From Anaerolineae bacterium (lineage in GTDB: Bacteria > Chloroflexota > Anaerolineae > B4-G1 > DUEL01), in the NCBI GenBank assembly GCA_036172315.1, contig JASFBC010000158.1, positions 2,045 through 66,044 of the forward strand: DNA of 64,000 bases, in the 5' to 3' direction. Below, in pieces: positions 1 to 64,000 of the stretch; positions within the stretch are counted from its first letter, which is position 1; each line of letters begins with the position of its first letter. The position numbers and the translations under genes are program-made. The notes under the pieces are model-generated. The model was not told the origin of the DNA. It did not search any database and saw nothing but the letters and a program-made list of their open reading frames with translations.

Positions 1-159
1 ACTTTGATTTTGCGAGCGCGGGTGGTCAATGTGGAATACGGTGTTGGGCAACTTCCCCCGGAGAGTTTCTTCCAGCGCATTTCTCTGGAGTTGGGTGTGT
101 GGTTTAAAGAAGAGGGGATTCTTCTGCCGGACGAATTCGCCTTCCCGCCCACCGTATAA
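1..159 (+). CDS. C-terminal end of an unidentified protein (partial, continues upstream of window)
   Basis: Frame +1 is open from nt 1 to TAA 157-159 and reads ..VVNVEYGVGQLPPESFFQRISLELGVWFKEEGILLPDEFAFPPTV*. Composition is protein-like but I recognise no family. It is absent from the ORF track because its start lies outside the window. Confidence 0.3.
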   Translation, partial: TLILRARVVNVEYGVGQLPPESFFQRISLELGVWFKEEGILLPDEFAFPPTV

Positions 160-178
160 TCCATCCAGGGTAACCATT

Positions 179-350
179 CAGCCCGATGGAGATCGCCCTC
201 CTGGCACCGATGGGGAAATCGGTCTCCCTCCCGCAGACCGCAGACCACAGGCCACAGACGACGGTGGTCGGTGGCCCGTCGTCCGCCCTGGGAGGACGGC
301 GCAGGCCGTCCGGAGGCCGAAGGCCCAGGGAGGCTGACTTAGCGCTGAAT
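179..350 (+). repeat. Dispersed repeat family R1, long copy (uninterrupted, 'empty-site' version)
   Basis: CAGCCCGATGGAGATCGCCCTC..CCGATGGGGAAATCGG..GACGACGG-N11-CCGTCGTC..GGACGG-N6-CCGTCC..AGGCCCAGGGAGGCTGACTT..GCGCTGAAT aligns nearly base-for-base with 19131-19416. Confidence 0.8.
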
Positions 351-529
351 CATTCCGATGAATCTTACGCTCCGCAAGTTTCTGGGTAGGTGGCCTGACA
401 TTAGCCGGCGGTCCCATGCCATCCCGAGGGCCAGATCGGGGATTCCGCAGGAATAACGTGCTGCGGAATCCCTTTTTGTTCCGTGCCGCGACGGGCCAAC
501 AACCGGTAGGCGGCGCCATACGAGATGCG

Positions 530-1162
530 ATGCGCGGGATGCGCTACGCTCTCCGCCTTTTCTTTCGCCTCCTCTACGGCCCCTTCGCCTGGACCTACGA
601 CGGGGTTGCCTGGGCAGTCTCCCGGGGAAAGTGGAGGGCGTGGGGCGCAGCCGTCCTCCCTTTTATCCCCGGCGGGCCGGTACTGGAACTGGCCCATGGG
701 CCGGGCCATCTGCTCCTGCGGTTGGCCCGCCAGGGACTTCAGCCGGTGGGCCTGGACCTCTCCCGTCAGATGGGCGCGCTGGCCTACCGTCGCCTCCGCC
801 GGGCCGGTCTCTCGCCCCGGCTGGTGCGGGCCCGGGCCCAGCGCCTCCCCTTCCCGGACGCCACCTTTCGGGCTGTCGTTGCCACCTTCCCCACGGAGTT
901 CATCCTGGACCCGGCCACCGCGCAGGAGGCCGCGCGGGTGCTATCTCAGGGGGGAACGGTGGTCGTTGTCCCCGTTGCCGTTCCCGGTGGACGGGGTCTC
1001 CTGGCCCGTGCCCTTCGCTTCCTCTATCGTGTCACCGGTCAGGACCGCTTTCCGCCCGGAGACCCCTTCTCGGCCTGGCGGGATGCCGGATTCTCCCTCT
1101 GCACTGAATGGCAGCGGGTGGGCTCCGACTCCGTCCTGCTCATCCGGGGCACCCGACCGTGA
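530..1162 (+). CDS. Class I SAM-dependent methyltransferase
   Basis: ORF 416-1162. Motif I-like VLELAHGPGHLL is followed by GLDLS and an acidic-loop pattern. ATG 530 or 539 is preferred over 416; the start is uncertain. Confidence 0.7.
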   Translation: MRGMRYALRLFFRLLYGPFAWTYDGVAWAVSRGKWRAWGAAVLPFIPGGPVLELAHGPGHLLLRLARQGLQPVGLDLSRQMGALAYRRLRRAGLSPRLVRARAQRLPFPDATFRAVVATFPTEFILDPATAQEAARVLSQGGTVVVVPVAVPGGRGLLARALRFLYRVTGQDRFPPGDPFSAWRDAGFSLCTEWQRVGSDSVLLIRGTRP

Positions 1163-1187
1163 GTTACTTTGCTCTTCCCATCACTCC

Positions 1188-2306
1188 TCACGCCATCATC
1201 TCCCCCACTTCCCGCAGCGCCCGCACCACATCCCTGGGCAGGGTAGGAGGTCTCTTTCCCACTGCGTGGCATCCCCAGATGAGTTGCGCGGTCCGCTCTA
1301 CCACCTCCAGAATGTTACAGGCCCGCCGCAGGCTCGTCGCCGCCACCACCACCCCGTGGTTCTGGAGCAGGCAGGCGGGGTTACGGCCCATCGCCTTCAC
1401 CACCGCCTCCGCCAGTTCCTTCGTCCCGGGCATAATGAAGGGGACGACCGGCACCTCCCGGAAGAAAGCCGCTTCGGTGGTAATGGGCAGGAATGGGAGC
1501 CCGCTTAAGACCAGAATCGTCGCGTAGGGCGCGTGGGCATGGACCACCGCCTGCACCTCCGGCCGCGCCCGGTAGATGGCCGTGTGCATCGGCCACTCCG
1601 ACGACGGCGCCGGGACGCCCTCGTCCAGGACGTTCCCCGCCAGGTCTATCCGCACCATCAGTTCGGGCCGCAAGTCGCCCTTGTAGAGTTGACTGGGCGT
1701 GATCCAGCACTCCTCCCGACCCTCTACCCGGACGCTCACATTCCCGCCGGTGGCGGTGATGAGCCCCAACTGGTGGAGTTCGTTGATCGCCCGGACCATC
1801 TCCGCGCGCGGGTCTCCCCCCGCCAGTGGGGGCGCGGCCGCTGCGGGCCGGAGAGCGGTCGGGGCCGGCGCGGCCGCCGGGGCGGAGAAGTCCACGCCGC
1901 CGACCTCCTCCCGCGCCGCCGTATAGAGGCGGATCAGGTCGCCCTGGACCCGCTGGACACCCATCGCCGTCCGGATGTCCCCGCTGAAGGAGAGTTTCCC
2001 GCTCATCGCCGCCTTCTGCCCGCTGAGGCGACCGGTCAGGATACCGTCCAGCACCTCCGCTGTCGCCTTCATGCGGACTTCCGCCGGGGTGGGTGGCGCG
2101 CCCAGCCCGGCCACCACCTCCCCATCCTGGAAGCCAATGTAGAACTCCAGCCCCAGGTCGGTCATCGTGTAGTGGGTCATCACCCGCCGTTTCGCGGCGA
2201 AGGCCCTCAGCGCCGGATCGGCGACGGCCTTCTCGCAGAACCGGCGCAGGAGTTCTTCCACTGTATTGCGTATTGGGTGTTCCGTGCTCGCTGCGACTTG
2301 CGCCAT
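1188..2306 (-). CDS. SCP2 sterol-carrier domain / class II aldolase-adducin domain fusion protein
   Basis: The N-terminal half has an SCP2-like pattern (..LSGQKAAMSGKLSFSGD..). The C-terminal half is class II aldolase-like (GGNVSVR.., HAHAPYAT, QNHGVVV). The start is ATG 2306, preceded by GGAGCAAGGAGCAGGGAGC. The longer 451-aa ORF upstream is read-through from the neighbouring remnant. Confidence 0.75.
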   Translation of the reverse strand: MAQVAASTEHPIRNTVEELLRRFCEKAVADPALRAFAAKRRVMTHYTMTDLGLEFYIGFQDGEVVAGLGAPPTPAEVRMKATAEVLDGILTGRLSGQKAAMSGKLSFSGDIRTAMGVQRVQGDLIRLYTAAREEVGGVDFSAPAAAPAPTALRPAAAAPPLAGGDPRAEMVRAINELHQLGLITATGGNVSVRVEGREECWITPSQLYKGDLRPELMVRIDLAGNVLDEGVPAPSSEWPMHTAIYRARPEVQAVVHAHAPYATILVLSGLPFLPITTEAAFFREVPVVPFIMPGTKELAEAVVKAMGRNPACLLQNHGVVVAATSLRRACNILEVVERTAQLIWGCHAVGKRPPTLPRDVVRALREVGEMMA

Positions 2307-2435
2307 GCTCCCTGCTCCTTGCTCCTCTGCGACCCGCTCCCTGCGACTTGCGATCTGTAAGTCGCTGACCGCCGGACCCGGCCGCTCCTCCAGGCTCTCC
2401 AGGCCCCGCTCTTCCACTCGCCGACGCGGGCCCGT

Positions 2436-3081
2436 CCAGGAGAAGCCCTCCAGCACCTGCGGGTTCAGGACGTGGCGCGGCCGTTCCCCCACCAACATCC
2501 GCCGCAGGTCCTCCACGACGATGCGACCCTGGTGGGCGGCCACTTCCTCCGTATTCCCCCCATATGCGGCGTGGCGATGACATTGGGGAGTTGCAGCAGC
2601 GGGTGGTCCCAGGCCGGCGGCTCCACGGAGAAGACGTCCACCGCCGCCCCGGCCAGATGTCCGCTCCGGAGCGCTTCGGCCAGTGCTTCTTCGTCCACCA
2701 GCGCGGCACGAGCGGTGTTGACCAGAAACGCTCCTCGCTTCATCCGGGCCAGCGCTTCCCGGCCGATGAGCCCCCGCGTCTGGTCGGTGACCGGCGCGTG
2801 GAGGCTGACGAAGTCACTCTCTGCCAGCAGGTCCTCCAGGGGGAGGAGTTCCGCGTCGGAGCGTGCGGCCTCCTCCGGGCGGACATACGGGTCATAGGCC
2901 AGGAGCCGAACCCCGAAGGGGGCCAATCTCCGGGCAACTTCCCGTCCGACCGCGCCCAGCCCGACCAGCCCCACCGTCTTCCCCCAGAGTTCCTGGCCCA
3001 GGAATGCCTCATACGCCTGCCCCATGCGGCCCATGTCCCCGGCCTCGCCGCCGGGCCGGCGGAGAAACTCGTTGGCGGGGA
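2436..3081 (-). pseudogene. D-isomer-specific 2-hydroxyacid dehydrogenase remnant (N-terminal about 100 aa missing, internal frameshift)
   Basis: Only the NAD-binding domain is present ([20 protein letters not shown] .. LHAPVT .. [16 protein letters not shown] .. AAVDVF..EP .. ATPHMGG). The C-terminal tail (..[29 protein letters not shown]) continues in another frame after a C6/G6 homopolymer at 2556-2561. There is no catalytic-domain N-terminus and no in-frame stop before the next gene. Confidence 0.7.
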
Positions 3082-3336
3082 AAGGAACTCCATCATCGCT
3101 TGTCTGATGACCGGGTGATTGCGCCCCAGGTTGAAGACACTGTACCCGGAGAGCAAGTCCAGATATCGGTTGCCCTCCGTATCCCACAGGTACGCACCCT
3201 CACCGCGAATATAGGGCTTATCAAAGCCAATAATCTGGAGGACGCGCGCCATGGAAGGATTAATGTACTTCATGTGGAGGTCGTACTGATCACCCCGCCG
3301 TTGCTCAATGAGGCGGGCCAGCGAGAAGGAGATCAT
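3082..3336 (-). pseudogene. Class III (PLP) aminotransferase, N-terminal about 85-codon fragment only
   Basis: [85 protein letters not shown] is a typical class III aminotransferase N-terminus. A good RBS (AGGAGG-N5-ATG) sits at 3336. Similarity stops abruptly near 3082, where the dehydrogenase remnant begins in another frame. Confidence 0.65.
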
Positions 3337-3353
3337 CGTTTCCTCCTTTGTTC

Positions 3354-4109
3354 TCACAGGATTTCTAGTGGTTGACGTTGACAACGCACGGTGGCCCGGA
3401 AGCGGTCTCCCCGATGGACCGTGCGCGTGAAAATCAAAGGGATTCCCTGGTCCGAGTACCCGATGCGGGTGCTGAGCACAATAGGAGTGCCCTCTGGGAT
3501 GCCCAGTTCGGCCGCTTCGTAGGGGCCAGCGGTGGAAAGTTCTATCGTATCCTCAGCGCAGGCCGGGACCAGGGAAAACACTTGGGCCATCACCTGGTAA
3601 AGGCTTCGGTCGGTCAGGTCCAGTTCCAGGAGAGTGGGGAAAAGGCGATGGGGGAGAAAAGAGGTTTCCAGAGCCATCCGCTGGTTATCGGCATACCGGA
3701 GGCGGACGATCCGAATAACGGTCTCCCCCTCCGGAAGTTGCAGGGCTTCTGCTACTTGCGGAGGAGCAGGAAGGAGTTCCTGACTGCGAACGGTTGCTCC
3801 GGCCCGCATACCGAGCTGGTCTATCAGGGTGGTATAACTCATCGGGATGAAATTCTCCGGCAGGGTGACTTTGGGGGAGGCGACGAAGGTGCCCTTTCCC
3901 TTGCGGCGGACGACCAGCCCCTCATGGGCCAGTTGGGAAAGGGCCATTCGGGCCGTCATTCGGGAGACGCCGCACTGGGCACATATCTGCGCCTCCGACG
4001 GGAGAGGGTCACCGGGTTTCAAGTGGCCGCTGAGAATCTGCTGGCGCAACTGCTCCCGAATCTGGTGGTAGATGGGGAAAGGGCTATCGGGATTTACCTT
4101 CAGGTTCAT
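3354..4109 (-). CDS. GntR-family transcriptional regulator, HutC subfamily (wHTH + UTRA)
   Basis: N-terminus is [65 protein letters not shown]. The C-terminal about 150 aa has a UTRA-like pattern. Confidence 0.9.
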
Positions 4110-4127
4110 CTCGCCCTCCGGATAAAT

Positions 4128-4135
4128 GTATAGAC
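4128..4135. promoter_or_regulatory. Candidate HutC-type operator core GTATAGAC
   Basis: Matches the HutC-subfamily core GT-N-TA-N-AC exactly. It lies 19 nt upstream of the GntR start, in the divergent GntR/VOC intergenic region. Confidence 0.35.
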
Positions 4136-4255
4136 ATCATACCATATATTGGGTGCGGCGTCAAGGGCCTGACCTGATTTCGGACGTAAGTGGGGCCAAG
4201 GAAGTCCTCACCCCTCCGCTGGGGTGGGATGAGGATACCCCCAGGACATCCAGCC

Positions 4256-4284
4256 TTGACAAACCCCGTATCCGGGCATACAAT
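4256..4284 (+). promoter_or_regulatory. Sigma-70-type promoter for the VOC gene
   Basis: TTGACA (4256-4261), a 17-nt spacer, then TACAAT (4279-4284), 20 nt before ATG 4304. Confidence 0.55.
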
Positions 4285-4303
4285 TGAATATAGGGGGTGA
4301 CAG

Positions 4304-4909
4304 ATGTTCCTGGAAGAGTTGCTTCGGTCGCCGGACTTCGGAGTTACTGTTGGGAATCTGGCCCGCCCCTTCCGGGAACGATGGGGATTGCCCGAGGTTC
4401 ACCAGTTAGGGCTGGTGGTGCCGGACGTGGAAAACGCGGCCGATGCGCTGACAAGGCGGGGCATCGGCCCGTTTTTCATCGCTGTCGGTGCCCCCCGGCT
4501 CTGGCAGGAGCGTGGCCAGGAGCGACGGGTGCGGGGGAAAATGGCCCTGGCCCGCTATCGGGGCGTGGAACTGGAACTGCTGGAGCCGCTGGAAGGCTCC
4601 GACTTTTATACCAGGAGCGTGGACCCCGAGGGGCGCCCCGTTCTGCACCACCTGGGCTTCCAGGTCGCCGAGGTGGACGGCTGGGCGGACCGACTGGCGG
4701 AGGCCGGCTACCCCCTCTGGGTGCGGGGGCGGCTGGGCCTGGGCCCTCTGCGAACCGACTTCGCCTATATGGACACCGTGGGGGATGCCGGGGTAATAGT
4801 GGAATTCATCCGCTGGCAGATTTTCGGCATCCGCTTCGTTCCTCCGGGCCCCGTCCTGAGGGCCATTGGCGGCCTGGAGCGACGGCTGGGATTCCGGCTG
4901 AGAGCGTAG
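4304..4909 (+). CDS. VOC (glyoxalase/bleomycin-resistance/dioxygenase) family protein
   Basis: 201-aa ORF with a paired beta-alpha-beta-beta-beta pattern (HQLGLVVPDVENA.., HHLGFQVAEVD..). Confidence 0.65.
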   Translation: MFLEELLRSPDFGVTVGNLARPFRERWGLPEVHQLGLVVPDVENAADALTRRGIGPFFIAVGAPRLWQERGQERRVRGKMALARYRGVELELLEPLEGSDFYTRSVDPEGRPVLHHLGFQVAEVDGWADRLAEAGYPLWVRGRLGLGPLRTDFAYMDTVGDAGVIVEFIRWQIFGIRFVPPGPVLRAIGGLERRLGFRLRA

Positions 4910-4948
4910 GGCACGAAACGGAATATGTACCGCGAAACCGTTCATCCC

Positions 4949-5011
4949 GACGGAGGCAGGCCCTCCATTGGCCAGAGGCCCAGGGAGGCGGACTTTCCGT
5001 CAGCGCTGAAT
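4949..5011 (+). repeat. R1 family, 3' module only
   Basis: GACGGAGGCAGGCCCTCC..AGGCCCAGGGAGGCGGACTTTCCGTCAGCGCTGAAT matches the last about 60 nt of R1. It ends 11 nt before the J-protein ATG. Confidence 0.75.
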
Positions 5012-5022
5012 AATTACCCGCG

Positions 5023-5985
5023 ATGGATATGGAATACAAAGACTACTACAAAATCTTAGGCGTTGACCGCAACGCCAGCCAGGACGAAATCAAGCGAGCA
5101 TACCGAAAACTGGCCCGGCAGTACCACCCGGATATGAATCCGGGGGATAAGACCGCCGAGGAGCGCTTCAAGGAGATCAACGAGGCCTACGAGGTTCTCT
5201 CCGACCTGGAGAAGCGCCGCCGCTACGACCAGTTCGGTGCAGAGTGGAGCCGCTGGCAGGCGCGCGGCGGCCCCGGCGGCTTTGAGGACTTCGCCCGCCA
5301 ATGGTTCGGACAGGCTGGGCCGCAGGTCCAGTATGTGGACCTGGACGAACTCTTCAGGCAGGTGGGCGGTCTGGGGGACCTCTTTGAATTTCTCTTCGGC
5401 ACCCCGCGCGCCCGGCCGCGCGCCGGTACCCGCCGGGCCTCCCCAAAGGGGCAGGACGTGGAGATGCCGGTAGAGATCACCCTGGAGGAGGCCTTTCACG
5501 GCACCACCCGGCAGGTGGAGCGGGCCGATGGCCGCATCGTCACGGTCAAAATCCCGCCCGGGGCCCACACCGGCTCCCGCCTCCGCTTCGCCGGCCTGGG
5601 CCAGCCGGGCCTCCTGGGCGGCCCCCCGGGCGACCTCTATTTGAAGGTGACCGTCCAACCCCATCCTGTCTTCCGGATGGAGGGAAGCGACCTCTGGCGG
5701 GACCTGCCGGTGGACCTCTACACCGCCGTCCTGGGCGGCGAAGTGCCGGTGGAGACGCTGGACGGAACAGTCATGCTGAAAATCCCGCCCGGCACCAGCA
5801 GCGGGGCGAAATTCCGCCTGCGCGGGAAAGGGATGCCTCGCCCCGGCAACGCCGAACGGCGGGGCGACCTCTACGTCGTCATCCAGGTTCAGGTCCCGCA
5901 GCGGCTGAGCGCGCGGGAGCGGGAACTCTTTGAGGAACTGGCCCGTCTGCGCCGGAGCGCGCGCTCCGGTGATGGTCACCCCTGA
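5023..5985 (+). CDS. J-domain co-chaperone, CbpA type (J domain + DnaJ C-terminal domains, no zinc-finger domain)
   Basis: [31 protein letters not shown] is the HPD motif. A G/F-like linker and two DnaJ_C-like repeats follow. There is no CxxCxGxG repeat. Confidence 0.9.
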
Positions 5986-6073
5986 TTGAACCTTTCCCGG
6001 CCTGGGACTTCGGGCCGTTCCGCCCGCAGACCCTTTACCTTGCATCCTGCCATCCAGACCGATAGGTGAAAAC

Positions 6074-7264
6074 ATGCGCCCTGCGACTTGTGATCTCCGC
6101 CTCCGGTTGGGAGCGGGCCTCCTGCTCCTGGCCACCTTAGCCTGCGCGTTTCCTCTCCCGACACCTCCACCCCCATCCGCGACGACGGCACCCGGCAACA
6201 GGCCGGTGCAGATGGTCGTCGCCACGCCGACCCCGTTGCCGGACTCTCTGATCGCCGAAGCGACCGCTGAAGACCTCCTGCTGGTCAACCTCTACGCGCG
6301 GGTCAATCCCGGCGTCGTCAACATTGACGTCGCGGCGGGAACCGGAGACGAGGCCAGTATCTTCGGCAGCGGTTCCGGATTTCTTATTGACACTGAAGGG
6401 CATATTGTCACCAACAACCATGTCGTGGAAGGGGCCGATACCATCTGGGTCACCTTCAGCGACGGGGGCCTGCGGGAGGCGAGGGTGCTGGGCACCGACC
6501 CCTTTTCCGACCTGGCCGTCCTGAAGGTGGAGGACCTCCCGCCCGGCGCGGTACCGCTGGAACTGGGAGATTCGGATACCCTTCAAGTGGGACAGCGGGT
6601 GATTGCCATCGGCAACCCCTTCGGCCTCCAGGGGACGATGACGGTGGGGGTGGTCAGCGCGCTGGGGCGGGTGCTGCCCACCGTCACCACGGCGACCGGC
6701 GGCTCCTTCTCCAACCCCGAAATCATCCAGACCGATGCTCCCATCAACCCCGGCAACTCCGGTGGCCCTCTCCTGGATTCCCAGGGGCGAGTGGTGGGGG
6801 TCAATACCGCCATCCGCACCACCACCGGGGGAAACATAGGCGTCGGTTTCGCCGTGCCGGTGAACACGGTCAAGCGCATCGTACCCCGCCTCATCTCGGA
6901 GGGAACGTACCATTATCCTTACCTGGGGATCACCGCCGATAACCGCTTCACCCTGGCGCAACTGGCCCACGAGTTGGACCTCCCGGTCACCCGGGGAGTC
7001 CTCATCTCTGCGGTGGAGCCGGGGGGACCGGCGGACCGGGCCGGTCTGCGCGGGGGGACCCGCACCGCACGGGTATTGGGAACAACGGTCCAGGTTGGCG
7101 GCGACATCATCATCGCCATTGACGGTCACCCGATAGAGGACTTCAACGACCTCATCGCCTATCTGGTACGGGAGACCGAAGTAGGGCAGGAGGTGACAGT
7201 GACCATCCTGCGGGACGGGAAGCAGATGGATGTCTCCGTCCGCCTGGGGGAGCGCCCGCGATAG
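6074..7264 (+). CDS. HtrA/DegP-family serine protease with C-terminal PDZ domain, exported
   Basis: Hydrophobic signal ending LLLLATLAC. Catalytic motifs TNNHVV, D(L)AVLKV and GNSGGPL are present, plus a PDZ-like segment (GVLISAVEPGGPADRAGLR). Confidence 0.9.
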   Translation: MRPATCDLRLRLGAGLLLLATLACAFPLPTPPPPSATTAPGNRPVQMVVATPTPLPDSLIAEATAEDLLLVNLYARVNPGVVNIDVAAGTGDEASIFGSGSGFLIDTEGHIVTNNHVVEGADTIWVTFSDGGLREARVLGTDPFSDLAVLKVEDLPPGAVPLELGDSDTLQVGQRVIAIGNPFGLQGTMTVGVVSALGRVLPTVTTATGGSFSNPEIIQTDAPINPGNSGGPLLDSQGRVVGVNTAIRTTTGGNIGVGFAVPVNTVKRIVPRLISEGTYHYPYLGITADNRFTLAQLAHELDLPVTRGVLISAVEPGGPADRAGLRGGTRTARVLGTTVQVGGDIIIAIDGHPIEDFNDLIAYLVRETEVGQEVTVTILRDGKQMDVSVRLGERPR

Positions 7265-7314
7265 GTCAGAGAATACATAATTAACCGATTCTCCCGATCC
7301 TTCTGGAGGAACCG

Positions 7315-8424
7315 ATGATAGACAAAACCGAACTGCGAAATCTGGCCCAGTTCCAGGCCGAAACGCCCATCCTGAGCGTGTATCTGGACGTGGACCCGAC
7401 CCGGCATACCAGTGAGGAGTATCTGCTTTCGCTGCGACATATGCTGAAGGAGGCGGAGAGCCAGGCGGCGCCGGAGGACATCCAGGCCGTACAGCGGTAC
7501 TTTGAGCATGAATACGACTGGTCAGGGCGGGGAGTGGCTATCTTCTCCTGCGCGGCAGCGGATTTCTGGCGGGTCTACATTTTGCCGCTACCCGTGGCCT
7601 CCGGGGTAACGGTGGCCCGCAGGCCGTATATCTCCCCTCTGGCGGCCTTGCTGGATACCTATGAGCGTTATGGGGTAGCGGTGGTGAACCGGGAGGGAGT
7701 CCGGGTGTTGCTGTTCCATCTGGGCGAGCCCATTCATGAAGAGGTTTTTGAAGGGGAGGAGGTCAAGAAACTCAAGCGGGGGCGGGGCTCTTCCGGGGGC
7801 GCTGAGCGCCGGGGTGGCGCCCCCTCCGGCAGCCGTCATATGGAAGAAGTGGCGATGCGCAACCTGCGCCAGGCCGCGCGGGTGGTGGAGCAGTTCTGGC
7901 GCCAGCACACCCCCCAGCGGCTCATCCTGGCGGGGGCTGAACCTACCGTCGCCCAATTCCGGGAGTTGTTACCCAAAGCGTTGCAGGAATTGGTGGTCGG
8001 CACAATGAGCGGGAGTTCCACCGACAGCGAGCGCCTCCTGCGGGAGCGGTCCCTCCAGGTTCTCCAGCGGGTGGAGAAAGAGCGAGAGGCGGCTATGGTG
8101 GAGGCCGTGGTGACGGCAGCCGCGAAGGGGCGGGAAGGCGCCCTGGGGCTGGACGATACTCTCAGCGCTGCCCAGGAGGGCCGCATTCGCACCCTGGTCG
8201 TCCTGCGGGACTTCCACGCCCCGGGGTATCGCTGCACTTCCTGCGGTTATCTGGCAACGCAGAATCCCAGCGTCTGCCCCTTCTGCGGTGGCGTTTTCGC
8301 CGAAATCCCCGACGCCGCCGAGGCGGTGATCACCAAAGTGGTGGAGGATGGGGGGGAGATAGAGGTGGTGGACCACCATCCGCTGCTGGAGCAGGCTGGC
8401 ATCGGAGCGCTGCTGCGGTATTAG
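7315..8424 (+). CDS. Bacterial archaeo-eukaryotic release factor-like protein (baeRF1 / eRF1-Pelota-VLRF1 superfamily) with C-terminal zinc ribbon
   Basis: N-terminus is ..ETPILSVYLDVDPTRHTSEEYLLSLRHML.., typical of bacterial eRF1-like proteins. It has a three-block architecture, a Gly-rich central loop (RGRGSSGGAERRGGAPSGSRH) and CTSC-x10-CPFC at 8233-8286. Confidence 0.6.
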   Translation: MIDKTELRNLAQFQAETPILSVYLDVDPTRHTSEEYLLSLRHMLKEAESQAAPEDIQAVQRYFEHEYDWSGRGVAIFSCAAADFWRVYILPLPVASGVTVARRPYISPLAALLDTYERYGVAVVNREGVRVLLFHLGEPIHEEVFEGEEVKKLKRGRGSSGGAERRGGAPSGSRHMEEVAMRNLRQAARVVEQFWRQHTPQRLILAGAEPTVAQFRELLPKALQELVVGTMSGSSTDSERLLRERSLQVLQRVEKEREAAMVEAVVTAAAKGREGALGLDDTLSAAQEGRIRTLVVLRDFHAPGYRCTSCGYLATQNPSVCPFCGGVFAEIPDAAEAVITKVVEDGGEIEVVDHHPLLEQAGIGALLRY

Positions 8425-8450
8425 CGAGCGGTGACCGTTTCTGACATCCA

Positions 8451-8487
8451 CCGGAGGCACAGATTTTCATCTGTGCCTCCGGTTTTT
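8451..8487. terminator. Rho-independent terminator between convergent genes
   Basis: CCGGAGGCACAGA-ttttca-TCTGTGCCTCCGG (13-bp perfect stem) followed by TTTTT. Confidence 0.85.
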
Positions 8488-8530
8488 GAGGGGGTGAAAT
8501 CCGATTCGCGCCGCAGCGCCGCGATGGCCA

Positions 8531-9286
8531 TTATGTAGATTTATCGCCCTCCAGGGTCTTGCGCCAGCCTAGGCGAGCCAGGAAGGCCCGGTCCTCCTCG
8601 GTCAGAGGGGCCCGCTCCAGCAGGTCCGGACGGCGCTCCAGGGTGCGCCGCAGTGCCTGCTCCCGCCGCCAGCGGGCAATGGCCGCATGGTTGCCCGAAA
8701 GGAGGACCTCCGGCACCGCCCACCCTCGGAAGACCGCCGGTCGGGTATAATGGGGATACTCCAGCAGTCCCCAGGCGTGGGAATCCTCAAAAACAGCACC
8801 GGGGTCCCCCAGAACCCCCGGCAGGAGGCGGGTGACGGCGTCTATGATGACCATCGCTGCCAGTTCTCCGCCGCTGAGAACGTAATCCCCGATGGAAATT
8901 TCGTCGGTCGCCAGGTGCTCTCGCACCCGTTCGTCCACTCCTTCGTAGCGACCACAGATCAGCGCTAACCGGGGGTGACGGGAGAGTTCCCTTGCTACCT
9001 CGTGGGTCAGCAGCCGCCCCTGAGGGGATAGGAGGATTATGGGGACCCCTTTTTCATCCCCCAACACCGCCTCCACGGCGGCGAAAATGGGCTCCGGTTT
9101 CATCACCATCCCCCCGCCACCCCCATAAGGGGCATCGTCGGTGATGCGGTGGCGGCCGGCAGCGTAGTCCCGGATGTTGTGAAGGTGAACAGAAATCAGC
9201 CCGCGCTCCTGCGCCCGCTTAATGATGCTCTCCTGTAAGGGGCCAGTGAACATCTCTGGGAAAAGGGTGAACACATCAAACCGCAT
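8531..9286 (-). CDS. trmD: tRNA (guanine37-N1)-methyltransferase
   Basis: [24 protein letters not shown]..; ..[19 protein letters not shown]..; ..[24 protein letters not shown]. Confidence 0.95.
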
Positions 9287-11735
9287 CGTCCTCCGCTACC
9301 ACAGGTAGCACTGAGGGAAGGAGTCCTCGCAATTCGCTGGGGATCAGGACAATGCGCTGGTCCGCTACCGTCCCATCGCTGAGAAAGCCGTGCATCCGGA
9401 GTCGGCCCATCGTCGTCTCCGGTTTGTGGTAATACCAGTGCTGGTTCTCTTCCACGTCGCTCCCATAACGGGCAGTGAATTCCTCCCACGGGAGGATACC
9501 TCCGGCATCCAGGACGTCCTGCAAGGCCTGCCGCTCTTCTTCAAAGAGGTGAGAAACGGCTCTTCTCAAAGTGAACGGGTCGGTCAGCGCTTCCACCAAT
9601 TGCTGTATCAGTAACTCTTTCCGCAGATTTGCGTAGCGTAGGGAATGGACCTGGGCCATAGCCACCAGGGATTCCCGGGGCAACCGCTCCAGGCACTCCT
9701 TCAGAGAGGCATCGGGCCGGATAGGGCGAGTGCGCTTCCGCTCTTGACGCTGGCGGGAGTGCTCCCGGATTATTTGCCAATAAGAACCCGGGGTGCGCGC
9801 TTCTATCGTCAACTCCAGTTCCAGAAAGCGCAGGTCTCCCGCATCCCATCTCGATCCGACATGGGTATAAAAGCGAGCCATGGCCAGGTCCCCTTCCTCC
9901 AGGCTGACCAGTGCCAGCGCGTGGAGATACTCCATAAACTCCCATGGCCTGAACTCCTGTCGGTCGCTCAGGGCTTCTAGTTGCCGACGAGCCTCCGGGA
10001 GGTCGCCGCGATGCAGCGCCAGTCGGGCCAGCCAGGCGCGGGCGCATGCATGCCGGGGGTCCAATGCCACTGCCTTTTGAAGATACTCGCTATATTTTGC
10101 CCCATCGTCCAGGTGGACAATGGCCGACCAGATGAGATGGTCCGGGTGATCAGGGGCAAGAGAGAGCGCCTGTTTTGCCCGTTCCTGGGCACGCGGGATT
10201 TCGCCTGCCCTCAGCGCATCCATGCATTCCTGGACCACTGCCAGCACTTTTGGGGGATAAGAAGGCTCCTCCGGCTGCACCACAGTCCAGCGGGGGACCT
10301 TCAACCAACGCCACTCCTGCCGAATCTCGTCCCAGACCTCCACCGGCTGCTCCGGGTCTATCCCCCCAGCATCGGCCAGCATTTGCAGGACAGTCATCCG
10401 CTCTTCAAATCTTTCTTTCTGACTGAAGGCAAAGCGGCGAAGTTCTTCCAGGGCTTCCGGAGTGCCAAGGAGGGCGAGCGCCTCCGCCAGGAAATAACGG
10501 GCAGCGGCCTCCCGGAACATTTGGAGCATCTGCTGGAGGAGAACGGGATATCGGGCCACTAAAGCCCTCAATCGTTTCTGGAAGACCTTTCGTTCTATCT
10601 GGTGAGCCGTCCAGGATAGCAGGAGGTCCTGAAGTTCGCGGTTCGTATGGTAGGGAGTGAACCAAGAAAACTGAAAGGTAGGATACCGATCGGCGATGCC
10701 GGGACCGGGGGCTTTCCGGCTGGCCGCTGTAAGGAAGGGCTCCAAGTATATCTCAGGCACTCCCTGGACAATGGCTTGCTCCCAAAGTCGTTGGGCTGTC
10801 CAAAAATGGCCCAGATTGGCCGCCGCCGAACCCAGCACGACCAGGATGATTTCCTTATCTATCTCATGGATCAGGTTGTAGTGGCGCCGGTACAGGCGGT
10901 ATATCCCTTCGTCATCGTTCAGGTGTCCCAACGCTCTGATGGCCAATTCCAGGTCAGAGGTGAAACGGTAAGAATGCTCCCGTAAAGGTCGGGCAACCTC
11001 CTCTGCCGCCTCCCGATTGCCCAGGGCAATGTAGGCCCGGACCATGAATTCTCTCGCCAGAACCATATCAGGATGCTCGGCCAGGAGGGACGCTCCCGCC
11101 TCCACCGCTTCGCGGAACCGACCGGCCATTGCCAGAATCTCTGCCTCTATTCCCCGGAGGATGGGCCACTGGGGGAGAATGGAGGCCGCCCGACGGAGGT
11201 GACGGAGAGCCGCTGTGAAGTCCCCCGTCTGGGACATCCGGTAGCCCAACTCCACCTGATATTCTGCTTCGTCCACTTTGCCGGGGGAAACCTTCAACAT
11301 ATGCGCAAGGGAGGAGAGGCTCTTCTCCAGTTTGTTCAGCATCCCCCGTGTCTCCCGGACTAATTCGTCGGGAAGAATATCCGGATACTCCATTACCTTT
11401 CGCAGGGCACGTCGGGCATGCGCGGGCATGTCCAACTCGTCGTAAATCATTCCTAAAAAATAGTAGACGAGGAGATTATCGGGTTCGCGCCGCTGCGCTT
11501 CCTCAAAGGTGGAGAGGGCCTCATCCATATTACCTGTGCTGGCCAGCAAAAAGCCCCGAAGTATCAGGAGTTCCGAGCGATGCTGCAGATGAATGGGGGC
11601 CTCGTCCAGGACCCGAAGGGCTTCTTCCGGGTTCCCCTCTTTCTGCAAAGCCTCAGCCCGAGAGAGAATCTCCTCCAGACCGGGTCCCCGGGAAGGAGGG
11701 GGCTGAGGGTGCCGGCGTTTCGGTTTTTTGATCAT
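9276..11735 (-). CDS. Large TPR-repeat protein (819 aa)
   Basis: The whole length is helical-repeat sequence with TPR-like A/L/Y periodicity. Its 3' end overlaps the trmD start by 11 nt. Confidence 0.7.
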
Positions 11736-11799
11736 GGTCGCTCCTTAATCATTCAAGCACCAATCCGTAGGGGCAGGGCTTGCGCCTGCCCGCCCCTGC

Positions 11800-14058
11800 T
11801 TACCCCTGCCCCAGGGGTTGCCCCTGCGGGCGATGGATGCCCCTCCAGACCCGCTCCGGGGTAAGGGGGAATTCGTGGAACCAGCCCCCTGTAGCATCGT
11901 GGACAGCGGCGATCAGGGCCGGCGCAGCCGGAAGGACCGGCATCTCCCCCATTCCCCGCGCCCCCCAGGGCCCGCGCGGGTCGGGCCGCTCCACGATGAC
12001 CGATTCCACCCGCTCCGGCACGTCCAGCGCAGTGGGGATCAGGTAGGTGCTGAGCCGGTTGGTGAGGACCCGGCCCTCCCGAACGATGAAGTTCTCCACG
12101 GTGGCCCAGCCCAGCCCCATGACCACGCCACCCTCTATCTGCCCCTCCACCTGTTGGGGATTGATGGCCGTCCCCACATCGTCGGCACAAATGACGCGAG
12201 GAATTCGGATCTGCCCGGTCTCGGTATCCACCTCCACCTCCACCGCCCCGGCCACATAACCGTAGGCGAAGTTGGGAGTCCCGTAGCCGGTCTGGGGGTC
12301 AAAGGGGGTGGTCTTCGGGGCCAGGTAAGTGTATTCGGCGACGGCGGGCCGCTCCTCCGCGCGCCACTTTTCCAGCGCGGCCGCTGCCGCACCCCGGATA
12401 GCGTTGCCAGCCATAAAGGTGGTCCGGGACGCAGAGGCGGAGCCGGAACTGCCGGGACTGGTGGCCGTGTCGGAGGGGATCAGCCGCACCCGCGACACCG
12501 GAACTCCCAGTGCCTCTGCGGCCATCTGGAGGATGACGGTATGGGCGCCCTGGCCCACTTCGGCGCTACCGATGTAGACAATGGCTTCCTCTATCTCTTC
12601 CCTGCCGTGCAGTTCCACTTTTGCCCAGCAGTTCTCCTGGTAACCGAAGGAGAAGCCGATGTTTTTGAAGCCGGCAGCGAAGCCGATTCCCCGACGGAGC
12701 GGACCGGGCGTCTGGGGGATTGTGGGCTTGCGCCAACCGGCCTCTGTTTTCGTCCATCCGGCAGCGGCAGCGCACCGCTCCACCACCTCCACCAGGTTCA
12801 CGCCCCCCGGCAGGGGGGTGCCCGTTGCGGTCAGGCTCCCCTCTCGTAGAAGGTTGCGCACCCGCAGTTCCACCGGGTCCATCCCCAGCGCCTCGGCCAA
12901 TTTGTTCATCTGCGTCTCGGCCAGGAAGATACCCTGGGGAGCCCCGAAACCCCGGAAGGCGGCACTAGGCGGGTTGTTGGTGTAGTAGGCATCTACATCC
13001 ACCTTGACGTTGGGAATCTCGTAGGGGCCGGTACATGTCACCGTCAGATTCCCCATCACTTTGTTGGTGGTGTAGCAGTAGGCACCCCCATCAGCGACCA
13101 CGCGCACTTCTGCTGCCACCAGTTTCCCCTCGCGCGTTGCGCCCCACTTGCAGCGGGCCCAGACGGGATGGCGCTTGCCGTGCCCGATGATGGATTCCTC
13201 CCGCGTCCAGACGATTTTCACCGGACGGCGCAGTTTCCAGGCCGCCAGGGCCAGGACAATCTGGACGGACATGTCCTCCCGCCCGCCGAAGGCGCCGCCG
13301 ATGGCCGGATAGATCACCCGAACCTGCTCCGGGGGGATGTTCAGCGCATGGGCGATCTGCTGCTGGTCCTCCCATGTCCATTGCCCGGCAACGACAACGG
13401 TCACCCGGCCCTCTTCGTCTATGTAGGCCAGGCCGGCCTCCGGCTGAAGGTACGCGTGCTCCTGGGAGGGGAGCCGGTATTCGGCCTCCACGATGACGTC
13501 GCATTGGCTCCAGGCGGCCTCCACGTCCCCCTTGCGAATCTGGTGGTGGCTGATCCAGTTCCCCTCCGTCCGGAGTTCCGGATGGACCGGGTTGGGGGCG
13601 CGGGGCGGATGGATGGGATAAGCATCCGGCTTCATCGCCTCCAGAGGGTCGGTAATGATGGGCAGATCCTGATACTCCACCCGGATGAGGTCCCGGGCGC
13701 GCGCGGCGGCCTCTTCCGTCTCGGCGACGATCAATGCGACCTGGTCGCCCACAAAACGAACCACATCGGCGCCTTCTTTGCTGGAGCCGGGCCCGCAGAG
13801 GACGGGTTGGTCGGGGGTCTGGAGGCCGTACTCGTTGACAGGCACATCTTTAGCCGTGAAGATGGCGACGACGCCGGGAACCTGTTCGGCCTCGGCGGTG
13901 TCTATGCTCAGGATACGGGCATGGGGCCGCCCTGCAAAAAGGATTTGGGCGTGCAACATTCCCGGCATAGAGAAGTCGCCCGGATACATCGCCTTGCCGG
14001 TGACTTTGGTGCGGGCGTCTATGCGGGGTATGGGGCTGCCAATGATCGGTTCGGGCAT
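11800..14058 (-). CDS. Xanthine dehydrogenase/aldehyde oxidase-family molybdopterin-binding subunit
   Basis: N-terminus is ..RIDARTKVTGKAMYPGDF..MLHAQILFAGRPHARILSID... Also present are ..GGAFGGRED.. and ..VGQG..T...Q.. motifs and a C-terminal ..GMGE.. motif. Confidence 0.9.
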   Translation of the reverse strand: MPEPIIGSPIPRIDARTKVTGKAMYPGDFSMPGMLHAQILFAGRPHARILSIDTAEAEQVPGVVAIFTAKDVPVNEYGLQTPDQPVLCGPGSSKEGADVVRFVGDQVALIVAETEEAAARARDLIRVEYQDLPIITDPLEAMKPDAYPIHPPRAPNPVHPELRTEGNWISHHQIRKGDVEAAWSQCDVIVEAEYRLPSQEHAYLQPEAGLAYIDEEGRVTVVVAGQWTWEDQQQIAHALNIPPEQVRVIYPAIGGAFGGREDMSVQIVLALAAWKLRRPVKIVWTREESIIGHGKRHPVWARCKWGATREGKLVAAEVRVVADGGAYCYTTNKVMGNLTVTCTGPYEIPNVKVDVDAYYTNNPPSAAFRGFGAPQGIFLAETQMNKLAEALGMDPVELRVRNLLREGSLTATGTPLPGGVNLVEVVERCAAAAGWTKTEAGWRKPTIPQTPGPLRRGIGFAAGFKNIGFSFGYQENCWAKVELHGREEIEEAIVYIGSAEVGQGAHTVILQMAAEALGVPVSRVRLIPSDTATSPGSSGSASASRTTFMAGNAIRGAAAAALEKWRAEERPAVAEYTYLAPKTTPFDPQTGYGTPNFAYGYVAGAVEVEVDTETGQIRIPRVICADDVGTAINPQQVEGQIEGGVVMGLGWATVENFIVREGRVLTNRLSTYLIPTALDVPERVESVIVERPDPRGPWGARGMGEMPVLPAAPALIAAVHDATGGWFHEFPLTPERVWRGIHRPQGQPLGQG

Positions 14059-14120
14059 AATTCGGCACCTCCTCGTGTTACGGGATGCGTATCCTGTTAA
14101 ATCAGACCTGGTGGCCTGTG

Positions 14121-15032
14121 CTACGATTCCACCACCCGCAAATAGACCGCTTCCAGACTGCGCGGGACTTCACCCAGCGTTACCACCGGGATGCCCGCTT
14201 CCGCCAGGGAGCGCACAATAACCGGATTGACGGTCTCCGGCGAGTCCGCCCGATAGCGAATCCAGTTCGGTCCTTCCTCCACAACCGGGGCCCAGCGGGC
14301 AACCAGAGGACGGGCTCCGTCAATGGAGGACGCCACCCGGAGTTCCATCAACGGAGGGCCCAGCAGTTGCCGTTTCAAATCGGTGGGCGTCCCCAGAGCC
14401 ACAATCTGCCCCCGCCGGATGATGGCAATCTCGTCCGCCAGCAGTTCCGCCTCCGCCAGGTTGTGGGTGCAGACCAGGATGGTTCGCCGCTCATCTTTGA
14501 GGGAAAGAATGGCATCCCGCACCAGTTTGGCGCTGTGGGGGTCCATCGCCGAGGTGGGCTCATCCAGCAGGAAGACGGGCGGGTCGTGGAGCAGCGCGCG
14601 CACCAGCGCCAGTTTCTGACGCATCCCCTTAGAGTACTCCCCAATGCGCCGGTCCCAGGCTTCCGGCATGGCGAACCGCTCCAGCCAGTCCCAACCTCGC
14701 CGCCGGCACGTATCCCGATCCAGCCCGTAGAGTCGGCCAAAGAACTCCAGATATTCCCCTCCGTACATCCGCAGGTAGAGGCCCGGTTGTTCGGTCAGCA
14801 AGCCCACTTGCCGGCGGACGGCGGCCGGATTCCGGCGGGTGTCGTATCCGGCGACCTCTGCCCGGCCCTCTGTGGGCATCAGGATGGCCGCCAGCATACG
14901 CACCGTGGTGGTCTTCCCGGCCCCGTTGGGGCCCAGAAGGGCCAGTATCCGCGCCGGTCGGACGGTCAGCGTGACCCCATCCACAGCGGTGAAGTCGTCA
15001 AATCGCTTGGTGAGGTTTTCGGTCCGGATCAT
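14121..15032 (-). CDS. ABC transporter ATP-binding protein (ABC-2/DrrA-like)
   Basis: Walker A GPNGAGKTT, signature YSKGMRQKL, Walker B FLLDEPTSAMD. Confidence 0.9.
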   Translation of the reverse strand: MIRTENLTKRFDDFTAVDGVTLTVRPARILALLGPNGAGKTTTVRMLAAILMPTEGRAEVAGYDTRRNPAAVRRQVGLLTEQPGLYLRMYGGEYLEFFGRLYGLDRDTCRRRGWDWLERFAMPEAWDRRIGEYSKGMRQKLALVRALLHDPPVFLLDEPTSAMDPHSAKLVRDAILSLKDERRTILVCTHNLAEAELLADEIAIIRRGQIVALGTPTDLKRQLLGPPLMELRVASSIDGARPLVARWAPVVEEGPNWIRYRADSPETVNPVIVRSLAEAGIPVVTLGEVPRSLEAVYLRVVES

Positions 15033-15052
15033 ATCGGCTTACCCCCCGCACA

Positions 15053-15073
15053 GGGCAACCGCCAGGGTTGCCC
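15053..15073. repeat. GC hairpin of the GGGGCAACC/GGTTGCCCC(TAC) family (R4)
   Basis: GGGCAACC-gccag-GGTTGCCC followed by CTAC, directly after the kinase stop codon. It has the same core as 51331-51355. Confidence 0.7.
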
Positions 15074-15076
15074 CTA

Positions 15077-18000
15077 CTATACGGCTACCGGCAGGGTGAA
15101 GGTAAAGGTGCTCCCTTTGCCCGGCTCGCTCTCCACCCAAATCTGACCGCCCTGGAGTTCCACCAGGTTCTTGGTGATGACCAGTCCCAGCCCCGTGCCC
15201 GGCACATTGCGCACGAGCGGGTGCTGGGAGCGGAAAAACTTGGTGAACAATCGCTCCCGCTCCTCGGGCGCTATGCCGATGCCTGTATCGGAAATGGAAC
15301 AGACCACGAATCCGCCGTTCGGCTGAACGGTCACCCGGATGTGGCCTTCCTCCGGAGTATACTTGTACGCGTTGCTCAGCAGATTGGTCAGAATCTGCAC
15401 CACCCGATTCCGGTCTGCCTGTACGGGGGGTAACGGCTCCGCGATTTCCACCTCCAACGTCTGTCGCCTGGCTTCTATCTCCTGGCGGATGACCCGAATC
15501 GCCTCTTCCACGGCCTCCTGCAGCGCGACCCGCCCAACTTCCAGTCGCAACCGTCCGGCCTCTATACGGGAGATGTCCAGCAGTTCCTGCACCATCGTGT
15601 CCATCCGGTTCACATTGGAGCGGATGACCTCCAGGAAGGAACGCTGGGTATCGGTCAGGTCACCCGCCAACCCCTTGACCACCAGGTCGGTGTACCCCTT
15701 GATGGCCGTCATCGGTTGTTTCAGTTCGTGGGAGACAAAGGAGATGAAATCCGTCTTGGCCTGATTGGCGGCCTCCACCGCCGCAAAGAGGCGGGCGTTC
15801 TCTATAGCAATGGCGGCGTGGTCGGCCAGGCGAACGACAAAGTCCAGGGCATCCTGGTCCAATTTCCCCGGTTTGCTACTCTCCAGCACGATGATGCCGA
15901 TGATCCGTTCCTCCCGCCAGATGGGCACTGTAATCTGGGCGACCATCCCCTCTGCGGCGGCCACATAGTCCGGGTCGCGGCGGACGTCGGAGACCAGTTC
16001 CGGCCGACCGGTTCGGGCTACCCGCCCCACAATGCCCCGATCCAGCGGCCAGAGGGTCTCCCGGTATGGCTCCACCGCATCGGGAGGGTAGCCCTGGGAA
16101 ACCAGGAGCCGGAGGCCCTGCCGACCGTCCTCCTCGGCCAGAACGGCAATTAACCCGACATCTGCACCCGTCCGCTGGATGGCCCATTCCAGGGCCCGCT
16201 CCATCGTTTGCTGGTAGTCCAGGGTGGCGTTCAACTCCCGGTCAATCCGCTGCATCATGGAGAGTTCCTCCACCCGGGCCGCCAGCGCCTGATCGGTCAT
16301 CGCGAAGAGACGGGCGTTCTGGATAGCGACGGCCGCCTGAGCGGCAAAGGCGGTCAACAATCGTTCGTCATTCTCATCGAAGGGGCGACCGTCCCGCCGG
16401 TTGAGCACCTCCAGAACGCCGACGACAGTCCCGGGGGCCCTCATCGGAGCGCAGAGGAGCGAACGGGTGACAAAATGGGAACGGCGGTCTATTTCCGGAT
16501 ACCAGTGTTTGTCCCGCCGGACGTCGTCCACCCGGATGGGGCGGTTCTCCCGAACCGCCTGTCCGGCAATACCGGTGCCGGCGAGGAGGCGGGTACCGGC
16601 CAGGTCAGGCACACCAATGGCGACCTGAAAGACCAGGTCGCCGCTCTCCTCATCCACCAGCAGGAGAGCGCCAGCCTCCGCCTGGAGGAGGTCTACCGCT
16701 TTCCGGACCGTCAGGTCCAGCAATCCATGCGGGTCCAGCGTGGAAGCCAGAAGGTGGCCCACCTCATTCAGTCCTTCCAGTCGCCGCACCCATTTCTCCA
16801 TCTCCTGATACAGGCGGGCTTTGTCCAGGATGGCGGCGGACTGATCGGCGATGACCTGAAATATCCGTACCTGCTCCGGCGTATACGTCACATCGGGATC
16901 AAAACTGGAGATGGTCATCACACCCAGGATGCCACCCTGGGAGATGAGGGGCATGCCCATCCAGGCCTTACCGGGCCGGCCCTCGGGCTGTACACCCCGA
17001 CGCCGGCATTCGGTCAGATAATCATCGGTGACGATGGGCTGTCCCGTGCGGACGATGAGGCCGGTCAACCCCTCCGTATCCGGCCAGACGTCCTCCGGGT
17101 ACTGCCGTTCGCCGTCCTCCACATAAAAGGCGAAGCGCAGGGTACGGGTTGGGGGATCGTAGAGGGCGATGGAGAAATTGCGAGCGTCCAGCACCCGGTT
17201 GGTCTGGGTGTAGATCAGTTCCATCAGGTCGTCTAACCGGACGGAGAAGCCCACGGACTGGGCAATAGTGCCCACCACCTCCAGTTCCTGGACCCGGCGC
17301 TCCAGGTCGGCGATCAGCCGGACCCGGTCCAGCGCGGCGGTAATTTGTGGGGACAGCATCTCCAGGAACCAGGCATCGCGGGCCCGAAAGCGTTCCAGAC
17401 GAGGAGGGCCAACGGTCAGCCAGCCCCATCCAGATAGTGGAACGAACATGGCCGGCCCCAGCGCGGCCAACCGTTCTTCCTCCCCCTCCAGGTCCGACGG
17501 GAGGACGTCATCCACCGAAAGGTAGAGGGGACGGGTATCCCTGCTCATCCGACGGGCCAGTGGTCCATCGGGGCGGAAAGAGGGCAGGGGAGATAATGGA
17601 GTATCCCCCCATACTCGGGGAACGTACAATCCGCTGCGCGGGTCTGAGAGGTAGAAGAGAACCGAACGGGAGGCCAGCACTTTTCCGATCACGTCGGCGG
17701 CGACCGCCATCACTTCGTCCCCGGTACGGGCCGTGGCCGCCCATTTCCCAAACTCCCGCAGGGCCTGTTCCGGCGCCATCCGCCGCCCCAGCAATAGCCG
17801 GTCCACTGCCCGAATCAGAAACCCCTGCAGGGGCATGCTCCCCATCATCACTGCCAGCACCAGCAGGGCCAGCACCAGGGGCTGAAAGGGGAGAACCGTC
17901 AGGGCGAACCACCGGCTCAAGAGGGCGAGGAGAAGGGCGAATATGCCCACAACTACCAGCGTCAGGAGAAGGTAACTTACCGTATTGCGGACCACCCAGT

Positions 18001-19045
18001 CAATGTTCAGCGTGCGGGGGAAGAGGATCGCGTAGGCGGTGGCCAGGGGGAAAAAGACAAAGGACGGCAGAAACAGGCTGGGCTGGAAAGGGAAGCCGGG
18101 GCGGAAAGCAAAAGGAATCCAGACCATAATCGGGAAGAAGGAAAGCAAAGCCCCCAGCAGGACGATGTAGGTCTGGGCGCGAATAATGGGGGAGCGGGAG
18201 AAGAGCCGATAGTAGGCCATCCACCCGATCAGCACCAGTCCGCCGATGCCTGCCCAGGCCCGTCCCCAGCGCCAGGGGGCGAAATAGGCAATGGGGTGGG
18301 CCATGTCCACCGTCGTGAGCCATCCAGCGACCGCCAGCCCCAGCGCGGGCAGGTAGACCAGGAGGCGCAGGGGGGGAAACCGCCGGAGGACGGCGGATGG
18401 GCGAGGGAACACCAGGGCCAGGTGGATCGCGGCGCTTCCGATCAGGGGGATGGCCACCACCCAAACCGGGAAGAGGCGATGGGTGGTATAGACGTCAAAA
18501 AAAGCGCCGGTCATGAGGGCGATGAAGATGCAGAAAAGGGCGAAGACTTGTGCGGATTCCTCCCGGCTCCGTAGCCAGAATATCACCCCTCCGATGGCCA
18601 GGTAGAACAGGCTCAGGGCGTAGGGGATGAGGAAGAACTCCCAGAAGGCCGAGCGGGGAAGCGGCATCAGCATCACCCTGACCTGGCGGACGGTGCCGGT
18701 CTCCCCGTGGCGGGCCGTGAAGGTGACCATCTCGCCGGGCGAACGGTAGCGCAGGGCCTCCACCAGCGCGGTCGGGCTATCCAGCGGCTCCCCGTCTATG
18801 GCGATCAGTTGATCGGGGAAGTGCAGGCCGGCCGCGTGCCCACTCCAGGTCATCCGGCCGAGGTCGTTCACCACCAGTGTCGGTTCGGTGAAGAGGCCCG
18901 GGAAAGGAAGGCGGGCCATCTGGAGGGCCAGCACGAGGGCCCAGACGAGGGTCGCGGCGGAGAGGGTCAGCAGAACCACCAGAAGCCAGCGGGTGACCCG
19001 CAGAAACAAAGGGCTTTCCAGAAAAGCAGAACCCGAATCGGCCAT
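15077..19045 (-). CDS. Multi-domain sensor histidine kinase (PDZ-like + polytopic membrane region, tandem GAF domains, HisKA, HATPase_c)
   Basis: H-box FVSHELKQPMTAI, N-box LLSNAYKYT, G1 DTGIGI, G2 GTGLGL. Several GAF-like blocks and more than 8 hydrophobic helices occupy the N-terminal third. Confidence 0.9.
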   Translation of the reverse strand: MADSGSAFLESPLFLRVTRWLLVVLLTLSAATLVWALVLALQMARLPFPGLFTEPTLVVNDLGRMTWSGHAAGLHFPDQLIAIDGEPLDSPTALVEALRYRSPGEMVTFTARHGETGTVRQVRVMLMPLPRSAFWEFFLIPYALSLFYLAIGGVIFWLRSREESAQVFALFCIFIALMTGAFFDVYTTHRLFPVWVVAIPLIGSAAIHLALVFPRPSAVLRRFPPLRLLVYLPALGLAVAGWLTTVDMAHPIAYFAPWRWGRAWAGIGGLVLIGWMAYYRLFSRSPIIRAQTYIVLLGALLSFFPIMVWIPFAFRPGFPFQPSLFLPSFVFFPLATAYAILFPRTLNIDWVVRNTVSYLLLTLVVVGIFALLLALLSRWFALTVLPFQPLVLALLVLAVMMGSMPLQGFLIRAVDRLLLGRRMAPEQALREFGKWAATARTGDEVMAVAADVIGKVLASRSVLFYLSDPRSGLYVPRVWGDTPLSPLPSFRPDGPLARRMSRDTRPLYLSVDDVLPSDLEGEEERLAALGPAMFVPLSGWGWLTVGPPRLERFRARDAWFLEMLSPQITAALDRVRLIADLERRVQELEVVGTIAQSVGFSVRLDDLMELIYTQTNRVLDARNFSIALYDPPTRTLRFAFYVEDGERQYPEDVWPDTEGLTGLIVRTGQPIVTDDYLTECRRRGVQPEGRPGKAWMGMPLISQGGILGVMTISSFDPDVTYTPEQVRIFQVIADQSAAILDKARLYQEMEKWVRRLEGLNEVGHLLASTLDPHGLLDLTVRKAVDLLQAEAGALLLVDEESGDLVFQVAIGVPDLAGTRLLAGTGIAGQAVRENRPIRVDDVRRDKHWYPEIDRRSHFVTRSLLCAPMRAPGTVVGVLEVLNRRDGRPFDENDERLLTAFAAQAAVAIQNARLFAMTDQALAARVEELSMMQRIDRELNATLDYQQTMERALEWAIQRTGADVGLIAVLAEEDGRQGLRLLVSQGYPPDAVEPYRETLWPLDRGIVGRVARTGRPELVSDVRRDPDYVAAAEGMVAQITVPIWREERIIGIIVLESSKPGKLDQDALDFVVRLADHAAIAIENARLFAAVEAANQAKTDFISFVSHELKQPMTAIKGYTDLVVKGLAGDLTDTQRSFLEVIRSNVNRMDTMVQELLDISRIEAGRLRLEVGRVALQEAVEEAIRVIRQEIEARRQTLEVEIAEPLPPVQADRNRVVQILTNLLSNAYKYTPEEGHIRVTVQPNGGFVVCSISDTGIGIAPEERERLFTKFFRSQHPLVRNVPGTGLGLVITKNLVELQGGQIWVESEPGKGSTFTFTLPVAV

Positions 19046-19084
19046 CCGATACTCCGCCCGGCAGGATCATTTAAACAGGCTTAC

Positions 19085-19121
19085 ATAATACAAATTGTAG
19101 CATATTATTGTCAAACGTCAA
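19085..19121 (-). promoter_or_regulatory. Candidate overlapping sigma-70 promoters for the histidine kinase
   Basis: On the minus strand: TTGACG-16-TACAAT and TTGACA-18-TATTAT, in a short AT-rich patch 40-75 nt upstream of ATG 19045. Confidence 0.4.
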
Positions 19122-19130
19122 CGTAACTAG

Positions 19131-19416
19131 CAGCCCGATGGAGATCGCCCTCTTGGCGCCGATGGGGGAATCGGCCTCCCTCCCGCAGACCACAGACGGC
19201 GTGGTCCTCACCCCACCCCCGGCGGCTTCGCCGCCGGGGGAGGGGTGAGGAAATAGCGGTTCGCCCGGCCTGCCGGTGGCCTCTGAAACCCGCGGGAGGG
19301 TAGGCAATTACCGGCGGTGGTCGGTGGCCTGTCATCTGTCGTCCATCTGGAAAGGACGGCGCAGGCTGTCCAGAGGCTCCAGGCCCAGGGAGGCTGACTT
19401 TCCGTCAGCGTTGAAT
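19131..19416 (+). repeat. R1 family, long copy carrying a nested about 105-bp insertion
   Basis: Collinear with 179-350 except for an extra segment at 19207-19311, which is flanked by CGGCGTGGTC / CGGCGGTGGTC. Confidence 0.8.
19206..19250. repeat. R3 hairpin (CCTCACCCC ... GGGGTGAGG) inside the nested insertion
   Basis: CCTCACCCC-ACCCCCGGCGGCttcGCCGCCGGGGGA-GGGGTGAGG, a nearly perfect long hairpin. Confidence 0.8.
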
Positions 19417-19497
19417 AGTTACGACAGGATGTTAAAAAACCCTTCCCCCATCACCCGATGGCGGGCACAGGCGACCGGAGGGCCGACGTCTGAAGCC

Positions 19498-20538
19498 TCA
19501 CCCTCTCCCAAACAGTGCCCAGGAGACCCCGAGAGCCAGGCCGGTATTGAAGAGGGTCGCAGCCAGATAGACGGCCAGAGGGCGCAGGCCGATTTTGCGG
19601 AACTCGCCGAAAGCCAGGTCCCAGCCGATGCCAATGAAAGCCAGTGTGAAGGCCCAGTTGCGCAGCGCGGTGATGTCTTTGACCTGGGCCTTTGTGAACA
19701 CCCCTACCGATGCCAATACCGAGACCAGCATAAAGCCCAGGACGAACTTGGGGAAGCGGTCCCAGAGCACCTGTGCGCCGGGGCGCCCGGCCCCCGCCCG
19801 CTCCTCCCGCGCGACCCAGTAGAGAGCCAGCAGGAAGGCAACCACACCGATAAGGGCGTTCTGTGCCATCTTGACAATGGAGGCGACCCGGACGGCTTCC
19901 TCGCCATAAATAGCCCCCGCGCCAACAACAGCGGCGGTGGTATCTATGTTTCCACCGAACCAGGCCCCGGCCCACCCTGCGGGCATCCCGGCGAGGGCCG
20001 CGATCCAGGGCATCAGCACCATCATCGGCAGCGCGATGATGATAACCAGCGCGGTCACGTAGGCCAGATGCTCCTTCTTGGCCAGAATGGACCCGGCGGC
20101 CGCGATGGCCGCGGAGACGCCGCAGATGGAAACGGCGGCGCACATCACCGCCCGTAGTTTTTTCTCTAACTGAAGTACCTCGCCCAGCCACCAGGTGAAA
20201 AGGAAGACCAGGCTCACCATGACCAGGGCCTGGACCAGCCCCCGAAGACCCACGCTGAGTACCTCGGTGATGTTCACCCCGACTCCCAGCAGGACCAGAC
20301 CAACCTTGAGGAAGAGTTCGGTGCGGAATACCGCCCCCAGTTTCTCTTTGACCTTCAGTCCGCTGGCGATGCCGTTCGCCGCCAAACCCAGCACGGCAGC
20401 CCAGAGGGGATATTCCAGAGCCTTCGGACTGTGGGATGCCAGGCGGTTCGCAGCCAGGGCCAGGAGACCCAGCAGGAGGGCCGAAGCAAATCCCCACAGA
20501 ATCCGTCCGCTGGAGGGTACGGAAGTTATGCTGGTCAT
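19498..20538 (-). CDS. YeiH/UPF0324-family membrane protein (putative sulfate exporter, PSE family)
   Basis: 346-aa polytopic protein with family-typical segments (..FLKVGLVLLG.., ..AVSICGVSAAIAAA.., ..GNIDTTAAVVGAG..). Confidence 0.75.
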   Translation of the reverse strand: MTSITSVPSSGRILWGFASALLLGLLALAANRLASHSPKALEYPLWAAVLGLAANGIASGLKVKEKLGAVFRTELFLKVGLVLLGVGVNITEVLSVGLRGLVQALVMVSLVFLFTWWLGEVLQLEKKLRAVMCAAVSICGVSAAIAAAGSILAKKEHLAYVTALVIIIALPMMVLMPWIAALAGMPAGWAGAWFGGNIDTTAAVVGAGAIYGEEAVRVASIVKMAQNALIGVVAFLLALYWVAREERAGAGRPGAQVLWDRFPKFVLGFMLVSVLASVGVFTKAQVKDITALRNWAFTLAFIGIGWDLAFGEFRKIGLRPLAVYLAATLFNTGLALGVSWALFGRG

Positions 20539-20551
20539 TGGGTTCTCCTCC

Positions 20552-20683
20552 TCACCAGGGAACAGGGCTCAACACGCCCAGGAGAACCAGGGCGATCAGG
20601 AGAAATCCCAGGATGACGGCCCACCAGTCCTCGCTTAGGCGCAGAAAGGACGACTCCCGCCTTCTGATCGCTTTCTCCTCCAT
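20552..20683 (-). CDS. 43-aa single-TM peptide, translationally coupled to the exporter gene
   Basis: [43 protein letters not shown]. It is below the ORF-track cutoff. A purine-rich RBS lies upstream. Its stop is embedded in the GAGGAGGAG RBS, 13 nt before the yeiH-like ATG. Confidence 0.45.
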
Positions 20684-20727
20684 GAAACCCCCTTTCCTTT
20701 ACCAGGGTGACCTGGCTGTCGAGCGTT

Positions 20728-20755
20728 GTTATAACCCAATTTCTCCCTCTGCCAA
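20728..20755 (-). promoter_or_regulatory. Candidate promoter for the small ORF and exporter
   Basis: Minus strand TTGGCA-16-TATAAC. Confidence 0.35.
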
Positions 20756-20861
20756 CAGAGCATGCCGGCCAGGGCTTATCAAACGGTATGTGCAACCCAA
20801 CCCGACTTGTCCGGGAGGTTTCCTGCCGGTGGCGTTGCCGCCGACAGAGAAACCGCTTGGC

Positions 20862-22910
20862 CTATGCCATCTGCTGTGCCACCAGTTCCACCACGTCCAT
20901 CACCCGGACGCGCAGTTTCTCCTGCCGGGCCGCGCCCGCCAGCGTCCGCTTGCACTGCTGGCAGGCGGAGAGGAGAATCTTCGCGCCGGTGGCCTGGACC
21001 TCGCCGATGCGCCGCCGTGCGACGGCCGCAACCAGGTCTTTATCCGCCATCTCCACATCCCCGCCGCCACCGCAGCAGAGGGAGTACTGGTGGTGATGCT
21101 CCATTTCCACCAGTGTGACGCCGGGGATCGCCCGGATGACCTCCCGGGGCGCGTCGTACACCCCGCTGGTCCGCCCCAGGTCACACGGGTCGTGGTAGGT
21201 GACCGGCTCCTCCAGGGGCCTCAGTGGGACGCGCCCCTCCATCAGGAGTTCCGCCAGCAGTTCCGTCAGGTGGAGGACCTCAAAACCCAGGGGCTCGCCC
21301 AGGATGCGGGGGTAATCGTGTTTCCAGGTATGGTAACAGGAGGGGCAGGCCGCGACCAGCCGCCGCGCCCCCGTTCGGCGGACGGCCTCCCGGTTGTGGC
21401 GCATTGCCTCCACTGCCACGTCCCCCATTCCGGCGATGATCAGCGGGAAGCCGCAGCACCACTCCTCCCCGCCCAGCGTCAGGTAATCCACCCCGGCTTT
21501 CTCCAGCACCTGCACCGCGTTCTGCGGGATGGAGTAGGACTGGGGATAAAAGGACGCGACGCAGCCGACAAAGTAGACCACTTCGGCCCGTGTCTTCCTG
21601 CCGACCCCCTCCGGGATCTCGGGCAGGTTCTGGCTCCAGATAAGCCGGTTCGTGTTGTCGTCGCCGGAGATGTTGTGGTGGGTCAGGAAGGTCTCCCGGA
21701 GACGGTCAAAGACCGCCGGATAGACCCCCTGCCGGACCAGGTCCTGGCGCATAGCGATCCAGAGTTCGCGGGTCTGGATGTGGGCCGGGCAGACAACGGC
21801 ACAGCGCCCGCAGAGGGTACAGTCATATGTGCCGGCAGCGTGGGTCTGGAGGGCTTCCGCTTCGGGAGGATGGGGGCCAAAGAGGCGGGCCCACAGGCCA
21901 AACTGCCCCCGAACGAACCACCGCACCGCCTCAATCTTGCGCAGCGGCGTGATACCGTCCAGGTCCGGTTTCTCGGTGAAGGTGGGACACCACAGGACGC
22001 ACTCGCCACAGCGGGTGCAGGCATCCAGCGCTATCAGTTGGTGGAAGGTGAAGAGGGAAAGGTCAGGCCGGGACTGGGCAGTTCCTCCTGCAATCATGGC
22101 CCCTTCAGGCTGCACCCCGCTCATCGTCGCCATCAGGGCCGTGGCAACGGCGTGTAGAAACTTGGAGTAAGGGATGGTGACGATGACAACGGATGTCAAC
22201 AGGCCGTGGCCCAGGAAGAACGCGTCGGCAAGGGCCTCCCAGGGCAGGTCCCATCCGGCGACCAGGCGGGCGAGGTGGTAGCCGATGAAGGCCATATACG
22301 GGGCGGGGCCATCGTAGCCAGCGTTCAGGCGGACGATCTCAGTGATCCAGCCGGTCAACAGGATCAGCCCCAGCCCCAGAACCATCCAGGTGTCCATAGA
22401 GCCAGTGCGGAGTTGGGCGGGGCGGGCCAGGTAGCGGCGAAAAACGTAGAAGAGCAGGCCCGCTATCATCATTGTGCCGCCTATCTCGTTCAGGAGAGCC
22501 GTGACCGGATGATCGGCGGTGTACCACATGGAAATCCAGGGGATGTGCCCAAGATGAAACAGGTGGTAGAGAACCTTCTCTGAGAGGGCGGCCAGGCCGG
22601 AGAGGGTCATCAGAAGCAGGAATCCGTTCAAGAGGAGAAAATGGCTCAGCCACCGCCAGCGGCTGGTCCGCCAGAGGCGGCGGTTGAACCATGCCTCGGT
22701 GAGGAAGGCCTTCAGGATGAAGGGGAGTTGGCGGCTGAAGATGGCCCGCAACGTCCTGCCCAACAAAACGAGAAACTTTCGTCCGGTAGAGGCAGTGTGG
22801 ACGCCTTCCATCCGTCCCTGGAGCCAGATGCCCACTCCATCCGCCAGTCCGATCAGGAAGAGGACCATAAGGGGAAGATGGACGACCCAGAAAAGGGTTT
22901 CAATATTCAC
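20862..22910 (-). CDS. Membrane-anchored heterodisulfide-reductase-like protein: NarI/DsrM/HdrE-like polytopic domain fused to an HdrD/DsrK-like Fe-S/CCG domain
   Basis: The first about 280 aa are His-containing TM helices. They are followed by CTRCGECVLWCP and CTLCGRCAVVCP, then CCG motifs EEWCCGFPL and YSLCCGGGGD. GTG 22910 with GGAGG-N6 is preferred; ATG 22961 is possible. Confidence 0.8.
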   Translation of the reverse strand: MNIETLFWVVHLPLMVLFLIGLADGVGIWLQGRMEGVHTASTGRKFLVLLGRTLRAIFSRQLPFILKAFLTEAWFNRRLWRTSRWRWLSHFLLLNGFLLLMTLSGLAALSEKVLYHLFHLGHIPWISMWYTADHPVTALLNEIGGTMMIAGLLFYVFRRYLARPAQLRTGSMDTWMVLGLGLILLTGWITEIVRLNAGYDGPAPYMAFIGYHLARLVAGWDLPWEALADAFFLGHGLLTSVVIVTIPYSKFLHAVATALMATMSGVQPEGAMIAGGTAQSRPDLSLFTFHQLIALDACTRCGECVLWCPTFTEKPDLDGITPLRKIEAVRWFVRGQFGLWARLFGPHPPEAEALQTHAAGTYDCTLCGRCAVVCPAHIQTRELWIAMRQDLVRQGVYPAVFDRLRETFLTHHNISGDDNTNRLIWSQNLPEIPEGVGRKTRAEVVYFVGCVASFYPQSYSIPQNAVQVLEKAGVDYLTLGGEEWCCGFPLIIAGMGDVAVEAMRHNREAVRRTGARRLVAACPSCYHTWKHDYPRILGEPLGFEVLHLTELLAELLMEGRVPLRPLEEPVTYHDPCDLGRTSGVYDAPREVIRAIPGVTLVEMEHHHQYSLCCGGGGDVEMADKDLVAAVARRRIGEVQATGAKILLSACQQCKRTLAGAARQEKLRVRVMDVVELVAQQMA

Positions 22911-23007
22911 AAAGCACCTCCGTAAAGTGCGATGAGAAGCGCAGATGGCGCGCCAAACCATCCTCCCGGCTGTCCAGAGCCTTCAGGAGCCATAACAGCA
23001 CGCTGGG

Positions 23008-23439
23008 TTAACCCAGAAGGTTCTTGTACTTCACCGCTTCCCCCTCTATGAACGCGCGGAATTCAGGGGAGTCCGCCCGGAAAAGGTTATCCAGTTCTGC
23101 CGGGTTGGACATCTCAATCCGGACCAGCCATCCCTGATCAAAGGGGGACTGGTTGATGAGAGAGGGCTCAAATTCCAGTTCCTCGTTGACGGCGACGATT
23201 TTGCCGCTGACGAGCGCAGGGACGCGCCCAACCCACTTGCCCGATTCCATAGACATAAAGGTCTGGCCCTGGGTCACGGCCTTCCCCACCGGGGGGATTT
23301 CCACGTAGACAATCTCTTTGGCGATGCGTTGACCGAAGTCGGTCAGGCCCTGGACGATGGTATTGCCCTCCACCCGGGCCCAATTGTGCTGTTTGTCGTA
23401 GTAGAGGTCGTCGGGGAATTCAATACCGGCGATCTGCAT
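23008..23439 (-). CDS. GcvH-family lipoyl-carrier protein (orphan; glycine-cleavage H or LbpA-like)
   Basis: ..HNWARVEGNTIVQGLTDFGQ..IVYVEIPPVGKAV..FMSMESGKWVGRVPALVSGKIVAVNEEL..PSLINQSPFDQGWLVRIE. The lipoyl-Lys context (ESGKW) is retained. RBS is GAGGAGG. Confidence 0.85.
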   Translation of the reverse strand: MQIAGIEFPDDLYYDKQHNWARVEGNTIVQGLTDFGQRIAKEIVYVEIPPVGKAVTQGQTFMSMESGKWVGRVPALVSGKIVAVNEELEFEPSLINQSPFDQGWLVRIEMSNPAELDNLFRADSPEFRAFIEGEAVKYKNLLG

Positions 23440-23509
23440 GACGTACCTCCTCGTGGAGTTTGTTGGTTAAGAGCCCCGCCGCGCAACTACCTACCAGGCA
23501 GTGGTTTAG

Positions 23510-23552
23510 CCCTCACCCCCTTCGGCGAAGCCGCTGGGGGTGGGGGTGAGGG
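23510..23552. repeat. R3 hairpin copy
   Basis: CCCTCACCCCC-ttcggcgaagccgctgggggt-GGGGGTGAGGG, followed by GAGGAAGGGTAGG as in other copies. Confidence 0.75.
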
Positions 23553-23618
23553 AGGAAGGGTAGGTGGTTGTAGAAGTTTGCCCGATTCCTCTCGTCCACC
23601 AGGCCTATGAAGTATGGA

Positions 23619-23646
23619 ATTATATCCCGATATGCCAAATTGTCAA
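23619..23646 (-). promoter_or_regulatory. Consensus-grade sigma-70 promoter reading toward the GcvH-like/Hdr-like genes
   Basis: Minus strand TTGACA (23641-23646), a 16-nt spacer, then TATAAT (23619-23624). This implies a leader of about 170 nt containing the R3 hairpin. Confidence 0.55.
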
Positions 23647-23760
23647 GCACAGTCGGCTGGTATTCGGACGTGAGTTAGGACATAGGGCTGGTGGGGTATC
23701 TTCATCCCCCCAGCAGCGCGCAACGTTGAACTTGACCCCCAGGGCATTCAAGGATATATG

Positions 23761-23812
23761 GCTGTCCTCTGACCGAAGGCCCAAAGAGGCGGGCTTTCCG
23801 TCAGTGCTGAAT
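23761..23812 (+). repeat. R1 family, 3' module only
   Basis: GGCTGTCCTCTGACCGAAGGCCCAAAGAGGCGGGCTTTCCGTCAGTGCTGAAT matches the R1 3' end. Confidence 0.7.
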
Positions 23813-23833
23813 GTTAAAACGGAGCGCGGGAGG

Positions 23834-23862
23834 TTGCGCCCCTGACCATTGTCGGGTACAAT
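23834..23862 (+). promoter_or_regulatory. Candidate promoter for the lipoprotein gene
   Basis: TTGCGC-17-TACAAT, 28 nt before ATG 23890. Confidence 0.4.
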
Positions 23863-23889
23863 ACGGCTATCCTTTCCGGGGAGAACAGG

Positions 23890-25044
23890 ATGCCCGAACC
23901 TCCGTTCCTGGTCCGTTTGCATTCCACCCGGTGCATTGGAAATGCCGGGCATCTTCTCTTCCTGTTTGCTACTGCGCTCCTCCTGGCGGCCTGTTTCCCT
24001 CTCTCCCCGTCCCCCGCTCCAACCTGTCCGCCTGCTGCCCTGGTCACCTGCACCCCTGCACCGCCGTCCCTCTGTACCCCGGCCCCTTCTATCCCGCCGA
24101 CGGCCGCTCCGACGCCCCTGCCGCCCGAACCGGCCGCCATTCAGGCCACGATAGAGGCGGGGACATCCTATGCCGCTCGCGCAGGCATCCGGCCCCTCTG
24201 CATGCGCCAGGAGAACACCGACGATGACCCCGACCCGGAATGGGTGGGACTCTATCTCGCTTCTAGCGACCCTCCCCGCTTGCAGGGATTCGTCCTGGAC
24301 GGCCCGAATCGGCATGACCTGATCCCTCCCGAGAGCGAGGAGAGCAAGGGGCTGGGCGAGTTTCCGACCTGCGAACTGGAAGTCCGGGACCTGAACGCCG
24401 ATGGGCGGACGGAGATCATCATCTGGGGACACACTCAGGCAGGCGCAACGCTTCTCCATATTTTTGCCTGGGATGGCCGACAGTACGCCCTGGTGGCCGG
24501 GTTTGAGGGGAAAGGCGGCATCCGCCTGGAGAATCGGGACGGAGACCTGACAGATGAAGTGGTTGTCCGCTGGAGGCCCGAAGGCGACCTGGTGTGGGAG
24601 GTCATCTACACGTGGGACGGCGCCCATTACGCCTGGACCTGGGACCGATACGCCTGGTTCTATCTGGACCGCCCCCATGCTTATCCCGATGACACCCCTA
24701 TCCATGCGCTGGCCTCTTTCTACCTGGCACTGAATGACCGGGACCTCCCGATGGCGTACCGGATGCTCTCTCCGGCCGCCCAGTCGGTCCGGACCTACGA
24801 GGACTGGGTGTTAGGGTTCGCCACCACGTTGGGGGTAGAAGTGGGGGCGGTACGGGTAGTCGCGCAGGAAGGAGAGCGGGCTACCGTCGCTGCGCAGGTG
24901 CGAGCCCTGGATAATGTGGACGGTCGGGTTATCGCCACAGTGTACGCCGTGGAGTGGCAGATGGTACGCCTTGGGGGGAGTTGGCGGCTGGATAGGGGGG
25001 CGGCGGAGATGCTGGAAAGGTGGGAGGCTCGCTACTATCCGTGA
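23890..25044 (+). CDS. Hypothetical lipoprotein with Pro/Thr-rich linker and an FG-GAP/VCBS-like motif
   Basis: Signal with lipobox LLLAAC, a PT-rich linker, and DLNADGRTEIIIWG. I recognise no family for the C-terminal half. Confidence 0.6.
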   Translation: MPEPPFLVRLHSTRCIGNAGHLLFLFATALLLAACFPLSPSPAPTCPPAALVTCTPAPPSLCTPAPSIPPTAAPTPLPPEPAAIQATIEAGTSYAARAGIRPLCMRQENTDDDPDPEWVGLYLASSDPPRLQGFVLDGPNRHDLIPPESEESKGLGEFPTCELEVRDLNADGRTEIIIWGHTQAGATLLHIFAWDGRQYALVAGFEGKGGIRLENRDGDLTDEVVVRWRPEGDLVWEVIYTWDGAHYAWTWDRYAWFYLDRPHAYPDDTPIHALASFYLALNDRDLPMAYRMLSPAAQSVRTYEDWVLGFATTLGVEVGAVRVVAQEGERATVAAQVRALDNVDGRVIATVYAVEWQMVRLGGSWRLDRGAAEMLERWEARYYP

Positions 25045-25050
25045 AAACCT

Positions 25051-25140
25051 GTTCTGATGCCATTCCGCTTCGCTGTGGGGCTCACTGCTCGTAGTGAGGC
25101 CCGGAGCGCCGCGAAGGGCCGTTCTGATGCTCCAGCCGCT
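25051..25140 (+). repeat. R2 dispersed repeat (dimeric copy)
   Basis: GTTCTGATGCCATTCCGCTTCGCTGTGGGGCTCAC..GAGGCCCGGAGCGCCGCGAAGGGCCGTTCTGATGC.. is shared with 32249-32345 and 50277-50313. Confidence 0.7.
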
Positions 25141-25188
25141 ATTTTCTGGCCCGCAGGAATGCGCCCCGCGCGATGGGGTACCATCGGG

Positions 25189-25216
25189 TTGCGTCCTGGC
25201 GAAAATGGGGCATAAT
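25189..25216 (+). promoter_or_regulatory. Candidate thyX promoter
   Basis: TTGCGT-16-CATAAT, about 30 nt before GTG 25246 (RBS GGAGG). Confidence 0.3.
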
Positions 25217-25245
25217 AGGCGGCAAGTGATGCCCGGAGGCACACT

Positions 25246-25899
25246 GTGGAAGTGGAACTGATCGCCATCACTCGCTACCTGAAAGGGGACGGGAGTCCGG
25301 AGGCCCTGCTGGAGCACGCCGGGCGGGTCTGCTACCGGAGCGAGAGCCGGGGCGACCCGGCGGCCTTTCTGAAGGCCCGCATCCGGGAAGGACATGAGAG
25401 TCTCATTGAGCATGCCTCGGCGACCTTTGAGATTCGCGGCATCTCCCGCGCCTGCAGCCACCAACTGGTCCGCCACCGCATCGCTTCCTACTCTCAGGAG
25501 AGCCAGCGGTACGTCTCTATGGAGGACCCCGAATGGGTGCTGCCCCCGTCCATTCTCCAGGACGAGGAGGCGCGCGCCCTCTGGGAGCAGTTTGCCGCCC
25601 GGGTGAAGGAGACGTACCGCGCGCTGCGGGCGCGGGGAATCCGGAAAGAGGATGCCCGCTTCGTCCTGCCCAATGCGACCGCGACCCGCATCGTCGTCAC
25701 GATGAATTTCCGGGAACTGCGGCACGTCTTCCGGCTGCGCATCTCACCGGAGGCCCAGTGGGAAATCCGGGAGGTCGCGGTGCAGATGCTGGAGGCCGTC
25801 TACCCCTACGCGCCCGCCGTCTTCGGTGACCTGCGAGACGACCTGCGTCGCCGGTATCCGGAATTCTTTGACCATCGGCCACCAACCGTTGACAACTGA
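25246..25899 (+). CDS. thyX: FAD-dependent thymidylate synthase
   Basis: ThyX signature RHRIASYSQESQRY, plus HESLIEHA. The start codon is GTG. Confidence 0.9.
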   Translation: MEVELIAITRYLKGDGSPEALLEHAGRVCYRSESRGDPAAFLKARIREGHESLIEHASATFEIRGISRACSHQLVRHRIASYSQESQRYVSMEDPEWVLPPSILQDEEARALWEQFAARVKETYRALRARGIRKEDARFVLPNATATRIVVTMNFRELRHVFRLRISPEAQWEIREVAVQMLEAVYPYAPAVFGDLRDDLRRRYPEFFDHRPPTVDN

Positions 25900-25943
25900 T
25901 CACTGACAACTGACGGCTGATCACTCACCATAAAGGAGGTAGG

Positions 25944-27461
25944 ATGCCCGATACAACGGTTCCAGCAGTGGAGATGCGCGGCATCGTCAAACGTTTCCCT
26001 GGCGTCCTGGCCAACGACCACGTGGACCTGACAGTGCGTACCGGGGAAATCCACGCCCTGCTGGGCGAGAACGGTGCCGGCAAAACCACTCTGATGAACA
26101 TCCTCTACGGCATCTATCACCCGGACGAAGGCGAAATCTTCGTCAAGGGCCGGCGCGTCCATATCCGCTCCCCCCGCGATGCCATCCGCCAGGGTATCGG
26201 GATGGTCCACCAACAGTTCCAGCTGGTCCCTTCCCACACGGTGGTGGAGAACGTGGTGCTGGGGCTCCCGGGCAACTTCTTCTTCCCCGAGCGAGCCGCC
26301 CGGCAGCGGCTGCAGGAATTCGCCCAGCGGTACGGCCTGCACGTGGACCCCGATGCTCGCATCTGGCAACTCTCCGCCGGGGAGCAGCAACGGGTGGAAA
26401 TCATTAAGGCCCTCTATCGGGGGGCGGACATCCTCATCCTGGACGAGCCCACCTCTATGCTCACCCCCCGCGAGATTGAGGAGTTGATGTCCACCGTCCG
26501 ACGGATGGCCGATGAGGGGCACACGGTCATCTTCATCACCCACAAATTGGACGAGGTGTTTGCCGTCAGCGATCGGGTGACGGTGCTCCGGCAGGGAAGG
26601 GTGGTCGCCACGCTGGAGACGGCCCACACCGACAAGCGGGAACTGGCCCGCCTGATGGTGGGGCGGGACGTGCTCTTCCGGCTGGAGAAACGCCCGGTCG
26701 CCATCGGCCCCACGGTCCTGGAAGTCCAGGACCTGCATATCCGGAGCGACCGGGGCGTGCTCGCCGTCCGGGGTGTTTCCTTCTCTCTTGCGGCAGGGGA
26801 GATCCTGGGCATCGCGGGAGTGGCGGGGAACGGCCAGCGGGAACTCGTAGAAGCACTGGCGGGCCTGCGCTCTGTGGAGAAGGGCCGGGTGCTCCTCAGC
26901 GGCGAGGACATCACCAACCGCTCCCCCCGCGCCCTGGTCCAGCGCGGCGTCTGCTATGTGCCCGGCGAGCGGTTGGTAGGCACCGTCCCCAACCTCAGCG
27001 TGGCCGAGAACCTGATCCTGAAGATTTACGATCAGGCCCCCGTCTGTCGGGGCATATTTCTGGATTCTCAGGCCATCGCATCACACGCCGACACACTGAT
27101 TGAGCGGTACGCAGTGGCGACCCCTAGCCGGGAGACGCCCCTCAAGTTGCTCTCCGGCGGCAACATCCAGCGGGCCATCCTGGCCCGGGAGACCTCCAGC
27201 AAGCCGAGCCTGCTCATCGCCGCCCACCCCACCAGCGGGCTGGACGTCGGCGCGACGGAGTACATCCGCCAGGTCCTGATGAGCCAGCGGGAGGAAGGCA
27301 CCGCCGTTCTGCTGGTCTCGGAGGACCTGGAGGAGATTCTGCAACTGAGCGACCGCATCGCGGTAATGTACAATGGGGAAATCATGGGCATTCTACCCGT
27401 CGACCGGGCCGACCTGGAGACCATCGGCATGATGATGGCGGGTGTCCATCGCGATTTGTAG
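25944..27461 (+). CDS. ABC transporter ATP-binding protein, duplicated ATPase (BMP/nucleoside-sugar type)
   Basis: Walker A GENGAGKTT, signature LSAGEQQRV, Walker B ILILDEPT. The second half has LSGGNIQRA. Confidence 0.9.
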   Translation: MPDTTVPAVEMRGIVKRFPGVLANDHVDLTVRTGEIHALLGENGAGKTTLMNILYGIYHPDEGEIFVKGRRVHIRSPRDAIRQGIGMVHQQFQLVPSHTVVENVVLGLPGNFFFPERAARQRLQEFAQRYGLHVDPDARIWQLSAGEQQRVEIIKALYRGADILILDEPTSMLTPREIEELMSTVRRMADEGHTVIFITHKLDEVFAVSDRVTVLRQGRVVATLETAHTDKRELARLMVGRDVLFRLEKRPVAIGPTVLEVQDLHIRSDRGVLAVRGVSFSLAAGEILGIAGVAGNGQRELVEALAGLRSVEKGRVLLSGEDITNRSPRALVQRGVCYVPGERLVGTVPNLSVAENLILKIYDQAPVCRGIFLDSQAIASHADTLIERYAVATPSRETPLKLLSGGNIQRAILARETSSKPSLLIAAHPTSGLDVGATEYIRQVLMSQREEGTAVLLVSEDLEEILQLSDRIAVMYNGEIMGILPVDRADLETIGMMMAGVHRDL

Positions 27462-27515
27462 GGCGACCGTAGGGGTTGCTCCTACCCCTGCCCTGGGCCT
27501 GGCACCTGCCCAGGG
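27461..27515. repeat. GC-rich palindromes between the ATPase and permease genes (R4-related GTAGGGG motif plus CCCTGGGC/GCCCAGGG hairpin)
   Basis: GTAGGGCGACCGTAGGGGTTGCTCCTACCCC, then CCCTGGGC-ctggcacct-GCCCAGGG. Confidence 0.5.
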
Positions 27516-27551
27516 CCTATCCCGATGCCAGACCCCAACACTGGAGGACGT

Positions 27552-28679
27552 ATGAACGCTCTACCTCGCATCCGTCTGGAAAAACGTCTGGCTACCCCGC
27601 GCTGGCTGGGCGTGGCCACACCCATCTTGTCCGTACTGGCCGCCCTGCTGGCCATCGCCGTCATCTTCCGACTGCTGGGCGTCAACCCGCTGGTCGCCTA
27701 CGGGCGTATTTTCACCGGCGCGTTTGGCAGCCTCTACGGGCTCTCGGAGACGGTCACGAAGGCCATCCCGCTGATGCTGGCAGGGGTGGGGCTGGCCGTG
27801 GCCTTCCGCGCCCGCGTCTACAACATCGGCGCAGAGGGGCAACTGCTCATCGGCGCCACCTGTGCCACCGGAGTCGCCCTTTTCGTCCCGGGCATCCCGG
27901 ACGGGCTCCGGCTCCCGGCGATGTTCGTGGCGGGTGCTCTGGGCGGCGCCCTCTGGGCAATGATCCCCGCCCTCCTCAAGGCCCGCCTGCGGATAGACGA
28001 GGTGCTCACCAGCCTGATGACCGTCTACATCGCCAGCGAACTGGTCAACCACCTGGTCTACGGGCCGTGGAAGGGGCCGGGCGAGTGGGGCTTCCCGTAC
28101 ACCGACAAGTTCCCTCTGGCGGCCCAAATCCCCCGTATCGGGATTACCCGCATCCACTACCCCACCCTCATCCTGGCCCTGCTGGCAGCGGTGCTGGCCT
28201 ACATCCTCCTCCAGCGCACCCGCTGGGGGTTTGAGATTCGGGTGACGGGGGAGAACCCGGAAGCGGCCCGCTATGCCGGGATGAACTACCTGCGGACGGC
28301 GATGCTGGTGATGGCGCTCAGCGGCGCCCTGGCGGGCATTGCCGGAGTCGGGGAGGTGGCGGGCATCCACTATCGGCTCCGCTACCCTCAGGGCATCTCC
28401 CCTGGCTACGGCTTTACCGCCATCATCGTCGCCTGGCTGGCCCGCCTGAACCCGCTGGGAGTCATCCTCACCTCATTGCTCATCGGCGGACTCCTGGTGG
28501 GCGGGGACGCCATTCAGTTGGCGCTGGGTCTCCCCTCCGCCACCGTCTACCTCTTCAACGGTATGATCCTCTTTTTCGTGCTGGGCGGTGACCTGTTTAC
28601 CCGCTACAGAATACGAATAGAAATTCCCAGCCGGGCCGCCGCAACTCCGGTACGGCTGGAGAGGGAGGAGGCCTTATGA
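27552..28679 (+). CDS. ABC transporter permease (BMP-type importer)
   Basis: Polytopic ORF at 27525-28679. ATG 27552 after GGAGGA is preferred. Confidence 0.85.
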   Translation: MNALPRIRLEKRLATPRWLGVATPILSVLAALLAIAVIFRLLGVNPLVAYGRIFTGAFGSLYGLSETVTKAIPLMLAGVGLAVAFRARVYNIGAEGQLLIGATCATGVALFVPGIPDGLRLPAMFVAGALGGALWAMIPALLKARLRIDEVLTSLMTVYIASELVNHLVYGPWKGPGEWGFPYTDKFPLAAQIPRIGITRIHYPTLILALLAAVLAYILLQRTRWGFEIRVTGENPEAARYAGMNYLRTAMLVMALSGALAGIAGVGEVAGIHYRLRYPQGISPGYGFTAIIVAWLARLNPLGVILTSLLIGGLLVGGDAIQLALGLPSATVYLFNGMILFFVLGGDLFTRYRIRIEIPSRAAATPVRLEREEAL

Positions 28680-29605
28680 GCGTCTGGGCTTATATCTTCT
28701 CGGTACTCCGGGCGGCCATCCCTGCCGGCACCCCCCTGCTATACGGCACCCTGGGAGAAGTGACCGCTGAGCGGTCTGGCGTAGTCAACCTGGGTGTGGA
28801 GGGTATGATGATTATGGGCGCGGTGACGGCTTTCGGCGTCGCTCAGGCCACGGGGAATGCCTTTCTGGCCGTTGCTGCCGCCGCGCTGGTGGGCGGGATA
28901 CTTGCCCTCATCCACGCCTTCGCCAGCATTACCCTGCGGGTCAACCAGGTCGTCTCCGGTCTGGCGCTGACCATGCTGGGACAGGGGATCAGCGGGATGA
29001 TCGGCAAGCAATTCATCGGAATGCCGCCCCGCGTTCAGTTGAAGCCCGTCCCCATCCCCGGCCTGAGCGACCTGCCGGTACTGGGGCCCCTGCTCTTTCA
29101 GCACGACCTGCTGGTCTACATTGGCCTGCTGATGGTGCCTGTCCTCTGGTTTCTCTTCTACCGGACCCGCTGGGGGATTAACCTGCGGTCGGTGGGCGAA
29201 AGCCCCGCCACCGCCGACGCAATGGGAGTGAACGTCTTTCAGGTCCGCTACCTGGCCGTCCTCTTCGGCGGGCTGATGGCGGGCATCGGCGGGGCTTACC
29301 TCTCCATCGTCTACGCCCCGGCCTGGATTGAGGGGATGACGGCGGGCATCGGCTGGATCGTCATCGCCCTGACCATCTTCGCTATGTGGGACCCGGTGCG
29401 GGGGTTGCTGGGGGCTTACCTATTCGGCAGCGTGCGGGTGCTCCAGTACCGGCTCCAGGGGCTGGGCATCTCTCCGCCGCTCCTCAACATGCTCCCCTTC
29501 ATCCTCACCATCCTGGTCCTGATGTTCAGCGCGGGGGAGGCGATGCGCAAACGGCTGGGGGCCCCGGCGGCCCTGATGCAACCATATACCCGTGAGGAGC
29601 GGTAG
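28676..29605 (+). CDS. ABC transporter permease (BMP-type importer, second subunit)
   Basis: Polytopic, with a 4-nt overlap (ATGA) with the upstream permease. Confidence 0.85.
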   Translation: MSVWAYIFSVLRAAIPAGTPLLYGTLGEVTAERSGVVNLGVEGMMIMGAVTAFGVAQATGNAFLAVAAAALVGGILALIHAFASITLRVNQVVSGLALTMLGQGISGMIGKQFIGMPPRVQLKPVPIPGLSDLPVLGPLLFQHDLLVYIGLLMVPVLWFLFYRTRWGINLRSVGESPATADAMGVNVFQVRYLAVLFGGLMAGIGGAYLSIVYAPAWIEGMTAGIGWIVIALTIFAMWDPVRGLLGAYLFGSVRVLQYRLQGLGISPPLLNMLPFILTILVLMFSAGEAMRKRLGAPAALMQPYTREER

Positions 29606-29606
29606 C

Positions 29607-30551
29607 GTGTACGTTGTAGCGGTGGACCTGGGGGGAACCCAGATTCGGGCCGCCCGCTGCACCCCTGACGGCCGGATGGAGAAGCGGGTGGCCATCCCCA
29701 CTCTGGCCACCCAGGGCCCAGAGGTGGTCCTGGACCGCATCCGGCAGGCCATCCGGGCGGTCTGGCCGGAGGGAGAACCCGTATCCGCCCTGGTCCTCTC
29801 TGCCCCGGGGCCGGTGGACGCCCTGCGCGGTGTCGTCCGTTTCACCCCGAATATACCGGGCTGGAAAGACGTCCCCCTGCGGGACCTGATGGCGGAGACA
29901 TTCGGCGTCCCTACCTTCGTCGCCAACGATGCCAACCTGGCAGCCCTGGGCGAGTTCCGCTTCGGCGCCGGGCAGGGGGTGCGGGACCTGATCTATCTGA
30001 CCATCAGTACCGGTATCGGCGGGGGGATCATTGTAGACGGTCGTCTCTACGAGGGCGGACAGGGCCTGGGCGGCGAAGTCGGCCACATGGTGGTGGAGCC
30101 AAACGGCCCCCTCTGCGGCTGCGGAGGGTACGGGTGCCTGGAGGCCGTCGCCTCTGGGACGGCTATTGCTCGTGAGGCCCGGGCGGCGCTGGAGCGGGGC
30201 GCGCCTTCCCTTCTCACCGGCATAGTGGGCGGTCCGGAAGCGATCACCGCCAGAGAGGTGGCCGAAGCAGCGGCACAGGGGGATGACCTTTCGCAGCGCA
30301 TTTTCGCCCGCGCAGGCTTCTATATCGGACTGGCGCTGGTCAGCCTGATGTACCTCTTCAACCCTGCCCGGTTCATCATCGGCGGATCGGTCGCCAATGC
30401 GGGCGATCTCCTCTTTGGCCCTATGCGGAAGACGATGCGGGAACGGGCCCAGCGCGTCTACTGGGAAAACACGCCGGTCGTCCCGGCGGCCCTGGGGGAC
30501 GACGTGGTGCTGCTGGGCGCGCTCGCGCTGGCCCTGGAGCGAACATTATAG
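29607..30551 (+). CDS. ROK-family sugar kinase (glucokinase-like)
   Basis: AVDLGGTQIR; ..ANDANLAALGE..; zinc motif CGCGGYGCLE. GTG 29607 after GAGGAG is preferred over 29592. Confidence 0.85.
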   Translation: MYVVAVDLGGTQIRAARCTPDGRMEKRVAIPTLATQGPEVVLDRIRQAIRAVWPEGEPVSALVLSAPGPVDALRGVVRFTPNIPGWKDVPLRDLMAETFGVPTFVANDANLAALGEFRFGAGQGVRDLIYLTISTGIGGGIIVDGRLYEGGQGLGGEVGHMVVEPNGPLCGCGGYGCLEAVASGTAIAREARAALERGAPSLLTGIVGGPEAITAREVAEAAAQGDDLSQRIFARAGFYIGLALVSLMYLFNPARFIIGGSVANAGDLLFGPMRKTMRERAQRVYWENTPVVPAALGDDVVLLGALALALERTL

Positions 30552-30554
30552 ACG

Positions 30555-32273
30555 ATGGGGCTCCTCCTCCGCGTGCTGGACCGGCTTACCGAGGGCCCCC
30601 GTCGCCGGAAGTACGAAACCCTCGCCCGCCAGATGGGGCGCCCAGAGGTTTCGCCGGATGGCCGACGGGGGTTCATCATTATTCAGATAGACGGCCTCTC
30701 CTACCATCATTTGGTGGGAGCCTTAGAACGGGGCTACCTTCCGTACCTCCGCCGGCTGGTCAAAGAGGAGGGCTGGCACCTGACCCCCTGGTACTGCGGA
30801 CTGCCCAGCACCACTCCGGCGGTTCAGGCGGGCATCCTTTTCGGCAACCGGGAGGACATCCCCGGTTTCCGCTGGTACGATAAGCGGGAACGAGTGGCCT
30901 TCGTCGCCAAACGGCCCGCCCAGGTCCAGGCGCTCCAGGAACGGCTGAAGAGAGAACGGGTCGGCATTCTCATGGGAGGCTCCAGTTATGTGAACATGTT
31001 TGACGGGGACGCCGACCTGGCCCTCTTTACCCTCTCCTCCATCCACCCTCGCCTCTTCCTGGAGTCGGTGCGTGGCATCGGCCTCCTGATCATTTTCCTG
31101 CTCAGCCCGTTGCGGGTCCTGCGTGTCTTCTGGCTGACGATTACCGGCTACCTGCGCGCCCTCTTCTGGCGGCTGAGGGCCATCCTCCGCCGTCGGCCGA
31201 CCCGTCCCTCGGGCCTTCTTTCCCCCCTCCTGGCGGCGGCCGTCAACGCCCTGTTCACCGAAGTCCAGACCTTCGGCATCATCCTGGATATTTACCGGGG
31301 CGTTCCCTCCATTTACGCCAACTATAACGCCTATGACGAAATGGCCCATCAGTTCGGTCCCGATGACCCGGCGGCCCTGAGCATCCTGCGGGATATAGAC
31401 CGGCGCATCCGGCAGATTGACCGGGCCCGTCGGCGCTCACCGGGCCGCCGCTACGACCTCTTCGTCCTCTCCGACCATGGCAACGCCCCCGCCGTCCCCT
31501 TTTCCTGGCGGAGAGAGCAGACGCTGGGGGAGTTTGTCGCGGCCCAGTTGGGAGACGTCTCGCTGGATGAGGTCTTCGGCCGACCGGGGTACGCGGAGGC
31601 GAAGGCCCGCTATCTGATAGAGGAGATGGAGGGGATAGAAGAGCGGCTACCGCCCGCCGTGAGCCGGGTGGTGCGAGCCCTGCGCCGCTCCCTGGGCCGC
31701 TCCATTCCACCCGACCATGAGGCAGAAGAGTACGATCTGGAGCGGTGGGAGGATGTGGTCGTGCGGGTCTCAGGGCCGCTGGCCCATATCTACTTTAACG
31801 TCGTCGCCCGGCCGCTGGACCTGATAGAGGTGGCGCTCCTGTACCCCCATCTGCTGGACCGGTTGATGGAGATGGACCTCATTGGCTGGGTCCTGGGGCG
31901 GGCCGGAGGGCAGGCTGTGGTATTGGGACGAGAGGGCGGTCGGGCCGTGATCGGCAAGGAATGGGTGGAGATCACGCCGCCTGACCCGCTCTCGCCCTAC
32001 GGCGACCGGGACCGGGTCGCCCGCGAGGCCTATCATCTGGCGACCAGCCCGCACGCGGGGGACCTGATCCTGATGGGCGGGCTTCTTCCGGATGGGCGGG
32101 TGGTGACCTTTGAGGAGCAGGTCGCTACCCACGGCGGTCTGGGAGGGGGGCAGGAATGGCCGTTTCTGCTCTGCGATCCGGAGAATCCGGTGACGGTGAC
32201 CTCCCCGGCGGCCCTTTACGACTTCTTCCTGGAGCGGTATTTCAAACGCCCCTCCGCTTCGCTGCGGGGCTGA
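30555..32273 (+). CDS. Alkaline-phosphatase-superfamily (type I phosphodiesterase/nucleotide pyrophosphatase-like) membrane protein
   Basis: IIIQIDGLSY.., LPSTTPAVQAGILFG (nucleophile-Thr context), FVLSDHGNA, and internal hydrophobic helices. Confidence 0.65.
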   Translation: MGLLLRVLDRLTEGPRRRKYETLARQMGRPEVSPDGRRGFIIIQIDGLSYHHLVGALERGYLPYLRRLVKEEGWHLTPWYCGLPSTTPAVQAGILFGNREDIPGFRWYDKRERVAFVAKRPAQVQALQERLKRERVGILMGGSSYVNMFDGDADLALFTLSSIHPRLFLESVRGIGLLIIFLLSPLRVLRVFWLTITGYLRALFWRLRAILRRRPTRPSGLLSPLLAAAVNALFTEVQTFGIILDIYRGVPSIYANYNAYDEMAHQFGPDDPAALSILRDIDRRIRQIDRARRRSPGRRYDLFVLSDHGNAPAVPFSWRREQTLGEFVAAQLGDVSLDEVFGRPGYAEAKARYLIEEMEGIEERLPPAVSRVVRALRRSLGRSIPPDHEAEEYDLERWEDVVVRVSGPLAHIYFNVVARPLDLIEVALLYPHLLDRLMEMDLIGWVLGRAGGQAVVLGREGGRAVIGKEWVEITPPDPLSPYGDRDRVAREAYHLATSPHAGDLILMGGLLPDGRVVTFEEQVATHGGLGGGQEWPFLLCDPENPVTVTSPAALYDFFLERYFKRPSASLRG

Positions 32274-32345
32274 CGGTTTGATAAAGCACGGAGCGCCGGG
32301 AAGCGCCGTTCCGATGCCCCTCCGCTGCGGGCTGACTACGAACGC
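32249..32345 (+). repeat. R2 dispersed repeat (dimeric copy) spanning a gene boundary
   Basis: CCCCTCCGCTTCGCTGCGGGGCTGAC..GCACGGAGCGCCGGGAAGCGCCGTTCCGATGCCCCTCCGCTGCGGGCTGACTACGAAC. It supplies the last codons of one gene and the first codons of the next. Confidence 0.7.
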
Positions 32346-35121
32346 TGGAGGCAAAGTGCCCGAGCGTCGTCTGTATTGGGTAGGAATGTCGCTGGTTTTG
32401 CTGACGGCGGCCGCGTTGCGCCTGGTGGCGATTCCCCATCTCCCCATCGGCCTGCACTACGACGAAGCCGCCAATTACATCCTGACCCGGGGGATCGCGT
32501 ACGAGGGATACCGCCCCCTCTTTATTAGCGCGTACACCGGCAAAGAGGTGCTGTTCTTCTATCTGGGCGCGCTGTGGCTCCGGCTGGTCGGGGGAGCGCC
32601 CTGGGTCCTGCGGCTGAACGGGGCGGTGATCGGCCTCCTGGCCGTCGCCGCGACGGGGGCCGCCGCCCGCGCCCTGGGAGGGCCGGGACCGGAGGGCCGC
32701 CGGATCGCCCTCTTCGCCGCCGCCGGGATGGCGGTCCTCCTCCCCCATGTCATCCTCAGCCGCTATGGCTTCCGCGCCGTCTCCCAATCCCTGATGGAGG
32801 CGCTGACGGTAGCGGCCCTCTGGCGCGCCCTCCGAAGGGGGCGGTGGCTGGACTCCCTGGCCGCCGGGCTCTTCCTGGGGCTGACCGGTTACACCTATCT
32901 GGCCGCGCGGCTTTTCCCCATCCCCCTGGCCCTGGCGATGATCTGGCTGCTCCTGCGTACCCCCGGCCCGGCACACCGGCGGTACCTGCTCCGGCTCACC
33001 GTCGTCCTGGTGGCGGCTCTGGTGGTCTTCGCCCCGCTGGGACTCTACTTCCTCCGCAACCCCCAGGCCTTTTCCGTCCGCGCCTCCCAGATCGCCGCTC
33101 CGACATGGCGGGAGGTACTGGACGGATTCTGGCGCTGCGCCCTCGGGCTGGGCCGGCCCAGCCGGGGAGACCCGGGAGTCCGTTTCAACGTCGCTCCCCA
33201 TCCTGTGCTGGAGTGGCCCCTGGCCCTGCTGGCGCTGGCGGGCTTCCCGCTCCTGTTCATCCGCCGTCCGGCAGACCCGCCGACCTCGGCCGCGCGCCTC
33301 TTCCTCCTGCTGGTCATCCCGGTCATGCTCCTGCCCAGCGCGCTGGCGACACGGGACGGCGTCCCCAACCACATGCGCCTGGTAGGTGTCTACCCGTTTC
33401 TGGTTATCTTTCCGGCAGTGACGCTTTCGGAATTCGCTCGCCGTTTTCCGGCCCGCCTCTGCTCCTTCGCAGGGGTGCTGGCCCTGCTCTTCCTGCTGGG
33501 CTGGAACGGCGCCGTCACAGGGGACCACTATTTCCGCTGGGCCCGCTCCCCCGCCCTCTTTGATGCCAACGACGGGGACATGGTGCTCCTGGCCCAGACG
33601 CTGGACCGGTTAGACCTGGAAGGCACCACGGCCTATGTCGCCTCCGTCCACTATCGGCATCCGACAGTGGCGGCGCTTTCCCGGAGGTACGGTCAGGTCA
33701 AATGGCTGACGGGCGGCGCGACGCTGGTTCTTCCTCCCCAGGGCGGCGCGGTCTACCTGGTGCCCGTGACGGCCCAACCGCCATTCCCCTGGCCGGAGTG
33801 GCTCTCTTCCCGGTGGTCAGTGGAGGAACTCCGCGACCCCTTCGGGCGGCCTGCCCTCTGGGTCTACCGTCTCCCGGCCGATGTAGTGGCCGCGCTGCGG
33901 CCGAAGGAGCCGCCTGCCGCCGATTTCGGCCACGTCGTCTGGGTTCACGGCGCGGCCCCGTTGACGCCGGGGTGCGCGGCGGGCGGGCCCTGCGGGGTGC
34001 TGGTGATCTGGGAGGTACGGGCCCCCTACCCGGCGCTCCAGCCCGTCGTCCGCCTGACCCACCCGCAGACCGGCGAGTGGGCCCGCGTCCATCCCTTCCA
34101 CTACCCGACCGGAGAGTGGACGACGGGGGATGTGGTGCTGGACCAGCAGATTCTGAGGCCGTCGCCTGGCGCGCCGCCGGTAGACGGCTATGAGGTCGCC
34201 GTGGGATTCTTCCACCCGGACACGCTGGAGGTCCTCCCCCGCGTGGGGCCCGATGAAGAGTTCGCCGGACTGGAGGTCCGGTTTCCCTTCGGGGCGCTGA
34301 AGCCGCCGGAGGCAGGGGCTTCCGGGGCACTCCCCGCTTCCTGCCGCCCCGCGCCGGAGCCGGCGGAATGGGAGGGAGTCCGGCTTCTGGGGTGGTCGTC
34401 GTTGCCGTCGTCCCTCCGGCCCGGGGAGCGGCTTTCGCTGACCCTCTGCTGGCAGGCTCTCACCGCGCCCCTGCCCGACCGGACGGTCCGCTTCTGGCTG
34501 GAGGGTCCGCAGCGGATTTCCCTGTATGAAGATGCCCCGGTGTACGGCCACCTCCCGTTCTCCGCGTGGTCGGTGGGGATGATGGTGGAGGACCGGCTGA
34601 CCGTCCACCTGCCCCGGGAGATGCCGCCGGGAGAGTACCGGGCTCATATCGCGATCGGTCCGGCAGACCCGGTTATACTGGGAACGCTCTCGGTTTCCCC
34701 TGTGGAGCGCACATTTACTGCCCCTTCCTTTCCGCATCCTCTGGAGGCGAATTTCGGCGGGCAGATTCGTCTCCTGGGATACGAGATGGGAGAAGTCCAG
34801 GCAGGACGGCCATTCTCGCTGGTCCTCTACTGGCAGGCGCAGCAGGAGATGGAGGAGGACTATACCGTCTTCGTCCATTTGCTGGACCCCCAGAGTGGCG
34901 CCATCCTCACACAGGTTGACGAAATGCCCGTTCACGGGACATATCCGACCTCCCTGTGGGTGGCGGGGGAGGTGGTGCGGGATGAACATATCCTCGTCCT
35001 GCCCGCGCTGGCGCCGGGGCGATACTCCCTGCGGGTGGGGCTGTATCTAAAGGAGACAGGCCAGCGGCTGCCCGTCGGCAATGGGAATTTTCTGTTACTG
35101 CCGCTGGAGGTCCTCAGGTGA
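32314..35121 (+). CDS. GT-C fold glycosyltransferase (family 39/83, ArnT/PMT-like) with long C-terminal extracytoplasmic extension
   Basis: First-loop motif LHYDEAANY, about 12 hydrophobic helices, then about 500 aa of soluble sequence. The start is uncertain (32278, 32314 or 32386). Confidence 0.7.
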   Translation: MPLRCGLTTNAGGKVPERRLYWVGMSLVLLTAAALRLVAIPHLPIGLHYDEAANYILTRGIAYEGYRPLFISAYTGKEVLFFYLGALWLRLVGGAPWVLRLNGAVIGLLAVAATGAAARALGGPGPEGRRIALFAAAGMAVLLPHVILSRYGFRAVSQSLMEALTVAALWRALRRGRWLDSLAAGLFLGLTGYTYLAARLFPIPLALAMIWLLLRTPGPAHRRYLLRLTVVLVAALVVFAPLGLYFLRNPQAFSVRASQIAAPTWREVLDGFWRCALGLGRPSRGDPGVRFNVAPHPVLEWPLALLALAGFPLLFIRRPADPPTSAARLFLLLVIPVMLLPSALATRDGVPNHMRLVGVYPFLVIFPAVTLSEFARRFPARLCSFAGVLALLFLLGWNGAVTGDHYFRWARSPALFDANDGDMVLLAQTLDRLDLEGTTAYVASVHYRHPTVAALSRRYGQVKWLTGGATLVLPPQGGAVYLVPVTAQPPFPWPEWLSSRWSVEELRDPFGRPALWVYRLPADVVAALRPKEPPAADFGHVVWVHGAAPLTPGCAAGGPCGVLVIWEVRAPYPALQPVVRLTHPQTGEWARVHPFHYPTGEWTTGDVVLDQQILRPSPGAPPVDGYEVAVGFFHPDTLEVLPRVGPDEEFAGLEVRFPFGALKPPEAGASGALPASCRPAPEPAEWEGVRLLGWSSLPSSLRPGERLSLTLCWQALTAPLPDRTVRFWLEGPQRISLYEDAPVYGHLPFSAWSVGMMVEDRLTVHLPREMPPGEYRAHIAIGPADPVILGTLSVSPVERTFTAPSFPHPLEANFGGQIRLLGYEMGEVQAGRPFSLVLYWQAQQEMEEDYTVFVHLLDPQSGAILTQVDEMPVHGTYPTSLWVAGEVVRDEHILVLPALAPGRYSLRVGLYLKETGQRLPVGNGNFLLLPLEVLR

Positions 35122-35164
35122 CCATCACCTCTGAAGGCGACTGTCACCTGAGAGGATCGTGCGG

Positions 35165-35192
35165 TTGCCCATCGGCCAAATGATGGTATAAT
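35165..35192 (+). promoter_or_regulatory. Extended -10 promoter upstream of the PFK genes
   Basis: TTGCCC-16-TATAAT with TG at -15/-14 (TGGTATAAT, 35184-35192). This implies a 5' leader of about 215 nt. Confidence 0.5.
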
Positions 35193-35237
35193 TGTTGAGA
35201 ATAGCGATGAGAGGGGCGGACGCGCACAAAGACCAAG

Positions 35238-35380
35238 GAAAATCCCTATTCATCTGCGTTTATCTGCGTCCTATTTCCTAAGAAAAATCCCTATTCATCT
35301 GCGTTTATCTGCGTTTATCTGCGTCCTATTTCCTAAAGAAAATCCCTGTTCATCTGCGGTTATCTGCGTCCTATTTCCGC
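35238..35380 (+). repeat. Low-G+C tandem repeat, 3 units (44, 56 and about 41 nt), with seven ATCTGCG heptamers phased at 10 bp
   Basis: GAAAATCCCTATTCATCTGCGTTTATCTGCGTCCTATTTCCTAA occurs 3 times. Unit 2 has an extra TTATCTGCGT. Unit 1 is 17/44 G+C. Confidence 0.9.
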
Positions 35381-35413
35381 ATCTCTCAGACCCGTATGTT
35401 CGGAGGAAAGAAA

Positions 35414-36571
35414 ATGAGAATCGGAGTTCTGACGGGAGGGGGTGACGTCCCCGGGCTGAATCCATGCATCAAGGCGCTGGTTTACCGGGCCGTGGACGAA
35501 GGCCACGAAGTGGTTGGCATTCGTCGGGGATGGGCGGGACTCCTCTACTATAACCCTGATGACCCATCTCCCCAACCGGAGAACGTGATCCCGCTGGACA
35601 AAGCCATCGTCCGGACCATTGACCGGACCGGTGGCACGTTTCTCCATACATCCCGCACCAATCCCGGCCGGGTGGCGCCAGATAAGGCCCCGGCGTTCTT
35701 GAATCCGGAGCGGTTCCCGGTGGATAAAAACGGGAAGGTGGACTTCACTGCCCACGTCCTGCGGGTGCTGGAACACCTCAAGATAGACGTCCTGGTGCCC
35801 ATCGGCGGCGAGGACACCCTGGGATACGCGGCCCGAATCCATCGCGAGGGCTTCCCCATCGTTAGCATCCCCAAGACGATGGACAACGATGTCTTCGGCA
35901 CCGACTACTGCATCGGTTTCTCCACCGCCGTCACTCGCAGCGTCCGCTTCATCCACCAACTCCGCTCCACCGCCGGCTCCCACGAGCGCATCTGCGTGGT
36001 AGAACTCTTCGGCCGCCACTCCGGCGAGACCTCCCTGATCGCGGCCTATCTGGCCGGGGCCGACCGGGCCATTATCTCAGAAGTCCCCTTTGACATAGAG
36101 AAACTGGCCCGCCTGCTAATTAAGGACAAGTACGAGAACCCCAGTCGCTATGCCATTCTGACCATCTCGGAAGGCGCCCGCGAAATCGGGAAAGAGGTCA
36201 TCCAGTCCGGCGTCCCCGACCCCTACGGCCACAAGAAACTGGGCGGCATCGGCGCTGTGACCGCCAAGCGGCTGGAACAGATTACCGGCGAGGGGACGAT
36301 GTGTCAGGAACTGGCTTACCTGATGCGCTCCGGCGAACCCGACGCGCTGGACATTATGGTCGCCGTCAACTTTGCCAATACCGCGATGGACCTGATCCAG
36401 GAGAAGAAATTCGGCCGGATGGTGGCCCTTCGGGAAGGGCGATACACCGATGTGGACGCCGAGTCGCCAACGCTGGGGGTCAAGCACGTAGATGTGCGGG
36501 CGCTATATGATATAGAGGAGTACCGTCCCAAAGTGATGCACGTCCACGGGAAGCCGATGTTCCTGTATTAA
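35414..36571 (+). CDS. 6-phosphofructokinase, group III type, predicted PPi-dependent
   Basis: [13 protein letters not shown]; PIGGEDTLG (Asp at the E. coli-104 equivalent); IPKTMDNDV (Lys at the 124 equivalent). ATG 35414 after GGAGGA is preferred. Confidence 0.8.
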
Positions 36572-36582
36572 CAGGAGGGGGG

Positions 36583-37554
36583 ATGAAGCGAATAGCAGTC
36601 CTGACCAGCGGCGGTGATGGGCCGGGACTGAACCCCTGTATCCGTGCTGTGACCCGAATGGCCATCCATCTGGGGGCGGAGGTGGTCGGGGTCCGACGGG
36701 GGTACCTGGGCCTGATCAACGGCGAGGTAGTGGAGCTGGACCGGCGGGCTGTCGGGGGAATTATGGGCTACGGCGGCACCTTTCTGGGCACTGCCCGCTG
36801 CCCGGAGTTCCAGACGGAGAAGGGGCGCCGGGAAGCGCTCCGCACCCTTAACCGGCTGGATATAGATGGCCTGGTGGTCATCGGCGGCAACGGCTCCCTC
36901 ACCGGCGCGCTGGAACTGCACCGCATGGGCTTCCCCGTCGTTGGCGTCCCCGCTACCATTGACAACGACGTCAACGGCACCGACATCGCCATCGGCGTGG
37001 ACACCGCGCTGAATACAATTCTGGACGCCATAGACCGCATCAAGGATACCGCCTCCTCCCATAACCGGGCTTTTCTGATTGAGACGATGGGGCGCAACTG
37101 CGGCTACCTGGCCCTGGCCGGTGGGGTGGCCGGCGGAGCTGAGTTGGTGCTCATTCCGGAAATGGAGACTCCAATGGAGGAAGTGGCGCGGGTCATCGGC
37201 GATGCGTATGTGCGGGGGAAAGCCCACTGTATCATCATCGTCGCTGAAGGATGGAAGCCGGGCACTCGCGCACTGGTGGATTATCTGAACAGCCGCCGGG
37301 AGGAACTGGGGTTTGAGATTCGCTTGACCGTCCTGGGCCACATCCAGCGGGGCGGGCGGCCGTCGGCCTTTGATCGGCTGCTGGCGACCCGCCTGGGCGC
37401 GGCCGCCGCTGAGGCACTGATCCGGGGGGAGCGGGGCGTGATGGTCGGGTGGCGCCACGACCGGGCCATCACCACACCGCTGGAAGAGGCGGTGGCCTTC
37501 GGCAAGGAGATCAATCTGGAACTCTGGAAACTGGCAGCGGTGATGGAAATGTAA
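36583..37554 (+). CDS. pfkA: ATP-dependent 6-phosphofructokinase
   Basis: AVLTSGGDGPGLN; IGGNGSL; VPATIDNDV; ETMGRNCGYLAL; LGHIQRGG. Confidence 0.9.
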   Translation: MKRIAVLTSGGDGPGLNPCIRAVTRMAIHLGAEVVGVRRGYLGLINGEVVELDRRAVGGIMGYGGTFLGTARCPEFQTEKGRREALRTLNRLDIDGLVVIGGNGSLTGALELHRMGFPVVGVPATIDNDVNGTDIAIGVDTALNTILDAIDRIKDTASSHNRAFLIETMGRNCGYLALAGGVAGGAELVLIPEMETPMEEVARVIGDAYVRGKAHCIIIVAEGWKPGTRALVDYLNSRREELGFEIRLTVLGHIQRGGRPSAFDRLLATRLGAAAAEALIRGERGVMVGWRHDRAITTPLEEAVAFGKEINLELWKLAAVMEM

Positions 37555-37576
37555 CGGCTCTCTGCTTCGGAACGAG

Positions 37577-37616
37577 ACGTGCCAGGCACTTCGGAAAGGG
37601 CCTGGCACGTTTTTTC
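37577..37616. terminator. Rho-independent terminator after pfkA (between convergent genes)
   Basis: ACGTGCCAGG-N14-CCTGGCACGT (10-bp perfect stem) running into a run of six T. Confidence 0.8.
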
Positions 37617-38859
37617 AACCGCCATTCAGGGCCGCCGTCAGGTCGGCGCCGCAGGCCACCGGAACGACCGGCACCCGCAGCGCCATCGCCAGTTCCTCCG
37701 TCCCGGGCGGGCCGCCGAAAGTGGCGGCGTCCAGCAAAACCACTACCGGGCGCAACCCCCGGCGGACCAACTGGTCTGTCGCCACCGCGACCTCCCGCCG
37801 GGTAGAGGGGGTAATCAGGATCACGGTACTCCCGCGCGGGAGATGGCGGGCCTGGACGCCCAGAAGCGCCGAAAGAGGGAGGTCGCCGTCGGCCCGGACC
37901 AGGGCCAGCGCCTCCAGCATCTTCCGCAGTTGCCGCCCGCCCCGGTCCGGAGGGAGGACGGTCAGCCCGGCCCCTTGGCAGACCAGCCCCACGGCCCGCC
38001 CCCGGCGCAGGAAGTACTGCCCCAGCGAGGCGGCGACGGTCACCGCGTACTCCTCGGTGGAGGGTGGCAGGGTGACCGATCCGAAAGGCCGCCAGAGGAA
38101 TTCGTCTGGTGGAGCGGTCGGGACAGAGGGGAGGGTATGATGGACGGCGCGCTCGGCGTCCACGAAAATCCAGACCTCCGCCAGAGGGTCCAGTTCAAAC
38201 TCTTTGACGATGAGGCGGTCCCGCCGGGCCGTGCTGGGCCAGTGGATGCGGTTCAGGGGGTCGCCGGGGGCGTATTCCCGCACTCCGGCGGCGTTGGGGG
38301 TGATCTGATGGGTCCGGCGGCGAAGCGCCTCGCCGCCGGGCAGGAGCCCCGGCGGCGAGGGGAATGTGCGGACGTCCACTGTCATCGGGTAGACGACCAG
38401 GGTGGCCGTGGGGGGAAACTCTCGGCGGACCAGGAAGAGGCCGAAGGGGTCGCCGGAGCGAATTTCGGTGGGGCCCAGGGGGAAGACACCCCGGGAGGTC
38501 AAACGGGTGCGGGCCAGGTAGCGGTACCGCTGATGAGGGCCGATCATAGAGAGCACCCGCGAGCCCCGGGAGTGGGGAAGGGGAGAGCGGTCGCGCACCT
38601 CCAGCCACAGTCGGGTCCAGCGGCCGGGGTTGACGATTTCAAACCGTTCCTCAAAGACCTGGCCCATCTGGGCGCGCAGGGTGCGGGCCTGACGCTGTAG
38701 TTTCACCCCGCGCAGCACCAGCGCCGACCATATCCGGCCGACCAGCAGGATGAGGGCCCAAAGATAAGCCAGGTGGGCGTAGAGAGGGTTGCCGGTGAGG
38801 GCCAGGGCGATGACGCTGGCCGCAAAGAGCCCCAGGATGAGCCAGAATGAGGAAGTCAC
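37615..38859 (-). CDS. DUF58-domain protein (MoxR-associated, vWA-like)
   Basis: Two N-terminal TM helices and the family motif GVREYAPGDPLNRIHWPSTAR. Confidence 0.85.
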   Translation of the reverse strand: MTSSFWLILGLFAASVIALALTGNPLYAHLAYLWALILLVGRIWSALVLRGVKLQRQARTLRAQMGQVFEERFEIVNPGRWTRLWLEVRDRSPLPHSRGSRVLSMIGPHQRYRYLARTRLTSRGVFPLGPTEIRSGDPFGLFLVRREFPPTATLVVYPMTVDVRTFPSPPGLLPGGEALRRRTHQITPNAAGVREYAPGDPLNRIHWPSTARRDRLIVKEFELDPLAEVWIFVDAERAVHHTLPSVPTAPPDEFLWRPFGSVTLPPSTEEYAVTVAASLGQYFLRRGRAVGLVCQGAGLTVLPPDRGGRQLRKMLEALALVRADGDLPLSALLGVQARHLPRGSTVILITPSTRREVAVATDQLVRRGLRPVVVLLDAATFGGPPGTEELAMALRVPVVPVACGADLTAALNGG

Positions 38860-38879
38860 AGCCGATAGCCGATAAGCCG

Positions 38880-39839
<960 letters not shown>

Positions 39840-39930
39840 AAGAGAATCAAAAAAGGGGACGGCCTGCCCGCAGACCGCCCCCGTGATCGGCAAGGAGAAG
39901 TCTCATTGCCTTTTCTCAGCAACTTTCTCG

Positions 39931-40959
39931 CTATCGTTTGATAGTCCGCATACGGGGGTCTAGAGCATCCCGCAGAGCATCCCCGACCAGATTCCAGGCG
40001 AGGACAAATAGCACCAGAGTGAGACCAGGCCACACCACGATATACCAGTACTCCGCCAGACTGGAAATCCAGTTGCGGGCAAAACTTAACAGTTGTCCCC
40101 AGTCCGCATACCCAATTTCTACCCCGATTCCCAGGAAGGCCAGAGCGGCAAAACTCAGCACGTAGGAACCAATATCCATTGATGCTACCACCAGGGTAGG
40201 GAAAATCGCGTTCGGCACGATATGGCGGAACAAAATCCGATAGTCCCGAGCCCCAACTGCGCGGGCGGCCAGTATATATTCGCGCTCTTTAATAGAGAGA
40301 ATGTCGCCTCGGATCAGCCTCGCGTACCCCATCCAGCCGAACCCGATGAGAGCAATTATCGCCGGGTAGATGCTTTTGCCAAAACGGGGGACCAGGATGG
40401 TGGCCAAAATCAGCGCGGCCATCAGGAATGGTAAGGTCAAAAAGATATCCACGAGCCGCATCAGAATATTATCCACGATCCCGCCGTAATATGCGGCGAT
40501 AGAGCCCACGATGACACCAATGATCAGGGTAGCCATAGTAATCGCGATGCCCACCCGAAAAGCCGTTCGGGTGCCCCAGATGACCCCGTAAAAAATATCC
40601 CACTGGCCACTGGCTGTGCCCAAAATATGGATCCAGTGCTCTCTCTTCATCACAAACTTCCACCAGAAGGGGAGAGGGGGCGGATTGCGTTTCCATTCAG
40701 AACCCATCGGACGGGGGTCCGGGCTGAAACCATCCCTAGGGATCCGGTATGGGTCTCTAGGGTTAGTGGGCGGTGCTATCACAGGAGCGGCAATCGCCAC
40801 GATAGCAAATATCGCCAGAAGGATCAGACCCAGAATCGCGGTAGGCGTAGTGACGAGAGCCCGCAGGGCGCGATAATTATCCGGGCCCAACAGCCGTTCC
40901 AGCCTATTCAGTTCTCGCAGAGGTGGGAATTCAGAAGGATGAACAGACCGGTTTTGCAT
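39931..40959 (-). CDS. Peptide/nickel (Opp/Dpp-type) ABC transporter permease, OppC-like
   Basis: Polytopic, with the EAA-like loop ILAARAVGARDYRILFRHIVPNA. Confidence 0.9.
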   Translation of the reverse strand: MQNRSVHPSEFPPLRELNRLERLLGPDNYRALRALVTTPTAILGLILLAIFAIVAIAAPVIAPPTNPRDPYRIPRDGFSPDPRPMGSEWKRNPPPLPFWWKFVMKREHWIHILGTASGQWDIFYGVIWGTRTAFRVGIAITMATLIIGVIVGSIAAYYGGIVDNILMRLVDIFLTLPFLMAALILATILVPRFGKSIYPAIIALIGFGWMGYARLIRGDILSIKEREYILAARAVGARDYRILFRHIVPNAIFPTLVVASMDIGSYVLSFAALAFLGIGVEIGYADWGQLLSFARNWISSLAEYWYIVVWPGLTLVLFVLAWNLVGDALRDALDPRMRTIKR

Positions 40960-40969
40960 AGCGATCTCC

Positions 40970-42034
40970 TTATTCCAGCCGTACTCGGGGGTCTATCACT
41001 GCGTATAGAATATCCACAATCAGATTTGCCAAGATCAGGATTGTGCCGTTAAAAAGAGCGAACCCCAGGACTGTTACCACATCCAACTGAATAGCGGCCT
41101 GAGCAGCAGCGGAGCCGATGCCTGGATAATTAAAGACCGTTTCGGTAATCACCACGCCTCCCAGCAGACCAGCAACCATCAGCCCTGCCAGAGTCACAAC
41201 AGGGATCAGGGCATTGGGACGGGCGTGGCGATTGATGACCAGCCGCTCCGGCAGCCCTTTCGCCCGCGCTGTTCGGACGTAATCTTGCCCCAGGACTTCC
41301 AGCATAGAGGAACGGGTGACGCGCAGCAAAAGGGCCCAGTTTAGGTAGGAAAGGGTCATCACCGGTAGGATGAGATGCTTTAGCGCGTCCCAGAAGATGT
41401 CAAACCGCAGATTCAGCAGGGCGTCTATCGTGTACATATGGGTATACTGGTGGAACTGACCGGAGTTCACAATGGCCGATGCCCAATCCGATAGCCGGCC
41501 CGGGGGAAACCATCGCAACCTGGCATAGAAAATCATCAAGACCAGGAGGCCGAACACAAAAGTAGGGAAAGACCATCCGACAATGCTGAAAACGCGTGCC
41601 ACTTGATCAAAGAAACGGTTATGCCGCACTGCCGACTGGACTCCCAGCCAGATGCCTACGCCTATGATCGGCACAACGGCCCAAAGGGCCAGTTCTGCCG
41701 TTGCAGGGAAGCGCTGGGCGATCAGTTTGGCAACCGGCTGAGAACCCACGCGGGAATAACCCAGATCCCCTCTCAAAATGCCACCAACTCGCCCTCCGGT
41801 TACCGGGTCAATCCGGCCCACCAGCCAGTACCAGTACTGAACATAGATCGGCTTATCCAGCCCGTATCTCTTTATGATGCCCTCTACGGCCCCTTCGGTG
41901 TGAGGAATTTCCCGGACGTAGAGGGCCGAGCGCTCCACCGGGCTGAGAAATTGCAACATCCCAAAGATAATCACAGTAACGCCAAACAGCAAAAAGGGCA
42001 ACAATAGGAGCCGACGGATAATGTAGGTGGTCAT
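40970..42034 (-). CDS. Peptide/nickel (Opp/Dpp-type) ABC transporter permease, OppB-like
   Basis: MTTYIIRRLLLLPFLLFGVTVIIF..; YVRTARAKGLPERLVINRHARPNALIP. Confidence 0.9.
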   Translation of the reverse strand: MTTYIIRRLLLLPFLLFGVTVIIFGMLQFLSPVERSALYVREIPHTEGAVEGIIKRYGLDKPIYVQYWYWLVGRIDPVTGGRVGGILRGDLGYSRVGSQPVAKLIAQRFPATAELALWAVVPIIGVGIWLGVQSAVRHNRFFDQVARVFSIVGWSFPTFVFGLLVLMIFYARLRWFPPGRLSDWASAIVNSGQFHQYTHMYTIDALLNLRFDIFWDALKHLILPVMTLSYLNWALLLRVTRSSMLEVLGQDYVRTARAKGLPERLVINRHARPNALIPVVTLAGLMVAGLLGGVVITETVFNYPGIGSAAAQAAIQLDVVTVLGFALFNGTILILANLIVDILYAVIDPRVRLE

Positions 42035-42056
42035 CAGATCTCCTCAGCTTCGGAAA

Positions 42057-42088
42057 GGGGGGCAGAGGTGCTCGCCACCTCTGCCCCC
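42057..42088 (-). other. Intercistronic stem-loop between the binding-protein and permease genes
   Basis: GGGGGCAGAGGTG-ctcgc-CACCTCTGCCCCC (13-bp perfect stem), 20 nt after the binding-protein stop. Confidence 0.55.
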
Positions 42089-42107
42089 AAGAGTGAGCAG
42101 CGTTTAT

Positions 42108-44177
42108 TTACTTCTCGGAGAGGGCATAGAAGTACTGGCCTGGATAAATGGGGTTGTAGTACCACCCCTGTACCCAGCGCTGCTCGTAGCGGCGGCCCGT
42201 TGCCACAGCCAGGATGATGTGCGGAGTCAAGTCGTAAACTTTCTGATTGAGTTCCTTGTAGATGGCATCCCGCTTGGCCGGGTCTGTCTCCATCACGCCC
42301 TTATTGATCAATTCCTGGAACTCAGCAACCGCCTCTGCCGGTAGGCTCTGCCGGCGTCCGTAGGTGCCGGTCAGGTAGGGCACATACCAGTTGTGCGGAT
42401 CATGGATGTCCTCCAACCAGCCGCTGATGAAGAGGGGCAGAGTCCGGGCCCGCTGGTTGCGCAGGAACGTCGGCCAGGGCAGACCGACAATTTCCACCTG
42501 GAACTTGTCGTTGACCTGAGAGAGGTTGGAAGCCAAGATCTCGGCAACAGTCTGCCGGGTCACATTGCCCGTGTTGTAGGCCAGCTGCATCCGAAAGCCG
42601 ACGTTCCATACATCGTCCCCATCTTCGCCTGCCGGGATGCCGTCTTTATCCACATCGGCCAGTTTGAACTCCTCAGCGCATTTCTCCGGATCGTAGGAGT
42701 AATGCGGGCCCTGGGGATCATAGCCGATCATCCCTGGCAGGGTAAGCCCAGTAGACTGAACCCCCTCGCCGACCAGGGCATCCTGGATGAAGGTATCCCA
42801 ATCAAAGCAGTAGTTGAAGGCCCTGCGGATGTGGAGATCGGAGAAGAAGTCCGACGGGATGCCATTGCCATCCAATTTGCCGCTCCCGACGAACGGGTTC
42901 CCTCCCTCGGGCACGTTGATGCTGAAGTTAAAGAAGACGTCCGTCCGGGAGATGGTCGGGAAGCCGATGTAGAGGCGGAAGGGACCATCGCCCACGACTT
43001 CGCAGTCAAAGGCGATCTTCTCGCTGTTCCACACACACTTCTCTCCGACCAGCGGATCCACCTGGCCCACGTCCTGCCGGTTCACGGCCACCCAGTCCGC
43101 ATCGCCAGCCTGGAACATCGCAAAGCGGGTACCCCACTCGTCCACCTTCTTGATCACCACCCGCTCCAGTTTGGCCGGACCAGCCGGGCCACCCTCCCAG
43201 GCCGGCTCGGTGCGCCAGTAGTTCTCGTTGCGGACCAAGACGATTTCCTGACCCGGCGTCCAGTGATCCAGTTTGAAGGGCCCGGTACCGTTGGCGATGG
43301 GAGTGAAGGGGTCGTTCTCCGAGGCCATCCCATAGTAGTTCGCCCAGGTGTCGCAGGAGCCGTCCCAGCCACCCTTCTCAATCACCCATTCCTTGTCCAT
43401 AGCGGAACCCCAGGTCTGGGCGATGGTGGCCAGGAAGGGGCCCCACGGCTGGTTCAGGTGGAAGGTGACCGTGCCGGCAGCGTCATCAGCCACAATCCGG
43501 GCCTTCACTGCCTCGCAGACGCCCTTCAGGATAGCGGGATCCACGGCTTTCATCGCCTCAGTGTTGTCGTACAGTTCGCCAGGCGCAGCGGCCAGTTCTT
43601 CCCCAGAAATGCCATCTTGAATGGCCTCCACACCCAGTTGCTGCGCAACCTCCACCACAATGGCGATGTCGTCAACGCCGACCCCAAAGAAGGGTTCGCT
43701 CAACAGCCACTGGGGAGAGTGGGTACCGCCCTGCAGAAGCCCCCTCTGGAAGGAGTAGGCCACATCTTCGGGAGTCAGATCACCCCCCTCATGGAATTTG
43801 ACCCCCTTGCGGATCGTGAAGGTATAAGTCTTCCCGTCCTCGGAGATGGTCCACTCGGTCGCCAGTTGGGGGATGAACTCGTTGACGTTCCCCTTGTTGT
43901 AGAAGATGAGTGTCTCATAGATATTCTGCAGGATTTCGCCACCCGCCGTCTCGTAGGCCAGTGCGGGGTCCAGCGTCTCCGGTTCGCCGAAGGTCGCCAC
44001 CACATAGGTGGTGGGGTCCTTGGAGCTGGGGCGGCCCACCGGCGCCGGGGTCGCCGTTACCACGACCTTTTCGCCGGGGACGGTCACTACCACCGTTTGC
44101 ACCTGCGGCTTGCAGGAGGTGACCACCAGCGCGGCCAGCACGGCCACAATGGCCACGATAGACCACTTCTTGAACAT
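42108..44177 (-). CDS. ABC transporter substrate-binding lipoprotein, family 5 (peptide/nickel type)
   Basis: Signal with lipobox LVVTSC. About 690 aa with a family-5 pattern (..TFTIRKGVKFH.G..LT..DV.YS..). ATG 44177 after GAGGAGGAG is preferred. Confidence 0.85.
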   Translation of the reverse strand: MFKKWSIVAIVAVLAALVVTSCKPQVQTVVVTVPGEKVVVTATPAPVGRPSSKDPTTYVVATFGEPETLDPALAYETAGGEILQNIYETLIFYNKGNVNEFIPQLATEWTISEDGKTYTFTIRKGVKFHEGGDLTPEDVAYSFQRGLLQGGTHSPQWLLSEPFFGVGVDDIAIVVEVAQQLGVEAIQDGISGEELAAAPGELYDNTEAMKAVDPAILKGVCEAVKARIVADDAAGTVTFHLNQPWGPFLATIAQTWGSAMDKEWVIEKGGWDGSCDTWANYYGMASENDPFTPIANGTGPFKLDHWTPGQEIVLVRNENYWRTEPAWEGGPAGPAKLERVVIKKVDEWGTRFAMFQAGDADWVAVNRQDVGQVDPLVGEKCVWNSEKIAFDCEVVGDGPFRLYIGFPTISRTDVFFNFSINVPEGGNPFVGSGKLDGNGIPSDFFSDLHIRRAFNYCFDWDTFIQDALVGEGVQSTGLTLPGMIGYDPQGPHYSYDPEKCAEEFKLADVDKDGIPAGEDGDDVWNVGFRMQLAYNTGNVTRQTVAEILASNLSQVNDKFQVEIVGLPWPTFLRNQRARTLPLFISGWLEDIHDPHNWYVPYLTGTYGRRQSLPAEAVAEFQELINKGVMETDPAKRDAIYKELNQKVYDLTPHIILAVATGRRYEQRWVQGWYYNPIYPGQYFYALSEK

Positions 44178-44285
44178 CTTTCTCCTCCTCATCTGGATTT
44201 GGATTGGATGGTTAACACAAAGGGTTGGGAACATTTTCCGGCTTCACCGATAGGCATCACCTCCTTCCCGAGAAGAATCGGAGAA

Positions 44286-45314
44286 TCAGTGGTTCGCTTC
44301 GCCCAGATAGTGCTGGAGGGCCTCATCCCAGAAGAAGACCTGCCCGTCCTTCACCACGACCACTTTATCCCACTGAGCCTCCCGCTGGGCCTCTTCGTTC
44401 ACACCCAATCCGGCCGCCACCGGAATGGCCCGGAAGCCGGCCTTCCGGAGCAGGGCGGCCCGTCTTCCGGCCCGCTCCACATCCCCTTTATCCACCACAC
44501 TGGAAACTTCCACCGCCAGCCAGACCTCCGGCCGCTCCGGATGGTCCCGCAGACGGCCCCGAAGCAACAGGTCCAGCCGGAATGCGTCTCTCAGTTCTTC
44601 CCCCCTCAAATGGCTTTCCAGTTCCTGCTCTATTGTCCGCAGGGGGATGGCCTGGATGGCCCTCAGCAGGTGGCCGAAATAGGCATAGGGCTGTTCCCGA
44701 TATTTGATTTCCAGCAAATTGCCTTTGATTTCCCCTACAGTCCCATCCAGCCGCCGTTGGCCCTCCACCAGAGTCTGGGCCACTTCCGTCAAATCTTTAA
44801 GTTGGGCTGTATTGCGCTGGATGGCTTCCCAGATGGCCTGAATCTGGAAAGTGGTCTGCCGCTGGGCCTCCACCAGTTCCTGGACGGTGGCTTCCAGGCG
44901 GGAGAGGCGCTCCTCCACACCGGCCAGCCGCTCCTCGTGTCGCCGCTGGACCTCCACCAGTTCCTGGACGGTGGCTTCCAGGCGGGAGAGGCGCTCCTCC
45001 ACACCGGCCAGCCGCTCCTCGTGCCGCCACTGGGCCTCCACCAGTTCCTGGACGGTGGCTTCCAGGCGGGAGAGGCGCTCCTCCACACTGGCCAGCCGCT
45101 CCTCGTGTCGCCGTTGGACCTCCACCAGTTCCTGAATCTGGAAAGTGGTCTGCTGCTGGGCCTCTACCAGTTCCCGGACTGCCTCCGGCAGAGAGAGCAG
45201 GTCGGGAGTGAGCACCACCTGGCGGACGCGCGCCAGCCACTCCGGGCGCTCCTCTAATATCCGGATCAGGTCCTCCCAGGTGATTTCAGCGATGTCGGTT
45301 TCAGGCCCGGGCAT
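44286..45314 (-). CDS. Coiled-coil protein with 28-aa tandem repeats and a C-terminal restriction-endonuclease-like (PD-(D/E)XK-like) domain; function unknown
   Basis: ELVE[AV]Q[RW]RHEERLA[SG]VEERLSRLEATVQ occurs 3 times. The C-terminus reads ..DLLLRG..PEVWLAVEVSSVVDKGDVERAGRRAALLRKAGFRAIPVAAG... RBS is GAGGAG-N6-ATG at 45314. Confidence 0.6.
   Translation of the reverse strand: MPGPETDIAEITWEDLIRILEERPEWLARVRQVVLTPDLLSLPEAVRELVEAQQQTTFQIQELVEVQRRHEERLASVEERLSRLEATVQELVEAQWRHEERLAGVEERLSRLEATVQELVEVQRRHEERLAGVEERLSRLEATVQELVEAQRQTTFQIQAIWEAIQRNTAQLKDLTEVAQTLVEGQRRLDGTVGEIKGNLLEIKYREQPYAYFGHLLRAIQAIPLRTIEQELESHLRGEELRDAFRLDLLLRGRLRDHPERPEVWLAVEVSSVVDKGDVERAGRRAALLRKAGFRAIPVAAGLGVNEEAQREAQWDKVVVVKDGQVFFWDEALQHYLGEANH
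44870..45121 (-). repeat. 3 x 84-bp near-identical in-frame tandem repeat inside the coiled-coil gene
   Basis: Units start at 44870, 44954 and 45038 (CCACCAGTTCCTGGACGGTGGCTTCCAGGCGGGAGAGGCGCTCCTCCACAC..) and differ at only a few positions. They are flanked by a duplicated CTGAATCTGGAAAGTGGTCTGC[CT]GCTGGGCCT module. Confidence 0.95.
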
Positions 45315-45406
45315 CTTTAACTCCTCTATAGCACCATCCCCCACCGGCTGGAAGAGGCAGAGATACAGGCTGCCGGTGCGCTACCGGGCAGGCCTGGCGG
45401 CCTGTT

Positions 45407-45757
45407 CTACAGCATCATCCGCATCGGCTGAAGGGTGCGGGTGAACGGATTCAGGACCAATCCCAGAATCTCCAGGGTCACCGTGCCCAGAAGAGGCTCG
45501 TCGCCGGGCTCCCCCAGGATGACCGGCGTATGCCCTTCCCCTTGAGGAAGAATGATGTAGCATTCCCCCACTCTCCGCTCCACCGTTGTCCCGTCCGCCA
45601 GGGTGAACACGGCCGTCCGGCGAGGGGAAAGCCCGATGGCGGGCCAGACTTCGTAGGGCACCAGGGTGTAGGTGGCGCCGCTATCCACCAGAAAGCGGAC
45701 CTCCGCCTCTTTGCCCTCAGGCCCCCGAACGACACCGTTCACATAGATAAGCCCCAT
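45407..45757 (-). CDS. Retropepsin-like (clan AA) single-domain aspartic protease
   Basis: MGLIYVNGVVRGPEGKEAEVRFLVDSGATYTLVP (DSGA active-site motif) .. ILGLVLNP; about 116 aa. ATG 45757 is preferred, since the longer ORF overlaps the oppF-like gene. Confidence 0.7.
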   Translation of the reverse strand: MGLIYVNGVVRGPEGKEAEVRFLVDSGATYTLVPYEVWPAIGLSPRRTAVFTLADGTTVERRVGECYIILPQGEGHTPVILGEPGDEPLLGTVTLEILGLVLNPFTRTLQPMRMML

Positions 45758-45768
45758 CCCCCCAATTG

Positions 45769-46752
45769 CTACACCCGATGACAGGCCACCCAGTGGCCCG
45801 GTTTCACTTTCCGGTACTCCGGGTCCACCTCGTAGCAGATGTCCATTGCCACCGGACAGCGGGTGTTGAAGTTGCAACCCTTAGGCGGGTTGGCCGGGCT
45901 GGGGATTTCGCCCTTCAGGATGATGCGCTGCCGTTTCTCCTCAATCTCCGGGTCCGGAACCGGTACCGCGCTCATCAACGCCTGGGTGTACGGGTGCAGC
46001 GGGTTCAGGTAAATCTCGTCCCGGTCGGCCAACTCCACAATCTTGCCCAGGTACATCACCGCCATCCGGTCGCTGATATGGCGGACCATGCTCAGGTCGT
46101 GGGCGATGAAGAGATAGGTGAGCCCGAATTGTTCCTGGAGGTCCTCCAGCAGGTTAACCACCTGGGCCTGAATGGAGACGTCCAGTGAGGAAATGGGCTC
46201 ATCGCAGACAATCAAGTCGGGATTCAAGGCCAGAGCGCGAGCGATGCCGATGCGCTGCCGCTGGCCGCCGGAGAACTCGTGGGGGTAACGGTTCACAAAG
46301 TATGGGTTCAGCCCAACCACCCGCAGCAACTCCTGTACCCGCTCTTCCTTCTCCTTGCCCCGGGCGACGCCGTGGACCTCCAGCGGCTCGGCGATGATAG
46401 ACCCCACCGTCATCCGGGGGTTCAGGGAGGCATAGGGGTCCTGGAAGATGATCTGCATCCGGCGGCGCATCCGGCGCAGTTCGCTGCCCTTCAGTTTCAG
46501 GATGTCCACCCTATCAAAGATGATCTTGCCGGAAGTGGGCTCGTAGAGGCGCAGGATGGTGCGCCCCACGGTGGTCTTCCCACAGCCGGTCTCACCCACC
46601 AGCCCCAACGTCTCGCCTTTGTAGATGTCAAAAGTGACGTCATCTACTGCCTTGATGTCACCGATGTGCCGCTGGAAAATGACCCCCCGGGTGATGGGGA
46701 AATACTTCTTTAAATGGATGACCTGGACCAGAGAAACTCGCTCGGCGGCCAT
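45769..46752 (-). CDS. Opp/Dpp-type ABC transporter ATP-binding protein, OppF-like
   Basis: Walker [10 protein letters not shown], signature [15 protein letters not shown], Walker [13 protein letters not shown]. The C-terminal oligopeptide-ATPase extension has CxxRC. Its start overlaps the upstream stop (TAATG). Confidence 0.9.
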
Positions 46753-47744
46753 TATCGGCTCCTCCCTGCAATCTCTTCCCAGCGCCAGCAGGCGACCAGA
46801 TGATTCGCTCCGTCCGCCTCTTTGAGAGACGGCCGCTCTTCCACACACCGATCCACCGCATACGTGCAGCGGGGGACAAAGGGACACCCCGGCGGGAGGT
46901 TAATCAGGTCGGGCGGGAGGCCAGGGATGGAGATGAGTTTGGTCCCCGGCGCCTCATCCAGCCGGGGCAGCGACCCCAGGAGGCCCATCGTGTAGGGGTG
47001 GCGGGGCCGCTTGTAGATGTCTTTGACGTTACCCCGCTCAATGATGAACCCGGCGTACATTACGTTGATCCGCTGGGCCAGCCGGGCCACGACCCCCAGG
47101 TCGTGGGTAATCCACATCACCGCCATGCCCAATTGCTCCTGAAGTCGCTTCACCAGGTCGATAATTTGGGCTTGAATCGTTACGTCCAGGGCAGTAGTGG
47201 GCTCGTCGGCGATGAGGAGTTTGGGATTGCAGGAGAGGGCCATGGCGATCATCGCCCGCTGACGCATACCGCCAGAGAACTGATGGGGATAATCATCCAG
47301 GCGGGTCTTCGCTTCCGGAATACCCACCATAGTCAACAACTCTTCGGCCCGCTCCCGGGCTTGTTTATCGTCCATCCCCTGGTGGAGTTTGAGGGCTTCC
47401 ATAATCTGGAAGCCGATGGTGAAGACAGGGTTGAAGGAGGTCATCGGGTCCTGGAAGACCATCGCGATCTCCGCCCCGCGCACATGGTGCATCTCGGCTT
47501 CGCTCAGTTTAAGGAGGTCGCGCCCGTCAAACCAGACTTCGCCGCTCTCAATCCTTCCCGGGGGACTGGGGATCAGGCGCATAATAGAAAGGGCGTGGAC
47601 GCTCTTGCCACATCCGCTCTCGCCAACCACGCCCAGAATCTCTCCCTCCTCCATCGTATAGGAGATACCGTTGACAGCGTGGACGACCCCGTCCTGGGTG
47701 TAGAAACGGGTAACCAGGTTTCTGATGTCCATCAAGATGGCCAT
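46752..47744 (-). CDS. Opp/Dpp-type ABC transporter ATP-binding protein, OppD-like
   Basis: Walker A GESGCGKS, signature [15 protein letters not shown], Walker [16 protein letters not shown] is GAGGAG-N5-ATG at 47744. Confidence 0.9.
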
Positions 47745-47775
47745 AAAAACTCCTCGTTCTCTGGAATGGGACGGC

Positions 47776-48033
47776 TCACACAAGTTGCATCAGCATAGGG
47801 TCATAGCGCCAGAGCACCAGGCTACCGGCGAGGTAGAAAGGGGGCGCGAAGATCCTCTCAGGTCGCCGGGGCGACGGGGAATAGAAGGTGGGATATTCCT
47901 CGGGGGCAAATCGGGAGGCCAAGGAGGCGATGCGCCGACTCAGCCGCTGCCAGATACGCGGAGAGGGCTCCCGATGTCCCCATTGAGATTGGAGTGATTG
48001 CGCGATCAGGATGTCCAGCCCATCCATTCCCAT
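47776..48033 (-). CDS. Putative anti-sigma factor / small membrane protein
   Basis: Begins 6 nt after the sigma-factor stop (MGMDGLDILIAQSLQSQWGHREPSPRIWQRLSRRI..) and has one hydrophobic segment (FAPPFYLAGSLVLW). The call rests on position only. Confidence 0.4.
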   Translation of the reverse strand: MGMDGLDILIAQSLQSQWGHREPSPRIWQRLSRRIASLASRFAPEEYPTFYSPSPRRPERIFAPPFYLAGSLVLWRYDPMLMQLV

Positions 48034-48038
48034 CGGAC

Positions 48039-48632
48039 CTATGTCAGTTCGTACACCACACCGCGCCGGGGCTGCCACTCCGCCAGGTGTTCTCTCAGTG
48101 CCTCTCGCCCATAATGGAGACGAGATTTGACCGTCCCCTCCGGCACTTCCAGAATTTCGGCGATCTCTTTCAGGCTTAGCCCTTCCAGGTAGTGGAGCAC
48201 GATCACTACCTGCTGGGGAAGGGGGAGAGTGCGGATAGCCTCCCGGACCTTTTCCTGAATTTCCTGCTCCTCTACCGTTCCTTCCACGCGGAGGGGAGCA
48301 GCCCAGCGCTCTACCAGTCTACCCAGCAAGACCGACCAGCGTTGCCGGTGGTGCACCCAATCGCAACTCAGATTGATGGCCACCCGGTAGAGCCATGGCC
48401 CCACCGGAACATTCGAATGAATGCGGTCGGCATGGGTGAGGAGTCGAACGAAACACTCCTGGAGAATGTCCTCTGCGGCTCCCTGGTCCCGGGTAATCGC
48501 CAGGGCGGTGCGGAAAATCGGTACTTTATACCTCTCGTACAACTCGGCCAGCGCGGCGGTATCTCCCTGACGCAACCGGGCAACCAGCACACCATCCGGA
48601 ACGGCCGATTGATCGGAAGTTTGAGATTCCAT
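48039..48632 (-). CDS. ECF (sigma-70 family) RNA polymerase sigma factor
   Basis: Region 2: YERYKVPIFRTALAITRDQGAAEDILQECFVRL. Region 4: LPLPQQVVIVLHYLEGLSLKEIAEILEVPEGTVKSRLHYGREAL. ATG 48632 is preferred over TTG 48665. Confidence 0.9.
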   Translation of the reverse strand: MESQTSDQSAVPDGVLVARLRQGDTAALAELYERYKVPIFRTALAITRDQGAAEDILQECFVRLLTHADRIHSNVPVGPWLYRVAINLSCDWVHHRQRWSVLLGRLVERWAAPLRVEGTVEEQEIQEKVREAIRTLPLPQQVVIVLHYLEGLSLKEIAEILEVPEGTVKSRLHYGREALREHLAEWQPRRGVVYELT

Positions 48633-48690
48633 ATATAATACCGCGTTGAGAGGCAGAAGGTTCAAATCCCGTTCGGAAAGGAGGGTGAAA

Positions 48691-48729
48691 GGGGATTTTG
48701 CGGCGGCCCGCGGCTACCGCAAAATCCCC
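48691..48729. other. Perfect 13-bp stem-loop between the Nudix gene end and the sigma gene start
   Basis: GGGGATTTTGCGG-N13-CCGCAAAATCCCC. Confidence 0.7.
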
Positions 48730-48766
48730 GTCGGTTCCATCCCGTTATCGGATGTATAGCATTTTA

Positions 48767-48795
48767 AGTATACCACACCTTACGGAACGACGCAA
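48767..48795 (-). promoter_or_regulatory. Candidate promoter reading toward the ECF sigma gene
   Basis: Minus strand TTGCGT-17-TATACT. This would place the 48691-48729 hairpin in the leader. Confidence 0.35.
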
Positions 48796-48824
48796 CCGGG
48801 ATTTTCCCGAATGGCGAACCCCCC

Positions 48825-49502
48825 TCAGCCCCCGGGCTTCGGCCCGTATCCCATTACTACCCGGAACGCCCGCGCCGTGAGGACAAGGCGAAGGAGACAT
48901 CCGGGTGGCAATTCAGAGGCCAGGTCCAGCCCCAGGCCAGGGTGCGCCTGGATCGCTTCCAGCGGCCATTCGGGAGCATCCAGAAATTCGGAAAGGGCCC
49001 CCGGGGTGACTGTCAGCAGGCCGAAAAGGTCGCCCCGGCGGGGACGGCCCAGCGGGCGGCCCAGGAAGGTCACGATCGCCAGAGCGTCCGGCATCTCAGG
49101 GCCGCCCAGTTGGGGCGGGAGGAGATTGACGATGTAGGGGCAGGCCGCCGATTCCGGCAGGCCGGAGGCGGCCTCCAAATAGCCCGCCACCTGCCACTCG
49201 TGGAGCAGGACGGTATGGGGCGGCATCTCCAGCGCCACATCCACCCCCAATTCCTCCCGCACCTCCCGCCGCAGGGCAGTCAGGGTGTCCTCTCCGGCCT
49301 GCAGGCGGCCGCCGATACCGCCGATGCCCACCGAAAGGGTGCCGTCTGGGCGGCGGGCCCAGTAGCGGGGGCGCTGAACCTCAAAATACCAGGCGTCATC
49401 GTCCCGCAGAAGGACCGAGACGCCGATCAGAGCAATCCGTCGCCCCGTTAGTAACGGATGGGCGCCCTCCAGGGCTGGCATCAGAGCAAACAGGTCAGGC
49501 AT
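48825..49502 (-). CDS. Nudix hydrolase family protein
   Basis: Nudix box GGRLQAGEDTLTALRREVREELG. ATG 49502 (MPDLFAL..) abuts the upstream stop. Confidence 0.75.
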   Translation of the reverse strand: MPDLFALMPALEGAHPLLTGRRIALIGVSVLLRDDDAWYFEVQRPRYWARRPDGTLSVGIGGIGGRLQAGEDTLTALRREVREELGVDVALEMPPHTVLLHEWQVAGYLEAASGLPESAACPYIVNLLPPQLGGPEMPDALAIVTFLGRPLGRPRRGDLFGLLTVTPGALSEFLDAPEWPLEAIQAHPGLGLDLASELPPGCLLRLVLTARAFRVVMGYGPKPGG

Positions 49503-50257
49503 CAGAGATGATTCTGGATGAACCGGTAGGTCTTCTCGGCCACGAACTCCCATTCGCTATCCACGGTGATGCAGTGGCCGGAATGGTGCAGGGGGACCAG
49601 TTCCTTATCCCAGGAGCCCGCCCGCTCATACGTGTATGGGCCGCTGCGGGGGTGGATGGCCCGGTCCAGGGTGCTGTAGATGACCAGTAGCGGGCAGGTC
49701 ACCCGAGGGAGCAGTCGCCGCACCCGGAGGAGCAGTTTCAGCAGTTCGTGGGCCGCAAAGACCGGGTTCTCCTCGTAACTCCAGAGGCGCAGGTCCGCCT
49801 CCGGGTCGGTCAGGTCCTTGTCCGGCGATTTGGGCCGCCGGGGGATGAAATATTTGAGGACGGGGGTCAGGTAGATGAGCCGGTCGGCGACAATGGTCGC
49901 TGGGGAATAGGCGACAGCGCCGGGCAATTCCGGGTGGTGGGCCGCCAGGTAGAGAGTCAGGAGAGCCCCCATAGAGAGTCCACCGACAAAGACCTTCTCG
50001 CATCGGGCGCGCAGGTCGGTCAGCGCCTTTTCCACGTGTCCCGTCCAATCGGTCCAGCGGCAGCGATTCATAACTTCCACTGTCGTCCCATGGCCGGGGA
50101 GAAGAGGGGCGTAGACGGTGAGGCCCCGCTGATACAGGTAATCCCCTATCAGGTGCATCTCCGGCGGGGAGCCAGTGAAGCCGTGAATGAGCAACATGCC
50201 GACGGGTCCGCCTTCCAGCAGAAACGGTGAAGGGTTCAGATAGGGATGTCGGGTCAT
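49502..50257 (-). CDS. Alpha/beta hydrolase (carboxylesterase/lysophospholipase-like)
   Basis: LLIHGFTGSP, nucleophile elbow GLSMGA, and a late His (HHSGH). Confidence 0.85.
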   Translation of the reverse strand: MTRHPYLNPSPFLLEGGPVGMLLIHGFTGSPPEMHLIGDYLYQRGLTVYAPLLPGHGTTVEVMNRCRWTDWTGHVEKALTDLRARCEKVFVGGLSMGALLTLYLAAHHPELPGAVAYSPATIVADRLIYLTPVLKYFIPRRPKSPDKDLTDPEADLRLWSYEENPVFAAHELLKLLLRVRRLLPRVTCPLLVIYSTLDRAIHPRSGPYTYERAGSWDKELVPLHHSGHCITVDSEWEFVAEKTYRFIQNHL

Positions 50258-50276
50258 TGGAATCTCCGTTATTAGG

Positions 50277-50313
50277 GCGGCACTTCGCTGCGCTCCGTGC
50301 CTGACTACGAACT
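50277..50313 (+). repeat. R2 dispersed repeat (monomeric copy)
   Basis: GGCGGCACTTCGCTGCGCTCCGTGCCTGACTACGAAC shares CTTCGCTGCG..CTGACTACGAAC with 32249-32345 and the GGCAC/GTGCC hairpin with 25051-25140. Confidence 0.65.
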
Positions 50314-50315
50314 GT

Positions 50316-51290
50316 CTACCCACTCAGCCCCACTACCAGCAGGTCCAGCGCGGCTTCGGGGGTTATGTCTCCCGTTTTGATGGCCACGTCCAGGTCCAGC
50401 AGATACCGGTAGATGCGCTCCAGTTGGGGGAGGGTGAAATTGGCGCTCTGGGCGTGCAGTTTCCGGGCAACAAAGGGATGAATCCCCAGCCTCTGGGCGA
50501 TGGACGCGGGGTCCTCCCCCCGCCCGGTCAGGTCTTTCACCATAATGATCAGACGGAACTGGCGGATTACCATTGCCAGAATGCCCATCGGGTTCTCCCC
50601 GGCGTCCAGGAGCCGGTGGAGGAGGATGGCCGCCTGTCGGCCCTCGCGCTGGCCCAGCGCGTCCACCAGGTCAAACACCACTGCCTGCTGGACATAGGGG
50701 ACCAGTTGCGCTACGTCCTGGGAGGTGACTGCCCGCCCGGGACCGGCGTAGATGACCAGTTTGGCGATTTCGTTATTCAGCAGGCGCAGGTCGCCGGGGC
50801 CGATAACCTGGGCCAGATGAACAGCGGCTTCCCGCTCCATTTCTCCGCCGTGGAGGCGGGCGCGCGCCTGAATCCAGCCAGGGAGCGCTTCCGGAGAGGG
50901 GGGCTCAAACTGTCGGACGAACCCCTCCTCTCGCCCGGTGGCGTATTTCAGGACCGGGTGGTCGTCGGGGAGGGGGCCGTCCTCTATAAAGACGAGGCGG
51001 GTTGTCTCCGGGAGGGTCTGGAGAAGACGGAGCACCCCTTCCAGGAGCCCCCGCTCTTTCCCGCGCCCCAGGCGGGTCAGGAGACCGGTGACCAGCACCA
51101 GCCGCCGGTTGGCCAGAAAGGGCACCGTCTCGCAGGCGCGGCGGAGTTCCTCCAGCGTCACTGTCCGCCCATCCAGGTGAACGGTGTTCAGTTCTCCCAG
51201 TTCCCCCATCCGGCGGCGCAGATCGGCGACCGCCTCGCTGCGGGTGAACTCGTCGCTGCCGTGGAGGATGTAGAAGCGGGGGCTCTCCAT
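50316..51290 (-). CDS. holA: DNA polymerase III delta subunit
   Basis: ..FYILHGSDEF...; ..ACETVPFLANRRLVLV..; a C-terminal helical domain. ATG 51290 is preferred. Confidence 0.7.
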   Translation of the reverse strand: MESPRFYILHGSDEFTRSEAVADLRRRMGELGELNTVHLDGRTVTLEELRRACETVPFLANRRLVLVTGLLTRLGRGKERGLLEGVLRLLQTLPETTRLVFIEDGPLPDDHPVLKYATGREEGFVRQFEPPSPEALPGWIQARARLHGGEMEREAAVHLAQVIGPGDLRLLNNEIAKLVIYAGPGRAVTSQDVAQLVPYVQQAVVFDLVDALGQREGRQAAILLHRLLDAGENPMGILAMVIRQFRLIIMVKDLTGRGEDPASIAQRLGIHPFVARKLHAQSANFTLPQLERIYRYLLDLDVAIKTGDITPEAALDLLVVGLSG

Positions 51291-51330
51291 TCTCCGTTTT
51301 CTATAGGCTATGCAGGGGCGGGGGCAATGG

Positions 51331-51355
51331 AGGGGCAACCACAAAGGTTGCCCCT
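51331..51355. repeat. R4 hairpin AGGGGCAACC-acaaa-GGTTGCCCCT overlapping a stop codon
   Basis: 10-bp perfect stem. The CTA (= TAG stop of the upstream minus-strand gene) lies in the ..CCCCTAC tail. Confidence 0.75.
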
Positions 51356-51857
51356 ACCCGGTGTAGACGCGGTGGAGAACCATCGGGCCGCGCTCCTCCC
51401 GAACCACGGCCACCACGCGCAGGTCCCCCACGCGCGGGTTCGTGGTCAGGGAAGCCTGCAGGGCCAGCCCCAGCCGCTGCCCCAGGATGAAGCCCAGGGT
51501 GGTGATGAGGAAAACCGTCGGCAGGCGGCCCAACCATTCCGCTAGGCTGCGGCGGCGGGGAGAGAGGACGAGAAACGCTCCCAGACCGGCCAGAGTCCCA
51601 GCGGCGACGGCGTTAGTGCCGCAGGTGGGATGGACCGCCAGATAGCGTTCGCCGGCCCGCAGCCGCTCCAGCGCCTCCTGCACGGCCTCCTGGACGGCGT
51701 CGGTCGGAAGGTCGCCGTAGAGGATGAACCCGTTGGGGGTAGACCGCCCCATCACGTGCAGGTCCCGGTAGCGGCGGGAGAGGACGTGAATGGTCGCATG
51801 CTCCAGGGCATGATTTCGCCGAACCCGGTCTATCAGTGGATGATCCAGAAAACCCAT
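51354..51857 (-). CDS. Small membrane protein of unknown function with an HxxxH ... HPxCG motif
   Basis: MGFLDHPLIDRVRRNHALEHATIHVL .. LAVHPTCGTNAVAAG .. and two C-terminal hydrophobic helices. RBS is GGAGG-N5-ATG. Confidence 0.6.
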   Translation of the reverse strand: MGFLDHPLIDRVRRNHALEHATIHVLSRRYRDLHVMGRSTPNGFILYGDLPTDAVQEAVQEALERLRAGERYLAVHPTCGTNAVAAGTLAGLGAFLVLSPRRRSLAEWLGRLPTVFLITTLGFILGQRLGLALQASLTTNPRVGDLRVVAVVREERGPMVLHRVYTG

Positions 51858-51867
51858 GATCGCCTCC

Positions 51868-52605
51868 TTATGGCGCCTCCGGTTCCCTGTAGCGCGAGGG
51901 CACTTCTGCCGGACGTGCAATCACGATCAGCCGGAAACGGGTGCTCCCATAAGGATGACAGGTGACCAGCGTTACCCGTTCGTCATCGGTCGGTTGGATG
52001 TAGCGGGCATTGGCCTGTCGGACTTCCAGCGGCTCTCCGGCTTCCGGCAGCAGGAGCACCTCATCCACCCGATACAGGAAGGGCAGGTAACTGGAATACA
52101 GGATGAGGGGGTCGCCGGGCTGGACCTGGTACAGGAAACGGAAGGGGCCGTTCTCCGGCCAGTTGTGACCGTTGAGGACGGTGTTGCCCGGCCGCCCCAG
52201 CGGGGCGGAGGTTTCGTGCCAGCCGACAAGGGGCGCGTCCGGGACCACCCACACCGAATGCTGGACCTCGGCCACCTCCTGCATTTCCCAGTGGGTTGGG
52301 ACAATGGTTGCGTCTATGCCTGCGGAGGGGATGACGAGACGGGTGGGAGGATAGATGGCCGGGGTTGGCGTGGGAGTAGGGGGGAGCGGAGTCGGCGTCA
52401 GGGTGGGAGGCGATGGGGCCGTTGGAGGGGGCGTCGGTGCCGCCGTATGGGTCAGTGTCGCCGGGAGCGGCGACGGGGAGGCCACCGGCATCCCGGATAC
52501 CAGGTATGGTCCGGCCACGACCCCCCCGGCCATCAGCAACAGCATCCCGAGCCAGATCAACAGGCCGGGTGTACCGTTCCGATTGGAGGAGGTTCGGTCC
52601 AGCAT
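51868..52605 (-). CDS. Sortase-family transpeptidase
   Basis: N-terminal TM helix, PT-rich linker, catalytic His (LNGHNW), TLVTC motif (VTLVTCHP) and a conserved Arg (RLIVIARP). Confidence 0.8.
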   Translation of the reverse strand: MLDRTSSNRNGTPGLLIWLGMLLLMAGGVVAGPYLVSGMPVASPSPLPATLTHTAAPTPPPTAPSPPTLTPTPLPPTPTPTPAIYPPTRLVIPSAGIDATIVPTHWEMQEVAEVQHSVWVVPDAPLVGWHETSAPLGRPGNTVLNGHNWPENGPFRFLYQVQPGDPLILYSSYLPFLYRVDEVLLLPEAGEPLEVRQANARYIQPTDDERVTLVTCHPYGSTRFRLIVIARPAEVPSRYREPEAP

Positions 52606-52629
52606 GATCTCTCAACAGAATGGGGGGCT

Positions 52630-52668
52630 CTTCCTGCCCTTCCTCACCCCACCTCCGGCGGCTTTGCC
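52630..52668 (-). repeat. R3 repeat, partial inverted-orientation copy
   Basis: The reverse complement reads ..GGCAAAGCCGCCGGAGGTGGGGTGAGGAAGGGCAGGAAG, matching the GGGTGAGG..GGAAGGGCAGG tail of the copy at 55569-55640. Confidence 0.55.
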
Positions 52669-52689
52669 GTCATCGGGAGCCTCTCCCTT

Positions 52690-55452
<2,763 letters not shown>

Positions 55453-55568
55453 AGGCGCTCCTCATCTGAAAAGCGAGTTTCGCGTATTGTAGTCTAAAGG
55501 GGGGAAACTGTCAACTTTCGGGCGCCGGAGGTTCGGACGCGGGTTGGAATACAGGGCGGGTGGGGGAT

Positions 55569-55615
55569 CCTCACCCTACCCCAGCGGCTTCGCCGCCCGA
55601 AGGCGGCGGGTGAGG
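55569..55615. repeat. R3 hairpin copy
   Basis: CCTCACCC-taccccagcggcttcGCCGCCcgaaGGCGGC-GGGTGAGG, followed by GATGAGGAAGGGCAGG. Confidence 0.75.
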
Positions 55616-55720
55616 GATGAGGAAGGGCAGGTCTCCATATCAGGCGTGGAACTTCCGAACCTGCTCCGACGTCTAAAAGGGTAGACTCGCCCTGGCTCAG
55701 AGCAGGGATTTCCGCACAAC

Positions 55721-55752
55721 CTGTAGATCTCTACAGTAGACATTCCTGTCTA
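55721..55752. promoter_or_regulatory. Two adjacent perfect palindromes overlapping the A2M promoter (candidate operator)
   Basis: CTGTAGA-tc-TCTACAG (55721-55736) immediately followed by TAGACA-ttcc-TGTCTA (55737-55752). Confidence 0.45.
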
Positions 55753-55765
55753 TTCGTGATATACT
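55737..55765 (+). promoter_or_regulatory. Candidate promoter of the alpha-2-macroglobulin gene
   Basis: TAGACA-17-TATACT, about 55 nt before ATG 55821 (RBS AAGGAG). Confidence 0.4.
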
Positions 55766-55820
55766 GTTAGTGCCAATCCGTTTCTTTTTTTCACGCTTCG
55801 CGTCTGCGAAAGGAGCCGCT

Positions 55821-58800
55821 ATGAGCCGCAACCGTTTCTGGACTCTGCCACTGCTGCTGACCCTGCTGCTCAGCATAGTACTTTCCTGCACTCTCCCCTC
55901 CCTTCCCTTCCGCCCGCGCGCCACACCCACCCCCACCGCTCCGCCTCTCCCTCCCACCCACCCCCTCCTCCTGCTCCGCTCCCCGGCGCGGGGCGAAGAG
56001 ACCCCCCTGGACCGGCCCCTCCGCCTGGTCTTTGACCAGCCCATGGACCCCGCCTCGGTCCAGGCTGCGTTCCACATTGAGCCGAAGGTGGAGGGCACCT
56101 TCTCCTGGCCCGACCCGGTCACCCTGGTCTTCACCCCCCGGGGCGAATGGAAGCGGGCCACCCGCTACCGGGTCAAACTGGATACCACGGCCCAATCCGC
56201 CGGGGGCCTTCCCCTGAAGGAGGAGGCGGAGTTCACCTTCGCCACCGTCGGCTACCTGGAAGTGGCCCAGGTTCTCCCGGAGCCGGACGCGCGCGACGTC
56301 CCGCCGAACACACCTGTCACCATCATGTTTAACCGGCCCGTCGTCCCCCTGCAACTGGTCAGCGCGCCGACGGCCGATATGCCCATCCCTCTCCTCTTTG
56401 ACCCACCCGTGGAGGGGACCGGCGAGTGGGTCAACACCTCCATCTACGTCTTTAAGCCCAAGACGGGCTTCGTCCCCGGCAAGACCTACCGGGCCACCGT
56501 CCCCGCTGGCCTCTCCGACACCACTGGTGGCGTCCTGGAGGAGGACTTCTCCTGGCAGTTCACCATTGAGGCCCCCTACGTCCTCTCCGTGGAGCCCGCC
56601 ACCGGCTCCACTCTGGTTCCGCTTACCCAGACCGTCAAAATCACTTTCAGCCAGCCGATGGACCGGGCATCGGCCCAGGCCGCCTTTACCCTGAAGCCCC
56701 TGCGGAGCGAGTCCCGCGTCCCCGGCCGCTTTGAGTGGAGCGATAACGATACGGTGATGACCTTCATCCCCGAGGGACGGCTGGAACTGGATACGGAGTA
56801 CCTGATCACCCTGGAGCAGACGGCCCTTTCCGCGCCGGGCGCGGCGCCGCTGAAGGCCCCGTACAAAGGGTCCTTCCGCACCGTCCCTTACCCTCGCATC
56901 CTCCTCACTACCCCCTCCGACGGGACGAAGGACGCATACCCGGGCACCGAGTTCCAGATCAAATTCTCCGCCCCTATGGACATCTCCACCCTGATGCCCA
57001 ACATCACCATCATCCCCGAACCGACCCGCGTCTACACCTACTGGGACCCGTGGGAGAACACCTTCGTCCTCAACTGGAGTCCGCCCGCCTCCACTTCCTG
57101 GGAGGTTCGTTTAGGTGGCCGTATGGCCGACCCCTACGGCAATACCATCGGCAAGGACACGGTGGTCCGTTTCTCCACCCGCCCCCTGGATCCGGCCGTC
57201 TACCTCCAGGTGCCGGGCAACGTCGGCCTCTACAACGCCTACACGTCCACTTACGTCTACGCGTCCTACGTTAATGTCACCCAGATAGAAGTCTCCCTCT
57301 CCCGGCTGACCTGGGAGGAGTTCCAGCGCTTGACCACCGGCGACTGGTGGTCCGTCTGGGAGGATTTCCGCCCGGCGGAGGAGAACATCATCCGTCGGTG
57401 GGCGATTCCGGTGGAGGCGCCGCTGAACGAGGGTCGCTACAAACGGATTGACCTGGCCGAGGACAAGGGGCCCCTCCCGCCCGGTCTCTACTTCCTGGAG
57501 GTCTCCGCGCCGGAGGCCCGCCGGCACGGCTGGCAACCCTCCCGCCACATCCTGGTCGTCACCCGCACCCATCTGACCCTCAAACTGGCCCCACGGGAGG
57601 CGCTGGTCTGGGCCACCGACCTGGCGACCGGGAAACCCCTCTCCCATCTCCCCATCACCGTCCAGGGCAAAGGTGTGGACGCGCGCGGCACCACCGACGC
57701 CGACGGCATCTTCCGTACCGGCTTCCCGCCCCTGGAGGATCTCTGGGCAACATTCCTGGCCTACTCCGGCGCGCCGGGGGAGCCGAACTTCTCCGTCGTC
57801 CATATAGATTGGTACAACGGCATCGGCCCCTGGGACTTCGGCCTCTTCTCGGAGTTCTACGTCCGCCCCTACCGCATCCACGTCTACACCGACCGGCCCA
57901 TCTACCGGCCCGGCCAGCCCGTCTACTTCCGGGGCATCGTGCGGGCGGAAGATGATGCCCGCTACACCCTTCCCCCCACAGGCGACACCGTCGCCGTCAC
58001 CGTCCGCAACGACCAGGGCGAAGAAATCTACAAGGAGACGCTCCCCCTCTCCGATCTGGGCACCTTCAACGGGCAGTTCACCCTGGCCCCGGAGGCCGGC
58101 CTGGGCTACTATTACATTGAGGTCGCCTACAAAAGGCAGACCGACGGTGTCGGCTTCCAGGTGGCGATGTACCGCCGCCCGGAGTTCCAGGTGACGGTCA
58201 CTCCGGATAAAGAGCAGGTACTGGCGGGCGACAAGATCAACGTGACCGTCCAGGCCACCTACTTCTTCGGCGGCCCCGTCGCCGGCGCGCGGGTCCGCTG
58301 GACCCTGATGACCCAGGACTACTGGTTCCGACCCGACGTCCCCGGCTGGTGGGATTGGACCGACACCAGCCGGTGGGACTGGTGGCAGCCGCAGGAGGTG
58401 CCCGGTTACGGCCGCGTCGTCGCCGACGGCGAAGGGACCACCGACGACCAGGGCCGCTTCCTCTTCTCCGTCCCCGCTGAGATCGGCGACGCCCTCTACA
58501 GCCAGCAGTTCACCGTTGAGGCCACCGTCACCGACATCACGGATCAATCCGTCTCCAACCGGGCCCAGGTCCTGGTCCACAAGGGCCTCTTCTACATCGG
58601 CCTGCGCCCCCAGCAGTATGTAGGTGTCGCTGGTGAGGAACAGAAGGTGGACATCCGCACCGTGGACTGGGAGGGAAGCCCCGTCGCCGGAATCCCCCTC
58701 ACCGTCACCCTCAACCGGCGGGAGTGGCTCAACGTCCAGGAGGAAGACGAGTACGGCAACCTCTATTGGACCTGGACTGTCTCCGACACCGTCGTCGCCA

Positions 58801-61772
58801 CGACCACAGTGACGACCGATGAGAAGGGGGAGGCGACGGTCACCATCACCCCGCCATCGGGCGGGTCCTACATCATCAAGGCCGAAGGGACGGACCAGAA
58901 GGGCAACCGCGTCGTCTCGGCGACATGGCTGTGGGTCTCCGGGCGGGAGTACGTCTCCTGGCGGCAGGAGAACAACGACCGCATCTACCTGATCGCCGAC
59001 AAGCGGGAATACCGCCCCGGCGAGACGGCCCGCATCCTCATCCCCTCCCCCTTCCAGGGCAAGGTGACCGCGCTCTTCACCGTGGAGCGGGGCCACATCA
59101 TCCGGCATTGGGTCCAGACCCTGGCGGGCAATGCGGAGACGATAGACCTGCCTATCACCGCCGAAATGGCCCCCAATGCCTTCGTCTCCGTCGTTCTGGT
59201 CAAGGGGGTAGACGAGACCAATCCGGTCCCCGGCTACCGGCTGGGCTACGTCTCCTTCGGTGTCTCCACCGAGAAGCAGGAGTTGACGGTCCGCATCACC
59301 CCGGACCGGAACATCACGAAAGGCGAACACTACGGCCCGCGCGAGACCGTCAACCTGAACATAGAAGTGACGGACGCCGAGGGGAAGCCGATGGAGGCGG
59401 AAATCGGGCTGGCGGTGGTGGATAAGTCCGTCCTGACGCTGGCCCCGCCCAACGCGCCGTCCGTTGTGGAAGCCTTTTACGGCCAGCGCGGCCTGGGGGT
59501 CCGCACCGCCGACAACCTCTCCATCTCCGTGGACCGCATCAGCGTCCGCATCGCGAAGGAGGCGAAGGGCGGCGGTGGTGGCGCCGAGATGGCTATTATG
59601 GGCGCGGAGTTCATCCGCCAGGAGTTCCCCGATACTGCCTTCTGGGCGCCCTCGGTTCGCACCGACGCAAAGGGTCGGGCCACCGTCTCCTTCCAACTGC
59701 CCGACCAACTGACCACCTGGCACATAGAGGCCCGCGCCGTGGCGCAGGCCGGCAGCCTGCTGGTGGGCCAGACGGAACTGGAATTCCTCTCCACCAAGGA
59801 CCTGCTGGTCCGGCCGGTGACGCCTCGCTTCTTCGTCGTGGGCGACCGGGCGGACCTGGCCGCCGTCGTCCACAACAACACTGACCGCCCGCTGGACGTG
59901 GAGGTCTCCTTGGAGGCGCCGGGCCTGCGGCTGCTGGGCGAAGCGCGCCAGACGGTGACGATTCCCGCGAAGGGGAAGGTGCGGGTGGAGTGGCCGGTAG
60001 AGGTGCCGCGCGACTTCACCGGCGACCGGGCCGACCTGGTCTTCCGGGCCCGGGGCGGCGGCCTCTCCGATGCCACCAAACCCCCGGCCGGCCTCCCGCC
60101 CGACCAGTACCTGCCCGTCTATCGGTACTCGGCGCTGGAGATCGTCGGCACTGCCGGGCAACTGGCCGAGGCCGGCAGCACCCTGGAGGCGGTCGTCCTG
60201 CCGCCGACCATAGACACCACCCAGGGGGACCTGACGGTCAAACTGGAGCCGTCGCTGGCGGCCGGGATGACGGGCGGGCTGAGATACCTGGAGCACTACC
60301 CCTACGAATGCACCGAGCAACTGGTCTCCCGCTTCCTGCCCAACGTCCTCACCTACCGGGCGCTGAAGGAACTGGGCCTGGCGAAACCGGAACTGGAGGC
60401 GAAACTGCGGGAACTGGTCACCTACGCCGTCCAGAAACTCTACCAGCGCCAGCACCCGGACGGCGGCTGGGGCTGGTGGCAGAACGACTCGTCCAGCCCG
60501 CTGACCACCGCCTACGTCATCTTCGGGCTGGTCAAGGCGAAGGAGGCGGGCTTCGCGGTGGAGGAGAAGGTCATCCGGAACGGCGTGGACTATCTGATGA
60601 TGCGGATCCAGCCGGTGGACGAACTGAAAAGCCCCATCCAGGCCAACCGCCAGGCCTTCATCCTCTACGTCCTGGCGGAGGCCGGGCAGGCGCGTGAGGC
60701 GGACCTGGCCAATCTCTACGAGGTGCGCGGGCGGCTGAGTTACTACGGGCGGGCCTACCTGGGCCTGGCGCTGGGCATCCTGAATCCGGAGGACCCGCGC
60801 ATCGGGACCATCATCGCCGATCTGACGAGCGCGGCGGTGATGAGCGGGACAAGCGTCCGCTGGCAGGAGGCGGAGCCGGACCGCTGGAACTGGAACACCG
60901 ACACCCGGACGACAGCCATCGTCCTGGCCCTGCTGGCCCGCTTTGATCCCGGGAACCCGCTGGCGCCGGGGACGGTCCGCTGGCTGATGCGGGCCCGCAC
61001 CGCTGACCACTGGGAGACGACGCAGGAGACGGCCTGGTCGCTGATTGCCCTGACCGACTGGCTGGTGGCGACCCGGGAACTGGAAGGGAACTACGCCTGG
61101 GGCGTGCGGGTCAACGGCCGCGACCTGGGCTCCGGCCAGGTGACCCCGGGAACCGTCCAGGAGGTGACGGAGTTACGGGTGGCGGTCCGGGACCTCTTCC
61201 TGGACCAGGCGAACCGGGTGGAGATCGCCCGGGGCGAAGGGCCGGGCCGGCTCTACTACACCGTCCACCTGCGCGGCTACCTGCCGGTAGAAGAGGTGAA
61301 GGCCCTGAACCGGGGGGTCATCGTGGGGCGGGTCTACGAGCAGGCGAACTGTGAGAAAGACTGCCCGCCCGTCACCGAGGCCCGCGTGGGGGACCTGCTG
61401 CGGGTCCGGCTGACTATCATTGCGCCCACAGACCTGAACTATGTGGTGATAGAGGACCCGTTCCCGGCGGGGACGGACCCGGTGGACACCAGCCTGCAGA
61501 CGACGAGCGTGGTGGGCGAACGGCCAGAGTTGGCCCGCACCGACTGGGAGCGCCGCTGGGGATGGGGCTGGTGGTGGTTCGCCGATACCGACCTGCGGGA
61601 TGAGAAACTGGTGCTGTTTGCCACCGAACTCCCGTGCGGTACCTACGAGTACACCTACCTCCTGCAGGTGGGGCTGGCGGGGGAGTACCGGGTCCTGCCG
61701 CCCACGGCCTACGAGATGTACTTCCCGGAGGTGATGGGCCGGGGGGATGGGGTGGTGTTCACGATCCGCTAA
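55821..61772 (+). CDS. Bacterial alpha-2-macroglobulin family protein (1983 aa) with intact thioester motif and N-terminal SbsA-Ig-like domains; lipoprotein-type signal
   Basis: Signal LLLSIVLSC. Repeated ..L.L.F..PMD..S...A..I.P.. Ig-like modules and MG-domain pattern are present. The thioester motif YPYECTEQ has CTEQ at 60309-60320. The downstream helical TED-like region reads ..GGWGWW... Confidence 0.9.
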   Translation: MSRNRFWTLPLLLTLLLSIVLSCTLPSLPFRPRATPTPTAPPLPPTHPLLLLRSPARGEETPLDRPLRLVFDQPMDPASVQAAFHIEPKVEGTFSWPDPVTLVFTPRGEWKRATRYRVKLDTTAQSAGGLPLKEEAEFTFATVGYLEVAQVLPEPDARDVPPNTPVTIMFNRPVVPLQLVSAPTADMPIPLLFDPPVEGTGEWVNTSIYVFKPKTGFVPGKTYRATVPAGLSDTTGGVLEEDFSWQFTIEAPYVLSVEPATGSTLVPLTQTVKITFSQPMDRASAQAAFTLKPLRSESRVPGRFEWSDNDTVMTFIPEGRLELDTEYLITLEQTALSAPGAAPLKAPYKGSFRTVPYPRILLTTPSDGTKDAYPGTEFQIKFSAPMDISTLMPNITIIPEPTRVYTYWDPWENTFVLNWSPPASTSWEVRLGGRMADPYGNTIGKDTVVRFSTRPLDPAVYLQVPGNVGLYNAYTSTYVYASYVNVTQIEVSLSRLTWEEFQRLTTGDWWSVWEDFRPAEENIIRRWAIPVEAPLNEGRYKRIDLAEDKGPLPPGLYFLEVSAPEARRHGWQPSRHILVVTRTHLTLKLAPREALVWATDLATGKPLSHLPITVQGKGVDARGTTDADGIFRTGFPPLEDLWATFLAYSGAPGEPNFSVVHIDWYNGIGPWDFGLFSEFYVRPYRIHVYTDRPIYRPGQPVYFRGIVRAEDDARYTLPPTGDTVAVTVRNDQGEEIYKETLPLSDLGTFNGQFTLAPEAGLGYYYIEVAYKRQTDGVGFQVAMYRRPEFQVTVTPDKEQVLAGDKINVTVQATYFFGGPVAGARVRWTLMTQDYWFRPDVPGWWDWTDTSRWDWWQPQEVPGYGRVVADGEGTTDDQGRFLFSVPAEIGDALYSQQFTVEATVTDITDQSVSNRAQVLVHKGLFYIGLRPQQYVGVAGEEQKVDIRTVDWEGSPVAGIPLTVTLNRREWLNVQEEDEYGNLYWTWTVSDTVVATTTVTTDEKGEATVTITPPSGGSYIIKAEGTDQKGNRVVSATWLWVSGREYVSWRQENNDRIYLIADKREYRPGETARILIPSPFQGKVTALFTVERGHIIRHWVQTLAGNAETIDLPITAEMAPNAFVSVVLVKGVDETNPVPGYRLGYVSFGVSTEKQELTVRITPDRNITKGEHYGPRETVNLNIEVTDAEGKPMEAEIGLAVVDKSVLTLAPPNAPSVVEAFYGQRGLGVRTADNLSISVDRISVRIAKEAKGGGGGAEMAIMGAEFIRQEFPDTAFWAPSVRTDAKGRATVSFQLPDQLTTWHIEARAVAQAGSLLVGQTELEFLSTKDLLVRPVTPRFFVVGDRADLAAVVHNNTDRPLDVEVSLEAPGLRLLGEARQTVTIPAKGKVRVEWPVEVPRDFTGDRADLVFRARGGGLSDATKPPAGLPPDQYLPVYRYSALEIVGTAGQLAEAGSTLEAVVLPPTIDTTQGDLTVKLEPSLAAGMTGGLRYLEHYPYECTEQLVSRFLPNVLTYRALKELGLAKPELEAKLRELVTYAVQKLYQRQHPDGGWGWWQNDSSSPLTTAYVIFGLVKAKEAGFAVEEKVIRNGVDYLMMRIQPVDELKSPIQANRQAFILYVLAEAGQAREADLANLYEVRGRLSYYGRAYLGLALGILNPEDPRIGTIIADLTSAAVMSGTSVRWQEAEPDRWNWNTDTRTTAIVLALLARFDPGNPLAPGTVRWLMRARTADHWETTQETAWSLIALTDWLVATRELEGNYAWGVRVNGRDLGSGQVTPGTVQEVTELRVAVRDLFLDQANRVEIARGEGPGRLYYTVHLRGYLPVEEVKALNRGVIVGRVYEQANCEKDCPPVTEARVGDLLRVRLTIIAPTDLNYVVIEDPFPAGTDPVDTSLQTTSVVGERPELARTDWERRWGWGWWWFADTDLRDEKLVLFATELPCGTYEYTYLLQVGLAGEYRVLPPTAYEMYFPEVMGRGDGVVFTIR

Positions 61773-61794
61773 CGTGCCCGGCGCTTCTACAGGA

Positions 61795-62439
61795 ATGGCA
61801 CCCAACGAATATCCCCGGCCGATGGTGACGGTGGACGTCGTCATCTTCACCCTGCGGGAGAACGACCTGCAGGTGTTACTGGTCCTGCGGAAGAACCCAC
61901 CCTTCGCCGGGATGTGGGCGATTCCCGGAGGATTTGTGGGCATAGATGAGCCACTGGAGACGGCGGCGTTGCGGGAACTGGAGGAAGAGACCGGCGTCCG
62001 GGACGTCTACGTGGAGCAGTTCCATACGTTTGGCGACCCCGGACGGGACCCGCGCGGGCGGACGATTACCGTGGCGTATCTGGCCCTGGTCCGGGCCGAG
62101 CAGGTTCAACCCCGGGCGGGCGATGATGCCGCCGAGGCCCGCTGGTGGTCCGTATCCGCTCTCCCCCCTCTGGCCTTTGACCACGACCGCATCCTGGCCC
62201 GCGCCCTGGAGCATCTCCGCCACAAACTGGAATGCCCGGCCGTCGTCGCCGGACTTCTGCCGGAGAGGTTCACTCTGAGCGAATTGCAGACGGCTTATGA
62301 AGTCATCCTCGGTAAGAAATTGGACCGAGGGGCCTTTCGCCGCAAAGTCCTGGCCGCTGGAGTCCTCCAGGAGACGGGGAGATACCGGCAGGTAGCCGGT
62401 CGTCCAGCCAAACTGTATCGTGTAAGGAGCCCCCGTTGA
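61795..62439 (+). CDS. Nudix hydrolase fused to a C-terminal winged-helix domain (NrtR-like regulator)
   Basis: Nudix box GGFVGIDEPLETAALRELEEETGV. The C-terminus RFTLSELQTAYEVILGKKLDRGAFRRKVLAAGVLQETG is typical of NrtR wHTH domains. Confidence 0.65.
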   Translation: MAPNEYPRPMVTVDVVIFTLRENDLQVLLVLRKNPPFAGMWAIPGGFVGIDEPLETAALRELEEETGVRDVYVEQFHTFGDPGRDPRGRTITVAYLALVRAEQVQPRAGDDAAEARWWSVSALPPLAFDHDRILARALEHLRHKLECPAVVAGLLPERFTLSELQTAYEVILGKKLDRGAFRRKVLAAGVLQETGRYRQVAGRPAKLYRVRSPR

Positions 62440-63764
62440 AGACTCATCGTGTCGGTATTCTCATCGTACTGGTGATCAGCCTGATCGGGGCGGGATGTGC
62501 CGGACAATCCCCCCACCCTTCCTCTCTATCGGCAACCGTTTCCCTGTACGGCGACCTGGAGAATCTGAACCCGCACGGGGAGGTCATCACCGTCTGGTAC
62601 CCTGCGTCCTATGAGGATGCTTTGCTGGCGATGCTGGACCGGTTCAACGGGACCAACCGGTGGGGGATCGCGGTGCGGGGGGAGCGCCTGGAGAACTCCG
62701 CTACCCTTTACGAGCGCATCCGGAAGGGGGCTTCAGCGAAGAAACTCCCTGACCTGGCCATTGTCTCTCCAGGTTATCTGGCAGCCATCGCGGCGGAAGG
62801 ACTGGCCGTGGAACTGACACCCTACCTGAAGAGCCGCCAGTGGGGATTCCCGGCAGGGGAACTGGAGGGGTTCTTCCCCTCCGTCCTGGAAGTCGGACAA
62901 CTGATCCGACCGTCCGGGCGGTATGGGTTCCCCTTCGCTCTTTCGGCCGGGCTTCTGTTCTATAACCGGGGGCGTCTCCACCAGTTGGGCTACGACCATC
63001 CACCCCGCACGTGGGAAGAGTTCCGGGAAATGGTTTGTACCGCGTCCGACCCGGCCAGCGGTGTTTACGGCTACGAATTTGCCGCCAACGACCGCGCGTT
63101 TATGCGCCTGCTTATCGGCCGGGGCGGTCAGATGATGAACCCCGATGGGACAGAGTATGCTTTCGGGGGTGCGGAGGGCCAGGAGGCGCTGGCGTTTCTG
63201 CAGGCCCTGGTGCAGGGAGGATGTGCTCTCCGGGAGGCTCGCTGGGAGCAGGCGGAGGCGGACTTCGGGGCCGGAGGGGTGCTCTTCGTGCTCAGCAACA
63301 CGGCGCACATCCGGCATTACCGTCAGGTTGCCGCGAAGCGGGGAGGGCTGGATTGGGCTGTGGCGCCTCTGCCGACCTCCTCCGGCGAGCCGGCCGTGGA
63401 CCTTTTCGGCCCTTCCTGGTTCATCCCACCCACCACCCCTCGGCGACAACTGGCGGCCTGGCTGGTGGTCCGCTGGATGAACGAACAACCCCAGCAGGAC
63501 CGCTGGGTATCCGCCTACGGCTACCTTCCCCATCGTCCGCTTTCCCCGGAGGCCCGGGCGGCACTGGTAGAGGAGATTCCCCAATATGCCGACGCCCTCG
63601 CTCTGCTGGAACGGGATGCGGTGGTGGAACCAGCCGTCCCCGGCTATGAGCAGTGTCGGGAGATCCTGGGGGGTATGGTCAGCGCGGTCGTGGGGGGTGA
63701 AGACCCCACATCCCGGTTGAAGGAGGCCGCAGAATCCTGCCAGGCCACTCTGAACGGTCCGTAA
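62436..63764 (+). CDS. ABC transporter substrate-binding lipoprotein, family 1 (sugar-type)
   Basis: TTG start overlaps the upstream stop (TTGA). Lipobox is LIGAGC. About 440 aa with a family-1 SBP-like pattern. Confidence 0.7.
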   Translation: MKTHRVGILIVLVISLIGAGCAGQSPHPSSLSATVSLYGDLENLNPHGEVITVWYPASYEDALLAMLDRFNGTNRWGIAVRGERLENSATLYERIRKGASAKKLPDLAIVSPGYLAAIAAEGLAVELTPYLKSRQWGFPAGELEGFFPSVLEVGQLIRPSGRYGFPFALSAGLLFYNRGRLHQLGYDHPPRTWEEFREMVCTASDPASGVYGYEFAANDRAFMRLLIGRGGQMMNPDGTEYAFGGAEGQEALAFLQALVQGGCALREARWEQAEADFGAGGVLFVLSNTAHIRHYRQVAAKRGGLDWAVAPLPTSSGEPAVDLFGPSWFIPPTTPRRQLAAWLVVRWMNEQPQQDRWVSAYGYLPHRPLSPEARAALVEEIPQYADALALLERDAVVEPAVPGYEQCREILGGMVSAVVGGEDPTSRLKEAAESCQATLNGP

Positions 63765-63776
63765 CGGCTATCTCTT

Positions 63777-64000
63777 TTACGTCCCTTGTCGGGGAAGGGA
63801 GCGGCCCTTTTGCCAATTTTTCAGCACCCGACGGGTAGAGGCAAAAGCCAGCGGCGGAAGTTCGTCCGGCCCGAAGAACTCAACGGTCCGGGCGTCATCT
63901 CCGGCCCGAAGGGTGCCGCCTTCCACTTCCCCCTGGTACACCACGGTGAAATTCGCCTCGCCCGGTAGCCCTTCTCCGGGAAGAACGTCCAGCAAGCCCG
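63777..64000 (-). CDS. Nudix hydrolase family protein, C-terminal part (partial, continues beyond window end)
   Basis: ..FTVVYQGEVEGGTLRAGDDARTVEFFGPDELPPLAFASTRRVLKNW.. is a typical Nudix C-terminal beta-strand/helix pattern. The frame is open to the window edge. Confidence 0.55.
   Translation of the reverse strand, partial: GLLDVLPGEGLPGEANFTVVYQGEVEGGTLRAGDDARTVEFFGPDELPPLAFASTRRVLKNWQKGRSLPRQGT

What the first reader, a model, noticed from the sequence alone, without database searches (positions are those of the whole stretch)
5023..8487. CbpA-type J-protein, HtrA protease and a bacterial eRF1-like (baeRF1) protein with a zinc ribbon in one apparent operon
Seen in the sequence:
- Three same-strand genes are separated by 88-nt and 50-nt gaps, and the only strong terminator (8451-8487) follows the third.
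- The third gene (369 aa) starts ..ETPILSVYLDVDPTRHTSEEYLL.. and has the three-block layout of eRF1/Pelota-like proteins.
- Its central loop is Gly-rich (RGRGSSGGAERRGGAPSGSRH, about 7774-7840). It sits where eRF1 carries GGQ but has no Gln.
- A CTSC-x10-CPFC zinc ribbon (8233-8286) is inserted in the C-terminal domain.

Established knowledge: bacterial aeRF1 homologues (the baeRF1/VLRF1 families of Burroughs and Aravind) are computationally defined and essentially uncharacterised. Their eukaryotic and archaeal relatives (eRF1, Pelota/Dom34, Vms1/ANKZF1) act on stalled or terminating ribosomes.

Inference: the operon may couple a ribosome-rescue or nascent-chain-release factor to a J-domain co-chaperone and a protease. 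That would be a bacterial counterpart of ribosome-associated quality control that is independent of tmRNA, ArfA or RqcH.

Caveat: the HtrA has an export signal (LLLLATLAC). Direct cooperation with a cytosolic factor is therefore doubtful, and co-transcription may only reflect a shared stress regulon.
Basis: partly seen in the sequence, partly recalled or inferred. Interest (0 to 1): 0.7.

Follow-up and report, generated by a model that had tools for sequence, protein, structure and literature searches.

The report
Balon-like ribosome factor in chaperone operon
The third gene encodes a relative of Balon, a recently characterised eRF1-shaped protein that parks bacterial ribosomes during stress, and in Anaerolineae it is almost always encoded right after a DnaJ-type co-chaperone (often with HtrA and ClpB), so it is an interesting but not unprecedented stress operon rather than a new nascent-chain release pathway.

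Summary
Three same-strand genes lie at 5023-5985, 6074-7264 and 7315-8424, with 88- and 50-nt gaps and a -29.7 kcal/mol terminator at 8451-8487. They encode a class-B J-protein, an HtrA with a lipoprotein signal, and a 369-aa eRF1-fold protein.

That protein passes the Pfam baeRF_family10 threshold, and so does Msmeg1130, a Balon with a ribosome-bound cryo-EM structure. Balon structures are its best fold matches (TM 0.64-0.72, against about 0.5 for eRF1). "Essentially uncharacterised" is therefore outdated.

It lacks NIKS and GGQ. At the GGQ-homologous site it has an invariant G-R-G followed by a 9-residue Gly/Arg insertion. Its four-Cys ribbon is the ancestral aeRF1 ribbon, at the site where Msmeg1130 carries a Cys-free insert.

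Gene order J, HtrA, baeRF10 holds in 58 of 66 Anaerolineae species loci, while the flanking genes vary. A sister clade shows J, baeRF10, ClpB without HtrA. HtrA is exported and dispensable for the linkage, so the conserved partner is the J-protein.

Best reading (0.58): a Balon-type A-site hibernation factor co-expressed with proteostasis genes. The release/RQC idea is not supported, though not excluded (about 0.12). I rate it a new member of a known kind, of moderate interest.

The parts
4256..4284 (+). Near-consensus sigma-70-type promoter (TTGACA-17-TACAAT), the probable start of the transcription unit in this clade
   Evidence: 11 of 12 matches. About 30 related loci carry cTTGACAg-17-TAGAAT 10-60 nt upstream of the J-protein gene. 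In the window the equivalent site lies before the glyoxalase-family gene, and no promoter-like site was seen in 4910-5022.
4304..4909 (+). Glyoxalase/VOC-family gene (201 aa), a probable clade-specific first gene of the unit
   Evidence: Pfam Glyoxalase_4, E 3e-12. It lies directly upstream of the J-protein gene only in the closest relatives (baeRF at least 84% identical; L001-L006, L030, L049).
5023..5985 (+). Class-B (CbpA-like) J-protein: J domain with HPD, G/F-rich linker, DnaJ_C, no zinc-finger domain
   Evidence: Pfam DnaJ (E 7e-31) and DnaJ_C (E 2e-48), with no DnaJ_CXXCXGXG hit. NCBIfam CbpA and DnaJ equivalog cut-offs are not reached. It is conserved upstream of baeRF10 in both clades.
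6074..7264 (+). HtrA/DegP-family serine protease with one PDZ domain and an N-terminal lipoprotein signal (lipobox ATLAC, Cys24) followed by a Pro/Thr-rich linker
   Evidence: Pfam Trypsin_2 (E 1e-36) and PDZ_2. NCBIfam Do-family match, E 6.5e-90, below cut-off. Lipobox regex match in the window and in 55 of 71 orthologues.
7315..8424 (+). baeRF family 10 / Balon-like three-domain aeRF1-fold protein (369 aa)
   Evidence: Pfam PF18854, 92.1 bits. Full-length sub-threshold matches to the three NCBIfam ribosome-hibernation-factor families. PDB sequence search: Msmeg1130 Balon, E 2.6e-11. Foldseek: Balon structures first, TM 0.64-0.72.
7315..7623 (+). N-terminal domain (about residues 1-103), without NIKS or YxCxxxF
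   Evidence: AlphaFold secondary structure; motif search finds 0 of 41.
7624..8127 (+). Middle (RNase-H-like, peptidyl-transferase-centre-facing) domain and the long connecting helix (about residues 104-271)
   Evidence: The Pfam family-10 match covers residues 104-247; model elements E118-E231 and H239-271.
7774..7839 (+). Gly/Arg-rich loop at the GGQ position. G156-R157-G158 is homologous to GG(Q), followed by the 9-residue insertion GGAERRGGA. There is no Gln, and the loop is disordered in the model.
   Evidence: Invariant K154, G156, R157, G158, R165, G167, G168. HHalign against the sister clade. The sister-clade profile aligns to the aRF1/eRF1 GGQ. pLDDT is below 50 for residues 154-170.
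8128..8421 (+). C-terminal (Pelota/eRF1_3-like) domain, ending in GALLRY as in Rv2629 and aRF1
   Evidence: Alignments.
8233..8286 (+). Four-Cys zinc ribbon (CTSC-x10-CPFC) at the ancestral aeRF1 ribbon site, where Msmeg1130 Balon has a Cys-free insert
   Evidence: Invariant C307, C310, C321, C324. Present in most of 132 distant representatives. Aligns to the aRF1 4af1 Cys insert and to Msmeg1130 VRYVGTVGADGSLYADGEIAPHSHAATK. Weak RUBY_RBDX hit.
8451..8487 (+). Intrinsic terminator: 13-bp GC-rich stem, 6-nt loop, T5
   Evidence: Sequence; -29.7 kcal/mol and detected by my own scan. 25 of 75 related loci have a terminator-like hairpin within 150 nt after the gene.

Best explanation
The 369-aa protein is a Balon-type member of the bacterial aeRF1 clade (Pfam baeRF_family10). 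It most likely enters the ribosomal A site without reading mRNA, because it has no NIKS-type motifs. It would put its middle-domain Gly/Arg-rich loop next to the peptidyl-transferase centre without hydrolysing peptidyl-tRNA. It would use its C-terminal domain, here with an intact zinc ribbon, at the factor-binding side where Balon contacts EF-Tu. The expected effect is to pause and protect ribosomes during proteotoxic stress.

It is co-transcribed with a class-B J-protein, which recruits DnaK, and in many relatives it is followed directly by ClpB. In this lineage an exported HtrA lipoprotein is also part of the unit. One promoter would thus deliver translation arrest and ribosome preservation, cytosolic refolding and disaggregation, and envelope protein quality control. 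In the window's clade the unit probably starts at the promoter at 4256-4284 and includes a glyoxalase-family gene.

Shown here: the family and fold assignment, the loss of the release-factor motifs, and the conservation of the operon.
Inferred: ribosome binding, a hibernation-type outcome, stress induction, and any EF-Tu contact.
For: - Pfam baeRF_family10: 92.1 bits against a threshold of 27.1. The cryo-EM-characterised Balon Msmeg1130 belongs to the same Pfam family at 124.7 bits.
- NCBIfam: full-length alignments to the MSMEG_1130, Rv2629 and AOC03_06830 hibernation-factor models, E 1e-27 to 6e-19.
- Foldseek ranks ribosome-bound Balon structures first: 8v9l E 1.5e-24, TM 0.72; 8rdw TM 0.69; 8v9k TM 0.69. 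These are ahead of aRF1/eRF1 (TM 0.44-0.51) and Pelota (0.25-0.41).
- No NIKS, YxCxxxF or GGQ in the window protein. NIKS and YxCxxxF are absent from all 41 family members, and a GGQ string occurs somewhere in only 2 of them.
- The GGQ-homologous tripeptide is an invariant G-R-G.
- Context: J-HtrA-baeRF10 is contiguous in 58 of 66 Anaerolineae species loci although the flanks differ. The J to HtrA gap has a median of 3 nt. No promoter-like site occurs in 71 HtrA-baeRF spacers. ClpB lies directly downstream in 28 of 69 loci and L25/Ctc upstream in 20 of 55.
- Sister clade: J directly upstream in 33 of 53 loci and ClpB directly downstream in 36 of 49.
- Published: Balon binds the A site of vacant and translating ribosomes, keeps the catalytic centre inert, and its genes typically lie in stress operons that include Hsp20, DnaK and DnaJ (PMC10901736).
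Against: - Scores against the three NCBIfam hibernation-factor equivalogs are far below cut-off (96.9 against 480, 84.3 against 320, 68.8 against 330). This is a separate subfamily, 15-21% identical to the solved Balons.
- The Balon-specific features (HP motif, lasso loop, bL27 trap, EF-Tu hairpin) could not be identified here.
- The loop is very strongly conserved and of fixed length. Burroughs and Aravind associate that pattern with catalytically active families, and they singled out family 10 as possibly active (PMC6514570).
- No HPF/RaiA neighbour, the commonest Balon partner, is present in the window (the query was recalled from memory, so this is a weak test).
- No heat-shock operator (CIRCE or HAIR) was found, so stress induction is unproven.
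- There are no experimental data for any zinc-ribbon-bearing family-10 protein.
Confidence: 0.58

Rival explanations
1. Active rescue or release factor (the first reader's idea, and the sense of NCBI's name "Vms1/Ankzf1 family peptidyl-tRNA hydrolase"). The conserved Gly/Arg loop reaches the peptidyl-transferase centre of heat-stalled ribosomes and hydrolyses or cleaves peptidyl-tRNA. The co-encoded J-protein, with DnaK and ClpB, then takes over the released nascent chain. This would be a tmRNA- and RqcH-independent quality-control route.
For: - The loop is invariant and of fixed length in the clade.
- The sister clade keeps an almost eRF1-like HKxGG(W)SxxR[YF]xR frame.
- Deeper long-loop members have GGGSQ or GGSSQ, which resembles the VLRF1 GGxSQ motif (PMC6514570).
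- PMC6514570 flags family 10 as potentially catalytic.
- The tight J-protein and ClpB linkage fits the handling of a protein substrate.
- From my own knowledge: in bacterial RF1/RF2 the Gln side chain is not strictly required for hydrolysis.
Against: - The window clade has no Gln in the loop: none in the window protein and none in all but 2 of the 60 loci with the GRGSS...RRGG loop, both of which have a Gln at residue 148-149, outside the Gly motifs.
- The second Gly of the homologous GG is an invariant Arg. Both glycines are essential in eRF1 (Frolova 1999, cited in PMC10901736).
- The Gln position varies (Q, S, A, H, T) among long-loop members.
- The family-10 member Msmeg1130 is a non-releasing hibernation factor.
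- No acVLRF1 or VLRF1 Pfam hit for the window protein.
- HtrA is exported and cannot act on cytosolic nascent chains.
Confidence: 0.12
2. Pelota-like, non-catalytic ribosome-splitting or recycling factor. The protein binds empty-A-site or heat-stalled ribosomes, possibly with EF-Tu or another GTPase through the ribbon-bearing C domain, and promotes subunit dissociation so that chaperones can act. It would not be a storage factor.
For: - It has the same superfamily fold as Pelota/Dom34.
- It lacks catalytic and stop-codon motifs, as Dom34 does.
- PMC6514570 proposes a Dom34-like non-catalytic role for most baeRF families.
- The basic residues around the loop are conserved.
Against: - Fold similarity to Pelota is the weakest of the three groups (TM 0.25-0.41).
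- No ABCE1-like or Hbs1-like partner is encoded nearby.
- The closest characterised relatives stabilise 70S ribosomes rather than split them (PMC10901736).
Confidence: 0.15
3. The linkage is only a shared stress regulon or an inherited gene block. The protein acts on the ribosome, or elsewhere, independently of the J-protein, HtrA and ClpB, and gene order persists by descent within one bacterial class.
For: - All 160 loci with a taxon label come from Chloroflexota, mostly Anaerolineae.
- HtrA is extracytoplasmic and can be lost from the cluster (L011, L076, and the sister clade).
- A Thermoflexus paralogue, the P0124 cluster, has none of these neighbours.
Against: The flanking genes turn over while J-baeRF10 persists from 90% down to about 37% protein identity and across two loop types. 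The J to HtrA start/stop overlaps indicate a true operon. That pattern is usually taken as selection for co-expression. Note that this rival overlaps with the best explanation, which does not require physical contact.
Confidence: 0.1

Closest known systems
Balon-type ribosome hibernation factors (P. urativorans Balon; M. smegmatis Msmeg1130; M. tuberculosis Rv2629; PMC10901736)
   Same: - Three-domain aeRF1 fold; these are the best structural matches (TM 0.64-0.72).
- Same Pfam family as Msmeg1130.
- No NIKS and no GGQ.
- Encoded in stress or chaperone operons, with DnaJ named among Balon neighbours.
- C-terminal GALLRY-type end, as in Rv2629.
   Different: - Only 15-21% identical, and far below the NCBIfam equivalog cut-offs.
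- Keeps an intact four-Cys zinc ribbon where Msmeg1130 has a Cys-free insert.
- Has an invariant Gly/Arg loop (GRGSSGG..RRGGAP), whereas Msmeg1130 has lost the Gly-Gly entirely.
- The neighbours are J-protein, HtrA and ClpB rather than RaiA.
- The HP motif, lasso loop and bL27 trap were not identifiable.
Class-1 release factors aRF1/eRF1
   Same: - Fold and domain order (Foldseek E 1e-19 to 1e-13).
- Zinc ribbon at the same C-domain site as in archaeal aRF1 (PMC6514570).
- The sister clade keeps the HKxGGxSxxR[FY]xR loop frame.
   Different: - No NIKS, YxCxxxF or GTS stop-codon motifs, and a shorter N domain.
- GGQ is replaced by G-R-G plus a 9-residue insertion.
- Bacteria terminate with RF1 and RF2, so this is not the primary release factor.
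Vms1/ANKZF1 and bacterial VLRF1 peptidyl-tRNA hydrolases/nucleases (the source of NCBI's current product name)
   Same: The aeRF1 superfamily middle domain. Deeper long-loop relatives carry GGGSQ, which is like the VLRF1 GGxSQ motif. A link to protein quality control is suggested by the operon.
   Different: The window protein has no GxxQ or GGxSQ in the loop and no VLRF1 or acVLRF1 Pfam match. It keeps N and C domains that VLRF1 proteins replace. Vms1 acts on 60S-bound chains within a defined RQC pathway, which has no counterpart encoded here.
Pelota/Dom34
   Same: A non-catalytic aeRF1-superfamily A-site factor without a Gln.
   Different: The weakest fold match (TM 0.25-0.41). No partner GTPase or ABCE1 is encoded nearby. 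Loop A was not examined.
DnaK-DnaJ/CbpA-ClpB bichaperone heat-shock genes and HtrA (DegP) envelope protease
   Same: - The J-protein has a J domain with HPD, a G/F region and DnaJ_C, and lacks the zinc finger, as CbpA does.
- The HtrA has a Trypsin_2 domain with GNSGG, a PDZ domain and an export signal.
- ClpB follows in many relatives.
   Different: No cbpM partner, no dnaK or grpE in the cluster, and no CIRCE or HAIR operator. An aeRF1-like gene embedded between these genes is not part of the classical operons.

Membership tests
Pfam PF18854 baeRF_family10 | Whole-protein score above the curated gathering threshold | tested here: met
   92.1 bits against 27.1, residues 104-247 on profile positions 1-139 of 143.
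aeRF1 superfamily (eRF1/aRF1/Pelota fold) | Three-domain N-M-C architecture with structural similarity to solved members | tested here: met
   AlphaFold model pLDDT 85.8, pTM 0.74. Foldseek E 1e-24 to 1e-7 to Balon, aRF1, eRF1 and Pelota.
Class-1 release factor (aRF1/eRF1) | Stop-codon recognition motifs NIKS and YxCxxxF in the N domain | tested here: not met
   Absent from the window protein and from all 41 family members.
Class-1 release factor (aRF1/eRF1) | GGQ catalytic tripeptide in the M-domain loop | tested here: not met
   No GGQ in the window protein. The homologous tripeptide is an invariant G156-R157-G158.
Balon-type ribosome hibernation factors | aeRF1-like fold lacking NIKS and GGQ, with full-length homology to Balon, Msmeg1130 and Rv2629 | tested here: met
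   NCBIfam alignments cover residues 2-369 (E 1.2e-27), 14-369 and 45-369. PDB profile search: Msmeg1130 E 2.6e-11, Rv2629 E 6e-7. Foldseek top five hits are Balon structures.
Balon-type ribosome hibernation factors | Score above an NCBIfam equivalog cut-off (MSMEG_1130, Rv2629 or AOC03_06830 family) | tested here: not met
   96.9 against 480, 84.3 against 320, 68.8 against 330 bits. It is a distinct subfamily.
Balon-type ribosome hibernation factors | HP motif in the N domain contacting A1492/A1913; lasso loop and bL27 trap in the M domain | not testable with these tools
   The motifs are defined on cryo-EM figures and are not given at sequence level in the held text. The only HP dipeptide in the protein is at 355-356, in the C domain.
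Balon-type ribosome hibernation factors | Beta-hairpin insertion in the C domain that binds EF-Tu | tested here: inconclusive
   The site of Msmeg1130's Cys-free C-domain insert is occupied here by a four-Cys zinc ribbon of similar length. PMC6514570 regards the two-strand insert as a degenerate ribbon. Whether that insert is the EF-Tu-binding hairpin, and whether the ribbon binds EF-Tu, was not tested.
Balon-type ribosome hibernation factors | Binds the ribosomal A site and inhibits translation without releasing the nascent chain | not testable with these tools
   This needs biochemistry or cryo-EM.
Balon-type ribosome hibernation factors | Gene located in a stress-response operon | tested here: met
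   J-protein and HtrA upstream in 58 of 66 loci; ClpB downstream in 28 of 69 loci, and in 36 of 49 sister-clade loci.
Vms1/ANKZF1-VLRF1 peptidyl-tRNA hydrolases | GxxQ or GGxSQ catalytic loop and a VLRF1-type profile match | tested here: not met
   GG.SQ is absent in all 41 family members, and the window protein's loop contains no Gln. No VLRF1 or acVLRF1 hit at E up to 0.01.
Class-B (CbpA-type) J-protein | J domain with HPD, G/F region, DnaJ_C, and no Cys-rich zinc-finger domain | tested here: met
   Pfam DnaJ and DnaJ_C only. YHPD is present in the translation.
Class-B (CbpA-type) J-protein | NCBIfam CbpA equivalog (PRK10266) cut-off | tested here: not met
   204.7 bits against 403. The CbpA-like label describes the architecture only.
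HtrA/DegP serine proteases | Trypsin-like domain with the catalytic Ser motif, at least one PDZ domain, and an export signal | tested here: met
   Trypsin_2 E 1e-36, PDZ_2 E 2.5e-13. GNSGGP is in the translation. Lipobox ATLAC at residues 20-24.

The most novel reading that the evidence does not exclude
The zinc-ribbon-bearing family-10 proteins of Anaerolineae may not be passive hibernation factors. They could be active components of a heat-stress ribosome quality-control route. In that reading the invariant Gly/Arg loop acts at the peptidyl-transferase centre, either releasing or holding the nascent chain. The co-encoded class-B J-protein would recruit DnaK, and ClpB in many relatives, to the ribosome-bound chain. 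That would be a bacterial counterpart of ribosome-associated quality control independent of tmRNA, ArfA/B and RqcH. The near-universal J-baeRF10 adjacency across two loop types is the observation that keeps this open.
Probability: 0.12. Interest if true: 0.8.

Novelty: new member of a known kind. Interest (0 to 1): 0.4.

Why it matters
Balon-type factors were recognised only in 2024, and all three that have been studied lack the zinc ribbon and have a degenerate catalytic loop. This locus represents a large, well conserved Chloroflexota branch of the same Pfam family. That branch keeps the ancestral ribbon and an invariant Gly/Arg loop, and it is tied to a DnaJ-type co-chaperone, and often to ClpB, more tightly than to any hibernation partner. 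If ribosome parking is co-expressed with the disaggregation machinery, it would link translation arrest directly to protein refolding during heat stress. It would also give a testable case, in the culturable Thermoflexus hugenholtzii, for what the conserved loop and ribbon do. Finally, it shows that the current public product name, "Vms1/Ankzf1 family peptidyl-tRNA hydrolase", rests on no tested feature and is contradicted here by the missing Gln and Gly.

Tried and rejected
- RNA thermometer in the 50-nt HtrA-baeRF spacer. In the window, GGAGG can pair with UUCUCC. Across 55 loci, however, the probability that the Shine-Dalgarno is paired is 0.45 against 0.47 in shuffles (Wilcoxon p = 0.34), and the mean z is -0.27. 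Rejected.
- Known heat-shock operators. No CIRCE (up to 4 mismatches) or HAIR (up to 3 mismatches) upstream of the J gene in 64 loci or in 72 spacers.
- Internal promoter for the baeRF gene. None of 71 spacers has a TTGAC[AT]-16..18-TAnnnT site, and only 2 of 71 have a terminator-like site.
- Rfam scan of 3500-9500. Only a sub-threshold fluoride-riboswitch hit, antisense inside trmD.
- Second paralogue or HPF in the window. None found by tblastn. The HPF query was recalled from memory, so this is a weak test.
- Supplementary files of the Balon paper, searched for Chloroflexi, Anaerolinea, DnaJ and HtrA. Nothing is held as text.
- Sequence-level definition of the HP motif. Not available.
- The first metagenome scan with the broad sister-clade alignment failed for lack of a conserved stretch. 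It was repeated with a tighter alignment.
- The consensus terminator scanner missed the real terminator. I verified it by folding and by my own scan.

Full report
**Observation.**
The window carries three + strand ORFs at 5023-5985 (320 aa), 6074-7264 (396 aa) and 7315-8424 (369 aa). They are separated by 88 and 50 nt. A 13-bp GC-rich hairpin with a T5 tail lies at 8451-8487. It folds at -29.7 kcal/mol, and none of the upstream spacers contains a comparable hairpin plus T-run. The consensus scanner missed this site. It reported only weak 5-7-bp sites, at the frequency expected from shuffles.

The coordinates given for the Gly-rich loop (R155-H175, nt 7777-7839) and for the CTSC-x10-CPFC ribbon (C307-C324, nt 8233-8286) are correct.

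**Identities of the first two genes.**
- Gene 1 has a J domain (with HPD) and DnaJ_C but no zinc-finger domain, so it is a class-B, CbpA-like J-protein. It does not reach any NCBIfam equivalog cut-off.
- Gene 2 is an HtrA/DegP-type protease (Trypsin_2 plus PDZ, GNSGG). It has a basic and then hydrophobic N-terminus ending in a lipobox (ATLAC), followed by a Pro/Thr-rich linker. The same signal is found in 55 of 71 orthologues.

**Identity of gene 3.**
- It passes the Pfam baeRF_family10 threshold (92.1 bits against 27.1).
- It gives full-length but far sub-threshold alignments to the three NCBIfam "ribosome hibernation factor" families named after MSMEG_1130, Rv2629 and AOC03_06830, the last being Psychrobacter Balon.
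- The only significant PDB sequence matches are Msmeg1130 and Rv2629 Balon, followed by eRF1.
- An AlphaFold model built from 41 homologues (pLDDT 85.8, pTM 0.74; only the loop 154-170 is disordered) finds the ribosome-bound Balon structures first. These are 8v9l (E 1.5e-24, TM 0.72), 8rdw (TM 0.69) and 8v9k (TM 0.69). aRF1/eRF1 follow at TM 0.44-0.51 and Pelota/Dom34 at 0.25-0.41.
- I rebuilt the two mycobacterial sequences from the printed alignments. Msmeg1130 is itself a family-10 member (124.7 bits) and Rv2629 is a family-2 member.

The window protein thus shares its Pfam family with a factor shown by cryo-EM to sit in the A site and shown to inhibit translation in vitro (PMC10901736).

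**Anatomy compared with release factors and Balon.**
- *Stop-codon and catalytic motifs.* The window protein has no NIKS, YxCxxxF or GGQ. NIKS and YxCxxxF are absent from all 41 family members, and a GGQ string occurs in only 2 of them.
- *Loop types.* A survey of 132 representatives at 50% clustering shows two types. Most members have a short HKQGGW[SA]..[YF]QRH loop. A profile of these aligns position for position with aRF1 and eRF1 (QRKGGQSAQRFARL, HKMGGQSQRRYERI, HGRGGQSALRFARL), so GGQ has become GGW there.
- *The window's loop.* The window's clade has a longer loop, K-x-G-R-G-S-S-G-G-x-x-R-R-G-G-A-P. HHalign places G156-R157-G158 opposite GG(Q/W) and treats GGAERRGGA as a 9-residue insertion. 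At the homologous site the second glycine is an invariant arginine and the glutamine is a glycine.
- *Variation among long-loop members.* Deeper long-loop members have GGGSQ or GGSSQ at this place. The position is otherwise Q, S, A, H or T. The RRGG element is kept in 63 of 70 loci. Msmeg1130 has lost the Gly-Gly altogether.
- *Zinc ribbon.* All four cysteines are invariant, and most distant relatives keep them. The ribbon aligns with the Cys insert of archaeal aRF1 and with the Cys-free segment VRYVGTVGADGSLYADGEIAPHSHAATK of Msmeg1130. This matches Burroughs and Aravind's statement that classical aeRF1 has a ribbon in the Pelota domain and that many baeRF families carry a two-strand remnant at the same site (PMC6514570). 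The ribbon is therefore ancestral, not a new insertion. By inference it sits where Balon's EF-Tu-binding hairpin lies.

**Neighbourhood in the window's clade.**
A scan of one genome per species returned 80 loci. All are Chloroflexota, mostly Anaerolineae (including Thermoflexales and Anaerolineales). Their baeRF proteins are 45-90% identical to the window's and all have the long loop.
- Of 66 loci with at least 2.6 kb upstream, 58 have J-protein, HtrA and baeRF contiguous on one strand. At least two of the remaining eight are ORF-calling misses, and two have the J-protein directly adjacent without HtrA.
- The J to HtrA gap has a median of 3 nt, with many 1-4-nt overlaps. The HtrA to baeRF gap has a median of 86 nt.
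- None of 71 HtrA-baeRF spacers has a sigma-70-like promoter and only 2 have a terminator-like hairpin. By contrast, 25 of 75 loci have a terminator-like hairpin within 150 nt after the baeRF gene.
- Flanking genes are not conserved, with two exceptions. ClpB lies on the same strand downstream in 28 of 69 loci, and ribosomal protein L25/Ctc lies upstream in 20 of 55. The window has neither within its 64 kb.
- About 30 loci share a near-consensus promoter, cTTGACAg-17-TAGAAT, 10-60 nt before the J gene. In the window the equivalent site (TTGACA-17-TACAAT, 4256-4284) precedes a glyoxalase-family gene (4304-4909). That gene is present only in the closest relatives, so the unit here is probably four genes long.

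**Neighbourhood in the sister clade.**
For the short-loop sister clade, also from Anaerolineae according to source names, I fetched 80 metagenome loci.
- Ten loci form a Thermoflexus paralogue group with none of these neighbours.
- Among the other 70, the J-protein is directly upstream in 33 of 53 loci with enough upstream DNA. A further 5 have J-HtrA and 8 have HtrA.
- ClpB is directly downstream in 36 of 49, with 7 more within 2.7 kb.

The deep, recurrent link is therefore J-protein with baeRF10, often followed by ClpB. HtrA is a lineage-specific passenger.

**Interpretation.**
The best-supported reading is a Balon-type A-site factor that is produced together with proteostasis genes. It would halt and protect ribosomes while DnaK with the J-protein and ClpB deal with aggregates and HtrA deals with the envelope. 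The Balon paper already states that Balon genes lie in stress operons that include Hsp20, DnaK and DnaJ. ClpB is not mentioned there, and I found no paper on family 10 specifically.

The catalytic Gln and one essential Gly are missing. The closest characterised relative does not release peptides. The protease is outside the cell and is dispensable for the linkage.

The model is not excluded, however. The loop is invariant and of fixed length, a pattern Burroughs and Aravind associate with active families. They named family 10 as a candidate hydrolase. NCBI labels these proteins "Vms1/Ankzf1 family peptidyl-tRNA hydrolase". The J-protein adjacency would also fit the handling of a nascent chain. 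A Pelota-like splitting role is a further possibility.

**What failed.**
- An RNA-thermometer idea for the spacer.
- Searches for CIRCE and HAIR operators.
- An Rfam scan.
- Searches for a second paralogue or an HPF gene in the window.
- The Balon-specific HP motif, lasso loop and bL27 trap could not be tested, because they are not defined at sequence level in the text I could read.

**Verdict.**
This is a real, conserved operon. The third gene is a new subfamily-level member of a known kind: a baeRF family 10, Balon-type factor. It has two features not yet studied experimentally, an intact ancestral zinc ribbon and an invariant Gly/Arg loop. It also has a tighter link to a J-protein and ClpB than has been described. 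Interest is moderate (0.4). The more novel rescue reading has a probability of about 0.12.

Noticed in passing
proteins P0165, P0168, P0169 (distant family-10 representatives; not in the window): An anti-sigma-factor zinc finger (zf-HC2, PF13490) is fused to the N-terminus of a full-length baeRF_family10 protein in three separate 50%-identity clusters. This may couple a ribosome-binding module to sigma-factor control.
   Followed up: partly
L081-L090 and L030 (Thermoflexus and relatives): Thermoflexus-like genomes appear to hold two family-10 paralogues. The long-loop form sits in the J-HtrA operon (L030, 90% identical to the window protein). A short-loop KQGGW form (P0124 cluster, 47% identical) has no J-protein, HtrA or ClpB neighbours. 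No second copy lies in this 64-kb window.
   Followed up: partly
window 2465-3384 (- strand): An Aminotran_3 N-terminal fragment (ORF 2740-3384, matching only profile positions 13-54 of 403) overlaps, in another frame, a 2-hydroxyacid dehydrogenase NAD-binding ORF (2465-3187) that lacks its N-terminal catalytic domain. It looks like a gene remnant, a frameshift or an assembly join.
   Followed up: partly
window 8531-11735 (- strand): trmD (8531-9286) overlaps by 11 nt the end of an 819-aa TPR/HEAT-repeat protein gene (9276-11735). This is not the usual rpsP-rimM-trmD-rplS arrangement.
   Followed up: no
window 8792-8851 (+ strand): A sub-threshold Rfam fluoride-riboswitch match (22.7 bits against a gathering score of 34, E 0.0055) lies antisense inside the trmD coding region. 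It is probably a chance match.
   Followed up: no
L019-L063 (about 30 loci), 10-60 nt upstream of the J-protein gene: A well conserved near-consensus promoter, cTTGACAg-N17-TAGAAT, with a conserved TTA..GGTA stretch in the spacer. It is more conserved than the surrounding DNA. Whether the spacer conservation marks an operator was not examined.
   Followed up: partly
L019-L063 (20 of 55 loci), upstream of the J-protein promoter: A ribosomal protein L25/Ctc (general stress protein) gene lies on the same strand 260-540 nt upstream of the J-protein gene in most of these loci. It is another translation and stress gene in the neighbourhood, and it is absent from the window.
   Followed up: partly

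What the first reader, a model, noticed from the sequence alone, without database searches (positions are those of the whole stretch)
19498..23646. Orphan GcvH-like lipoyl protein in an operon with a single-polypeptide membrane HdrD/HdrE-type oxidoreductase, followed by a 43-aa TM peptide and a YeiH/PSE exporter
Seen in the sequence:
- A 143-aa GcvH-family ORF keeps the lipoyl-lysine context (FMSMESGKWVGRVPALVSGKIVAVN versus the canonical ..VESVKA..). No gcvT, gcvP or lpd occurs anywhere in the 64 kb.
- On the same strand, 46-97 nt downstream, lies a 683-699-aa ORF. Its first about 280 residues are a His-containing polytopic membrane domain (e.g. WLSHFLLLNGFLLLMTL, FLGHGLLTSVVIV).
- That domain is followed by two CX2CX2CX3CP motifs (CTRCGECVLWCP, CTLCGRCAVVCP) and two CCG motifs (EEWCCGFPL, YSLCCGGGGD).
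- A consensus-grade promoter (TTGACA-16-TATAAT, minus strand, 23619-23646) precedes the pair.
- A 43-aa TM peptide gene and a UPF0324/putative sulfate exporter gene follow. They have their own candidate promoter, so their linkage to the pair is weaker.

Established knowledge:
- CCG domains carry the non-cubane [4Fe-4S] thiol/disulfide site of HdrB/HdrD.
- Cytochrome-b plus HdrD-like pairs (HdrDE, DsrMK, HmeCD) couple that chemistry to the membrane quinone or methanophenazine pool.
- GcvH-like lipoate-binding proteins (LbpA) are obligatory partners of the cytoplasmic sHdr sulfur-oxidation system.

Inference: this is a minimal two-gene module in which a lipoylated carrier protein is the substrate of a membrane-anchored Hdr-type enzyme. 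It would act as a dihydrolipoyl- or lipoyl-persulfide-protein:quinone oxidoreductase. That could replace the L-protein, or it could be a compact sulfur-oxidation/organosulfur module, possibly with sulfite/sulfate export. I know of no characterised example of this pairing.
Basis: partly seen in the sequence, partly recalled or inferred. Interest (0 to 1): 0.75.

Follow-up and report, generated by a model that had tools for sequence, protein, structure and literature searches.

The report
Lipoyl carrier protein paired with membrane Hdr
A special copy of the lipoic-acid-carrying H protein sits next to a membrane iron-sulfur/cytochrome b enzyme in hundreds of bacterial species, so the carrier is probably that enzyme's disulfide substrate; this gives a testable candidate for the long-unknown substrate of bacterial heterodisulfide-reductase-like enzymes.

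Summary
No gcvT, gcvP, lpd, ETF, Mvh or HdrA was found among the ORFs I scanned.

- **Conserved pairing.** 34 of 41 informative loci with a related NarI/HdrD gene carry the GcvH-like gene within 3 kb. These loci come from Anaerolineae, Syntrophaceae and Brocadiia. About half also carry a lipoate-protein ligase gene.
- **Distinct H-protein class.** The lipoyl lysine sits in an invariant ESGKWVGR motif, against ESVKAxSD in canonical GcvH. The protein lacks the two cysteines that define LbpA.
- **Other partners.** The same class heads gcvH-lplA-hdrCBA operons and follows mvhDGA-hdrA or GlcD/GlcF-like genes.
- **Enzyme type.** It has the EtfD/EMO/HdrDE architecture but keeps all ten CCG cysteines. 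No ETF genes are nearby.
- **Fusion.** The single polypeptide results from a 1-nt deletion shared with two other assemblies. The closest relatives have two genes.

Best reading: a lipoyl-protein:menaquinone oxidoreductase whose carrier shuttles electrons between CCG-domain enzymes. A role replacing the L-protein is unlikely. A sulfur-carrier role remains possible. This is a new variant of a known kind and is uncharacterised.

The parts
23619..23646 (-). Consensus sigma-70-type promoter (TTGACA-16-TATAAT) for the gcvH-like/hdr-like pair
   Evidence: Scores 12/12 in the scan; sequence read. This region and the 5'UTR have no nucleotide homology to the relatives, where mvhA precedes gcvH.
23440..23618 (-). 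5' untranslated leader (about 170 nt), no recognised RNA element
   Evidence: The Rfam E-value scan of 19000-25500 found nothing here. Homology to relatives begins only at about 23451-23473.
23008..23439 (-). GKW-class GcvH paralogue (143 aa), a predicted lipoyl carrier; lipoyl Lys68 codon at 23236-23238
   Evidence: Pfam GCV_H 1.9e-36. NCBIfam PRK01202 scores 132 bits (cut-off 117), but the gcvH equivalog TIGR00527 scores 100 bits, below its cut-off of 115.85. The ESGKWVGR motif is invariant or nearly so in 44 module copies, against ESVKAxSD in canonical GcvH; the protein has no Cys.
22104..22910 (-). NarI-like cytochrome b membrane domain of the fused oxidoreductase (about 5 TM helices; invariant His91, His236, His254; His12 and His135 at 90% or more)
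   Evidence: Pfam Nitrate_red_gam 1.9e-6. Invariant His residues. The AF2 model has long helices at 4-30, 85-119, 136-163, 172-197 and 225-267. Full-length fold match to EtfD 9OJN, TM 0.70.
22074..22075 (-). Fusion junction. One base (the T of the hdrD ATG in relatives) is absent, joining the narI-like and hdrD-like frames
   Evidence: DNA alignments: L001, L090, L015, L094, L095 and L099 read cccaTgtccc, with two genes overlapping by 14 nt. The window, L092 and L098 lack the base.
21714..22046 (-). HdrC-like ferredoxin domain with two CX2CX2CX3CP motifs (two cubane [4Fe-4S] clusters predicted)
   Evidence: Pfam Fer4_8/Fer4_17. C299, C302, C305, C309, C365, C368, C371 and C375 are invariant.
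20862..21581 (-). HdrB/HdrD-like domain with two complete CCG motifs (10 Cys; two non-cubane [4Fe-4S] sites predicted), the proposed thiol/disulfide site
   Evidence: Pfam CCG x2 4.4e-33. C451, C486, C487, C523, C526, C577, C613, C614, C651 and C654 are invariant. Fold matches to HdrB chains, TMt 0.61-0.66. EtfD has only one Cys at the first CC position (alignment).
20552..20683 (-). 43-aa single-TM peptide gene; its stop codon overlaps the RBS of yeiH
   Evidence: ORF; sequence. It is 79% identical and of the same length in L090, and is also present in L093, L095 and L097. It is absent from the 80 wider Hdr loci.
19498..20538 (-). YeiH/UPF0324 (Cons_hypoth698) membrane protein, syntenic only within the Thermoflexus-like clade
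   Evidence: Pfam 5.9e-54. TIGR00698 scores 100 bits, below its cut-off of 232.6. Syntenic in L090, L092, L095 and L097. Absent from L009-L088.

Best explanation
The pair encodes a lipoyl-protein:menaquinone oxidoreductase system.

- Carrier. The 143-aa protein is a dedicated paralogue of the glycine-cleavage H protein (the GKW class). It would be lipoylated on Lys68; in many relatives a ligase gene lies next to it.
- Enzyme. The lipoyl/dihydrolipoyl dithiolane is proposed to be the disulfide/dithiol substrate of the two non-cubane [4Fe-4S] (CCG) sites of the cytoplasmic HdrD-like domain. Electrons would then pass through two cubane clusters and the NarI-like haem b domain to or from the membrane quinone pool.
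- Wider role. In relatives the same carrier class is encoded with mvhDGA-hdrA genes, with hdrCBA, with GlcD/GlcF-like dehydrogenases and with Psr-like molybdoenzymes. Most of these partner sets (not the Psr-like one) include a CCG-domain subunit. The carrier would therefore act as a protein-bound disulfide shuttle, analogous to CoM-S-S-CoB or DsrC, that links soluble CCG enzymes to the membrane enzyme.
- Direction (inferred, from my own knowledge of redox potentials). Lipoyl is about -290 mV and menaquinone about -75 mV. That favours oxidation of dihydrolipoyl-GcvH with quinone reduction, possibly conserving energy through a redox loop.

Shown here: gene content, motifs, fold, conserved synteny, and the distinct carrier subclass. 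Inferred: lipoylation, substrate identity, direction of electron flow, and energy coupling.
For: - Conserved adjacency. 34 of 41 loci with at least 44% identical Hdr and at least 1 kb flanks have the GcvH gene within 3 kb; 29 have it within 400 bp, and 37 within 6.4 kb. It is nearly always on the same strand: upstream of, downstream of, or between the narI-like and hdrD-like genes. The loci come from Anaerolineae, Syntrophaceae and Brocadiia.
- Ligase. An LplA gene (Pfam LplA-B_cat 2.9e-37) lies within 3 kb in 22 of the 41. A Brocadiia locus adds a radical-SAM gene.
- Distinct carrier class. E65, G67, K68 and G71 are invariant, and S66, W69, V70 and R72 nearly so, in 44 copies. The E[ST]GKWVGR pattern picks out 422 GcvH relatives among 185,579 species genomes.
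- Same carrier with other CCG enzymes. Examples are gcvH-lplA-hdrC-hdrB-hdrA (L105), hdrA-mvhDGA-gcvH-narI-hdrD and GntR-GlcD-GlcF-gcvH-hdrD-narI-lplA.
- Intact active site. All 10 CCG Cys are retained, as in the catalytic HdrB. In EtfD/EMO the distal cluster is degenerate and not catalytic (bioRxiv 10.64898/2026.08.18.745454).
- Fold. pLDDT 82.7; full-length match to EtfD, TM 0.70; matches to HdrB.
- No competing partners nearby. No EtfA/B or GcvP homologue was found in 2.1 Mb of loci, and GcvT was found in one.
- Precedent. LbpA is an essential partner of sHdr (PMC6067878).
Against: - There is no biochemical or expression evidence of any kind.
- The window has no ligase gene next to the pair.
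- Some close fused homologues (L009-L012, L014) lack an adjacent GcvH gene, although three of those genomes carry it elsewhere.
- About a third of GKW-GcvH loci show only LplA and/or HdrABC within 6 kb, so the membrane enzyme is not an obligate neighbour.
- The non-cubane sites of EtfD/EMO serve pure electron transfer, so CCG motifs do not prove thiol chemistry.
- Only three His in the membrane domain are invariant, so the haem content is uncertain.
- TusA/DsrEFH in three distant loci point to sulfur trafficking rather than simple redox shuttling.
Confidence: 0.55

Rival explanations
1. A membrane-anchored relative of the sHdr-LbpA sulfur system. The lipoyl arm would carry sulfane sulfur (a persulfide or trisulfide) delivered by sulfurtransferases. 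The Hdr-like enzyme would oxidise or reduce it against quinone, and YeiH would export an oxidised sulfur anion.
For: - TusA-ThiF-DsrE-DsrF-DsrH-TusA lie directly beside the fused Hdr-GcvH in Brocadiia and Desulfacyla loci.
- PsrABC-like Mo enzyme, NrfD and NarJ genes lie between gcvH and hdr in six Anaerolineae loci.
- YeiH-family genes are syntenic in the window's clade.
- sHdr-LbpA systems always come with sulfurtransferases, and type II clusters include an EMO (PMC11094781).
Against: - The carrier has no cysteine, whereas LbpA is defined by two strictly conserved Cys.
- No TusA, DsrE or DsrH was found in the window or in any Anaerolineae locus.
- The HdrA genes nearby are the large, multi-ferredoxin, Mvh-associated type.
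- No complete sulfur module was reported for Thermoflexus hugenholtzii (PMC8129789).
- The 'sulfate exporter' label for YeiH is a family name, not a tested function, and TIGR00698 scores below its cut-off.
Confidence: 0.2
2. The H protein is the organism's working glycine-cleavage H protein. The membrane enzyme would replace the L-protein (Lpd) and pass electrons from glycine oxidation straight to menaquinone.
For: - The protein passes the NCBIfam PRK01202 GcvH subfamily cut-off, and databases name it as a glycine cleavage H protein.
- No lpd gene is in the window.
- Thermoflexus lives on peptides (PMC8129789).
Against: - The carrier gene is never next to gcvP, and is next to gcvT in only 1 of 166 sequences.
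- The residues after the lipoyl lysine, SD and YAP in canonical GcvH, are replaced.
- The equivalog model TIGR00527 is failed.
- Canonical GcvHs from distant phyla score 110-141 bits with each other. This protein scores 71-97 bits against them.
- T. hugenholtzii has a separate gcvH-gcvPA-gcvPB cluster.
- A dedicated ligase and Hdr/Mvh neighbours are not explained by this reading.
Confidence: 0.07
3. The membrane protein is an EtfD/EMO-type or other electron-transfer quinone reductase whose donor is not the H protein. The gcvH-lplA genes would be a lipoate-assembly cassette that travels with it for unrelated or only regulatory reasons.
For: - The best sequence and fold match is EtfD.
- In EMO/EtfD the non-cubane clusters only transfer electrons.
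- gcvH-lplA, with or without a radical-SAM gene, resembles lipoate-assembly gene sets (PMC10332631).
- Lys-less GcvH-like domains fused to a GlcD/HdrD-like protein and to a histidine kinase show that the fold can have non-carrier roles.
Against: - No EtfA/B homologue was found in 2.1 Mb of related loci or in the window.
- Hdr homologues at about 35% identity, in the same orders, lack GcvH. This indicates a separate paralogous group.
- All 10 CCG Cys are kept.
- The lipoyl lysine is invariant.
- Adjacency persists through many rearrangements of gene order and across phyla.
Confidence: 0.1

Closest known systems
sHdr-LbpA sulfur-oxidising heterodisulfide-reductase-like system (Hyphomicrobium denitrificans, Thioalkalivibrio; Cao et al. 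2018, PMC6067878; type II variant with EtfAB-EMO, PMC11094781)
   Same: Both have a GcvH-like lipoate-binding protein encoded with CCG-domain Hdr-type proteins and with its own lipoate-protein ligase. In type II clusters a NarI/HdrD-type membrane protein (EMO) links the system to menaquinone.
   Different: - The carrier here lacks the two conserved LbpA cysteines and has its own ESGKWVGR motif.
- There are no sHdrA/sHdrH, EtfAB or sulfurtransferase genes in the window or the Anaerolineae loci.
- The membrane enzyme is the direct neighbour of the carrier.
- The associated HdrA genes are the Mvh-linked multi-ferredoxin type.
EtfD (M. smegmatis, PDB 9OJN; PMC13083937) and EMO (Syntrophus aciditrophicus; bioRxiv 10.64898/2026.08.18.745454), ETF:(methyl)menaquinone oxidoreductases
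   Same: Both share a single-polypeptide architecture: a NarI-like haem b domain, then two cubane clusters, then a non-cubane-cluster (CCG) domain. EtfD is the best PDB hit by sequence (1.8e-34) and by fold (TM 0.70).
   Different: - Identity is only 22%.
- The distal non-cubane site is degenerate in EtfD/EMO but complete here.
- There are no etfAB genes nearby.
- The closest relatives here have two genes.
- The conserved neighbour is a lipoyl carrier, not ETF.
HdrDE of Methanosarcina (methanophenazine:CoM-S-S-CoB oxidoreductase), and the related DsrMK, HmeCD, TmcBC and HmcEF modules
   Same: Both have a cytochrome b (NarI-type) subunit plus an HdrD-type subunit with two ferredoxin motifs and two full CCG motifs. 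They act on a disulfide or trisulfide substrate (CoM-S-S-CoB, or DsrC) and couple to the membrane quinone or phenazine pool.
   Different: - The host is a bacterium. I did not look for CoM/CoB biosynthesis genes.
- NCBIfam scores are far below the family cut-offs: DsrK 91 bits against 400, TmcB 90 against 735, HmcF 75 against 750.
- No dsrC is adjacent.
- The proposed substrate is a lipoyl protein.
Glycine cleavage H protein (GcvH; E. coli, Thermus 1ONL)
   Same: Same fold family (Pfam GCV_H), with the lipoyl lysine in the hairpin and about 40% identity.
   Different: - The motif around the lysine differs (GKWVGR against VKAxSD).
- There is a C-terminal extension.
- The gene is not linked to gcvT/gcvP.
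- It is linked to Hdr-type genes and to a ligase.
GcvH in the Ehe hydrogenase/HdrBC/HdrA2B2C2 cluster of Culexarchaeia (PMC9723716)
   Same: A GcvH gene lies inside an Hdr/hydrogenase cluster in an organism lacking CoM/CoB synthesis. The authors speculated that it carries the disulfide for HdrB.
   Different: - The host is archaeal.
- The partners are a membrane group 4 hydrogenase and soluble Hdr, not a NarI/HdrD quinone enzyme.
- The link is a passing suggestion, with no survey, no motif analysis and no ligase link.

Membership tests
GcvH (glycine cleavage H protein) | GCV_H fold with a lipoyl-lysine hairpin | tested here: met
   Pfam GCV_H 1.9e-36. K68 aligns with the lipoyl Lys of the PDB GcvHs.
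GcvH (glycine cleavage H protein) | Scores above the curated equivalog cut-off (TIGR00527) | tested here: not met
   100.2 bits against a cut-off of 115.85. Only the broader subfamily model PRK01202 passes, at 132 bits against 117.
GcvH (glycine cleavage H protein) | Canonical ES[VT]K[AST][AV]S[DE]..Y.P motif around the lipoyl lysine | tested here: not met
   The window has ESGKWVGRVPAL. The same replacement occurs in 44 of 44 module copies.
GcvH (glycine cleavage H protein) | Works with the P-, T- and L-proteins (gene linkage to gcvT/gcvP as a proxy) | tested here: not met
   None in the 64-kb window. GcvP was found in 0, and GcvT in 1, of 166 related sequences. Biochemical competence is not testable here.
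LbpA (sHdr lipoate-binding protein) | Strictly conserved lipoyl lysine | tested here: met
   K68 is invariant.
LbpA (sHdr lipoate-binding protein) | Two strictly conserved cysteines, one N-terminal and one C-terminal (PMC6067878) | tested here: not met
   The window protein has zero Cys. Module copies have 0-1 Cys.
LbpA (sHdr lipoate-binding protein) | Encoded in an shdr cluster (shdrC1B1AH plus C2B2, or B3-etfAB-emo) with TusA/DsrE | tested here: not met
   The window has no hdrA/B/C, etfAB, TusA or DsrE.
HdrDE-type membrane heterodisulfide reductase | NarI-like cytochrome b membrane part | tested here: met
   Pfam Nitrate_red_gam 28.1 bits against a cut-off of 22.9. His91, His236 and His254 are invariant. 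Fold match to EtfD including the membrane domain. Haem binding itself is not testable here.
HdrDE-type membrane heterodisulfide reductase | HdrD part: two CX2CX2CX3CP motifs plus two complete CCG motifs (10 Cys) | tested here: met
   All are present and invariant.
HdrDE-type membrane heterodisulfide reductase | Reduces CoM-S-S-CoB with methanophenazine | not testable with these tools
   The host is Chloroflexota. No curated HdrD model was among the NCBIfam hits, and the HdrB models gave only weak matches.
EtfD/EMO (ETF:menaquinone oxidoreductase) | Three-domain architecture in one chain | tested here: met
   Foldseek against 9OJN: E 2.5e-24, TM 0.70/0.65. However, the fusion is local; the closest relatives are split.
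EtfD/EMO (ETF:menaquinone oxidoreductase) | EtfAB as electron donor (gene linkage as a proxy) | tested here: not met
   tblastn with E. coli FixA/FixB gave no hit at E<=1e-4 in the window or in 165 loci. Very divergent ETFs could be missed.
EtfD/EMO (ETF:menaquinone oxidoreductase) | Variable or degenerate distal non-cubane cluster (missing Cys) | tested here: not met
   The window keeps CC in both CCG motifs, whereas EtfD has a single C in the first (paper).
DsrMK / TmcBC / HmcEF | Scores above the curated DsrK, TmcB or HmcF cut-offs | tested here: not met
   DsrK 91 bits against 400, TmcB 90 against 735, HmcF 75 against 750.
YeiH / UPF0324 (putative sulfate exporter family) | Cons_hypoth698 domain | tested here: met
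   Pfam 5.9e-54. TIGR00698 scores 100 bits, below its cut-off of 232.6. The transport substrate is not testable.

The most novel reading that the evidence does not exclude
The GKW-class lipoyl-GcvH is the general protein-bound 'heterodisulfide' of non-methanogen Hdr systems.

- It would be reduced at the HdrB site of the electron-bifurcating MvhADG-HdrABC complex, or by GlcDF-like and other CCG-domain dehydrogenases.
- It would be re-oxidised by the membrane NarI/HdrD enzyme with menaquinone.
- This would give bacteria a complete, energy-conserving disulfide cycle analogous to the CoM-S-S-CoB cycle of methanogens.
- It would identify the long-sought physiological substrate of bacterial Hdr homologues.
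Probability: 0.3. Interest if true: 0.85.

Novelty: new variant of a known kind. Interest (0 to 1): 0.7.

Why it matters
- Hdr-type proteins with CCG domains are widespread in bacteria that make no coenzyme M or B. From my own knowledge of the field, their physiological thiol/disulfide substrates are mostly unknown apart from DsrC. In sHdr, LbpA is a required partner.
- This finding points to a recognisable carrier class (motif E[ST]GKWVGR, about 420 species genomes). It has its own ligase and is encoded with both membrane and soluble Hdr-type enzymes.
- That turns an open question into simple assays. One is lipoylation by the neighbouring ligase. Another is dihydrolipoyl-protein:quinone activity. 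A third is H2-dependent reduction of the carrier by Mvh-Hdr.
- It would also correct a systematic annotation error, because these genes are currently named 'glycine cleavage system protein H'.
- It would add a third role for protein-bound lipoate, beside 2-oxoacid/glycine metabolism and sHdr sulfur oxidation.

Tried and rejected
- **Riboswitch or leader RNA in the 170-nt 5'UTR.** The Rfam E-value scan found nothing there. The only hits were weak miRNA/sRNA chance matches at 19.2 kb.
- **Fusion as a sequencing artefact.** Rejected. Two independent assemblies (L092, L098) share the missing base, and fused forms exist at 50-80% identity.
- **Own promoter for the 43-aa/yeiH pair.** No site reached the scan threshold.
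- **YeiH and the 43-aa gene as general parts of the module.** Rejected. They are absent from all 80 Hdr loci and present only in the nearest clade.
- **LplA elsewhere in the window or in the nearest relatives.** None found.
- **ETF partner.** No hit.
- **Is this the only gcvH in the genome?** I could not test this directly, because the tools return only 10-kb flanks. The nearest evidence is the KO table of T. hugenholtzii, a different species; the stored file is truncated.
- **Literature.** Searches pairing GcvH or LbpA with HdrD or Chloroflexi found no description of this module. They found only sHdr-LbpA, type II sHdr-EMO and the Culexarchaeia remark.
- **Complex prediction.** A model of the carrier-enzyme complex was not possible with the single-chain tool.

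Full report
**1. What is in the window**

- A 143-aa GCV_H-family protein at 23008-23439.
- A 699-aa ORF at 20862-22961.
- A 43-aa single-TM ORF at 20552-20683.
- A 346-aa Cons_hypoth698/YeiH protein at 19498-20538.

The real start of the large ORF is most likely GTG at 22910, giving 682 aa. A GGAGG lies 6 nt upstream, and the N-terminus then matches the homologues.

Pfam gives the following: GCV_H 1.9e-36; two CCG domains 4.4e-33; a 4Fe-4S dicluster domain; and Nitrate_red_gam (NarI) at 28.1 bits, above its cut-off of 22.9. A 12/12 consensus promoter lies at 23646-23619.

Pfam scans of 34 window ORFs, which include nearly all those of at least 200 aa, found no gcvT, gcvP, lpd, Mvh, HdrA or ETF. 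tblastn with the E. coli proteins also found nothing. An exact 45-mer from the window matches MAGs labelled Thermoflexus sp. and Anaerolineae.

**2. The single polypeptide is a local fusion**

The closest relatives (L001, L090, L015, L094, L095, L099; about 85% nucleotide identity) have two genes. These are a 281-282-aa NarI-like gene and a 404-aa HdrD-like gene, overlapping by 14 nt.

The window lacks the T of the hdrD ATG (cccaTgtccc becomes cccagtccc, at 22074/22075). That loss joins the two reading frames. Two independent assemblies (L092, L098) share the missing base, so the fusion is real and not an artefact. More distant homologues, at 50-80% identity, are also fused.

**3. The pairing is conserved**

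A profile of fused homologues retrieved 80 species-level loci. Of the 41 loci with at least 44% identity and at least 1 kb of flank on both sides:
- 34 have the GcvH-like gene within 3 kb;
- 29 have it within 400 bp;
- 3 more have it within 6.4 kb of the same cluster.

The gene is nearly always on the same strand. It lies upstream of, downstream of, or between the narI-like and hdrD-like genes. The taxa include Anaerolineae, Syntrophaceae and other Thermodesulfobacteriota, and Brocadiia.

Homologues at about 35% identity mostly lack the GcvH gene, including some from Syntrophaceae, and appear to be a different paralogous group.

A 348-aa gene found right after the pair in 22 of the 41 loci is a lipoate-protein ligase. 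It matches LplA-B_cat at 2.9e-37 and also Lip_prot_lig_C. A Brocadiia locus adds a radical-SAM gene. The window and its nearest relatives have no ligase gene nearby.

**4. The carrier is a distinct H-protein class**

In 44 module copies the lipoyl lysine sits in the motif E-S-G-K-W-V-G-R. E65, G67, K68 and G71 are invariant; S66, W69, V70 and R72 are nearly so. The E. coli, Thermus, Thermotoga and M. tuberculosis GcvHs have ES[VT]K[AST][AV][SA]D followed by Y-A-P instead.
- The copies carry 0-1 cysteine, so they lack the two cysteines that define LbpA (PMC6067878).
- The protein fails the gcvH equivalog model (100 bits against 115.85) but passes the broad subfamily model.
- Canonical GcvHs from distant phyla score 110-141 bits with E. 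coli GcvH. The window protein scores 71-97 bits against them.
- In a 1.84-billion-protein representative library the best full-length hits are all GKW class. VKA-class proteins begin at about 108 bits. The two motif classes are discrete.
- The pattern E[ST]GKWVGR[VIL] matches 432 stretches in 185,579 species genomes, and 422 of them are GcvH relatives.
- Public annotations call these proteins 'glycine cleavage system protein H'.
- The KO table of Thermoflexus hugenholtzii JAD2 lists a separate gcvH-gcvPA-gcvPB cluster and an mvhAGD-hdrA2B2C2 cluster (supplement of PMC8129789). That is a different species, and the stored file is truncated.

**5. The same carrier travels with other CCG-domain enzymes**

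- In the nearest relatives the order is hdrB-like, hdrA, mvhD, mvhG, mvhA, gcvH, narI, hdrD, then (in L090) the 43-aa gene and yeiH.
- Nucleotide homology between the window and these relatives runs only from about 19470 to about 23473. The window lineage has therefore replaced the Mvh/Hdr genes with a new upstream region carrying the consensus promoter.
- Starting from the carrier, many loci show gcvH followed directly by lplA. In L105 the order continues as hdrC, hdrB and a split hdrA. That genome's fused NarI/HdrD gene sits after mvhA on another contig (L009).
- In Syntrophaceae the order is GntR/FCD regulator, GlcD-like, GlcF-like (CCG), gcvH, hdrD, narI, lplA.
- In six Anaerolineae loci, PsrABC-like Mo enzyme, NrfD and NarJ genes intervene, and the NarI domain is fused to multihaem cytochrome c.
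- Most of these partner sets (hdrB, GlcF-like, hdrD) include a CCG-domain subunit; the Psr-like set does not.

**6. The enzyme**

An AlphaFold2 model (pLDDT 82.7, pTM 0.82) matches M. smegmatis EtfD (9OJN) over its full length: E 2.5e-24, TM 0.70. The next matches are LutA and HdrB chains. EtfD is also the best PDB hit by sequence (1.8e-34).

EtfD and the Syntrophus EMO are single-chain enzymes with a NarI-like domain, two cubane clusters and a non-cubane-cluster domain. They take electrons from ETF. Their distal non-cubane cluster is degenerate and not catalytic (PMC13083937; bioRxiv 10.64898/2026.08.18.745454).

The window protein keeps all ten CCG cysteines. EtfD has a single Cys at the first CC position. 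No EtfA/B homologue occurs in the window or in 2.1 Mb of related loci. NCBIfam scores for DsrK, TmcB, HmcF, GlpC, LdhH and TfrB are all far below their cut-offs, so this is its own subfamily.

**7. Interpretation**

The best-supported reading is that the GKW lipoyl carrier is the dithiol/disulfide partner of the membrane NarI/HdrD enzyme, making the pair a lipoyl-protein:menaquinone oxidoreductase. More generally, the carrier would be a protein-bound disulfide that shuttles between CCG-domain enzymes.

Gene content, motifs, fold and synteny are shown. Lipoylation, substrate identity, direction of electron flow and energy coupling are inferred. Standard potentials, from my own knowledge (lipoyl about -290 mV, menaquinone about -75 mV), favour carrier oxidation with quinone reduction.

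Rival readings:
- **Sulfur-carrier version.** It is supported by TusA-ThiF-DsrEFH-TusA beside the pair in three distant loci, by the Psr-like genes and by YeiH. It is weakened by the absence of cysteines in the carrier and of sulfurtransferases in the Anaerolineae loci and the window.
- **L-protein replacement.** This is unlikely (section 4).
- **EtfD-like enzyme with an unrelated lipoate cassette.** This is unlikely because there is no ETF, the lysine is invariant, and adjacency persists through many rearrangements.

**8. Novelty**

Lipoate-binding proteins as partners of Hdr-like complexes are established for sHdr (PMC6067878). Type II sHdr clusters contain an EMO (PMC11094781). A Culexarchaeia paper speculated that a clustered GcvH carries the disulfide for HdrB (PMC9723716). 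Single-chain NarI/HdrD enzymes are structurally known.

My searches found no prior description of the following:
- this cysteine-free GKW carrier class;
- its conserved pairing with a complete-CCG membrane enzyme and a dedicated ligase;
- its occurrence at the head of hdrCBA operons across about 420 species.

I rate it a new variant of a known kind. It is uncharacterised, and the proposed function is directly testable.

Noticed in passing
P0241 (1391 aa, from the representative library; not in the window): A natural fusion of three GcvH-like domains that all lack the lipoyl lysine, a GlcD-like FAD-oxidase part, two ferredoxin motifs and two CCG motifs. The CCG part is very similar to the window's HdrD domain (VTYHDPCDLGRTSG, CPSCYHTW, SACQQCKRT). 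It is a Rosetta-stone-like link between the GcvH fold and this HdrD family, but with non-lipoylatable domains.
   Followed up: partly
P0274 (571 aa), P0338, P0256, P0270, P0299 (representative library): Lys-less GcvH-like domains occur fused to a GAF-histidine kinase (P0274) or as tandem repeats. This suggests the fold has been reused as a binding or sensing domain.
   Followed up: no
L087 7454-12502; L075 9977-21960; L085 10001-15508: In Brocadiia (anammox-related MAGs) and Candidatus Desulfacyla, the fused NarI/HdrD gene and the GcvH-like gene sit beside TusA, ThiF, DsrE, DsrF, DsrH and a second TusA. L075 adds a radical-SAM gene and LplA. This is a possible sulfur-relay version of the module.
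   Followed up: partly
L017 3332-13094; L029 7094-21975 (also L019, L034, L035, L047, L069): Some Anaerolineae loci replace the plain NarI-like gene with multihaem cytochrome c fused to a NarI domain. They insert PsrABC-like molybdoenzyme, NrfD and NarJ genes, a cytochrome b561 and UbiA between gcvH and hdrD. HdrB/C/A genes follow the ligase.
   Followed up: partly
L090 3511-9717: In the genome with the most similar carrier (96% identity), the upstream hdrA/mvhD/mvhA genes are called as short fragments (47-aa FlpD; 321 + 84-aa large subunit). This could be decay of the hydrogenase/Hdr cluster or assembly frameshifts. The window lineage has lost these genes altogether.
   Followed up: no
window 19085-19121 (minus strand): Two overlapping strong promoter-like sites (11/12 and 10/12) lie just upstream of the 1322-aa GAF-GAF-GAF histidine kinase gene (15077-19045). 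That gene directly follows yeiH. GAF/histidine-kinase genes also lie near the Hdr gene in several relatives (for example L004, L006, L009).
   Followed up: no
window 32278-35121, 42393-45257, 55770-61772: Two large ORFs (947 and 954 aa) have coding-like composition and no Pfam hit at 1e-5. A 2000-aa ORF was not examined.
   Followed up: no
window 7315-8424: An ORF matching bacterial archaeo-eukaryotic release factor families (baeRF family 10/2/3). Such proteins are seldom characterised.
   Followed up: no
L016, L093, L096, L097, L100, L108, L113, L124 (between gcvH and hdrD): Close relatives (GcvH 71-93% identical) carry a different, longer gene of about 2.4-3 kb between gcvH and hdrD. Its NarI-like part is only about 26-30% identical to the window's. 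The membrane partner has therefore been swapped within the clade, while gcvH and hdrD stayed similar.
   Followed up: partly
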